Positions 1 through 64,000 of a stretch of DNA of 64,000 nucleotides are shown piece after piece; the stretch's first letter is position 1; each line of letters starts with the position of its first letter. The notes below the pieces were generated by a model. It saw only the letters and a program-made list of their open reading frames with translations, was not told the DNA's origin and did not search any database. This DNA is from Candidatus Obscuribacteraceae bacterium (GTDB lineage Bacteria; Cyanobacteriota; Vampirovibrionia; Obscuribacterales; Obscuribacteraceae). The stretch covers positions 320,001-384,000 of the forward strand of contig JBGAHS010000006.1 in assembly GCA_044226015.1 (NCBI GenBank). Direction: 5' to 3'. Made by a program: the position numbers and the translations under genes.

Positions 1-231
1 TTAGAGAATGTTGATGCCCGTCTTACTGCTTTAGACAATCACCTGGTTCAGCTATATAAATTGATCTCTTTAGTGCTAACATCAATATTCGTTTCTGCAA
101 TATTAATCGCTCTAGGGACGCCAGTCGTGGCTATTCTGCTCTGGAAAAACAGATACAAGCTGTTGAACCGTCATCCTCGTGAAATCGATTTACAGCGAAC
201 ACTAGCCAGTGCAGGACGATACCAGCCTTAA
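1..231 (+). CDS. 3' end of a membrane protein (partial, begins before the window)
   Basis: Frame 1 is open from position 1 to TAA at 229-231 and encodes a hydrophobic helix (LISLVLTSIFVSAILIALGTPVVAILLW). Its stop overlaps the stop of the convergent gene. Confidence 0.6.
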   Translation, partial: LENVDARLTALDNHLVQLYKLISLVLTSIFVSAILIALGTPVVAILLWKNRYKLLNRHPREIDLQRTLASAGRYQP

Positions 232-3200
232 TTGGAAGAGTTTTTATCTGCCGCTGATTTTTCACGCCAGGCGAGAAAGGCTGATGCGAGAATAGCTAGA
301 GCCACCATGCGTCCGCGCACTTCGCCGCCAGGTCCCTTTTCCTTTGCCAGACGATCAAGTTCGCCTTCACTTGCACGGAATCCGCGCATAGCTTCAGCAG
401 CTCGTTCTTTTGCCTTGGCATGTTCTGGATGTTTAGCATCACTAAGTTGTGCGATGAAACGATTCTCCGATTCAATTGAAGCCTTTAGCTCTGCAATACG
501 TTTTTGATCTCGCTCGCTCTCTTGCTTGCCTTCCTCTGCGGCCAATCGAGATTCTAAGTCTTTGACTTTCTCAGACCAAACTTCCACAAAACTGAGGTCA
601 CGATCGGTACCACCAATACGAACACCGCGCTCTGAAATCTCAAGCTCTGCAACTTTGGGTTTCCCCTCCGGCAACCTTGTAATTTCAAGGCTCGCTGCGC
701 CTGCTGTAGCCGAACTAGTGGTGCCAACATCGCTAGGCAAGACTACATGTTTTTCTAGTGATTTCGCCACAAAATCATTCATGCCAGCTCTATCAGTTCT
801 GGCACTCGAAGAGTTTCCTCTATTGGTCTGCTCCAGAAGAGCAACATAAACAGATTTGGAGAGTTCGCCCACATTACCTCGAATGAGTCCTTCAGGCACA
901 CTTATCTTGGTTTGCACCTTATCGGCGGGTAATTCAGTTTTTCCGTCACCGAGGAAGAACTTTCCCTCAACTTTCGATACTGGCTTCGACTCTGCACCAT
1001 CACCGGTACTATATGATATCTCCACCTTTGTGCCGTCTTTGTTCACCACAAAATCAACGCGCTCTGGGTGCAGATTGGCATCCTTTATCCCAGCACCTTG
1101 CATAAAGTCAAAAACGGCATCTCTCAAACGCAAACCTGCATCACTCGGGTTCGAGCGCATATCGCCAGATGCCCTTTCGATGTGGTCATGAAAATCTTTA
1201 ACTGCTCGCTCGTTAAGCAGTTCTTTGGGCACAGCTAGTTTGTCGGGCGGAGTCGGTTCGAAAACAGCATTCTGTCCTTCACCTGCCAGCTTTCGCTGAA
1301 GCTCTTCATTAGCAGCTTTAAGCTGCTCAATTTCTCTCTCTCTTATTGCCAACTCTTCTTGATGTCTCTGCTGATTTTCAGCGATTATAGCTTCATCGCC
1401 AACAGGTTTGAGTTTTTGCGCCGCAAGTTCTCTGACTTGCTCTTTACTTAGGTTTGAATCAGGAGCAACTTTGACATAGAGAAGGTCACCCCTTCCAGGC
1501 TTTATGACAGCAGTTTTGCCACCATCATTGACTCTCAGGCGTCCATCAGCGTTGCGCACCCCCTCGACTGGATATTCTTTCCCATCTTTCGTCTTCAGTG
1601 TCAGTCGTGGTTCCTCTCCAGGCTTTAGCGACGGAGTTTGCTCCGCCTCAACACGCTTCACGCGCGAAGACATTTCCCATGACCTGCTAACGTAATTCTT
1701 GAGATTTCCGATGGGCTTAAATACATATTTCCCAACGAGATGAAATGCCAAAATCCCCGCCAGTGTTTCTCCAGCGAAAGTGAGTGCTCTTAGCCAACCT
1801 GGCTTGTCCTCTGGTTTTCCACCGGCTTTGATCATTTCCTCTTTGATTTTTTCTACAGCAGGTTTTCCAAGTTCTGCAGCTGCATTCAAATCAATATTTT
1901 CTGCTGGCTTTCGCTGAGCAATAATCAATGCACCTTGCACTGTCGGGTCTAACTTGTATGCCGGATCAATGTTCTCAATTGATTTCAACATATTGATGCT
2001 TTGCTCATTTAGTGAGGCATCCTTCGTCTGAACGCTTGCTTGCTGCAGCGCAAGAGCATAACTCAATCGTGCTTCGAAACCGAGACGGGCTTTTGCGACA
2101 AGCTCTACTGCTCTGTCCTCCATCTGATTTAGCTTTTCACCAGTGATTGAATCGCCAGCAACTATTCTCTTTTTCGTAAGTTCCTCAATCTCTTCGTTGG
2201 TCTTCTTTTGATCAACCAAATCAGCAGCACCAATAGCTTTCTCAAAGTGCTCTCTTGCTTTCGCAAGACGCTCGCTCACTGTGCCCAAGCTAGCGTCAGC
2301 CATTATCTGCTGAGCCTTTTTCATGTCTCCGTAGCCGTGTACTTTAGCTTCAACTGATTGCGTTTCTTTCTCATCAAGCTTGTACTTATCAACGAGTTGA
2401 ATGATCTCTGGAATATTTGCTGGTGCAAACCTATCGCGCACAGAATCCTTCAATAGAGTTTCGATCTGCTTTTGATCAGACTTCTGACCAGCTCGATCAA
2501 GCGCTATCGCGTACAAGCCTGATACAACACCGTAGGAATGCAACACGGACATATCTTGCTGGTGCATGTTTCTGCGCACCAACCCAGCAGCATTGTCTAC
2601 TGTGAATTTGTCCATTTGATTTTTCTGGTCTAGATATGCTGCTATTTTGGGATCCTTCTTTCCTTCTTCATCAAGCATGCGCTGAAATACACCGCGCCTG
2701 ACAGTGTCACTTTTCGGCAATTGTCCGATAAGTCCTTCAAGTTCTCCTACTCGTTTTTGTGCATCGGGGCTCAACTCACCCACCGCCTTTTGAACAGCAC
2801 GAAGATTAAGAACAAATTGCTTCTCTTTCTCAGGTGTCCACGGCGGCAGTTCGACTCCATTTTGCATGACTCGAACTTTACTTTGCACATCATCGATGAG
2901 TTTCTGTTGATGGTCAGAAACCCAAGTTGGTAAAGGCTTAGCTGCATCTTTCAATGCGTCTTCGAATGCTTTTCGCTGCGCGACAGTCAGCTCTTTTCCT
3001 GGCTCAACAGTCTTAAGTGCTTCAAATGCGCGTTGGGTTGAGTTGAGCGTGCCCTGAGGGATAGATTTCAGAAACTCGGGGTCAGCAACTTTTTCGAGCT
3101 TGGAATTTTCCGACTTCACCTTATCTGCAGCATCTTTTACAGCTACGGGAGCCTCGGTTCGAGAATCTTTTTTGGGAGAAACCTGTTCAACTTTAGGCGA

Positions 3201-3482
3201 AACATCTGGCGTCGATGGTTTTGCTGGAGGAATATCATTCTTTCCCGGAATAGGCGCGTCAGGCTTCGGTGAATCAGGCTTTGGGGCATCTGCTTTCTTT
3301 TGCCCGAATGGAGACTTGTGCCTGCGCTCATCCTCCCCACCATCTGCAAGAGCCAGCTGGGTTTGCACCGGTCTGGACCTATCACGTTCCCAATCGACTG
3401 CAGTGGCTAATTGATCAGAAGAGTCATCCCCTTTCTTTTCATCAAGCTGATTCTCGTCTTCACTGGTCTTATCCTTCGCCAT
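228..3482 (-). CDS. 1084-aa hypothetical protein: acidic/Pro-rich disordered N-terminus, helical core, central hydrophobic segment, C-terminal ~330-aa domain shared with the neighbouring giant protein
   Basis: Long ORF with a GAGG RBS before ATG 3482 and no signal peptide. Hydrophobic stretch WLRALTFAGETLAGILAFHLVGKYVF. The C-terminus aligns by eye with aa ~1965-2290 of the 5856-aa ORF. Confidence 0.9.
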   Translation of the reverse strand: MAKDKTSEDENQLDEKKGDDSSDQLATAVDWERDRSRPVQTQLALADGGEDERRHKSPFGQKKADAPKPDSPKPDAPIPGKNDIPPAKPSTPDVSPKVEQVSPKKDSRTEAPVAVKDAADKVKSENSKLEKVADPEFLKSIPQGTLNSTQRAFEALKTVEPGKELTVAQRKAFEDALKDAAKPLPTWVSDHQQKLIDDVQSKVRVMQNGVELPPWTPEKEKQFVLNLRAVQKAVGELSPDAQKRVGELEGLIGQLPKSDTVRRGVFQRMLDEEGKKDPKIAAYLDQKNQMDKFTVDNAAGLVRRNMHQQDMSVLHSYGVVSGLYAIALDRAGQKSDQKQIETLLKDSVRDRFAPANIPEIIQLVDKYKLDEKETQSVEAKVHGYGDMKKAQQIMADASLGTVSERLAKAREHFEKAIGAADLVDQKKTNEEIEELTKKRIVAGDSITGEKLNQMEDRAVELVAKARLGFEARLSYALALQQASVQTKDASLNEQSINMLKSIENIDPAYKLDPTVQGALIIAQRKPAENIDLNAAAELGKPAVEKIKEEMIKAGGKPEDKPGWLRALTFAGETLAGILAFHLVGKYVFKPIGNLKNYVSRSWEMSSRVKRVEAEQTPSLKPGEEPRLTLKTKDGKEYPVEGVRNADGRLRVNDGGKTAVIKPGRGDLLYVKVAPDSNLSKEQVRELAAQKLKPVGDEAIIAENQQRHQEELAIREREIEQLKAANEELQRKLAGEGQNAVFEPTPPDKLAVPKELLNERAVKDFHDHIERASGDMRSNPSDAGLRLRDAVFDFMQGAGIKDANLHPERVDFVVNKDGTKVEISYSTGDGAESKPVSKVEGKFFLGDGKTELPADKVQTKISVPEGLIRGNVGELSKSVYVALLEQTNRGNSSSARTDRAGMNDFVAKSLEKHVVLPSDVGTTSSATAGAASLEITRLPEGKPKVAELEISERGVRIGGTDRDLSFVEVWSEKVKDLESRLAAEEGKQESERDQKRIAELKASIESENRFIAQLSDAKHPEHAKAKERAAEAMRGFRASEGELDRLAKEKGPGGEVRGRMVALAILASAFLAWREKSAADKNSSN

Positions 3483-3695
3483 TTAACGAACCTCAAAAAT
3501 TGCAGCAAACAAAACTGCACAGATCTTCAATCTGTGCACGTCATTTCAAAAAATGATTCCTGTTTGACACGGACCTTCCTCTTTTCCGGAAAGCCCACCA
3601 TCCCCATGAAAAGATAATGCCGCCCGGACAATTTAATGTCAATGCGCAGTTCCGCATTTTTGCACTAATAGTTGTATTCCCGAATCCTTCGGGAC

Positions 3696-6600
3696 CTATT
3701 TTGCCCCCGCTGGAACAGATGTGCGTTCAGCCATCATCTTTTCGTATCGACTTCTGTAAACCGCGGCCTTATCAGGCTGACCGTTCCTCTCTAGAACGCT
3801 TGCGTAGTAGTTGAAGAGACCTATGGTTGAAGTGTCTTTCTCACCCTTGGCTCTTAGTCCAGCTTCAAGGGCCTTTTCGTAAGCATTGAAGGTTAATGCA
3901 ACTTGTTCTTTTGTACTTTCGCGATTGTCAGTTATCGTTTGACCGATCCACCAGAACGCTTCAAATGCGCGCTCAGCCTCCTCTTTACTCAAGGAGGCAA
4001 AATTCAGACTGGGAAGCTTATCGTTAACGGCTTTCAGATGTTCGATTGCTTTGTTTTTCGAACCGTCCTTATCCGTAAGCATCATTGGCTTCAAAGTTTG
4101 AAGAAGAGCTGCATACAACATGGTTTTGTCATGATCGCTCAGAGAAGGCGCTTTTAACAGCTCACTGATTTTCTCAACATTTTTCATGGCGGCACTCATT
4201 TCACCACATTGCATTTGAATTGCAGCGGCTTTAGCTAGCGAATAGCCTTCCTCAGCACGTTTTGCCGGGTCTTTTGCATAGATTCCCGCCGCTTCGAGGT
4301 TCAAGCTCAGGGCCTTGCCATAGTCGCGTGTCCTCTCCATCATTTGAGCAGCTCTCGAAATTGTATCGGCTGTCTCAACTGCATTTGGAGCATTCTTCTT
4401 GATCACATCAAGAGCCAATTCCGTCTGCGCTTTTATCTTCGAGGCATTGTAATAATATCCGTCACCCTTCATCATCGCAGAAGCGTAGCGCATTCGAGCC
4501 TGGGCAAGTTCAATGCTATCTGCTGGAAGAGCCTTTTCTCTTGCCGCTATAGACTGCTCCCAGAGCTGCTCGGATTCCCATTTTCTGGTCGAATTGCTTG
4601 CCTTCTTCTCAAGATCTTCAGCTTCATTACCAGTGTTAGGATTAGCCTTCAACCATTTATCAACCAGTTCATAAACCTGGTCAGATTTTGACGTCTCGAA
4701 TTTGTCCAGAACAGACTTGAAGGTCTCCCAAAACTCATTGTTTCGCTTGTCCTTGCCATCAAGACGGCTCTGCGCAACTTCAAGAAACTCTTTTATCAAA
4801 TGCATCTTGTTTGGATTGTCTTTTTCCAAACTTTCAATTTGTTTCTTCGCTTGAGCGCTTACCGAAGCATCAGAACTGCCCAGACAACTGATCACTTGCT
4901 TCCAGGCGCCTGACCAGAGTTTGTAGTCATCTTTTGTTAGTTTTGTATCTTTTGCAAGAACCTTATTTGCTAGCTCAAGACGAGCCTGCTCCGCGCCTCG
5001 GCCTGGCAGATTAGCCAGCAACTCCTTCAAAGCTTCGTCGTTCTTATCTATGGGATTTGAGATGCGAGCAATGGCATCTACGAAATGCTTCTGCATTTGA
5101 CTTTTCACAACGGCATCGTTGCTTTCGCTCAACTCAGAGAAAACTTTATAAGCCTGTATACGCATAGGGTCTCCGACCTTAACGCCTGAATTTGCGTCAA
5201 GTACACCGACTGCAAGCCCCATTCTTATTCTCTCACTGAGCCCATTTACTTGCAGCAGATCTCTTATCGCTGACAAACGTGGGTCATCAGATGATAGAGG
5301 TCGCGCCTTCATGTCTAAAGCAGCTTTCTCTAGAATTTGCCCCATTTCACTAAGTTGTGGTGACTTTGATTCTGGCAATTGGCTAATAAAAGAGTATGCC
5401 TTAAGAAGCTGTGCTTCAGCTTCAGGAGAGCGATTGCTTCCCCCATACAATTTGAGCATATGTTCCATTTTCGACTGTAGTATTTCTGGCCTCAGTGCCA
5501 GATGTGGTGGCAGTTTGAAATCAGAACTCTCACCAATTGCTTTCATGTAATTCTTTATGAGTTCACCATATTTTGGATCCTTCAGCATTTTCTCATGGTC
5601 TTGCTGCAGATCCGCAGCTAAGTTTCTCTGAGTTCTAACAAGTGTCTTCAAAGCATCAAGACTGTCATTCATAACTTTTGCAGCCGCCTCTTTTGGCATG
5701 GCCGCTAACAAGTCATAAGCTTCTTGCTTGGGAAACTCAGGCGTGATTCGAGCCAGAGCAACGTCAAGGTTTTCTGAACGAAGATTTTTCATCAACGATA
5801 TTGCATAAGGCTTATCAGCCGATTCTCCCATAGCTAACCGCGTAGTTTCCTCCACGGCAAGCTTAATAGTATCGTTGGCGACAGCGCGTTTTATTCCATT
5901 TGCCTTAAGTGTGTACTCAAGTGCTGCCATCTTCAAGTTATGGTCACCACTATTGATGGCATCTTTCAGCGGCGCCAATCGAGAGTCAGCGGCATCTTTT
6001 ATTTCCAGTGGAGTTTTGCTCTCTGCCATTTCTGCAAACATGGTGGCAAACTTCTTGCTTAAGGGGTGACTAGCACCCAATGTTGAGCTGGACAGAGTAG
6101 CCGCTCTAACAATTGCAGCCTGAGCCAGTCCAAGTTTGTCACTTGCCTCAAGACGCCTCAATGTCTCTTCAAGCGCTTTCTCGAGGCGCGCTGTATTTTC
6201 TGCAGAATCAGCTTTGAGATTTTTTACCGCATCAAGACTTCCATGCGCTGCAGCTGCAGAATCAGCGCCATCTAGTTTTGCTGAAATCAAAGCAGCTCTG
6301 GCTCTTATTTGTTCACTGTTTGCACCCTGGGACAACTCAGCCATCACGCGAGCAGCTGCGAATTGGTGCTCTTCAGTGAAATGTCCATTACTCTTGTCCA
6401 TGATGAAGTCAGCAGCTTTGTATCTGAGTTCCTCGGACTTGTTGCTCAAGGCAAACTTTGCATATACACTTGCTGCAAGCTTAAGATCTGTCTCCTTGAG
6501 ACCCCTATTCTCGGGAGAGAGTAGCAGCTCAGCAGCACGCACCCTCTGAATTTCCGAGAGTTTAGGATCATTCAGCGCCGACACAAGGAAGGGCACCCTC

Positions 6601-9600
6601 TGGTCAACTGCAGAGCGAATGCTCGGAAATTTTACACTAGATTCGCTAGATACCATTTGATCGACGATTCGAACAATACCATCATTCTTGCGCTTGAGAA
6701 TTTCCTGGTGTGCTTTGTTAGCAGACTCTCTGACTGAAGCATCTGAATGCTGAGTGGCAAAATATTTCAACGCCGGAATCATCTCTTTGTTTCCGAACCT
6801 CTGTAGCGTATCGAGCAACCTATTCTGATAGGCTACACTCTCGTTGTATCCTGCCTGACCTTGCCTTGGCATGAAGCGCATTTCCTGCTCAAGTGCTAGC
6901 GCAGCAATGCCGGCAGCTACCTCTGCATTCATTTTTCCTTTGTTTGGATCTGCAAGAGAATCAAGCGCATCCACAACTTTCTTTTTGTTATCTGCTGAAA
7001 GATCAATTTTCTCAGTCAACAAACTCTGCACGATCCAAGTCATATCGCCTCTTCCTGGACCGCTGTCCTTGCAGATTTTAGTGATTGCATCAACAGCCTT
7101 ATCGACAGCCTTAACTTTATCGGCATCTTCCAGCCCCAGTTCCTTGCCGTTACTCATAACAATGAAGGCGAGTGCTTTTCGTGCAAGAACACTTTGCGAA
7201 TCGTCGCCATCCTTCATCGCTTTTAGCATCAACTGATCAAATGACGACCACACATCGTTAATGACATTGGCTTTAGCATCTTTCTTCTTAGCTTCAAGTT
7301 CCTCTCTTCCCATGAGAAACTTGGTTAAGCCGCCGAGATTCGAAAGCATTTGGTTTACAGCCTGCCTCTCTGCTTCAAACCTTCCGGACCAGGTAAGAAG
7401 ACTCGAGTTTAGTTCCTTCGCAACTTGTCCCCACTTCCCCCACTCCCAGCTGAGAACGTCTTTGGGTCCCTCCAGCAGTGAAGCTCTTATTCGCTCAAAG
7501 GCTTGCTGATATTTTGCATTTCCTACCGCGCTAGTATTGTCCGGTCGTTCGGATGAGCCCAATCGAGGCTTATCTGGAGTATCAGAGATTGCTTTCTCCA
7601 CCATGCTTGAATCAATCCGTTTCAACTGATCAAGCATTGATTGGGCAAGTTTTGCTCTGCCAGTGGAGGAGCCATTTTTCACAATATCAGCACAGGCTTC
7701 TGCAATGCCATTGCGATCTAAAGATACAGGAGAATCCATCAAATATTGTGCAGCGGTTAGTCGCACCATGTCGTTCTTATCACGTAGAGCTTCTCGAAGC
7801 ACCGTCAAACGAGGGTCATCTTCACCCTTTATTGGCTCGACAAACATAGCCATATGCAGTGATTTTGAAACTGTATAGCCGTCTGCGTTTCTGTCAGCAA
7901 GTGCCTTGCCCATAAAATCAGCAAGTTTGTTTGCATCAGCCGGAGAATTAAATATTGAAGCAGGGTCATTCTTCTGCGCGTAGCGCAGCTCTAATTCAGC
8001 AGCTTTCCGCGCTAACTCATTTGATTCCGACTGATTATTTGACAATATTTTTGCAGCAGAAGATACAGAACGAAGTGGATGCGCGGCAGCATCACCATAG
8101 CCCGCAAAGACTTTCTGCTCTGTTCCGTCGGAACCAGATTTCGTGTAGACAGCACCATTTGCGTCAGTAAATCGTAAAGTTCCTCCGCGTCCACCCTCCA
8201 GAACCAGAAGTGTACCCTTATCAAAATTCCATGGCAGAACATTCATTCCTCTAAGAGATTCGGTTGATAGTATTTGCCCATCGGCACCCTTACCAACAAA
8301 TGAACCGTAGTTCTTATCCAATGACCAGGTTTGTACACTGTTGGCAGGCTTCGTTGTTACGCTTACATTTACTTTCTTTTCGTCACCCGTGAACACAAAC
8401 TCTTTTGTTTCTTTGCCACCAGGATATGTAAGAGTTATTTTGCGAGTATTCCCGCTCAATTCCTCTTCTATGAGCATTCCATTGACCTTCTGTACGTATG
8501 ATTTACCATCCTTTTTGTAGGTAAAATCACCGAAATCTCCTTTGACATTGAAACGGTCAAAGGTGCTCCACTGATATCGGTCAGTGGGACATGTCTCTGC
8601 TTTATTTAGCTGCACAGATGGTGCCTCTATCTTTTCTCCAGACTTAGTCTTGAAAAACTGAGGTTCTTGCGAATCGCGCTCAAAGACTTTACCAGAGGGA
8701 TACTCAGTAAATTTCACGACGCGGTCTTTCGAATCATATTCGAATTTGCGAATATTGCCAGCGTAATCAACCAGCTGAGGACGTCCGGCTGCATCAACAG
8801 ATTTAATTGGTTCTTTGTGCGATAGGGCATCGAGAATAGGAGCAATCTTCTCGCTCTTTAACTCTCGAAGGGCTTCAACAATTTTCTCCTGTAGCGCGAC
8901 ACTTTTTCCATATTCATCGTAGTTTGCAAGCGGGATTCGAGGCATACGCTTCAACTCAGCCTCAAGAACCCTTGCTAAAACAATTGCGGCCTCGTCCTTG
9001 CTTACTACTCCATTCTCTCCTGGCTTAAGTCCCATATATGAATCTACCAGCGAATGCCTGGCTGAGGCGCTTAGTGAGGGATTATTCAATAAAGCAGCTT
9101 CAAGTGGTCCGGCTAATTCACTTGCATATTTCTTAATCGCATCCATGTCTTTGTATGCATTGAAGATAGGTCCATACAATCCAGCTGCCGCTATTTCTGC
9201 GCTGTGTAATTCGGGATGGGTTACCGCATAGATGAGAGCTTTTCTGGCCTCAACACATTCTGGTTTGAAGGGATCAAACATCTTTCCAAAGCCATCAGAG
9301 CCCAGCGCCAGACTGCGTGCTTGAGACACCCAGAATTTTTCCGAACCATTCCGAGAAATCTTATTGTAGGTGTCTAAACCGTCATTTAGTAAGCCAGGTT
9401 TGGCGCGGTCGCGAACACGACTCTCCAATCGCTCGACTTCCTCCATAGCTTTGACAGGATCCATATCAGGACGTTGTCCGTATTCAAGATTTCTGAGGCG
9501 CGCCAGAACAGCTGGGTCCTTTTCGGTACGCAAAGCCTGCAATGCTATTTCATGAACTTCCAATGGCAGTGCTTTCTCTAAAGTCTTCACCGCTTGCAAC

Positions 9601-12600
9601 CGAACAACGGGAAAATCTGCTTGGACCTTATGTCCTTGATAGTCGCCTCCTGACAGTAACAATTTAGCTAAATCAGCAGCTTTATCGGGATTCATCTTTG
9701 TGAGCGCATCAAGTGCTGAAACACGCAGCTCTGGGCGCCCTGCTACATAATCGGGATAAAGTGTTCGGGAATCGAATGAACGAAAGTGCTGCCGTGCCTC
9801 TGGCATTAGCAGGGCTTCCAAATATCTCTGCGCTTTGCTTTGCTGTGCTTTGCTAGCACCTTCGAAAAGTTCAGGCATCTTATTCAACAGCACTTCGCGA
9901 AGTGCAAATCCTGCCTCTGTAGTAGGAGTATTTTTCAGGATTTTGAAAGTGCTTTCTCTTACTTGATCAGCTTTCTCAACTGACATATTTGCAAGCGTTG
10001 CCGCATCAATTTTTACCAGTGCAGCTATAGAAATTTCAGGGCTAGCCGTTTGTATACAATCAGCTAGAGCGTCCCCTATGATCTTCTGAGCCTTATCTTT
10101 CTTATCTCCGAATATTTCCGGACCTAAATCCTTCGCCGCTTGTGCAGCTTGAAGTCTTGCAACTAGCAATTCAACACGCTGATTGGGAGTCAAGTCTGTG
10201 TTGGGAGGTAAAGGATTCTCCAAAATTTTACGCAGATTACTTACATATGCATCACTGATGGCACCAGGCTTTGAACCAAGCAGCTTAGATTGTTTTGAAA
10301 GTTCTGCAATAGCGTCAGTTTGCTCATTGCTCAAGAAAAGCGCTCGTCCTTTATCCTTGTCCCCCACGATCACAGAGTCGCCTGACTTCACTTCCATCAA
10401 CTTGCCTTTGGGAACTGGTATATGGTCGCCATTTCTGGCAATCCAAACGGGACCATCCTTTGCAGCAACATATTGCTTGCCATCAGCTTCTATCTTAAAA
10501 ACTGCATGCGAAGGAACAATACCAGGACCATCGAGAATTACATCACCTTTGCTGCCAATTTCTACAAGAGAACCAGGAGTCACAGGTATACCATTCACAG
10601 TGGTTCGATCGAGAGCCACCATGCTCAGTGCCTGAGAGGCAAGAGCGCGAACATCTTTGTCAGCGGCGAGGTCAGAGGAAAGTCCTCGCAAGAATTTTTC
10701 GATAGACTTGGAGTCTCGTCCATAAAGACCGCTCAATCCATCGATGCGAGCATTATCGTCCGTCTCTCGAAGTAGCGCAGGTTCAACACTGGCTTTCAGG
10801 TGCTGTAGAATTGCGGCAAGCCGAGGACCATTAGCTGAAGCGATTGCGTCAAGCTTCACCTGCCGCGGAGTCTTATCACTCTGTATTACCGCCATCAAAG
10901 TGCTGGCAAAATCAGCAGCATTGTAATTTACTTTCTTTAGAAAGTCGTGGACATCATTCTGCGCATTTCTTAGCTGCTCAAGCTCATCTTTTGCAGTTTT
11001 TGCAGCAGTCTTCAGGTCTTCATTGTCAGGGTCTTTGGCAAGCTTTTCATTTGCTTCATTGTACTTCTTTTCGCCTTCAGCAGCCATTCGAGCATGAACA
11101 TTGAGGCTAGAGCTGCCCATTTGAGCTGTTCGGAAAAGCAAATCGCCTACAGCAATTTTAACTTCAGGATCGTCGCTGTTTCTGACTCTCTTATTGAGGT
11201 AGTCTAATACACCTGCAACTGTCTGATTTGTATTTGGAATTTGCGAGGTCAAACTATCATTGCCTCTGAGCGAAAGCAAGACTATCGCCGCAGCGACTTT
11301 CTCACGCTCTGTTCCAGACCAAAATTTGTCATCGGCATCTTTGAGAAGCTTCTTCCGGTCCGCATCGTCAGGCGATTTCAAAACACTTTCAGTCAAGCGG
11401 CTTAGAAGTCCTTCGGCAGAGCGATTATTGAATGTCGCTACATCATTGATATCGAGAGCGGACTTAGCATCTAGAGGACTAAGCTTTCCATCTTTTCCCA
11501 TAGACAATTGCAAAAGAGCTTTAGCAGCAGCATACTTCTCTGATGGCTCAGAAGGATTCTTATAAATATTCGCAAGCTCTTGTCTGTATGCTTCTCGGTC
11601 CTCATCACTTGGTGACTTGCTCAAGAGTTCTGTGCTTTTATGAGCTATGGCTTCTGGGCTGCGCGCCAACTTCTGTTGTAAGTCAGAAGTACTTATTCCC
11701 ATTACTTGCTCTGGATACTTTCCTTCAGCATCCTTTGACAAATTGAGAAGAGCCGCAGCGATTGCATATTTTTTCGCATCAGTCGCAGTCTTCCATTCTT
11801 CAGCAAGTTTGACTGAAAGCTTTACTCTGTCAGGATTGTTTGCAGGAAGTTTTATTGCTTCCTTAGCTGCATTTCCAATCTGCTCACTCTCTGCAGATTG
11901 ATTTTTGTTTCCTAATCGCTTGATGTATTCATCAATCGTAGGCTTCATTGCTTGCTTGAACTGCTCATCGGTAGCTTCCGAAGGGTTTGCATACAGTGGC
12001 TTGTCTTTATCACGTGCGATTTTGTGACGTTCCATTGCATCAAAAAGCATAGCTCTTTGAGGGTCATTCTTGTCTTTAATGGCAGCGGCAGTATCGCTAA
12101 ACTGAGCAAGGAAGTAACAATCAGCCAGTGGAAATACTCCAATAGGCAAGACTCTTCCGATCACGGGAAGCTTCCATCCCTCATACAGTTTATGTGCACC
12201 GCGTACTGCAGTGTCATACAACCCCATGGTCATCTTCACTTCAGTGCCAGCCGCCACAACTCTACCGAGTTTGTATGCTTCGACTGCACTTTCCGCCTCT
12301 TTTGCTGTTCTTCCCCACTTAAAGACGTTTACAGAATTCCAAACAGCCTTTTGTGCACCCGCAGGCAACATTCCAATCGAAATATCAGCAAGTATGACGT
12401 AATGCCGCGCTTCGTTTATTTTCCTTCCATAACCAAAAGGCGTCAGGTTTTCGATTGCCTGTTTTCCAAAACCAGTAGCACCGAGTGCGAAGTGCCATGC
12501 CCCCTCTTTTACAGCGGCTTTAAAAACCTGTGTACCTGTCATTTTCATTGCTTTTGCAGCCATTGCAGCCGCACGAGCTTCATACAGACCACTAACAATC

Positions 12601-15600
12601 ATGCCAGCGTCTACTGTTGCGTTTACAACGTTACCAGTCTGTTTAGCCCGTTCCTGAGCTGTCTGCCAGTCACTCAACTTCCCAGCAGGCATCAAGCGCA
12701 TTCGACCATTATCAAATATTGGAACATAATCGTTTTTGTGAAAGACTTTTGCTTCCATTGTAGGTTTTTTATGGACGCTATCGACTCCCCACCAATTGTT
12801 GTAACTGTAGAACCGTGCCCATTGGTAGTCCTGATATCCAGTGACTTTCACATAGTCGCCTTTGGGATTTTCCTTGCCGTCTTTATCGCAAGGAACCGAA
12901 TCAAAACTATAACGTTTCAAGTTGAACTCTTCACCATTAGGCGCCCGCTTGCCCAGTTCATAGGAGCCATCGGGCTTAACTGCTAAGACTCGCCAATCTC
13001 CTTGTCCATCTGCTAGCCGAACAAATTTGCCAACATCACTTTCATCGCCTTTCAAAAGAGAAGGACTCTTGGGATCTTTTGGATTTTCTAGATTTGCTTT
13101 CTTGAAGGCTTCGACCTCTTCCTTCTTAACTTTGTGCTCACGCTCAAAATCGCCTTCTTCAACATGGACCAGCAAGCGGTCTTTCTCTGCCAATGCCAGA
13201 GTTAGTTCCTTTGTGACTTTATCGACAGCCGGAGACCATTTGGTTAACCAACGTTCCATCTTCTCAATCTTGGCGATGTTGGCTGGGTTGTTTCTATCAA
13301 TTCCTTCCGGCATATCAAGTTCAACCTTCACAGTGCCGTTTGAATTGCGCGTGAGCTTTCCAGGGAAATCGGGGTCTTTCAACGCGTCATCAGGAAATGT
13401 TGTAGCAGCCGCGCCCACATCCTTTTGCCATTTGAAGAAGTCATTCAAGCTTGGCCAGTCTCTTCCATGTGTAGTAGTGGCCGCGTTAAATGCTGCAATT
13501 GTTTCAGCGTAAGTTCTTACCCGATTTGCTGTTTCGATCCATGGAAGAGCACCAGCACGCCAGCGCAGCATTTCCTCAGGGCTGCCATCTTTTGGGGGAT
13601 TCCAATCAACAGGTTTAAGGCTAGGTATTTTCGATAATGACTCTTGAGTGTAGGCAACCTGCCCCGCAAGAACTGATTCATTATGGGACGCCTGTGCTTT
13701 AATAGTCCAAGCAAAAGCTCTAATGAACTTAGCTACGTCTTCCTCTGTCGGAAGCTGAGCATCTTTGATTTCTGAGAAATTCAAATTCGGCTTCACATCG
13801 CCAGCTCTCAGTCGTGCCCTGAACAGAGCATCGCCCTCTCTCATCTGGCTGCCACTCTCACTGATACCAGGTCCATACACAGCACCCGGAGGAAACTGTA
13901 AACCGCGCATATCTAGCATCTTCATCCAGTCAAGCGATTCGTTCTCCATGACTTTGCTTGCTTCTTGCCATAAGCGCTTCGACTCTGGTCCAAATTCACC
14001 GCGATCCCATTCATCCTTTAGTTTTTTCTCGTCAATAATGGGAACTCCAGCCTTTTTGTCCAATAGGGCTTTTTCATTTTGAATGGCAAGATTTCTTTGA
14101 ATGCCTGGCAACAACAGCATAAGAATATCAGTCGTCATCTTGCGATCAGGAAGCAAATCAAGTTTTGCTAGCACGGGTTTATCCGCAGCATCCTTTGCTT
14201 TGTCTCCAGATTGATTATCAGCAAGATCTTCATGGGTTGGGCGTTTGTAACCTGAGCCAGGTTTCTCCATTACGTCAGGGACGAACCCTGCTTTCAAGCC
14301 TGCATCTTCTGGAGCGAACTCAGGCACAGATTCATGGTCAGGAGCCGGACGACCTTCATAAGCGCCTGCTTTTATCTCAGCGGGAGGGGCAGCGGCAGCA
14401 GCCTTCTCACGGTAGGCTATGAAAGCACTTGCAAGAATAGTTAGCGCTACAAGCTTTCCTCGTACTGCACCACCTGGTCCTCTCTCCCCAGCGAGTCGTT
14501 CGATATCAGTTTCACTTGGGCGAAATCCCTTTATGATCTCTCGTGCTCTAGCCTCTGCTCTTATGCGATCAGGATTCTCTTTATCAGCGATCTTAAGTTG
14601 ATCAACGAACTTGCTTTCTGCGTCTATGGCAACCTTTAACTCGGCTATTTTTCGTTTATCTTGGTCTTTTTCTGCCTTACCTTCCTCAGCCTGCAGTTTT
14701 TCCTTCAGCCCTTTGATGCGACCTTCCCATAACTCTGCAAAGGTGACATCTCTATCAAAGCCACCAATCTTAACTCCAGTACTCGTAATCTCCAGTGCCG
14801 CAACTTTAGACGACAAGGGTGGAAGCTTGGAGACATCGAGCGCTGTAGCACTGCCTGTTACCGTTCCGACTTCGGATGGAAGTTCAACGTGGCGCGCAAG
14901 CGACTTGCTGACAAAATCGCGAACACCTGCACGGTCAGCCAAAGCAGCGGCGTCAGTGCCTCGAGACGTCTGCTCTACTACAAGAGAATAAACGGCTCTG
15001 CTAAGTTCACCAACATTGCCCCGCACAAGACCTTCGGGAAGCACGATTTTTGTCATGACTTTATCGGGAGCAATTTCAGTCTTGCTACCTTCGACATAGA
15101 ATTTGCCGTCGCTCCGAGTTACTTTCTTGTTCTCAGCGGTGCTGTATTCCACAGTTGCTTTTGTGGCGTCCTTTGAAATCTCGACATCAGTGTTGTTTTC
15201 AATGAGAAGAGAATCCTTAATTCCTTCTGCCTTTAGGAAATCAAATACGCTATCTCTCAACCTGGCACCGGCATCAAGAGGCGAATTCCGCAGTGAATTG
15301 CTGATTTCATTTACTTTTTCGTGAAACCTGCCAATGACTCCTTCATTTAGCAGTGATTTGTTGACGTTCAAACTCTCCACCGCAGATGGTGTCACGCTCG
15401 CTTCACGTTCCTTAAGTCTCTCTTGAATCAACCCGAGTCTTTCCTTGATGAGCTCGGCATTGGCACCATCTGGAATACCAAGTGCTTTACCCAACTTCTC
15501 TGGACTCATCTCGTCCAGAGCATAGTAGGTGTGAAACCAGCCTTCAGATCCTTTATTTGCGGTAGCTCTCTCGTGAGCCTCTAACTTCAAGTGCTCGTAG

Positions 15601-18600
15601 ATGCTCTTCAGTTCCTCTCCGGGTTTAGCATTTTCAATTGCAGCTTTAAGGGCTGCGCTGAATTCGGATTGCCCGGACGCCTCGGGCATAAGAGTCTTCA
15701 CAGCCAGTTCGGAATAAGCAATATTCAGACCTTGCTCTGCACTCAGACTTGGTTTAAGTGCACGAATTTCCGCAGCTTTCATGGATAGTTCTACTGCGTC
15801 TTTTGCAGAAACCCCACGAGTAATTTCCAGCATCGCTGCCTCTCTGGCAACAGCGGCATCAACTTTTTCAGCTTTGACTATGGCTTCTTGCCTGCTCAAG
15901 ATAGCATCTGCAGTCTTAGTGTCTACCTTGTACTTTGACTCGATTTCAATCACAGCTGCCATACGCTGGATAACTTCAGTTGCTTCCTTCTTCCCTCCTG
16001 TACGTTTGTATATTTCGCTAGCTGTAGCTTCGTCGATTCCCTCTGCCTTTTGCAGTATGTCGCCAAGGCGATTAATTCTATTTGCAGCTTGCGATAAAGG
16101 CGCACTTTGGCTCACCACGACTTCGAATACGCGAGCAAGCTCATTCGAAGATTTGAAATCGATAGGGTTGCTAGCACTAACATCACAAAGTGCTCTAAGA
16201 TGCTCTTTCATTTGAGCTAGTCTTGTGTGCGCTGGTCTGGCCACATCAAGCTGAGCTTCCACGATGTGAGCGAGGTCGCTTATATGACCTAGATCAATCT
16301 GTTTTTCTCTTCTTCCTGTCTTATCTCGAAACTCACTCATACCGATGATAGAGCCATCTTCATAAAGTCGAACCTTATGCACTTCTTTTAGTACTGAATT
16401 ATCGAGTTCGACCTCCTTGTACTTCATTGGCTTTCCGGTGGCTGCACTTCTTCTCGGTTCATATTCTTCCGAACCAGTATCAACACTGACGTCGGATTTT
16501 CCAGGACCCCCTTTCAGGTCCACTCCTCCCCAAGCTGAAGAGATGGCATCGTGTTCGAACCCTTTTACAAGCCTGTCACCCAGAGCTTTTAACGCATTGT
16601 AGTGCGGCAGTGCACTATTAGCACGGTGGTAGAGTTCCGCAAGCACCGGGTTTGCTGGAGTTTGACCACGAAAATAATCATGGAATCGCTTTATTCCCAC
16701 AGACTCTGCATATCTCTGATCTAACCCTAACCTACCAAAAGAGAGAAACGATGAGCGCATATCTTTATTGATTGTCGAAGCTTCTATAGATGGATGTTTG
16801 CCGACAAAACCTTGAACATATGAGCGCATCTCGGTCTCGTTTGCATTTGCCAGGCTTGAACCAATGGTTCCATCGGGTGGCACATGATTCCCGATAGCAG
16901 ATTCAGCAGGAGACCCTGCCCAGATTGCCTTACCCTTTGCCTCTTTTGTATAAAGGCTTCGAGTCCAGTCGATCGGATAAACTCTGTCTCCTTTCGGGTC
17001 AAGAAATATACCATCGATGCCGCAAGCATCAGCATTCGAGCCATGCGCTGCTGGAATGAAAACCAATTTGCCTTTCGAAGGAATTTCTTCCTTACATGCT
17101 TTCATAGCAGCTATTGACGCGTTGTACTCGTAAATATTACCTCTAGTGTCACTAGCATGAGGGGCTTTGAAATGTGGCGCTACTTCTAGATAGCGACTCC
17201 TTGCAAACTCGAGTACTTCTTTACTTACTTTGGGATCCAGAAAATGTGAATAGGGAATTTCCAATGCTTCCGCGTTCATCGGAATATTGATCAAGTCCGC
17301 AAAAACCCTCATTCTATCGGGTCCAAAGTTCTTTGCAAAACCAGGTTGTTTGAGGACATCAATTGCTTTTGTTAGCTCAGGAATTTTGTCTGGCTGAGCT
17401 TGTGCCAGTTGAATCATTTCAGATTTAATTCGCTCAACAAGCGCTGGCTCCATTCCAGCGTCGCGCATTTGATCTAACGGTGCAAGTTTCTGAGCAATCT
17501 CATTTACTGCAACGACTTTCTGAGATTCGAGCAGGCTGAGCTTAGCAAGATCTATCGGTAAACTAGCGTCTTTTGATACGGCTGAAACAAGGTCGAGCAA
17601 GGCTTGCCTTTTTGCGACATCCATTCCATTTCTGGTATCACCTATCTTTTCGATCGCATTGAGTGCACTCTGGCAAGCCTCCAGCCTATCACGATTGGAG
17701 CCGCTTCCTTCGCCTTTAGAAAGTACATCCACTTCCTTCAGCAGATTTGCATGAGCAGTCTTCAGTCGTTCTATAGCTTCGGGTTTAATACCGGCTTTTG
17801 CAAGGTCTTGCGCGGCTCTGTTCATATCAAAGCTTGACACCATTGCTGTTCCAATAATATCAGCGGCTTTATTCGTGCCTTCTGGAGCGTGTACATCAAT
17901 TGATTTTGGAAACTTACCTGTCTCTGAAAGTGTTAAAGCACGTTCAGCCAGTGCATTCACTTGCGCAATGGACAATTTAGTTTCCCTGGCGAAACGCTCT
18001 CTTGCTTCCCTCCTCTCGGCTTGCCCCTGAGGGTTCAATTCGTCAGAAACCTTTTTGATTTGAGCACGAACTTCAGCTGGAATTTCTCTTTCGGAAAAAT
18101 ACTTGAAGACTCCATTTATAGAGCCACCATAATTTCCTTTCCGGTCAATCTGCGGTGTACCATCTTTATTGAAAGCGTAATCAGTATCAATACGTGCGAT
18201 AGCAACATCCCCTGGATTGGGTCCCGTTCTCTCCACAACGAAGTTCAAACCATGCTGATCGTGATCACCCATAAGAGCACTAAAAGCAACAGTGCGAGCT
18301 ATTTCTGTGCGTAATTTCGGATCAATTTTATCCATCATGTGAAAGACTCGCTCATCTAGATGCGAATATTTCGCACGCAGTGCCGCATCTTCGCGCGACA
18401 TATTGTGCAGGAATGTATGCAGGTTAGAACCTTCAACACCCACGAACTTCTGAATCATCATGCCATCGCGCATAACGGTTGCAGGAAAGAGACCACTTGA
18501 ACCCATTCGTTCCGCGAGCTTTTGTGCAGCTAGATCATTATCAGCTCGAACCCAATCACGCACGTAAGCCGGCGGTTTGTGAATCATAACTTTTATGCGT

Positions 18601-25046: not shown

Positions 25047-25966
25047 ATCCCCTCATCTGCAAAAGCGAAGTAATCATTTGCCTCTAAGATCAAAGCGCGA
25101 ACTCGAGGAATGTCTTCTCTTGCAATCGCATTATCTTGAAGTGCAAAATCTATTGCACGATATACCTGTGGCTTCAAATCCAAACGAAAGCTCCGCAAGT
25201 CTTTCAATGGAGCGCTTAAAAGCATCTCTTTGTCTATCAGCATGCCCTCGCTGTACTCGAATTGCCTTGGAAATTCACCAGTGAGCAAATAGAACCAGAC
25301 ACTAGCGAGAGCATATATATCCGACTCTCGCGTGGGTGCAGCCCCTCTAATTACTTCTGGCGCCAGGCACAGCCAGCTCATCGTGGAGAGTTTGTCGGGG
25401 TAGTGCTGAGCAACTGCTGTTTCGAGTGGTATTGAATATCTATCTCGAGACCACCAATAGTCACTTATTCTCATTGTATTGGCCGCAACTCTGATGGATT
25501 CCGGGCTCAATGCACAATGCACAAGGTTGTTTTTGTGCAGCGCCTCTAATCCAAGAATGAGATTTTGAGCGGCTAGCAAAAAATTCGATTCATCTAATTG
25601 CACGCCCGCTGCATAGAGAGGCAGATAGGAATCATCTTCGGGGCAATCAATAATCTGAAAGTAGACACCATCTTGCAGCCAGCCAGACTCAACGATGTTC
25701 ACTACGCCAGGGTGCATGTTAGTGGCTCCACGAGCCCCCAGAGCGTTGGTACAAAGAGAGAGAAGGAACTCATCATCTTCAGTGTCAATCAACTCGCAAA
25801 CAAAACGTCCAGCAAATTTGGATGAAGCAAGCTCCCAACGTGCAGAACAATCGCCATCAGAAAGAGGGCGCACCCATCTAAAAGTGGAATCTGGAACCGC
25901 TTTACCTGGTTCAAATCGAAATACCCTTCGAGAAGCTGTTAAAATGTTTCTAGCAAGAAACGCCAT
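25043..25966 (-). CDS. Protein-kinase-fold pseudokinase
   Basis: HPGVV, LAPE and DIYAL are retained. The catalytic loop is HCALSPES (no Asp/Lys/Asn), DFG is DYW, and there is no Gly loop or beta3 Lys. ATGA overlap with the downstream kinase. Confidence 0.85.
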   Translation of the reverse strand: MAFLARNILTASRRVFRFEPGKAVPDSTFRWVRPLSDGDCSARWELASSKFAGRFVCELIDTEDDEFLLSLCTNALGARGATNMHPGVVNIVESGWLQDGVYFQIIDCPEDDSYLPLYAAGVQLDESNFLLAAQNLILGLEALHKNNLVHCALSPESIRVAANTMRISDYWWSRDRYSIPLETAVAQHYPDKLSTMSWLCLAPEVIRGAAPTRESDIYALASVWFYLLTGEFPRQFEYSEGMLIDKEMLLSAPLKDLRSFRLDLKPQVYRAIDFALQDNAIAREDIPRVRALILEANDYFAFADEGI

Positions 25967-26037
25967 GTCAGTAGGTTCCTATGCGCGGCTTCCTTTAGTT
26001 TACCGCCAATTGCACCGATAAAATACCTGTCTACAGA

Positions 26038-26823
26038 ATGCAGAATGTTAATACAAATTGGCTGGAAATAGGAAGAGAAATCTTCCTGTATCAATCATGC
26101 GACTTTTACTTGTACCAGACAGCGTGCCTGCTTGAAATCCCAAATGAAAGTTTCAGCTCCACTGAAGATGATCTGATCTATCATCTCGGCGCTGACTTAG
26201 TTGTTCTAAAAGCCGTTCCTATGAGGTCCCTGGTAATACAAAAGGCTCTAAACAATGCACTTGCAGAAGCCAAAGAGAGCTCAACCATCAGCCTTATATC
26301 TAAGAAACTAGAAGAGCTGCTCGATTTAACTGTTGAGGCAAAAGCTGAATTTTTCTCGAAAATAGGCACAGTCAATCGGGACGTTTCAATAGAAAAGCTG
26401 TTCTTCCACCTCAGCAGCAGCAATGAGAAACTTGTCCATTTTAAAGAAGATTCTCTTGATCTAGCTGGAGACTACTTCTGCCGTGAAATCTGCAAAGAAT
26501 TTGCCTGTTTTCCAAATATCAAAAGTTTGAACCTATCCAATTGCAATCTGACGGACAGCGACTTGTCTTTCCTTCAGTCCCTGTCTCAGCTGAAATCGCT
26601 GAACTTGAGCAATAATCCTGTAAGCAGCATCGGACTGCGGAATTTAAATGCTTATTTGATCGAAGAACTAAATCTGGCAAACACTAATTTTAATGCCAGC
26701 GGAACAATGCAATTGAGAAAGTTCCATTCGCTTCGCTCACTCACACTGCCATCGACTTTCGATCAACTATCGATGGATTCCCTGAGCAGTTCATTGATCA
26801 ACTGCTACATCACTCGCGAGTGA
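26038..26823 (+). CDS. LRR protein; catalytically dead paralog of the peptidase-LRR module of the 855-aa protein
   Basis: LRRs (IKSLNLSNCNLTD, LKSLNLSNNPVS). The N-terminal part aligns in register with the HEWSH region of 21547..24114. Confidence 0.8.
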   Translation: MQNVNTNWLEIGREIFLYQSCDFYLYQTACLLEIPNESFSSTEDDLIYHLGADLVVLKAVPMRSLVIQKALNNALAEAKESSTISLISKKLEELLDLTVEAKAEFFSKIGTVNRDVSIEKLFFHLSSSNEKLVHFKEDSLDLAGDYFCREICKEFACFPNIKSLNLSNCNLTDSDLSFLQSLSQLKSLNLSNNPVSSIGLRNLNAYLIEELNLANTNFNASGTMQLRKFHSLRSLTLPSTFDQLSMDSLSSSLINCYITRE

Positions 26824-26901
26824 GAGACAAATTTACTTGCTCGATAAAACAAAGACAGAGAGTTAAACTCCCTGTCTTTGCGGGCGGCTGGTGTATGAAA
26901 G

Positions 26902-27339
26902 CTAGTAAGATCTGGCAATCCATGTGTCCCGAGAAGCAACAAGACTTGCTCCATAGCTGGGATGCAAGGACAAAATAGATTCGTAATTAAATGCGTTATC
27001 AGACTCAGACAAATCATGGAAGCAAATAGTCACGTTATTGTGATCATGATTAATAACTTGAATTTCGTATTTCCAGTCATGTTTTGAACTCTCCAGCACT
27101 GCTTTCTTTTCGTTTAGCAGCAAGGGAAAAATGCCATAGTCTGCAAAGCTTGATTTGGAACCACTCAATTTGAAAGACAGCGAGGAAGGGAATGTTCTCA
27201 GGTCTAAATGTTCAACAACATATTTAGCCAAATGCTTGTCTGGTATCCGGCCTTCATATGAAGATGCTGAAGCACTGGGTGATATCAGCACAAACATTGC
27301 CGAAATAAAACTTGCTAATTGATTCTTCATAAGGGTCAC
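26902..27339 (-). CDS. Small secreted hypothetical protein
   Basis: Signal-peptide-like N-terminus (MKNQLASFISAMFVLISPSASA). The start may be the ATG at 27330. Confidence 0.7.
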   Translation of the reverse strand: MTLMKNQLASFISAMFVLISPSASASSYEGRIPDKHLAKYVVEHLDLRTFPSSLSFKLSGSKSSFADYGIFPLLLNEKKAVLESSKHDWKYEIQVINHDHNNVTICFHDLSESDNAFNYESILSLHPSYGASLVASRDTWIARSY

Positions 27340-27553
27340 CAGCGGTTCGCCTTATCAGATTATCGCGAACCTGTGACACAAGAGTGATCGTCAAACGGCA
27401 AAGCAGAAGATTCAGTACACTGTTTGATTACACAGTATTGGCCCAGTGATCCACCACCTTGGTTTGCGCAAGTCCTTCTTTTCCTTGACGCCCCTATAAG
27501 CCGATAATCGAGTAAGGTGCTGACTTCATCTACACCTCTGTCCGAGAATAATT

Positions 27554-27886
27554 ATGGAAAAACAAGATTATGCTATATCCAAACCGAATGAAGAATTTCG
27601 GAGGGAAGACTCTAACCCACAGCTTAACCTGTTGATGCTCAGCGGATATACCGATAGACGCACGACTCCGACGTCCATCATTGAACCCTTGCCGATGCCT
27701 GGCGATAACAAACATTACTCTGATTCACCGCCACAATCAGATAAAAACGACAAGCAGGAAGATACCGAAGATAAGAAGGACAAGCCTGAGAATGAAGATG
27801 AATCACTTCCCGGTGTAATAATTGACCCAGGCGAATGGTTCAAGCCAAAAAATATGGGCAACCCTCTAAATCCAATTTACTGGTAG
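27554..27886 (+). CDS. Small acidic, disordered hypothetical protein
   Basis: 110-aa ORF that fills the gap between genes and has D/E/K/P-rich composition like other signal-less proteins in the window. Confidence 0.55.
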   Translation: MEKQDYAISKPNEEFRREDSNPQLNLLMLSGYTDRRTTPTSIIEPLPMPGDNKHYSDSPPQSDKNDKQEDTEDKKDKPENEDESLPGVIIDPGEWFKPKNMGNPLNPIYW

Positions 27887-28549
27887 CTATTGCTGCCCCC
27901 AGAACATAATTTGTTCTCGCACCGACCCTCTTGAAGCAAGGTGAATGCTCAAGCGTTTACCTGTGCTGAGAGAACTTTCCGTGCAAAAATTGTAATAGGT
28001 CAAAGCGGCGGCAATATCGTCAAAGTTGTCTTCTGGCACCCATACGATGCTTGTAGAAATATTCTTGAATTGCAAATCAATCATGAGACGCAAAAGAACA
28101 TTCGCAATCGCATCAGCTTGATTGTTTTTTCGATCAACTTTTCCCAGCACGATAATTCCCAATCCTTCCAAAGGAAATTTAGGATTTGCATATCGCCGAG
28201 AACCTATGGGAACGCGTCCCTTGTACCAGTATTCCTGCAGAGTCTGCGACTTCGCATCCTGCTGCGACCTATCTGCCCGAGGAAAAGACCTGTAACTGAT
28301 TCGTACCTTACTCAGGGGGCGTAGGGTCGATCCTTCAGTGTTGAACTTTTGTACTTGCTGAACGTCAAGATACATTGCCCAATCACATTCATTCTCAAGA
28401 TGTTTATCTTGCAGATTGATCTTAACTTCTGCATTTGCAGATTCATTTGCGAAAAGACAAGAGCATAGAGCAAATGCGAGCGCAAGAAAAAACGAGACCA
28501 GCGGTTTTGCAACCGCTGGCCTTTGATAGTCTCCTGCCTGCGCCAACAT
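27887..28549 (-). CDS. Secreted/periplasmic hypothetical protein
   Basis: Hydrophobic signal-like segment ending in ANA-E. Starts 5 nt after the stop of the giant adhesin-like gene, so probably co-transcribed. Confidence 0.75.
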   Translation of the reverse strand: MLAQAGDYQRPAVAKPLVSFFLALAFALCSCLFANESANAEVKINLQDKHLENECDWAMYLDVQQVQKFNTEGSTLRPLSKVRISYRSFPRADRSQQDAKSQTLQEYWYKGRVPIGSRRYANPKFPLEGLGIIVLGKVDRKNNQADAIANVLLRLMIDLQFKNISTSIVWVPEDNFDDIAAALTYYNFCTESSLSTGKRLSIHLASRGSVREQIMFWGQQ

Positions 28550-28554
28550 GAGCC

Positions 28555-31500
28555 TTATTCAGCAGAGGCTCTCAATCTAGTGCGAGAATCCGACGAATAA
28601 TTTACAGGCACGAGGACCTGACGCTTGTTATGTTCGGATTTGCGCGCACGTGATTGATATGCACCGTGGCTTTGTGTCACCACATGTAGTGCAGCAGCTG
28701 TCTTGAGCATCTTGCCTGAAATTTGCTTAGCAACGTGATTGTTTTCAGTCGATGATGCTGATAGCCCTGACCAATTTCCAATTACGCTGGATAGCGAGAT
28801 TTCGCAGATGCTTACATGACGATTAGCAGAGAGTTTGTAATTCGAGAAATGGCGTCTGCCAATTCCGTCAGCTTTACCCTGTTCTGCTTCCGACAGTTTG
28901 TGATCAGAAATCACAACTTCTTCACCGGCTGTAAGGGTGATTTCGCTTTCCCCAACATGCAATGAAACATGTCCTGGTCCGCTGCATACAGCAACGCGCA
29001 ATCCACCTTCTTCGGTGCTCACGCTGAAGAGTGAGCCCTTCTTTGCGTGCACATCAGCAAGGTCTGTGTGAATGACAGTGTCACAAATAGGGTTCATGAA
29101 CATTGAACCTGTCTTCAAAGTAAATTGAGAAGCCGCCTTGCGGGCAGTCAACTTGGCAGAGCCTGACTCTTCGAGACTATTGATTCCCTTTCCAGTCAGT
29201 AACAAGCTTTCGTTGTATCCCGGTGCAAACACATGGGCAGTCGCGCCGGACTCATCATCATCACCATTGAATTCAAGGTCTAGAGTGGAATGATTTCTGT
29301 CCTTAAACGAAATCGGGGTCAGACTGTTGACAGTCAGATCCGCTCCCTGCATGGTCAGAGAAGCTCCGCTTCCAACACTAAAGACCATACCGCCACCAAA
29401 CAAATTCATGACCGATTGAGTTGTCGCAGAATTACCAAGGTTGTATGTTGCACCAGCAGTCACATTCTGCAGCACAGAGCCTGTGCCATAGTTAACAGAA
29501 CCTGAAGCATTGTTGTTGATTGCAACATTAGAACCCAGTGGCAATGGCGGACCACCTTCGGGCTGAACAAACAGTGGGTCTGTAGGCAACGTTCCAGGCA
29601 CCGTCGAAAGATTGTTGATCTGGCTCAAATTTGTGCCGGCTGTAATTTCGATAATTCCACCGACTGCATTTGTTGCAACAGTGCCTACGGCAGCAGCATT
29701 CGCAAAGAAGTCGGTCGTCGAAGTAACCTTATTGCTGTTCAATATCGAAATGTTGCCACCATTTGCGGTGTAATTACCGGATAGGTTCAACGCCCCGGTT
29801 GAGACGATGCTGACACTGCCACCATTAGATATGAAGGTAGCCGCATCAGTTGTGCTTAAGCCACCTGGTCCGACGGTGATCTTGATGTCTCCTCTTGACT
29901 GAATCTCATTTGGAGTCAGAACAGGAGCTACTGGGAGGCCATTCAATGTTCCAGCAGTAAACGTCGCACCATTTATGCTCATTCCAGTTTTCGATTCATT
30001 GATGGCAATCAAACCGGTATTGGCAGTGAAATTACCACCATTTATGGTGAGACCTGCGGCTGAAGTTATTGTAAGTCCGTTTCCGCCAAACACCGTTCCG
30101 CTGTTTATGCCGTCTGTCATCGTTACTTTAAGTGCCTGCCCTGTTGTAGCGAAGACATTCACTTTGGTTTGTGAATTATTTGAATAGATAGTGCCAGCAG
30201 TGTTCAGCAACTCTTTAGTTGTGAAACTGATGTTGTTTGCTCCCAAATCAGACATATTGAATACGAATCCAGAAACTGGAGCCACAGTTATTTTGTCTGA
30301 TGCAATGCTGAGATCATTCAACACAATTCCAGCAACGGTTAGCGGATTTGTTTGAGTTATTGACACCGGACCTGCAGCAATGAGCATCAGGTTATTGATA
30401 TTAGAAGTAGAAACGGCTGCAATCTTTGTGTTGACGCCAACAGTCGTGAAGATCGAAGTCGTCCCAGTAGTGAACGAAGAGAATGCTGTAAGTTCGCCAC
30501 TCTTAACCAAAGTCGGTGTAACACCTTTGAGCTGGTAGTTTACTCCAGCCGTTACCCATAATGAAGATTCATTAGCTGTAATAGATGAGCCGCTTCCGGT
30601 GACGTTTGGAGCAAATACTCTGACCACACCACCATCACCGATGGTGCCGGCAGACAACGAAGCTTTAGTCATCGTGATTGTGCCGGCAGAAACAGTGGTG
30701 CTAGTCGGCGAAGTTGTCGCAAGAGTTGCTTGCCCTGCATGAATACCTAGAGTGCCAAAGCTTCCAGCACTCAATTTGCCAGCTATGGTAGAGCTTCCAC
30801 CAATGTATATTCCGAGATTATTATCACTAGAGATAACACCTGATGATGCGATGTTCAGAACCTGTCCAACGACAGAGGTATTAAAGAACATATGTGCATC
30901 TGTCACGAATGCATTCGGGGTTGGAGAACCGGTGCTGATACCATTCACTGCCTGGAAGTTAATAGTGCCATTAATTTTGGAAGTTCCAGTTGTAGGTGCA
31001 TTAACTGAGACAGGGTTGGCAGCACCAAAATTCGCGAAGGTTAGCGTCAGCCCAGAAGGAATATTCATGGCATTCAGGTTAGCCAGTGAGAATGGAACGC
31101 TTGCAGTCGTGGTGTCGAAGTTCAAGGTTCCTGTGCCGGTGCCGCTCAATTTTCCAGATACACCTGAACTAGGATTTCCCTGTAGCGCAATTAATGCGTT
31201 GCGAATGCCCGCATTTGTCAGGTCAAGACTGCTTATGTTCAGGATACTGGAGGTTGAATTTACGACGACACCATTTCCGATGTTAATCGAGTTCGCACTA
31301 GCACCCTGTAGAACAATTGAGGTGCTTGATGCAGTGCTAGAAGCATTGAGGTCTGCAGAGCCGACATTTGCTCCAAGTCCATAGTAGAAGTTCGAATTAT
31401 CACCCGACGGAGTCACGTTCGAAGGTTGAGATCCAACCACCGGAGTGGACGGGAAGGCGCCACTTATAAGCGCAACGCCGGCTTGAGTGTTCACTGAATT

Positions 31501-34500
31501 CGAGCTTGCCAATCCATTAAACAACCACCCCGTTCCAGACAGAACGACACCATCAGCCACATTGATTGCAGCGGAACCAACTGCGTTGTTGTTTTGAACA
31601 GTTAGCGGTCCACCTTGAGCCGATATATTGGAATTGAGGTTGATTGTACCCGAACTCGTATTCGAGTTGAGAATCGTTATCGCACCATTGAATGACAAAA
31701 TGTTGCTAACGCCGAAGCTGCCACCGTTCGTCAGATTGCCGGTCAGGTAAACATCTCCGCCAGCATTTATGCTTGCAAAATCAGCGTTAGCACTCGGATT
31801 CGAACCTGAATTGGTGATGTTTATGTAGACATTACCGGCTCCGCCAATCGGGGAAGCATTTGTTGTAACAGTAAGACTTCCAGCAGTTGAACCATTTGGC
31901 ACCAGGTCAACATTAAAGCTTGAACCTGATGGGGTGTAGACATTGCTAGAGTTGGCAGTTCTACTGAGGAAACCAATATTGCCAGTCATGCTCATCAACG
32001 AGACACTATTAGCACTAACCAAGCCAATCGCTGTTTGCTGCAAACTACCTGCTGAATTTATGTTCACTGAACTGGTTGCAGTGCCAGCACCTACGACACC
32101 GTTCAAGGTAATTGAGTCAGCACTGTTGAAGCCAGTTATCGTATTCAGATTGACGGTTTCTGCCTTCAATCCACCGTTTATAGCCAAGGAACCAACGTTT
32201 ACGATGGTTATCATATTGGTGGAAACAGTAGTGGTATTGCTTACAACCAGATTTCCAAAATTGGAAATGCTGACACTAGAGCTGCCATTGGTTGTCAGAT
32301 TCAAAAGAGCGGTCTGAGTAGATATAGGTCCGTTACTGGTTCCATCGACACCCAAAGAGAGAAGCAATTTGTTCGGTGCGTAAATTGTTGCGTTCAAACC
32401 AGTGGAGATAGCGCCACCAGTAGCAGTGCCACCAGAAGCATCAAGAGTAATGGTTGGGGCATAAACAGAACCATCTATCTTCAAGTTTCCGGTTCCACTT
32501 CCATTTGCAGAAAGTGATAGAGGACCGCTTGAAACAACAGTCATGCTCTGCCCGACAGGTCCGCTAGGTGCAATCGTCAGATCGCCATTGCTAACCCCAA
32601 TATTCATTGTTGCAGTAGTTGAACCTGTCAAAGTAGCAGAAATAACCGTCAAATCATTCTGACTTGAGATATTTACATTACCACCAGTGCTAACAACACT
32701 GAGGTTCTGAACATTCACATCAAGTCCCGTGGGACCCGTTCCGCCAGTTCCAACCTTGACGTTGAGCGTTCCGGTTTGTATGTCAGTGGTACCAGCTTGA
32801 GTTATTGGGTTCGCGCCAGCAACAACGAGAGTTATGGAACCGCTGCTGTCGCCAGAGGTCAAACCACCCGGGATGTTGATGCCCGCTGGCGAGCTGACAA
32901 GAATACTTCCAGAGGTTAAATTCCCAGGAGAACCCGCCACCGACATATTTAGTGGTGTCGAACGTCCAATATTGAGCGCTTGAGCAGCCGTTGTCGTTGT
33001 CTGGGTTATGAAAATCGAACCACCTATTCCCGTGTCGCCGCTATTCGTAGAGGCATTCGCCGTGATCGTCAGCGGGAATGTAGTAGTCATATTTACTTGT
33101 TTGGCGTTGATGGTGACAGAACCACCATTCGAACCTGTTCCTGCTGTGACGTTCGTTGCAGAAGCACTCAGATTGCCAGATGCTGTGGCGGTGATTATGC
33201 CAGTTGGAGCCTCAAGGTCGATATTACCTCCATTACCTGCAGGCAACGCGCTGTTTACAGAACTAGCACCGCCTGCTGACGAGACGGAAATGAGCGCGGG
33301 GTCAAATTGAATACCACCAGTGCCCAGGTTCTTTATACCTATTGAACCACCATTGTTACCAGCAGCCACCAGTCCGCCACCACCGGTTCCTACACCATTG
33401 CCGTTAGCTGCAGCGTTTCCTACATTGAATGGTGTCGTGCTGTTGGTGACGATAGAAATGATGCCACCATTTCCGATGCCGTCACCAGCAGGGAACGTAG
33501 CACTGCTGTCTTGAGCGGGTCCACCGGACGCGCTCAAACCGCCACTTTGGGCATTTCCTGAAATAAATACTTTTCCGTTAGTTCCGGTTGCCGATAGGTA
33601 AATAGCACCACCATTGCCACCATTTACAATCAATGTGTTAGCAGTACCGTTGCAACTTGCACAATTTCCGCCAGCTTGACCGGTAACGAAAATGCTGGTG
33701 GGCTGCGCAACAATGATGCCACCGGCTCCCTTGGCACTTATATTGACGACCCCACCATTAGAACCGTTAGCGAAGAGAGAGCCAGTGACGCCATTAGTGG
33801 TAGTTGCTCCGACAGTAAATGGCGTAGCGCTATTCGAAAGAATAGCGATTTGTCCACCAGCACCAGCTGACAAAAGGAAATTTCCAGACGAGTTAGACTG
33901 AAGCTGAGCACCACCATTGACACTTAAGCTGCCATTGACCAGTACATTGCCTTGTGCAGCCTGGAGAACAATCTGTCCGCCTGGCCCGCCTACATCTTGT
34001 CCATTTTTTGTTACGGACAAATTAGCGTCGTTTGCAGCAACACTAAGTCCGTTGCTAGCGACGTTAATTCCGCCCTTGCCGAGATTGTTTATGGTTATGG
34101 AACCACCAGCCCACCCGGCAGCGTTGATGACGCCACCAACTCCATTAACCAGGACGCCGAGCCCATTCACGGTGAAAGCACCTGTTGAATTTGAGGTGAG
34201 CGAGACTGAACCGCCCAGACCATCAGCGAACTGAGAGCTGTGAGAGGTTCCACCATTTACGTTAATTCCACCGCCAATAGCTAGGTTACCCTTCACTGCT
34301 TGCAGGCTCAATTGACCGCCGTTTCCAGCAGCTCCAAATGTTGAGGTTCCTGGTTGAAGCAAAATCGAACCATTGGTAGCCGAGATACCACCAGTACCTA
34401 AGTTAGTCACGGTGATAGTTCCAGCGTCACCATTGCCACCAACCCCAGAACCACCGTTGGATATCAGACTGCCCACGACACCATTCGTCACGCTAGGTCC

Positions 34501-37500
34501 GCTTGCTCCGATTTGAAAAGCACTCGTCGAATTAGTTGTAATGACGATGTTGCCACCAAAGCCACCAATTGATGGGTTAGACGTCGGATTTCCTACACCA
34601 TTGACACTGATGCTGCTTAGAACTCCAACAGGTCCATTCACGGCTAGCAAATTTACGTTACCACCGAAGCCACCAAAACCGATAAGTGTTGGTCCTATAA
34701 CGGAAGCAGGTGCAATCGGATTGCTGTTAATTGCGCTGGCAGCAACCTGAATACCACCTTTTCCGATGTTCGAGACAGTTATCGTACCTCCTGAGTATCC
34801 GGTTGCCGAAAGGGTTCCGACACTGTTGGATGCGCTGGACGGCGTACCGACAGCAAAAGGAGTTGCAGAGTTACTGTTGAGAACGATGGTTCCGCCATTG
34901 CCTGAAGTGAAGTAAGGTTGAACCGTTATGCTTGAAACATAAGAATTCACTACATTGAAGACTGTAAACTGAGTAGACGAGAGAACAGCACTGATTGCAA
35001 CGGCTTCGTTTTGCGGAGCGCTACTTCCATTAAGTCCAGCCAAACCAACTACTTGTCCTGCATACAGTCCTACGGTACTAGACACTGTGATGGTGGTACT
35101 AGCCACAGAACTTGCACTTATGGCAGTAGGAGCGCTTTCGGTGCCACCATTAGCACTAAGTCCTATAGCACTCTGAATCGCTCCGTTCGCCGTCAAGAGG
35201 ATATTGCCACCATCACCGCCGATAGTGCCCAACAAGGATGAAGCATTAGCAGCAGCAACTGAAACGACTGCTGTAGAGCCAATCGTGATGCCACCACCCT
35301 GGTTAATCACTTTTATGGTACCACCAGAGCCGGTTGGCAATGTTGAGTAAATCAATCCACTTGGGCTGCCACCACCAGACACATTTCCATTAGCTGTCAG
35401 ATTTCCTTTCACGCCGTTAAACGTAGCGCTTAGAACAGCATTCGGGTCAATTACAAAGGGTGTTGTGCTATTAGTTGTAATTTGTATGAGTCCGCCATCG
35501 CCACTTCCGCGAGCGACAGAAGAACTGCCGCCGCTAGCATCGATATTGCCGGTGCTCTGAACAATTTTTCCTTCTAAGAAAATCTGTCCGCCTGACCCAC
35601 CAACATAAGATAAGTTAGCCGTACCAAGCAGACCGCTTGTAGCGTCGGCACCCTGAACCTGAAGGGCACCACCTTGAACGATAATGCCACCAGTTCCAGT
35701 GTTCTTAACCGAAATAGTTCCACCGCTACCATAGCTCTGAGTTGTACCAAGATTACCGTTGGCCGTAAGGAGTCCGTTACCAGATACACCGTTTCCTCCA
35801 ACCGTCGCCTGACCGATGTTGAAAGCTTGTGAGCTGTTCATTACGATATTGATGCTACCGCCGTTACCACCTGGAAGACCACTGGCACCGGAAAGCGTGC
35901 TTGGGGCACCATCAGCATTCAAGGTTCCGGCGATCGATACTGTGGAACCAGCAGTAAGGTTAATGTTCGCACCCCTACCATCTGCATACTGAGTTCCAAA
36001 TCCGCTATCTGCAAGGTTGTTAACACTAGGAGCCATAGTGATGGCAGCAGGGGTGACATTGATGCCGAGTGCTGCTTTCACATTCAGCGTTCCGCCATTT
36101 CCACCAACGGTATCTGATGGAGCATTTATGGTGAAGCTGTTTGCAGCATTGTTGATATTAACAGCCCCTGCACTGGTTGATGTCGTAGTGATGTTGATTG
36201 TTCCGCCATCACCACCAGTAGCATCAAGTGGACCACTGCCATTGTAGGGGGAGTAGCCACTGAGACCACTTGCACTGACAGGTATAGCACCGGCTGAGGC
36301 GAAGGAAGCAGCTCTGATGTTTATGGTACCGCCGTTAACACCATAACCTGCTGTCGAATTAGCAGACTGCGCATCAGAAGAAACGCTTGCGCTATTTAAG
36401 AAGGTCATCAAACCACCGCTTTCCAAATTCGTAATGGACGATGGAATCATTCCTGGAGATCCACCAGCGGGAAGTGTGTTATTGGCATTACTGATGTTGC
36501 TGTTAAGGTTCAGAGCACCTCCGGCTCTGACTGTGATTGTAGTCGTCGCTGTTGTAGCATTTCCAGTCGTCGGTGGAACCTGGAAGTACCCACCAGCAGC
36601 GTTCATCTTTCCTACAGTCGCACCTGCGTTCAACAAATTCGCTGAGGGACCAAGCGAGCCGGTGCTCGTCAACGCACTTGAGGTCGCCGTTGTATTGTAC
36701 GTAAGAACAAACGGAGCGCTTGCGTTTGTTAACGGAGTGGAAGTCACTACCGTAATATTGCCGCCACCCTGATTACCACCACGGGTATCGATGCCACCCG
36801 ATACGCTTGCTAAATTGATTGTAGTCGGTGCAGACGCTGCAGAGCCCTTGCTTCCGCCAGCAACAATAACAACATCACCATTCAGGTTGCTGCTCGAACT
36901 CACATTCAGGCTACCAGAAGCAGTACCACCAGTGCTGATCGCCACATCGGGCATACTGAGTTGCCCAGTCGTAGACGGATTAGAGCTTGAGGCAAACGCA
37001 GTTATTGAAACATTTCCACCAGCAGCACCGATGTTTCCGTTAACCGGTCCACCATTGGCGGTTATATTGTTCAATGTTGGCAAGTTGATATTGCCACCTG
37101 TTGAAGAAGAACCAACCACACGAATAGTTGTCTCAATTTTATCGTTCAGCCCGCCACTCAGGTAAGTGTGCTTTCCAGTGACAGTATAACTAGCACCCGC
37201 GGTCATTATGATCGGAGACGCGGTGAACTGCTTAGCTTGACCGCTGCTTGTAATGCTGAAATTACTCAGAGTTGAGCTTTGTATGTTGTTTCCAGCAACA
37301 AGGGTCACAACTCCACCAGGTCCTAATGGACTAATAGTGTTAAAGCCACCGGTAGAGATTGAACCATTCAGATTAATGTTCTTACCAGCAAGAATTGTCA
37401 CTGGCGACGTTTCAACAGCAATATTGCCGAGTTTTCCAGCAGAGCCAACATTGATGGAGCCATTATTGATTGTAGAAAACGAAATACTGTCGCCGTTGGT

Positions 37501-39252
37501 GATATTGCCGTTGGTGATGCTTATTGGTGCCTCGATTTTCGGAGTGGCAGTCACGAGATACACGCTACCGGCGAGTCCGCCGCCACCAGAAGATGTGTTA
37601 ATACCACCAACAGTTATGACAGAACCACCGGTGGGGTCACTCTTAGCTCCGGCAATAATTGTTACTGAACCATTATTCAGTCCTACACCGCCACCGTTTG
37701 TGTTAATCGCAACACTTCCCAGATTCACTGTTCCTGGAGTAAATGAGCTTCCTTTGCCTGTACCGGCGAATGCAGTAATGCTGACGTTTCCACCATTAGC
37801 AGTTCCAACCGTAGAAATTGGGTTGCTGAAAGCGCTGAAATCAACCGCCCCACCTGTAACACTAGGACCGAGGATCGTGAAAACAGAGCTAATATCACCA
37901 TTTCCCTGGGTGCTTGTTGATGAGCTTCCAGTGGCACTCGAAGAAACCGTGAAATTGGCACCAGACATGACGAAAAGAGGAAAGCCGGTGGCTCCATCTA
38001 GCGTATTGATTGAACCAGCATTGGTACCAATAATGTCGCCAGAAGCAAGCAACGCAACAGGTGCACCTTGAATGACCGTTCCACCGGAGATAGCACTGTT
38101 GACACTCAAACTACCATTCGTATTGAAAAATACGGGGTCTTCAGTAAAGGTCATGTTGCCCAAATTGAAGGTTCCACTGTTGACACCTGCGTGAATATTG
38201 CTGGCAGTGATGTTTACCTGTCCAGTAGCGGAATGCGTGTTCATTTCCACATTACCGTTACCGCCAAAAATATTGACGTTGTTCGATAGCAAATCACCAC
38301 CCATTAAGGTGGTGTTGTACTTACCAGAGAAAAGCGAATCGCGCACATTTATGTCGGCCGCTAGGGCGGAAAGTACGCCATTAGTATTGTTGATGTTGAT
38401 CGAGCTTGGCAAAGCAGACAAGACATTGAGGTTGCCTGCAATTGTGGTTAACGCACCACTGTTCACTATGTTGCTGGAGACGAGATTTAGTCCATTGGCA
38501 GCGGTAATCACACCAGCATTAGCGAGACCTGCGTGTCCAATGTTTGAAATGGTGTTACCAGCAGTGAAAGTGAGGCTGTTGGCTCCAGTTATCTGACCAT
38601 AGTTAGTGATACTGCCTGCAGCGATGAGGTTTAACGCAGTGGCACTGCTAATAAGAGCACCATAGTTATTCACAATGTTGGCAGCGCTAATCGTTGCACC
38701 ACCAATGAGATTGCTTATTCTTAAAGCACCTGAATTGGTCAAATCTCCGAGAATGTTCAGATTCGAAACACTGCTGAAGGAGGTAACGCCTTTTGGAATT
38801 ACGAGGCTGCTTATATCGAAGTTAAATTTCGGACTAAGGCTGAACGAACCACCAATAGCATTACCATTCATACCAAGTCTGATCGTCTGAGCTCCGGTGG
38901 AGATTACTTGCCAAACAGCGAGACGTTCGGCAGGAGTTAGAAGCGATTGCGCATCAATTACTCTGCTGCCAGTGCCACTACGAATACTGATATTGTTGTC
39001 ACCAAGATTGACGGGCGCTTGCAGAGTGCGGTTGGTAGAAGACAAGTCGAAGTTGAGTGTCGAAGCGTGAGCACCGTGCGTCATAGGTGTCGCACCCGGA
39101 CGAGACTGTGCCATGACAACCTGCGTCGACGACAGTCCCAAATTCAATGACACCGCCAGTAGTGTAACTGCAGATAGTGTCTTTTTCGCAGTATTGCCCT
39201 GTACATGAGAATTCCAAGCAGAAGCAAACGGCTTCTCGCGATTCGAAAGCAT
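28555..39252 (-). CDS. 3565-aa filamentous-haemagglutinin-like beta-helical surface protein with a C-terminal FecR-like domain
   Basis: Extended signal peptide and GAGGA RBS. G/N/S/T-rich beta-helix repeats (GGxGGxIxI). C-terminal FTLKTGSMF..VIHTDLADVHAKKGSLFSV..VAVCSG..LTAGEEVVI resembles FecR. Confidence 0.88.
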   Translation of the reverse strand: MLSNREKPFASAWNSHVQGNTAKKTLSAVTLLAVSLNLGLSSTQVVMAQSRPGATPMTHGAHASTLNFDLSSTNRTLQAPVNLGDNNISIRSGTGSRVIDAQSLLTPAERLAVWQVISTGAQTIRLGMNGNAIGGSFSLSPKFNFDISSLVIPKGVTSFSSVSNLNILGDLTNSGALRISNLIGGATISAANIVNNYGALISSATALNLIAAGSITNYGQITGANSLTFTAGNTISNIGHAGLANAGVITAANGLNLVSSNIVNSGALTTIAGNLNVLSALPSSININNTNGVLSALAADINVRDSLFSGKYNTTLMGGDLLSNNVNIFGGNGNVEMNTHSATGQVNITASNIHAGVNSGTFNLGNMTFTEDPVFFNTNGSLSVNSAISGGTVIQGAPVALLASGDIIGTNAGSINTLDGATGFPLFVMSGANFTVSSSATGSSSTSTQGNGDISSVFTILGPSVTGGAVDFSAFSNPISTVGTANGGNVSITAFAGTGKGSSFTPGTVNLGSVAINTNGGGVGLNNGSVTIIAGAKSDPTGGSVITVGGINTSSGGGGLAGSVYLVTATPKIEAPISITNGNITNGDSISFSTINNGSINVGSAGKLGNIAVETSPVTILAGKNINLNGSISTGGFNTISPLGPGGVVTLVAGNNIQSSTLSNFSITSSGQAKQFTASPIIMTAGASYTVTGKHTYLSGGLNDKIETTIRVVGSSSTGGNINLPTLNNITANGGPVNGNIGAAGGNVSITAFASSSNPSTTGQLSMPDVAISTGGTASGSLNVSSSSNLNGDVVIVAGGSKGSAASAPTTINLASVSGGIDTRGGNQGGGNITVVTSTPLTNASAPFVLTYNTTATSSALTSTGSLGPSANLLNAGATVGKMNAAGGYFQVPPTTGNATTATTTITVRAGGALNLNSNISNANNTLPAGGSPGMIPSSITNLESGGLMTFLNSASVSSDAQSANSTAGYGVNGGTINIRAASFASAGAIPVSASGLSGYSPYNGSGPLDATGGDGGTINITTTSTSAGAVNINNAANSFTINAPSDTVGGNGGTLNVKAALGINVTPAAITMAPSVNNLADSGFGTQYADGRGANINLTAGSTVSIAGTLNADGAPSTLSGASGLPGGNGGSINIVMNSSQAFNIGQATVGGNGVSGNGLLTANGNLGTTQSYGSGGTISVKNTGTGGIIVQGGALQVQGADATSGLLGTANLSYVGGSGGQIFLEGKIVQSTGNIDASGGSSSVARGSGDGGLIQITTNSTTPFVIDPNAVLSATFNGVKGNLTANGNVSGGGSPSGLIYSTLPTGSGGTIKVINQGGGITIGSTAVVSVAAANASSLLGTIGGDGGNILLTANGAIQSAIGLSANGGTESAPTAISASSVASTTITVSSTVGLYAGQVVGLAGLNGSSAPQNEAVAISAVLSSTQFTVFNVVNSYVSSITVQPYFTSGNGGTIVLNSNSATPFAVGTPSSASNSVGTLSATGYSGGTITVSNIGKGGIQVAASAINSNPIAPASVIGPTLIGFGGFGGNVNLLAVNGPVGVLSSISVNGVGNPTSNPSIGGFGGNIVITTNSTSAFQIGASGPSVTNGVVGSLISNGGSGVGGNGDAGTITVTNLGTGGISATNGSILLQPGTSTFGAAGNGGQLSLQAVKGNLAIGGGINVNGGTSHSSQFADGLGGSVSLTSNSTGAFTVNGLGVLVNGVGGVINAAGWAGGSITINNLGKGGINVASNGLSVAANDANLSVTKNGQDVGGPGGQIVLQAAQGNVLVNGSLSVNGGAQLQSNSSGNFLLSAGAGGQIAILSNSATPFTVGATTTNGVTGSLFANGSNGGVVNISAKGAGGIIVAQPTSIFVTGQAGGNCASCNGTANTLIVNGGNGGAIYLSATGTNGKVFISGNAQSGGLSASGGPAQDSSATFPAGDGIGNGGIISIVTNSTTPFNVGNAAANGNGVGTGGGGLVAAGNNGGSIGIKNLGTGGIQFDPALISVSSAGGASSVNSALPAGNGGNIDLEAPTGIITATASGNLSASATNVTAGTGSNGGSVTINAKQVNMTTTFPLTITANASTNSGDTGIGGSIFITQTTTTAAQALNIGRSTPLNMSVAGSPGNLTSGSILVSSPAGINIPGGLTSGDSSGSITLVVAGANPITQAGTTDIQTGTLNVKVGTGGTGPTGLDVNVQNLSVVSTGGNVNISSQNDLTVISATLTGSTTATMNIGVSNGDLTIAPSGPVGQSMTVVSSGPLSLSANGSGTGNLKIDGSVYAPTITLDASGGTATGGAISTGLNATIYAPNKLLLSLGVDGTSNGPISTQTALLNLTTNGSSSVSISNFGNLVVSNTTTVSTNMITIVNVGSLAINGGLKAETVNLNTITGFNSADSITLNGVVGAGTATSSVNINSAGSLQQTAIGLVSANSVSLMSMTGNIGFLSRTANSSNVYTPSGSSFNVDLVPNGSTAGSLTVTTNASPIGGAGNVYINITNSGSNPSANADFASINAGGDVYLTGNLTNGGSFGVSNILSFNGAITILNSNTSSGTINLNSNISAQGGPLTVQNNNAVGSAAINVADGVVLSGTGWLFNGLASSNSVNTQAGVALISGAFPSTPVVGSQPSNVTPSGDNSNFYYGLGANVGSADLNASSTASSTSIVLQGASANSINIGNGVVVNSTSSILNISSLDLTNAGIRNALIALQGNPSSGVSGKLSGTGTGTLNFDTTTASVPFSLANLNAMNIPSGLTLTFANFGAANPVSVNAPTTGTSKINGTINFQAVNGISTGSPTPNAFVTDAHMFFNTSVVGQVLNIASSGVISSDNNLGIYIGGSSTIAGKLSAGSFGTLGIHAGQATLATTSPTSTTVSAGTITMTKASLSAGTIGDGGVVRVFAPNVTGSGSSITANESSLWVTAGVNYQLKGVTPTLVKSGELTAFSSFTTGTTSIFTTVGVNTKIAAVSTSNINNLMLIAAGPVSITQTNPLTVAGIVLNDLSIASDKITVAPVSGFVFNMSDLGANNISFTTKELLNTAGTIYSNNSQTKVNVFATTGQALKVTMTDGINSGTVFGGNGLTITSAAGLTINGGNFTANTGLIAINESKTGMSINGATFTAGTLNGLPVAPVLTPNEIQSRGDIKITVGPGGLSTTDAATFISNGGSVSIVSTGALNLSGNYTANGGNISILNSNKVTSTTDFFANAAAVGTVATNAVGGIIEITAGTNLSQINNLSTVPGTLPTDPLFVQPEGGPPLPLGSNVAINNNASGSVNYGTGSVLQNVTAGATYNLGNSATTQSVMNLFGGGMVFSVGSGASLTMQGADLTVNSLTPISFKDRNHSTLDLEFNGDDDESGATAHVFAPGYNESLLLTGKGINSLEESGSAKLTARKAASQFTLKTGSMFMNPICDTVIHTDLADVHAKKGSLFSVSTEEGGLRVAVCSGPGHVSLHVGESEITLTAGEEVVISDHKLSEAEQGKADGIGRRHFSNYKLSANRHVSICEISLSSVIGNWSGLSASSTENNHVAKQISGKMLKTAAALHVVTQSHGAYQSRARKSEHNKRQVLVPVNYSSDSRTRLRASAE

Positions 39253-39286
39253 TAGATTGTCCTCTTATAACTTCTTGTAAATCAAC

Positions 39287-39311
39287 AGCCAGACGGCATC
39301 ACCGTCTGGCT
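39287..39311. terminator. Intergenic stem-loop between the thaumatin-like and giant adhesin-like genes
   Basis: AGCCAGACGG-catca-CCGTCTGGCT is a perfect 10-bp stem. The U-tract on the minus strand is weak, so it may be a partial terminator or an mRNA-stabilising hairpin. Confidence 0.55.
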
Positions 39312-39322
39312 TTCAAAACTTC

Positions 39323-40408
39323 TTACTGATGAGTGCCAGGTGGGCATGTTCCGGGAGGAGAGAGAGGTCCTAGATAGTTGACCTGAATAGTTCCACCGAA
39401 CTTCTGAACGCCTGCCACTGTAGCTGAGCGATTGAACTTACAACCGTTGCCCGAAGGAAAACCATTCTTGGCAGAGCAGAATTGTGCATTCGGAGTACCG
39501 TTTCCTGTGCACGGCGGGTCCGGGTCCGGGAAGGCATTGCATATGGTGCATCCATAGGGATACACACCCGGCCTAGCTACACCGGTGCGAGGATCTATGC
39601 AATTGTTGTCGCATTGATGAGCGATGTCTACCCACGAATTCTGGAAAGACACAGTTGACCTGAAGTTAGTTGCGTTGCCGTCAGCGGTCCAGAACGGACC
39701 AGTGCTCGGAGGAGTGACTTGCACCTGCAAGGTGCAGTTAGCACCATTCACACAAGTGATGTCCATCGATTCACCGCTAGGAGCACCAATTAACTGCGAA
39801 GGATTTCCAGGATTGTTGATGACAGTCTTGCCATTCACTGTTCCAGGCAAATTAATGGTGCATTCGAAGCCATTTGTACCGTTTGGCTCAGGATTGAGCT
39901 TGCCGTTGTTCAAGTTTGGTCCAGGAGTAGTCACAGGGAAACTGGAGGCACCGGTCGGGTTCGCAGTGCTGTCAGGACAGATAGCAGCAAATGTACCGAA
40001 GCCAAAGTTCATACCCTGCAGGCAAGCGCTCGGCTGACCGGTGTACTTATTGATGCCGGTGTTCAGCAACTGAACTCTGTGTCCTCTCTTCAGCATGAAC
40101 CATCCTTTGGTTGGTGCACCGAATTGAGTGAGTGGCTGTGGCGTCCCGTTAACTGAGAGATCGATCCACTTCAGAGTCTGTACGGTACCCGTGGGACATC
40201 CATCTTCCTGCGCACAGGCGGCAGGATTGACACAGAAGCCCGGAACCTGCACTCCTACCGGAACGTCAGCATTCGAAGCATTGTAAAAAACCAGCTTCGT
40301 AGCGGTCGCCGGTCCCTGCTGAGCCTCAGCCACCGGCATCGCCCATGGTGCCAACAACTGGCAAGCGATGGTGGCTGCAGCTGCAGCCATCGTAAAAATC
40401 TTTTTCAT
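39323..40408 (-). CDS. Secreted Cys-rich protein, thaumatin/osmotin-like fold likely
   Basis: Signal peptide from ATG 40408 (MKKIFTMAAAAAT..AEA) and many Cys. TNGFECTIN and SMDITCVNGANCTLQVQVTP resemble the thaumatin TLAEFTL and YDVSLVDGxNLPMxVxP motifs. Confidence 0.75.
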   Translation of the reverse strand: MKKIFTMAAAAATIACQLLAPWAMPVAEAQQGPATATKLVFYNASNADVPVGVQVPGFCVNPAACAQEDGCPTGTVQTLKWIDLSVNGTPQPLTQFGAPTKGWFMLKRGHRVQLLNTGINKYTGQPSACLQGMNFGFGTFAAICPDSTANPTGASSFPVTTPGPNLNNGKLNPEPNGTNGFECTINLPGTVNGKTVINNPGNPSQLIGAPSGESMDITCVNGANCTLQVQVTPPSTGPFWTADGNATNFRSTVSFQNSWVDIAHQCDNNCIDPRTGVARPGVYPYGCTICNAFPDPDPPCTGNGTPNAQFCSAKNGFPSGNGCKFNRSATVAGVQKFGGTIQVNYLGPLSPPGTCPPGTHQ

Positions 40409-40620
40409 CAAACCCCGCCTACAACCAAAAAAAATTCCAACCTGCGCCATTGTAGACGACCTCAGAGCATATAAGAGTCAATTAAAATATTTCTTTTTGT
40501 GTCAGCACTAAGGCTAAGTGTGCGTTGGCAGCTAGACCTAACCTTCATAAAAAAATAACAGCACACCAGTCCACTTGACAGGCTCTCGCTGCTAATATCA
40601 GCATTCCGCGTTTCAAAGTT

Positions 40621-42144
40621 GTGGATAGATTGATGGGCAAGAAACTGTTTATTTTGACTTCGTCGTTGCTGATGTTAATGACTGTCTCCCAGGTGCATGC
40701 GGCTCAACTGAATGCGTTGACACAGCAGGCATCTGAACAATTCGCTAAAGGCAATCTGAGCGCGGCAGTAGAACTCCAGGAAAAGGAACTGAAGCAAAAT
40801 CCGAAAGACTGGCTTTCACATGCATCGATGTCATTTTACGCATGGCATGAGGGCAACATCATCAAATCATCTGAAGAGGGTGAAACTGCTGTCAAACTGG
40901 CACCAGAGAGCTATCTTGCTCTTTCCAATCTTGCGGCAATCAAAGAAGGATTGGACGACCCTGCCAGCGCTATTCCTCTTTATGAAAGAGCGAGCAAAGT
41001 CGAACCCGGAAACGTTGAAGCTCACATCGGTTTAGCCCGATGCAAAAACAAACTAGGACAACCTGATGAGTGCACCAAGATGCTTTCTGAATTGGGTAGG
41101 AAAGAGCAACAGTCCTTCAATTGGTACTATGAGATTGCAGATACTCTGCTCCGTTGCGAGAAGCCTTTGCTAGCCGCACCTGTAGCAGAAAAGTGCGTAC
41201 CGCTGGCCAAGAGCGCCGATGAAATCGAAAAGAGTTCCATACTCTCTCTGATGTGCCTCATGCAGACAGGACAGTTTGCTAAAGCTGAGGCGCTACAAAC
41301 AGAGGTGTTCAACAAGTATTCAATTAAAGAGATGCAGCTATACGTGCGCACAGCCATATCCATGCTTCGCGAAAATAATCCTGAGGGCGGGAAGAAACTT
41401 CTTGAGACAGCGACGCGAGAACTTAAGAATCCTGAAGATTCCGATGCATTTTATCGACTTGGAAAAGCATTCGAACAAAAGACTATAAATCTCGCTGACC
41501 AGAACCTTTCTACACCATGGTTAGAGCTTTCAGAAAAGGCATTTTCGAACGCCTGCCAGTTAGGCAGAAGCACGAAAAACTACATCGCGCTTGCCGGCGT
41601 TTACAGCGCAGAAGGCAAGAAAAGCGAGATGGACAAAGCGTTAAAAACAGTTCTTGAAATTGATAATTCAGATCTGCTAGCGAAGTATTTGTTGTCTAGA
41701 TTACAAAATTCGGCGGCTCAGAGCCAGGACGCTCCAAAACTTGAAGAAGTTGAATTGACAATTGCAAATCTAAATTGCGGCTGCCATGTGGGTAAGGTCG
41801 TCAACGCAATGACAGAATTAGATGGTGTAGCTTACTCTTACATTCCAGCGAACATCAAACCATACAAGGGAATTTTGATCATAGACCGCAATAAAATTGA
41901 TGCGAAAACGGTTTTTGAAAAAACAACAGCAAAGGTGAAACAGATCTACGCCAGCATGGTTCCACCCCTGGTGCCTGATTTTGGAATAGTGAAAACCTCG
42001 AACCTGAGCTCCATCAGTCAAGCTATCGTCGACGCACAAAATATTCAGTATGGAAGCATAACGGACTTCTTCGTTTCATTTAAATCCGTTATGCCAACAG
42101 AACCTGTAAAAGCGCTGGCTACAAAAGCTGATAATCGGATGTAA
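40621..42144 (+). CDS. Exported TPR protein with C-terminal HMA-like (heavy-metal-associated) domain
   Basis: Signal peptide (..QVHA), multiple TPRs, and EEVELTIANLNCGCHVGKVVNAMTELDGV resembling an HMA domain. The start may be ATG 40633. Confidence 0.8.
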   Translation: MDRLMGKKLFILTSSLLMLMTVSQVHAAQLNALTQQASEQFAKGNLSAAVELQEKELKQNPKDWLSHASMSFYAWHEGNIIKSSEEGETAVKLAPESYLALSNLAAIKEGLDDPASAIPLYERASKVEPGNVEAHIGLARCKNKLGQPDECTKMLSELGRKEQQSFNWYYEIADTLLRCEKPLLAAPVAEKCVPLAKSADEIEKSSILSLMCLMQTGQFAKAEALQTEVFNKYSIKEMQLYVRTAISMLRENNPEGGKKLLETATRELKNPEDSDAFYRLGKAFEQKTINLADQNLSTPWLELSEKAFSNACQLGRSTKNYIALAGVYSAEGKKSEMDKALKTVLEIDNSDLLAKYLLSRLQNSAAQSQDAPKLEEVELTIANLNCGCHVGKVVNAMTELDGVAYSYIPANIKPYKGILIIDRNKIDAKTVFEKTTAKVKQIYASMVPPLVPDFGIVKTSNLSSISQAIVDAQNIQYGSITDFFVSFKSVMPTEPVKALATKADNRM

Positions 42145-42189
42145 TTCCGATTCCACGATTTCTTAACCGCAGTTTCATATCTTTCCATC

Positions 42190-42678
42190 ATGCGAGTGAC
42201 GGAGGAAATGGAAATGCAAGCCGAATTTGAAACCTACGAAATCAAACCCAAGAGCAATGAAGAGCAAGAGCAATTGAGCCAGCAGCTGTGGGATGGCTTG
42301 GAGCATTCGAATCTTCAAAATCGCCAAAACAATCAGCTGGACGATGCGACTTTATCGCAATCGCCAGACCATGACTTACCAAACATTGAATTGCATGATG
42401 GCACAAAACACGATGACACCATCCAGGCTAAATGCGCTGATGAATCATGCAACCGAGACTGGCAAAAGGAAATGGATACGCTCAGGTCAGAGATTAGTAG
42501 CGACATTCGAGGACTAACCCCTGCCGAACAGAATGCGATCCAAAAACTTCAGGAAGAGTATCCAACGAAGAATGGTGACTTTTCTAAATCAGTAGTGAAG
42601 TACCTTTATCTCCAGGGGCAAGAAGAACTGGCCAACAAGATGATTCGCCTGAGAGACATGAGCGGCATCATGTTCTAA
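42190..42678 (+). CDS. Acidic hypothetical protein
   Basis: 162-aa ORF with GGAGG upstream of the internal ATGs. No recognised domain. Confidence 0.7.
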   Translation: MRVTEEMEMQAEFETYEIKPKSNEEQEQLSQQLWDGLEHSNLQNRQNNQLDDATLSQSPDHDLPNIELHDGTKHDDTIQAKCADESCNRDWQKEMDTLRSEISSDIRGLTPAEQNAIQKLQEEYPTKNGDFSKSVVKYLYLQGQEELANKMIRLRDMSGIMF

Positions 42679-42964
42679 GGCTGCCAATTTCTTACTTGTG
42701 ATTTCAAGAAATAAATTGCATCCGCTTTTGGACCTGAGAAATAGCTTATCCTCGCATTAACAAACATCTATTGCATCTCGCTTACGGGCAATTTACATGA
42801 GCGACACTACCAACAAGAGGATACTATTTCGCACCCAACAGATATACGATCCAAACAATGATTCTGAATCAAAATGTTCGGATGCCTGACAATTCGTTTC
42901 TAATTTTTATCGATGCATTTTAGCCATATTTTGCTATCGATTTAATATCGAGAAAATACTTTCT

Positions 42965-43216
42965 GGGGGAGTGTACAGAGATACATCGCACTGCTAAAGT
43001 ATTTGCATGTTCGGTGAGCGATTGAAAAAGCAATCGCGTTGAGCCGAGGGGCAATGCGGAAACAGCAGGAATGCGCATTCCGGGAACAGCAGCAGAAAGC
43101 CCGTTTTACGTGAAGGATTGGCTGAAGCGTAGAAAGATATTGAGCCTCCCGCAAGAGGCAGCCAAGCAATAGCAATAATACCGCTGCGATTTAGTTCGAG
43201 CGGTATTTTTGTTTTT
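42965..43216 (+). ncRNA. Candidate structured ncRNA, copy 1 (family not recognised)
   Basis: Intergenic and homologous to 48067-48322 (minus strand). Kink-turn hairpin at 43010-43047, several stems, a pseudoknot-capable UUGGCU/AGCCAA pair, and a terminator. Confidence 0.75.
43177..43216 (+). terminator. Intrinsic terminator of ncRNA copy 1
   Basis: AATACCGCT-N13-AGCGGTATT followed by TTTGTTTTT. Confidence 0.85.
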
Positions 43217-43346
43217 GCCAGCACTATTTCCGGTCCATCTGCCTGTATCGAAAGTTCATTGCTTCACTCGACCGTTCATTCAACTCGTGTGATAATGCTT
43301 TCGCGCCATTCCATCAACCGTGAGCGCTTTATCTCAGGTGAACACA

Positions 43347-44066
43347 ATGGAAAAGAACGATAAAGCTGGATCTGATCGTGAGATAAAAAACGAAGCAAAG
43401 GCTCCGCCACCGAATAACCGTCCGACTGAAGCCAAGCCTCTTAATCGATTGCACAAAACGATGAAGATCGCCCTTATCATAAGTATGGTAATCGATTCAC
43501 TTTCTACATTCGTCATCACTGCAGCAAGCTTTCTGCCACCAATAGACGCCATTACTGAGAACACGCCATTACACATCATTCTTGTGCATATCGCAGTAAG
43601 TACACTCAGCTTCTGCCAAATCGGACTGGTTCTGGTTATAGGTTTTTCTTTGATTCAATGGATGTATCGATGCTACAGAAATCTGGAACTTATTGATCAA
43701 AAAGGACTTACAACTACAAGCAATTGGACGATTATCTGCTGGTTTATCCCATTATTGAATTGGGTGCGACCGTTTTTCATTATGAAGGAGATTTACTTCG
43801 GAACTGCGTCCGATGGGCGAAGCCTAAACATGGCGCAGAAAGCTCCGTTTTACATTAGTCTCTGGTGGACATGCTGGGTCACTCAAGGAATTATGGGACG
43901 AACATCGCAGATCATTCTAAACAGAGACCCAAGCAATATTTTGATCAACGTCCTATCAATCGGTTCGAACTTGTTCGAGATAGGAGCAGCTGTATTTCTC
44001 CTGCGAGTCATCAAAGAAATAACTGAGCTACAAAACCATAGAATTCCATCTATTCAATCGGTTTAG
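43347..44066 (+). CDS. DUF4328-family membrane protein
   Basis: QWMYRCYRNL, W..ICWFIPLLNWVRPFFIMKEI and LWWTCW are DUF4328-like motifs with about 4 TM helices. ATG 43347 has an AGGTG RBS (the track starts at 43320). Confidence 0.8.
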   Translation: MEKNDKAGSDREIKNEAKAPPPNNRPTEAKPLNRLHKTMKIALIISMVIDSLSTFVITAASFLPPIDAITENTPLHIILVHIAVSTLSFCQIGLVLVIGFSLIQWMYRCYRNLELIDQKGLTTTSNWTIICWFIPLLNWVRPFFIMKEIYFGTASDGRSLNMAQKAPFYISLWWTCWVTQGIMGRTSQIILNRDPSNILINVLSIGSNLFEIGAAVFLLRVIKEITELQNHRIPSIQSV

Positions 44067-44099
44067 TTGATACTCGCAAGAACTTGCTGATTGACGATT

Positions 44100-45440
44100 C
44101 TATCTCGTTTTGTCAGCATCTCTTGTAGCAAGCGACTTGGCCTTCATGAGAGCTGCGTACTTCTTTTGAATTTCGGGAATTGCTTTGCGAGCTGCTATCT
44201 CACCAGCATGAATTGCCTTGCGCGCATCATCGGGGTTGGCAGTCATGACTGGCAGTCCGCTAACGTCAGGGTTGATTACAACATCTGCAAACGGCAACTG
44301 GCGCGCGTCTGCAATTGCTAAAACAATATCTCCCATGCGCTCTGCAATTCCACCAATATGCCTAAATTTCTTCGCTGGCACAGATTTTAGTGGTTCGTCA
44401 ACAAGAACTGCAATAACCAGGTCTGCCCCCGTATCCTTAGCGGCTGATGCTGGAAGGTTAGCTCTGACGCCACCATCAATGAATACCTTGTTGTCGATCG
44501 CTACAGGCTGCAGAAGTGGAGGAATGGTGGAGCTTGCTCTTATCGCAGTCGACAACTTTCCATTACTTATTCTGTAAGCCTTACCATCGATCAGATTCGT
44601 AGCTACAGCTGAAAATGGTATTGGCGTATCCTCAACATTAACTACATTAGGTGGCAATTGAGACTCTAGGAACTCAGAGAATTTTTTTCCGGTCCAGAGC
44701 CCAGCGTAATGCTTCTTAAATGGGTGCATCAATTTAGCCAGTGGACTAATAAGAATTTTCGGTGGAATGCCACCTGGCTGGTAAGAACTTCGCAGAGAGT
44801 CATCCAACATCATGGTTTGAATTTTGTCCAACGGAACGCCAGCCGAATACAACCCGCCAATGATGCTTCCCATGCTGTTTCCAACGATGTAATCAATTGG
44901 AATACCGGCTTCTTTCAAAGCACGCAAGATGCCTATGTGGGCAGTTCCGCGAGCACCACCACCACCAAGCGCTAAAGCGACTGAAGGACGATGAGAAATT
45001 TTAGGACACTTCGCGCTTGCATCATCCTCGCTTTTGATGTGAGTTGCCTCACTGGCCACTCTATTTTTGTCATTTTGATTAACCAAGACCTTGCCGCTAG
45101 TTTTAGGATCTTTCGAATCTTCGGCTTCGGCTCCAAGATCTTGCTTCAGCTGTTCTTCTGCAACTTCTTCTGTCTCTTTGCTCTTATTATTAAAATCAGG
45201 GAACTCATCGATCGCATGTGTGTCGTGTGAACGATCCATATTGAATTTGTCTTTTCCAGAATTCGATTTGTCTGCGCTAGACAAATCACTCTTCTTTACA
45301 GATTCATCAGAACCCGCAACTTTGTCAAATTTTGCCTCGGCTATTGCTGCGTTATCAACTGAGTAACCGTCGCTTAATGACGCCTGTGGATAGCCGATTA
45401 GCAAAAATAGGGATGAGGCAAGTATTACAGACTTTCTCAT
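44100..45440 (-). CDS. Patatin-like phospholipase (RssA/NTE family), exported
   Basis: LALGGGGARG, GNSMG (GxSxG) and DGG motifs, plus a signal peptide. Confidence 0.93.
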   Translation of the reverse strand: MRKSVILASSLFLLIGYPQASLSDGYSVDNAAIAEAKFDKVAGSDESVKKSDLSSADKSNSGKDKFNMDRSHDTHAIDEFPDFNNKSKETEEVAEEQLKQDLGAEAEDSKDPKTSGKVLVNQNDKNRVASEATHIKSEDDASAKCPKISHRPSVALALGGGGARGTAHIGILRALKEAGIPIDYIVGNSMGSIIGGLYSAGVPLDKIQTMMLDDSLRSSYQPGGIPPKILISPLAKLMHPFKKHYAGLWTGKKFSEFLESQLPPNVVNVEDTPIPFSAVATNLIDGKAYRISNGKLSTAIRASSTIPPLLQPVAIDNKVFIDGGVRANLPASAAKDTGADLVIAVLVDEPLKSVPAKKFRHIGGIAERMGDIVLAIADARQLPFADVVINPDVSGLPVMTANPDDARKAIHAGEIAARKAIPEIQKKYAALMKAKSLATRDADKTR

Positions 45441-45562
45441 GAGAAACTCCCCCGGAGGACAAATGTCGTGGCGTATATCGAGTCCAAAAGTTCCTTGCGA
45501 TTTTGCTTTCGGTTTACAATTAAATTGTCTTGCAGTAAAGACTCGCCTTTCAGGTCCAAATA

Positions 45563-46225
45563 ATGAAGAAAAAGAACTCTAGCGTTGGAACCACAACACA
45601 AACTACTTCAAAGTCAGACAACCCGACGAGAAAAAAAACAGCACAGTCTCAATCTGGCAAAACGAACGCAATATCAAATTCTAAAAAGATTGAGAATAGC
45701 GAAGAGAAAAAGACCACAACCAAAGAGCGGAACATTCCAAAGAAGGTAGAAGCAAATTCTCTGGCTGATTACTTTGAGGTTATGAGCATTGCGGTATTTC
45801 AAGCCAGCGTGAGTTGGGCTCTGATACTCAATAAACTTGATAATTTTAGAAAAGCTTTCAACAATTTCGACCCTAACCTAGTAGCAAAATACGACGAGAT
45901 AAAGATAAGTTCCTTGATGGAAGATAGCAGTATTTTGCGAAACGAGAAAAAGATCAGAGCAACAGTCACGAATGCTGCCTGCATGCTGGAACTAACAAAG
46001 CAACATGGAAGTTTTGCTAACTACCTGCATTCGTTCAAGGACTACCTTACATTAGCAAAAGACATGAAAAAGCGCTTCAAGTTTTTTGGAGATTTGAGTG
46101 TCTATTATTTCCTTTTTCGCGTAAACGAACCTGTTCCAGACTTTGATGAATGGATTGAGACAATTCCAGGTGAGCATCCTCGAATGAGAGAGATGGTCGA
46201 CCAATACAGGATACCCCCTGGCTAA
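45563..46225 (+). CDS. tag: DNA-3-methyladenine glycosylase I (Tag)-like protein with Lys-rich N-terminal extension
   Basis: FQASVSWALILNK..FRKAFNNFDP..VA..ILRNEKKIRATVTNA..MKKRFKFFG. Confidence 0.8.
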   Translation: MKKKNSSVGTTTQTTSKSDNPTRKKTAQSQSGKTNAISNSKKIENSEEKKTTTKERNIPKKVEANSLADYFEVMSIAVFQASVSWALILNKLDNFRKAFNNFDPNLVAKYDEIKISSLMEDSSILRNEKKIRATVTNAACMLELTKQHGSFANYLHSFKDYLTLAKDMKKRFKFFGDLSVYYFLFRVNEPVPDFDEWIETIPGEHPRMREMVDQYRIPPG

Positions 46226-46238
46226 TTCGAATCTGTTG

Positions 46239-46272
46239 AAGTCAGGCTGGCAAGTCAGGCTGGCAAGTCAGG
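46239..46272. repeat. Short 13-bp tandem repeat (AAGTCAGGCTGGC x2.6) between convergent genes
   Basis: Read directly from the sequence. Confidence 0.7.
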
Positions 46273-47875
46273 GCGAAATTGATTGCAGTTTTTTTCTAAC
46301 TAGTGGATCTTCTTTTATCTTGAGCGCTTCACGGAGTTCAACCGTTGCACCAATTTTATCGCCACTAGAAAGAAGTTTATCGGCATTAGCTACCCTTTGC
46401 GCAAAATTCTGTGGGTCGATACCACTTTGTTTAAGCCGCGACGCAAGATTTGAATGCGCAGCATTATTATCAGGGCTCCAGTATAATGCAAGACGAAGCA
46501 ACTCCACAGCTTTCGCATCGCTCACACCATCTGCAATGGCAAGATTATTGGCGGCTGCAGATATGTTACCCCTGGCTAAATTGCTTTTGGGATCAAGCTG
46601 CAAGGATTTTTTTAACGTGTCAATGGCTTTTTCATAGTCACCAGCCATTGTGTACTTGGAGCCAAGATTGGCAAGATACTGAGCCTTCACAGTTGGACTG
46701 AGAGTCCTACCATATTCATCTTTTTCTGGAATCTTATCCACAACAGAGTTATCGTCAGAATACAACAAGAGAACAGTGTTGATATCTCTATCGGAGAGTC
46801 CATGCTGCACATATAAGGACGGCGCCATAATATCGTCTGGATAAGGACTGTGTCCTTGAAGTCCTAGAGAGTGCCCTATTTCATGAAGGCAAACATTGTA
46901 GAGGTAGTTTCTTGCAATGGGCCCCTCTTTGAACGGGTCGACTGTCAGAAGCAAGATTTCTGCTGTACCCAGTCCATCGGCACCATAGGTGGTTTTGGCG
47001 AGCCCGGCTTCCGCCTTTAGTGCAGGCGCATGGAGGTCACTGGTCCATGTTACCGTCATTTGCGCATTAGCTGGATCATTGACAAAGAGAAAACCAATTT
47101 TTCCGTCAGTCAGTGTATTCCAATCATCGAACGCTTGTCGAAGCGATTCTTCAAACTCGGGTCTGTATCCTTCAACTGAACTACCATCTTTTATAAAAAC
47201 TCGGATTTTATCAGCATTCTTCCACTTTGCGAGTGCACCACTGGAGATGGCAGCCAGATAGTCACCAGCAATTGTCCTGCTCTTGCTGCGTTTATTTGAC
47301 TTATAGTTCTCTTCGTCTTTGAGGACACTGATTAATAGCTTGTATTGACTAACATCTGCTGCTTCTGGAGACTTCGCCAGATATTGCTCATAGAACTTGA
47401 TTGCTTCTGCTGGCTTGTGAATCGATTGAGAAATTTTTCCCATGAGTAACAACAACTCAGTATCATCAGGTTTTGCCGCAAGAACTTCACTTGCCTCGCC
47501 AGCCGCATAGTGAAATCTTCCGAGTTGATATAGGACGTCCGCATGCATTTTGCGAGCAGGTAAATTGCCAGGCTCTTGCAAAAGCTGTTTAGCTAGTGCC
47601 AGTTCGCAGGGCTCTAGTTGACCCTGCCTGAGCAATTCACGGGCAGCAGCAAGGCTCTTATCGACCTCTGCCGACTTATTTTTTTCCTTTGTCTTTGCGC
47701 TCTCACAAAGTAATACTGGGATCTTGCGGCCTTCTTTGCGACTGACAACTAAAGCATCGTTATTAGTCGAGCCCATCTTGTTGACTTTGGGCTCGTCCAA
47801 ATTTGCTGCGAATAATGAACCGCAGCAAGCATATCCAGCCAGCGCAACGAGCATCAGTGAGAAAACTTTCGTCAT
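46268..47875 (-). CDS. Exported TPR + matrixin-family (M10-like) zinc metallopeptidase
   Basis: HEIGHSLGLQGHS plus Met-turn DIM, with TPRs on both sides. Signal peptide from ATG 47875 with a GAGG RBS (the track starts at 47908). Confidence 0.9.
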   Translation of the reverse strand: MTKVFSLMLVALAGYACCGSLFAANLDEPKVNKMGSTNNDALVVSRKEGRKIPVLLCESAKTKEKNKSAEVDKSLAAARELLRQGQLEPCELALAKQLLQEPGNLPARKMHADVLYQLGRFHYAAGEASEVLAAKPDDTELLLLMGKISQSIHKPAEAIKFYEQYLAKSPEAADVSQYKLLISVLKDEENYKSNKRSKSRTIAGDYLAAISSGALAKWKNADKIRVFIKDGSSVEGYRPEFEESLRQAFDDWNTLTDGKIGFLFVNDPANAQMTVTWTSDLHAPALKAEAGLAKTTYGADGLGTAEILLLTVDPFKEGPIARNYLYNVCLHEIGHSLGLQGHSPYPDDIMAPSLYVQHGLSDRDINTVLLLYSDDNSVVDKIPEKDEYGRTLSPTVKAQYLANLGSKYTMAGDYEKAIDTLKKSLQLDPKSNLARGNISAAANNLAIADGVSDAKAVELLRLALYWSPDNNAAHSNLASRLKQSGIDPQNFAQRVANADKLLSSGDKIGATVELREALKIKEDPLVRKKLQSISP

Positions 47876-48066
47876 AGCGCGCACCTCTGCCTGAATTCTA
47901 CCCTGCATGATCGGTCAAATCACTCAAGATTCAGCGAAATCACATCGCTTTCCAGCAGGCGAGAGGGTATCGCTTTCCTGTAGGCAAGGTGCTATCCCTT
48001 TTCCCTGCAGGTCCGGCGCAGGCTAGAAAATCCAGGAAGATTGAACAGTCCCAAAACTGAAAAATG

Positions 48067-48109
48067 AACAAACAAAAACACCATCCGAACTAAATCGCGA
48101 TGGTGTTTT
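48067..48109 (-). terminator. Intrinsic terminator of ncRNA copy 2
   Basis: On the minus strand: AAAACACCATC-N13-GATGGTGTTTT followed by TGTTTGTT. Confidence 0.85.
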
Positions 48110-48322
48110 AGCTATTGCTTGGCTGCCTCTTGCGGGAGGCTCAATATCTCTCTACGCTTCAGCCAATCCGTCACGTAAAGCGGGCTCTGCTGCTGGTGTT
48201 TCCGGGATGCGCACCCCTGATGTTTCCACATCGCCCCTCGGCTCGTAGCGATTGCTTCATTCAATCGCTCACCGAATATGCATACTACTTTAGCGGCTTC
48301 AATCGCACTTGTACACTACCCC
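48067..48322 (-). ncRNA. Candidate structured ncRNA, copy 2 (family not recognised)
   Basis: Inverted, diverged homolog of 42965-43216 with compensatory base changes in stems. Ends in a terminator. Confidence 0.75.
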
Positions 48323-48585
48323 AATGAAGAAGACCGAGAGATAAAATCACCTGCAGCAAACGACACTATTGTGTCAAAAAATATTAGACAAAAATTGTCA
48401 GGCACTCGAACTAGCAGCCCCCTATACCGGACGAATATCGTATATACAACATACATATAAGGCATTTCTAAGTGCAATCCAGGGGAAGCCTATACGCTGC
48501 TAATTCGATACACATTCGATAACTAGAACGCCTTTCTTAAAAAGATCAAAAATTCTTTTCCTGCTCTGATACTCTCAGTGCAGCT

Positions 48586-48672
48586 CCGAGCCGAGCCGAG
48601 CCGAGCCGAGCAAACCAAGCCGAGCCGAGCAAACCAAGCCGAGCCGAGCAAACCAAGCCAAGCCAAGCCAAG
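48586..48672. repeat. Pentanucleotide/19-bp simple sequence repeat (CCGAG)n/(CCAAG)n
   Basis: CCGAG x3, then CCGAGCCGAGCAAACCAAG x3 (48601-48657), then CCAAG x3. Confidence 0.9.
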
Positions 48673-48676
48673 ACTG

Positions 48677-49390
48677 ATGAATCTCAAAGCCACAATTCCC
48701 AAAGCCGCTCGTCTTTTAGGCACTATTGCGATTTCACTGCTGATGATTGCTAGCGCTGGAGTGCTCATTCTTAACCTGTGCCCTAAACCACTATTGGGTC
48801 TTCCGGAGAGTACATGGCAATTGCGAAAGTCCGATGCAATTATCGTGTTAGGCACACCCACAAAAAAGGATGGAAAAGCCACTCCGAGTTTGAGAGAACG
48901 GGTGCGCACCGGGGTTGATCTCTACAAGCGAGGAATGGCAACAAAGCTCATAGTTACAGGAGCCGCAGCACACAACAAGTTTGTAGAAGCAGATGTCATG
49001 GCAGCGGATGCTGAATTAATGGGCGTGCCAGCCGATAAAATAATTCGGGAGCGTGAAGCGAAAAACACCTATCAAAATGCTTTCGATTCCTATCTAATAA
49101 TGAAAGCAGAAGGAATGAAATCCGCGATAGTTGTGTCATCGCCCGCGCATTTGTTGCGTGCAAATTTAATTTTCTCACGCTACCCAATCGAATATTGTGT
49201 GTTCGGGTGCGATTACCCTGCTGAACAAAATGCATGGGACAGACTCATCTTCGACCAGAGAGAGAAGTATTTTGTTCTTGCGGACCTGATTCTCAATAAA
49301 GGTATTCTTCTGGGGTTGAAACCAGAACAGGCACAACAGATGCCACAGATTGCAAAAGAAGCAGAGCTGATGCACTCCCAATCAAAGTAA
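48677..49390 (+). CDS. YdcF/DUF218 (ElyC/SanA-like) family protein
   Basis: N-terminal TM, then DAIIVLG, LIVTGA, EADVM, E..AKNTYQNA and VSSPAHLLRA. ATG 48677 is preferred over GTG 48578, which reads through the repeat. Confidence 0.9.
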   Translation: MNLKATIPKAARLLGTIAISLLMIASAGVLILNLCPKPLLGLPESTWQLRKSDAIIVLGTPTKKDGKATPSLRERVRTGVDLYKRGMATKLIVTGAAAHNKFVEADVMAADAELMGVPADKIIREREAKNTYQNAFDSYLIMKAEGMKSAIVVSSPAHLLRANLIFSRYPIEYCVFGCDYPAEQNAWDRLIFDQREKYFVLADLILNKGILLGLKPEQAQQMPQIAKEAELMHSQSK

Positions 49391-49473
49391 GCTCGACTTG
49401 AGCTTACTTCCTTCGCGGCAGCGCCCCCAAAGGGTTAGCCACGACAGAGCCTTTGTATTTGAAACCAAATGGC

Positions 49474-51297
49474 TCAGGCAGTTTGAAAATTCTGTACTCT
49501 CTTGTTGAATTCGGCCTGCTCTTCCTCGGTGATACCAGGAATGGTGCGCCAGTTATCATAGAGACAAAGTTCCCATACACAGTCACCAAAATCTGGCCGG
49601 CTCTTGCTCAGCTTTTCAAATTCTGAGTGAATTTGCGAAGCATAGATTGGTTCGACCTGAGCAATTCTCGTCATAGTTCTAATTGCAGCAAGCGTAATCC
49701 AATCACGAGGTCCAAGAAGCATCGAGAGCAAAGCTTCACGACGCTCAGACCCTTCCCAGCCCTGGTCGATATTTGCGATTATCATGCCAATCAAAAATTG
49801 TATTCGAGGCAACCACGTAACGGCTGCCATTTTCTTCGGCAGGGGAGGTGGGTAGGTCAATACAGAAAGCAGCTCAGAAACACGTTCTACACCGAGCTTC
49901 TTTGCCAACTTGCTAGCTTCACCCCATTTTTCCAGCGTTGCCTTTCTTCCGTTACCCAGCACAGCAACAGCATTCAAAAGCTCTTCTGACGGCGGTGGCA
50001 AAGCAGGGGACGCATTGGTTTCTTCGTACTTCCAAATCTGATATTTGATTTCATCCAGCGGAATTCGAGGGTCGGGCCTTGGCACCGGGGGTGGTTCTAT
50101 TACAAGACGAACCTCTTGCTTGAGTGCTTTCATCTCAAGTTCAAAGGCGGTTACATTGCTTGGGGATTCAAGACAAGTAAGGGTCATCGTCACCTCGCCC
50201 TTTACTTTATCTGGCTCTTTAATCACAAGCTCTTTCAACTGCCTTAATGTGTCGCAACTCGCCTCAAGCGGTTCTAAGAGATCGCCTGCTTGCATCAAAT
50301 AAAGGAATCGTGCTCGAGCATTTCCTTTTTGTGCAAGGTCTAAAAGACCACTAAAATGCTTTTCGTTGTTTCCTATTTTCCAGGCACAATATCGAGCGGA
50401 GGGCAGAGCCCAAGCATTCTGCGGGTCAAGTTTGATTACCCTCTCGTAGCACAGCAGAGCTGCCTTCCAATCGCCGTGAAACATGTACATGTCGCCGGAT
50501 TCCAACCATCCAGAAAAATCATGTTTTTGCGCTAACTTCTGAACATGTTCAAACGCTTTCACAGCGTCTTTCAGACGAGCCTGATCTTTATAGATTAAAC
50601 CGAGACAGAGCCACGCTTCATGGTCATTGGGATTCATGAGGGCTTTCACCGCAAGCTCTGCCTCTGCATGCTTGTCAGCTCGACGGAATAAACCAACTCT
50701 AACCATGAGCGAACTTACCGCTCGGTTCTTGCAGCTAGCTGCATATCGCTCAGCCAGAGCAGACCAGCGTGCCATCATCTCAATTTCTTCGACTGTCAGA
50801 TTGCCTGGTCCATCAACACCCTGAAGTATTACAATGAAAATTTGCCAGGCAAGCTGTTCGGGCAATGACTCAATGGCTCCGGCTGGCTCAAACCACTCCA
50901 GTCCCCACAACCGGAGGAACTTTGAATCCGGCTTTGCGTGTCCGACACTAAATAAAAGATTTGCGGCATCGACAAGCCGTCCCTGTTGCATCCAAAAGAA
51001 AGCTCGCAGCGCTTCCGTTGCATAGTAAGCATGTGTTTGTTGGTCAGGCAAAATAGACTCAAGGTCGCCAGCAGCATCAATGTAGGCTTGCAAAAGGTCA
51101 AGAGATTCTGGCTTATCAGGTGCCATCGCCAACAATTCAGCGACATGGCGAAGTCCATGTTTCAGGTTGTCTTTCTTGCCGAGTTCATGGACTGCAATTT
51201 CTCTTTCGAACCCTGGAGAACCAGGTCTTAAAGAGGTAATAGCTTGATGGGAACAGCCTGCATAAAGAGTCTGCTGCTTACCGCTGGAACTACTCAT
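49474..51297 (-). CDS. TPR-containing hypothetical protein
   Basis: 607-aa ORF with TPRs (EAWLCLGLIYKDQARLKDAVKAFE; WLESGDMYMFHGDWKAALLCYERVIKLDP). Confidence 0.85.
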   Translation of the reverse strand: MSSSSGKQQTLYAGCSHQAITSLRPGSPGFEREIAVHELGKKDNLKHGLRHVAELLAMAPDKPESLDLLQAYIDAAGDLESILPDQQTHAYYATEALRAFFWMQQGRLVDAANLLFSVGHAKPDSKFLRLWGLEWFEPAGAIESLPEQLAWQIFIVILQGVDGPGNLTVEEIEMMARWSALAERYAASCKNRAVSSLMVRVGLFRRADKHAEAELAVKALMNPNDHEAWLCLGLIYKDQARLKDAVKAFEHVQKLAQKHDFSGWLESGDMYMFHGDWKAALLCYERVIKLDPQNAWALPSARYCAWKIGNNEKHFSGLLDLAQKGNARARFLYLMQAGDLLEPLEASCDTLRQLKELVIKEPDKVKGEVTMTLTCLESPSNVTAFELEMKALKQEVRLVIEPPPVPRPDPRIPLDEIKYQIWKYEETNASPALPPPSEELLNAVAVLGNGRKATLEKWGEASKLAKKLGVERVSELLSVLTYPPPLPKKMAAVTWLPRIQFLIGMIIANIDQGWEGSERREALLSMLLGPRDWITLAAIRTMTRIAQVEPIYASQIHSEFEKLSKSRPDFGDCVWELCLYDNWRTIPGITEEEQAEFNKRVQNFQTA

Positions 51298-51442
51298 GTA
51301 TCGCCTTCAATTAGAACGTTTAGCAACAGCTAACATATCACACTAAAGGCGCGATGATTTTTGCAGACAATTGCCAACTGCTGAAGCAATCTTAATTTCG
51401 CTTCCGACAGCCAATTACTGCTTGTACTCTAAGTACTTCTAA

Positions 51443-51727
51443 TTAAGAGCGCTTAGGCGCTGCATCAATTATTTGTTGAACGAGATCATTTTCAAGTTCT
51501 TCAAGCTCATCAGCTTTGTCTTGATCTCCGCGTTCAATTGCTGTCCAGCGCTCTGCTGAAATGCGTTGCAGTTCTTTTAACTGATTTGAGGTATCGCCAG
51601 GGATAACGCGAATCAGTATAAATCTCAGTAAGTCGTTATAAAGTTTCGACTTATCGTGTTGCAATCTAAATGCTGGTCCTGATTCGCTCATGATCCTTCC
51701 TGATTTCTCATTTACTACCTGACTCAA
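51443..51727 (-). CDS. Small helical hypothetical protein
   Basis: 94-aa ORF with coiled-coil-like composition; start uncertain. Confidence 0.55.
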   Translation of the reverse strand: MSQVVNEKSGRIMSESGPAFRLQHDKSKLYNDLLRFILIRVIPGDTSNQLKELQRISAERWTAIERGDQDKADELEELENDLVQQIIDAAPKRS

Positions 51728-51813
51728 TCGTAGCAGATCAAACTATGTCTCGGAACAACGCATCAAGCAGATGTAGCAATGACACCTAAATAATGCGGCA
51801 CCGCGTATGGTGT

Positions 51814-54276
51814 CTACCGCCTTGCTCTCACTCTTCCGGCACCGGCTCTGCCAGCGCGACTGTGAGATTTTTTATTAGCAGGGCGGCTGGCACCTGCATG
51901 TGCGGATTTCGCAACATTTGAATGCCCTTGCTTTCGACCGTAACCTGATTTGCCAACAGCGCTTTTTCCATAAGAACGTCCCGCAGAGCCATGAGCTGCC
52001 TTAGAACCACTGCTTCTGCCTTCTGAGCGCCCTTCCGAACCGTAGCCAGATTTGGCACCATAACTTCTGCCTTCTGCGCGTCCTTCCGAACCGTAGCCAG
52101 ATTTAGCACCATAGCTTCTGCCTTCTGAGCGTCCTTCCGAACCGTAGCCAGATTTAGCACCATAGCTTCTGCCTTCTGAGCGTCCTTCTGAACCGTAGCC
52201 AGATTTCGCACCATAGCTTCTGCCTTCTGAGCGTCCTTCTGAACCGTAGCCAGATTTGGCACCATAGCTTCTGCCTTCTGAGCGCCCTTCTGAAGCGTAG
52301 CCAGATTTAGCACCATAGCTTCTGCCTTCTGAGCGCCCTTCCGAACCGTAGCCAGATTTGGCACCATAGTTTCTGCCTTCTGAGCGTCCTTCTGAACCGT
52401 AGCCAGATTTGGCACCATAGCTTCTGCCTTCTGCGCGTCCTTCTGAACCGTAGCCAGATTTGGCACCATAGCTTCTGCCTTCTGCGCGTCCTTCTGAACC
52501 GTAGCCAGATTTGGCACCATAGCCTCTGCCTTCTGCGCGTCCTTCTGAACCATAGCCAGATTTGGCACCATAGGCGCTACGATTTTCTTGAGATCTTCCG
52601 CCAGAACCATATGTGGACTTTTGCCCGTTGCTTCTTGCACGGTCTTCAGACCCGTTGCTGTACTTTGAACGAACGCTTTGCTTTTCCTGCGAACGCTTGC
52701 CGAAGCCGTCGGAAGAATAGTTTTGTTGATCTATAGAATCGCCATAACCATCAGAGTTTGACTTCCCAACAGAACCATCTCTGTAGACTGCAGACTGTCT
52801 TCCTTTGTTATCTGAACCATAACCTGCAGAACGGCTGCGATCATTCCTGCCGTATTCAGATGCTGCAGAATGCCTAGAAGAGGAATTGGAGCGGCTTGAA
52901 CCATAAGCCTTTCGACCTTTATGTTCATGTTTTAATTTCGAAGAGTCATTGCCAGAAAATTCCGTTTCGTTACCATCGGATGACTCTGAGTCGTTAAAAT
53001 AACGCTTAGCAAATCTGTTACGTCCGAACTGAGCTTCGCGGCCAAAGTCAGAGCGAGAGCCCGATTGAGCCTTCGCTAGAGGTTTTCTGTAAGCATCTTC
53101 TTTAGGCTGATATTCTTCTTGAATCTCAACAACTTTGCGAGCAGAACGAATTTCAACGACTTCTCGTTTTCCATTTCCATTCTTCAAAACATCAAATATA
53201 GCTTTGACAAGATGACGCTGATCGTTGGAAACAAATGAATGCGCAAAACCAGCGCGTCCAGCTCTGCCAGTACGTCCGATGCGATGGACATAATCTTCGG
53301 CAAGCATAGGCAAATCAAAATTGACCACGTGACTTATAGATGGAATGTCGAGCCCACGCGCAGCAACATCAGTAGCAATGAGGATGCAAAACTCTCCGTC
53401 TCTAAATCTCTTAATAGTGTAAGAGCGTTGCTTTTGGCTTATATCACCGTGAATCTCTTCTGCCGGAATTTCCAGCTCACGGAGGGCAGCTGTAAGTTGT
53501 GACGCCTTACGCTTCGTCTTTGTGAAAACAAGCATAGAGTCTACTGATACATCGCCAATCAGCTCAACAAGCCTTTTTTGCTTTTCCTTCTCTTTAATGT
53601 AGTGGAATTGCTGATCAATCGACGCTGCTTCAACCTTGTCATTGTTCACCTGAATAACTTCCGGCGATTGCAAGAATTCCTCGGCAAGATCCTTAATACG
53701 ATTGTCTATGGTGGCAGAAAACATGAGCGTTTGGCGCACTTTAGGAACCCGAGCCATAACAGCTCTGACTTGCGGCATGAAACCCATGTCTAGCAGTCGG
53801 TCTGCTTCATCGAGTACAACATGTTCAACTACATTTAAGTTCGCGTAGTTGCGATTCACACAATCAACAAGTCGACCTGGTGTGGCAACAATCACGTCAA
53901 CACCACGATGTAGCGCTTGAATTTGCTTCCTGTAGCCGACCCCACCAAACAAGGTGATAAGTTTCAAGCCAAAAGGCTTGCCAAATCGTTCGAATTCCGT
54001 CGCGACTTGTGTTGCCAACTCTCTAGTTGGAACGACAACGAGCGCTCTGGTCTTAACTTTTTCACCAGCTTTGGTGCTTTGTGACAATTTGGCGATTAGC
54101 GGAAGAGCATATGCCGCCGTTTTACCAGAGCCAGTCTGCGCTGAAGCTATCAGGTCCTCGCCAGCACTGACGGTTCCAATAGCTTTGACTTGAATTTCCG
54201 TCGGCTCAACAAATCCAATCGCATTTAGATGACTAACCATTTCACTGGAAAGTCCAAGTTCACAGAATGACACCAC
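51814..54276 (-). CDS. DEAD-box RNA helicase (RhlE-like) with very long G/S/R/Y-rich C-terminal tail
   Basis: Q motif, AQTGSGKT, PTRELA, TPGRL, DEAD, SAT, ARGLD and HRIGRTGR. Confidence 0.96.
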   Translation of the reverse strand: MVSFCELGLSSEMVSHLNAIGFVEPTEIQVKAIGTVSAGEDLIASAQTGSGKTAAYALPLIAKLSQSTKAGEKVKTRALVVVPTRELATQVATEFERFGKPFGLKLITLFGGVGYRKQIQALHRGVDVIVATPGRLVDCVNRNYANLNVVEHVVLDEADRLLDMGFMPQVRAVMARVPKVRQTLMFSATIDNRIKDLAEEFLQSPEVIQVNNDKVEAASIDQQFHYIKEKEKQKRLVELIGDVSVDSMLVFTKTKRKASQLTAALRELEIPAEEIHGDISQKQRSYTIKRFRDGEFCILIATDVAARGLDIPSISHVVNFDLPMLAEDYVHRIGRTGRAGRAGFAHSFVSNDQRHLVKAIFDVLKNGNGKREVVEIRSARKVVEIQEEYQPKEDAYRKPLAKAQSGSRSDFGREAQFGRNRFAKRYFNDSESSDGNETEFSGNDSSKLKHEHKGRKAYGSSRSNSSSRHSAASEYGRNDRSRSAGYGSDNKGRQSAVYRDGSVGKSNSDGYGDSIDQQNYSSDGFGKRSQEKQSVRSKYSNGSEDRARSNGQKSTYGSGGRSQENRSAYGAKSGYGSEGRAEGRGYGAKSGYGSEGRAEGRSYGAKSGYGSEGRAEGRSYGAKSGYGSEGRSEGRNYGAKSGYGSEGRSEGRSYGAKSGYASEGRSEGRSYGAKSGYGSEGRSEGRSYGAKSGYGSEGRSEGRSYGAKSGYGSEGRSEGRSYGAKSGYGSEGRAEGRSYGAKSGYGSEGRSEGRSSGSKAAHGSAGRSYGKSAVGKSGYGRKQGHSNVAKSAHAGASRPANKKSHSRAGRAGAGRVRARR
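52012..52572 (-). repeat. 11 x 51-nt coding tandem repeat (YGAKSGYGSEGR[S/A]EGRS) in the helicase tail
   Basis: Counted from the translation and checked against nucleotide coordinates (11 x 51 = 561 nt). Confidence 0.95.
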
Positions 54277-54597
54277 AAAACACCTTCACGATTCACATTG
54301 TCCGGCCTTCAGGACGGGACTTTATGAGGAACTAAAATCGCAGTATTACACATATTGGCAACTTTGTCCGTGGGAAATCAACATAATCGGGGGTTCCTGT
54401 GACAACCCTTTACGTAGCAAGCCTTTGTAAGCTTGCTCTCATGCTAAGCAGGCAAATCAGCTATTATTCGAACCGTCTCAAAACAGCAAGGTCGTTTCCA
54501 GTAAAGCCCGGACCAGCAGGCATTCCGAAATTTCGCGTACGTACTTTCACCCTTGCCTGATTATGAGTTTCAACTAATATACATTCGGGAGCTTTCG

Positions 54598-64000: not shown

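Follow-up and report, generated by a model that had tools for sequence, protein, structure and literature searches.

Two intergenic loci in an Obscuribacteraceae genome are copies of poplar-1, a multi-copy orphan RNA with a predicted dimer-forming palindrome

What is encoded by two intergenic homologs, at 42965-43216 (+) and 48067-48322 (-), of a 64,000-nt window (the whole stretch of Candidatus Obscuribacteraceae DNA analysed here)? A preliminary description had proposed two diverged copies of an unrecognised structured RNA of about 250 nt. Both homologs are present at these positions and are 84% identical over 255 nt, and both match Rfam poplar-1 (RF03041), copy 1 at 137.8 bits and copy 2 at 136.8 bits against a cut-off of 110.5, each match spanning the entire model (positions 1-141). 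The RNA is therefore already catalogued, and the idea of a novel family falls with this significant Rfam match, the outcome that the preliminary description had itself named as removing novelty. Its multi-copy character was borne out, but the copy number of two was not, as the source genome carries five. The two loci are two of these five copies of a catalogued orphan family, arranged as follows:

42876..42892, + strand: distal conserved upstream DNA motif of copy 1, GNYCRRGYGCYTGDYAA, near-palindromic core, candidate regulator site ~125 nt before the predicted +1
42965..43000, + strand: predicted sigma70-type promoter of copy 1 (GGGGGAG, -35-like TGTACA, 17 nt, extended -10 TGC-TAAAGT)
42972-42977, + strand: -35-like TGTACA of copy 1
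42995-43000, + strand: extended -10 TGC-TAAAGT of copy 1
43007..43212, + strand: poplar-1 RNA gene, copy 1, predicted ~206 nt (Rfam match, alignment, RNA-library contig)
43012..43046, + strand: 5' kink-turn hairpin (CGGU-GA / 3-nt bulge GUU-GA-GCCG), with covariation, mostly outside the Rfam model
43038..43176, + strand: Rfam RF03041 poplar-1 match of copy 1, 137.8 bits
43049..43102, + strand: P2 arm, its internal loop pseudo-symmetric, each strand reading YRG-AAAC-NN-YAG, from the alignment
43068..43081, + strand: 14-nt perfect palindrome GGAAUGCGCAUUCC, predicted intermolecular dimer site, central GCGC at 43073-43076
43104..43171, + strand: P4 and P5 hairpins with a loop-loop pseudoknot, 43118-43122 pairing with 43161-43165
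43178..43215, + strand: hairpin resembling an intrinsic terminator, bulged G conserved, U tract following; covariation, outside the Rfam model
43320..44066, + strand: DUF4328 gene, downstream neighbour of copy 1, outside the element
46268..47908, - strand: TPR plus matrixin (M10) gene, downstream neighbour of copy 2, outside the element
48069..48106, - strand: terminator-like hairpin and U tract of copy 2
48072..48279, - strand: poplar-1 RNA gene, copy 2, predicted ~208 nt (136.8 bits in Rfam over 48108-48247; RNA-library contigs)
48287..48322, - strand: predicted promoter of copy 2 (GGGGTAG, TGTACA at 48315-48310, 17 nt, TAAAGT at 48292-48287)
48395..48411, - strand: distal upstream motif of copy 2

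Poplar-1 was known beforehand; its host, its likely full length and a testable predicted dimer are what is new here. It is an orphan family with almost no literature, found in an uncultured group related to cyanobacteria, and it reportedly originates from Weinberg et al. 2017. The word 'poplar' is absent from the main text of that paper (PMC5737381), whose supplement lay outside the search; the main text of the JAR3D Rfam paper has neither 'poplar' nor RF03041, and the searched literature as a whole held a single passing mention. That literature named no host and gave no promoter, full length, copy number or predicted dimer; the 2017 supplement could hold some of these. The Rfam model, typed 'Gene; sRNA', agrees with the present fold in its P2, P4 and P5 stems but covers only 141 nt, beginning inside the kink-turn and stopping before the terminator, and its printed structure line lacks the pseudoknot and shows a 4-nt loop where the palindromic tip lies.

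Copies 1 and 2 each fold better than all 200 of their shuffles (z -3.0 and -3.7). An alignment of 98 copies keeps the consensus stems of RF03041 with covariation, as befits members of the family; 95.7% of its cells are paired and two-sided changes occur in 47/60 pairs, a number reached by 0/500 shuffles, while slid registers are 31-37% paired. Covariation is seen in all ten helices, including two-sided changes in 7/7 pairs of P4, 5/5 of the pseudoknot and 7/10 of P5, and 9/12 covarying pairs in the terminator hairpin. In a kink-turn, two stems flank a 3-nt bulge and, next to it, tandem G.A and A.G pairs. The one described here holds: bulge and tandem G.A/A.G are present, with both G.A pairs in 95/98 copies, and 7/7 pairs of its C-stem and 1/4 of its NC stem covary. 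The terminator, UUUUACG/CGUAGAA, GGAAU/AUUCC and GGGC/GCCC stems of the preliminary description were likewise confirmed in the alignment. The UUGGC/GCCAA pseudoknot stands too, but its UUGGCU loop, said to be invariant, in fact varies with its partner, and the pseudoknot is strengthened by this covariation. A GCUA/UAGC helix closing the whole fold had to be abandoned, as it can pair in only 44/94 copies, none through compensatory change, its UAG pairs in P5, and the sequence falls in the predicted promoter, not the RNA. The palindromic P2 tip, with its covariation, had been missed. Most of the conserved poplar-1 bases are located in helices or short loops.

The length of about 250 nt needed correction. 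In 65/67 copies (background, 58/528 windows), a TAnnnT element lies with its end 11-12 nt upstream of the kink-turn, and the first ~40 nt, previously counted as RNA, look like a promoter (TGTACA, 17 nt, TAAAGT), which leaves a predicted RNA of ~206 nt. From these motifs we infer a sigma70-type promoter with +1 near 43007 and termination at the 3' hairpin, and the ~206-nt transcript is likely to comprise the kink-turn hairpin, P2 arm, kissing-loop pseudoknot and terminator. A simple promoter/terminator scan detected neither element for either copy. Farther upstream, a distal motif occurs in 106/143 upstream regions, in most of them at a nearly fixed distance, and is likely a candidate binding site for a regulator. 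The search for a wider regulon sharing promoter or distal motif gave nothing clear: the strict promoter pattern has 7 matches in the genome, 4 of them RNA copies, against 13 for the reversed control, and the distal motif has 10 intergenic matches, 2 of them RNA copies. The GGGGGA[CG]TT start recurs at two further promoter-like sites in the genome.

RNA libraries contain a contig identical to copy 1 over 43019-43164 and contigs identical to copy 2 over 48120-48195 and 48166-48266, and one run (X1) holds contigs identical to both copies. A contig of run X2 begins at the predicted +1, directly after adapter, and one of X14 carries 7 additional letters upstream of the predicted start, which mismatch it; the RNA evidence consists of contigs throughout, from which strand, ends and level are not readable. 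In four runs the flanking genes were uncovered, which counts neither for nor against; 17 of 24 listed runs play no part in this evidence. Poplar-1 was present in six libraries from differing studies and habitats, and in one of them, from peat, contig depth was very high, a hint that a widespread uncultured lineage makes it as one of its main transcripts.

Rfam matches were found in 36/39 Obscuribacterales genomes (33/36 of the same family and 3/3 others of the order) and in 0/21 genomes from other orders. Poplar-1 may be dispensable, because three same-family genomes, from two genera and 92, 86 and 66% complete, have no copy. Over 150 other genomes of the phylum, with 15 candidates scored per genome, our model R1 found a single weak match (17.8 bits); we took this lone match as chance and rejected a homolog outside the order. 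One viral contig opens with a fragment of the RNA.

SAM-I and c-di-GMP-II riboswitches have a layout of the kink-turn/pseudoknot/terminator type, and poplar-1 resembles a riboswitch in combining these three elements. The suggestion that it is an orphan riboswitch or attenuator acting in cis on the next gene is not supported by its neighbours. Among 128 evaluable copies, the next downstream feature is a same-strand gene for 66, an opposite-strand gene for 43, another copy for 18 and nothing for 1, so that 62/128 have no co-oriented next gene; the 66 co-oriented genes fall into 46 unrelated protein families. Nine copies precede an M16 peptidase gene and six a dUTPase gene, as a cis-acting element might, but no pairing alternative to the terminator appears among the top 70 covarying column pairs, and no known aptamer class is matched. 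Since the downstream genes are unrelated, we regard this role as highly improbable.

Copy number ranges from 1 to 13 per genome, with some copies arranged in arrays. The copy loci show no synteny with seven same-genus genomes; within the genus the RNA is 77-96% identical, and the neighbouring genes give only four short DNA matches (68-73%). Such scatter would also suit a selfish or mobile non-autonomous repeat of the MITE type, in which the RNA is incidental. When 98 copies were checked for target-site duplications, however, flanking direct and inverted repeats were, for the assumed unit ends, no longer than in shuffled pairs. Moreover, the copies retain promoter and distal motif at fixed spacing, their tertiary pairs covary, and one array is a tandem duplication that included a kinase gene. 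A mobile repeat is thus quite improbable, and the proposal of a multi-copy, stand-alone structured RNA is supported.

The P2 tip tetramer is self-complementary in 184/184 copies, and control loops are so in 12/98, 20/97, 10/97 and 54/98. Over 107 genomes its inner two bases are CG in 216 cases, UA in 6 and C plus a non-G in 0, metagenome variants have UA twice and AU once, and no single mutants of these adjacent central bases were found. The tree needs 5 changes of the inner pair (CG to UA or AU), at least 4 of them forced by well-supported branches, with the bootstrap unsettled. GCGC and GUAC tips co-occur within one genome; one copy in the tree has the tetramer AAUU. The P2 tip thus combines a self-complementary loop with adjacent-base covariation, as in an OLE-type bridge. 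Kretsch et al. (PMC12286853) used adjacent-base covariation as support for a dimer bridge of OLE that cryo-EM shows, and because the same signature supported that dimer, we predict that poplar-1 forms homodimers by way of the palindrome at its P2 tip. With the pseudoknot ignored, RNAcofold puts the dimer ahead by 19.9 kcal/mol, an energy that is not independent evidence because any hairpin with a complementary loop is palindromic. As counterpoints, the adjacent-base signal comprises only 5 evolutionary events, 4 of them to the same UA, and these repeated UA changes could in part reflect a preference for a stable two-base loop.

OLE, ROOL and GOLLD (PMC12286853, PMC12990946) are, like poplar-1, stand-alone bacterial structured RNAs of unclear function. 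L9.3 of OLE forms a symmetric kissing bridge, in which one palindromic tetranucleotide is exchanged for another; the P2 tip shows the same kind of exchange. These RNAs are roughly 550-830 nt long, whereas poplar-1 is ~206 nt, multi-copy and confined to one order, and its dimer is a prediction; the copies have no Rfam match to OLE, ROOL or GOLLD. Natural RNA oligomers are seldom reported, according to PMC12990946, and a small dimer or cage would therefore be a new structural example. With poplar-1 tied to Obscuribacterales, its likely ends set and the palindrome found, a defined ~206-nt construct is available that is testable in vitro without culturing the host.

On balance we favour, as somewhat better than an even prospect, a reading of poplar-1 as a multi-copy Obscuribacterales gene whose own ~206-nt transcript would homodimerise at the P2 tip and serve in trans, tuned by its dosage, as a protein scaffold or sponge. 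Each copy would be transcribed on its own from the predicted promoter and end at the 3' hairpin, and the kink-turn and P4/P5 kiss would hold the monomer compact. Two RNAs may then join via their palindromic tips, as kissing loops or a strand-swapped duplex, so that the P2 arms would meet at their ends, with four GAAAC loop strands exposed. The protein-binding role, which we infer, is the weakest step. L7Ae, CsrA (PF02599), which a CsrB/RsmZ-type sponge would need in its host, and Ro60 (TROVE), which a bacterial Y RNA would need, were not found in the 92%-complete source genome and were rejected as partners; over 107 genomes, L7Ae gave weak matches in only 7, inside long open frames.

The lack of these three proteins in the genome, together with the dense invariant core and tertiary motifs, would also suit an RNA that works without protein, as a catalyst, a binder of some ligand or an oligomer made of RNA alone. 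According to PMC12286853, the kisses of ROOL and GOLLD were initially spotted by covariation and turned out to be intermolecular, and the P4/P5 kiss could be intermolecular too. Poplar-1 (~200 nt) might then self-assemble into rings or cages through palindromic bridge and kiss, with incompatible palindromes (GCGC, GUAC) sorting paralogs apart. If true, this would make poplar-1 a natural oligomer of RNA alone, very small in size, and the first to come from a multigene family that carries a pairing code. Gene context, however, suggests neither chemistry nor ligand, and no ribozyme or riboswitch family matches even at E up to 10; we judge both the protein-free function and the self-assembled particles unlikely. 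Hammerhead-like CUGA/GAAAC words, compared by eye with the hammerhead consensus, were rejected, as there is no stem II and no Rfam match.

Among the known systems close to poplar-1 is the cyanobacterial sRNA family Yfr2/Cyano-1 (RF01701), which shares with poplar-1 its phylum, several copies at unconserved loci, abundance, a conserved upstream motif and GAAAC in a loop. PMC6778093 and PMC6191309 describe the scattered loci and conserved promoter motif of Yfr2, and GAAAC is repeated in poplar-1, as might be expected of a base-pairing sRNA family that targets mRNAs or other sRNAs. Yet Cyano-1 matches form just one hairpin of ~70 nt and carry a 5' GUGUGAGGAG that poplar-1 lacks, and YRG-AAAC-NN-YAG occurs in 0/14 of them; no Cyano-1 match was found in the genome, nor any RF01701 match in poplar-1. 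Homology to Yfr2 was rejected on these grounds, and with most of the conserved bases placed in helices or short loops, we hold a base-pairing role to be improbable.

Poplar-1 is of a size class similar to the abundant structured housekeeping RNAs (6S RNA, RNase P RNA, SRP RNA and tmRNA). A diverged SRP, RNase P or tmRNA was rejected, each having a separate gene in the genome, and the copies neither match 6S RNA (RF00013) nor show its rod with a central bubble. We also rejected a substitute for a missing 6S RNA, because weak separate 6S matches occur in 24/39 same-order genomes and this genome holds a homolog of one such match, a diverged 6S candidate at C6:800570-800755.

The two copies are intergenic homologs with 84% identity across 255 nt, as had been described, and both match the Rfam family RF03041 (poplar-1) across the full model, copy 1 at 43038-43176 (+) with 137.8 bits and copy 2 at 48108-48247 (-) with 136.8 bits (cut-off 110.5 bits). 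The claim of an unrecognised RNA family therefore fails: the element is real and belongs to a known orphan family. An Rfam search of the window gave no match besides these two. The poplar-1 motif was reportedly described in the supplement to Weinberg et al. 2017. The RF03041 model has 141 positions, its 5′ edge lying inside the kink-turn and its 3′ edge short of the terminator. The host, full length, promoter and predicted dimer are new here; the literature searched, outside which most subscription papers lie, was silent on its host, its ends and a dimer.

The structure was examined in 98 of 102 copies at <93% identity (four of odd length were excluded), from 163 distinct copies overall, and an unbiased mutual-information scan of the alignment found most poplar-1 helices again. 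In a 60-pair structure 95.7% of cells are paired and 47 pairs show two-sided change; slid registers leave 31-37% paired, and none of 500 shuffles reaches any of its measures, a test inflated by relatedness. From 5′ to 3′ the RNA comprises a kink-turn hairpin (both G.A pairs in 95/98 copies), a P2 arm whose internal loop reads YRG-AAAC-NN-YAG on each strand, the hairpins P4 and P5, a loop-loop pseudoknot between these two with five pairs, all covarying, and a terminator hairpin. The kink-turn, pseudoknot, covarying stems and terminator of the preliminary description are thus supported. A bulged G interrupts that hairpin in 89 of the 98 copies (window position 43186, column 209 of alignment A2), and the distal stem above this G covaries. 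This exceeds what termination alone needs and may be a protein or RNA contact.

The sequence ahead of the kink-turn is also conserved. Of the 68 copies collected, 67 could be scored, one being without the anchor; in 65 of these the kink-turn is preceded, at 11-12 nt, by the end of a TAnnnT hexamer, compared with 58 of 528 background windows; a G stands at -2 relative to it in 61 of the 67, and GGG[GA][TG]A lies 29-30 nt ahead of it in 60. A further conserved motif ~125 nt upstream of the RNA is, we infer, a putative regulator site. The predicted features are as follows.

42972-43000 (+): predicted promoter of copy 1, TGTACA, 17 nt, TAAAGT
43007-43212 (+): copy 1, predicted poplar-1 RNA gene
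48279-48072 (-): copy 2, predicted poplar-1 RNA gene

The promoter boxes predict a +1 near A43007, and with the U tract near 43212 this would give an RNA of about 206 nt. The length of ~250 nt first proposed is accordingly shortened, the sequence 5′ of 43007 reading as promoter, and the proposed GCUA/UAGC closing helix is lost: it overlaps the -10 box and could pair in 44 of 94 copies, in none by compensation. Two promoter-like sites elsewhere in this genome (G000:C1:180432 and G000:C11:66288) share GGGGGA[CG]TTGACG, the start of which is common to the RNA promoters, and carry the near-palindrome AGACCGACCGGTCTA or a close form, which to us looks like a TetR-family operator.

Seven of 24 listed RNA-library runs were examined, in every case as contigs. 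Contigs from run X1 span copy 1 across 43019-43164 and copy 2 across 48120-48195 and 48166-48266 with no differences, and in X1, X2, X8 and X12 contig cover is confined to 43012-43184. The first base directly after the adapter in an X2 contig is the equivalent of 43007; an X14 contig has seven extra letters before the predicted start, which do not fit. In the peat run X3, contigs of relatives reach a summed depth of ~245,000, a hint of expression only, because contig depth measures expression poorly. Run X22 is probably DNA. A drinking-water metatranscriptome preprint includes poplar-1 among the small RNAs detected (10.1101/2025.10.18.683149).

The end of the P2 arm suggests that two molecules pair. 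Its tetramer (43073-43076) is self-complementary in 184 of 184 copies (GCGC 153, GCGU 15, ACGU 12, GUAC 4), and control loops in 12/98, 20/97, 10/97 and 54/98. Searches targeted at 107 genomes of the order gave CG 216 times and UA six times as the central two bases, and C followed by a non-G never; a metagenome scan for non-C variants gave GUAC twice and AAUU once. In a tree of 107 copies with the tip left out, whose bootstrap is not settled, the inner pair changes five times, at least four of these being forced by well-supported branches. Neighbouring bases of a single strand are unable to pair with each other. The palindrome extends to at least 12 nt in 83 of 98 copies, G.U counted. Cofolding favours the dimer by 19.9 kcal/mol, which is not independent evidence because any such hairpin is palindromic. 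We consider it quite probable that poplar-1 homodimerises via the P2 tip. The large bacterial RNA OLE has a dimer bridge seen by cryo-EM, for which Kretsch et al. used the adjacent-base covariation argument (PMC12286853); poplar-1 resembles OLE in its predicted bridge but matches no OLE family.

Genomic context bears on two other readings, a cis-acting riboswitch or attenuator, offered in the preliminary description, and a MITE. Downstream sequence was too short to judge in 35 of the 163 copies; in the remaining 128, the first feature met downstream is a gene on the same strand (66), a gene on the opposite strand (43), a further copy (18) or nothing at all (1). A co-oriented gene as a riboswitch target is thus missing next to many copies, and the 66 genes are unrelated, falling into 46 families of which the largest have nine and six members (presumably M16 peptidase and dUTPase); the neighbours in the window are DUF4328 and TPR-matrixin. 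In arrays, either no gene or unrelated genes lie between copies, and several units in genome G097 are duplications in which the RNA is accompanied by a divergent protein-kinase-like gene. Flanking repeats, which as target-site duplications would have marked a MITE, do not exceed those of shuffled pairs in length. The census, arrays and repeats therefore argue against both. One G097 contig (C8; L275 3363-12548, L276 92-7623) has nine same-strand copies, most of them in alternation with divergent Ser/Thr-kinase-like genes that are paralogs; the M16 peptidase and dUTPase genes adjoin this tandem expansion, whose site could be the ancestral poplar-1 locus.

This genome has five poplar-1 matches: contig C9 carries four, and the fifth, on C10 (89.6 bits; L005 1460-1656), is diverged. 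That fifth copy has no P5b hairpin, and its pseudoknot differs in sequence but still pairs, which makes it a natural minimal variant handy for structure work. In a set of 60 relatives, the Rfam model matches 33 of the 36 genomes in the same family, all 3 in the other family of the order and none of the 21 in other orders, at 1 to 12 copies per genome (13 in one by pattern search). Our full-length model R1 found partial copies in one of three Rfam-negative genomes and nine copies in a further genome. It gave no match in three genomes belonging to two genera (92, 86 and 66% complete), and a single weak match in 150 other genomes of the phylum (15 candidates scored per genome). Among 80 named poplar-1 records listed, 52 are titled Obscuribacter, Obscuribacterales, Obscuribacteraceae or Melainabacteria, 15 bear other cyanobacterial names, 5 are unnamed bacteria and 8 name other phyla; in a tree, the C9 copies cluster with records titled Ca. 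Obscuribacter. From genome distribution, titles and tree grouping we infer that the host is Obscuribacterales. An IMG/VR contig (L218 1-165) begins with a partial poplar-1 that stops short of the 3′ strand of the pseudoknot; an abundant RNA may have given rise to an assembly chimera here.

Poplar-1 would likely be transcribed from its own regulated promoter, end at the terminator hairpin and fold into a compact unit, two of which would likely pair end to end through their P2 tips. Because its most invariant bases make up short symmetric loop words instead of one long seed for pairing, and its neighbouring genes point to no ligand, we favour a putative role as a protein-binding scaffold or sponge whose dose would follow from the number of genes. 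The main rival is an RNA-only assembly, without protein: L7Ae, CsrA and Ro60 were not found as partners in this genome, and weak L7Ae-family matches occur in 7 of 107 genomes. Poplar-1 resembles the cyanobacterial Yfr2 in lifestyle (PMC1242208, PMC6778093, PMC6191309), but a family match is absent. Cyano-1 has no match in this genome, and 14 of its matches drawn from 32 positive genomes have only the GAAAC word in common with poplar-1.

RNase P, SRP, tmRNA and 6S were rejected as identities, each having a separate gene here (6S a candidate). The 6S candidate (G000:C6:800570-800755) is diverged, missed by Rfam and 78% identical to a same-genus match; in this class 1 of 32 6S matches exceeds the gathering score and nearly all lie below it.

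A 3565-aa Gly/Ser/Thr-rich ORF in the window (28555-39252, -) resembles a large adhesin or secreted filamentous protein, and a similar 4834-aa ORF begins right after the C10 copy. A DEAD-box-helicase-like ORF (51814-54276, -) carries about ten 17-aa repeats (GAKSGYGSEGRSEGRSY) in a long tail at its C-terminus, and a GCTCG/GCTTG pentamer run (48575-48680) lies at the start of a DUF218 ORF, upstream of copy 2.
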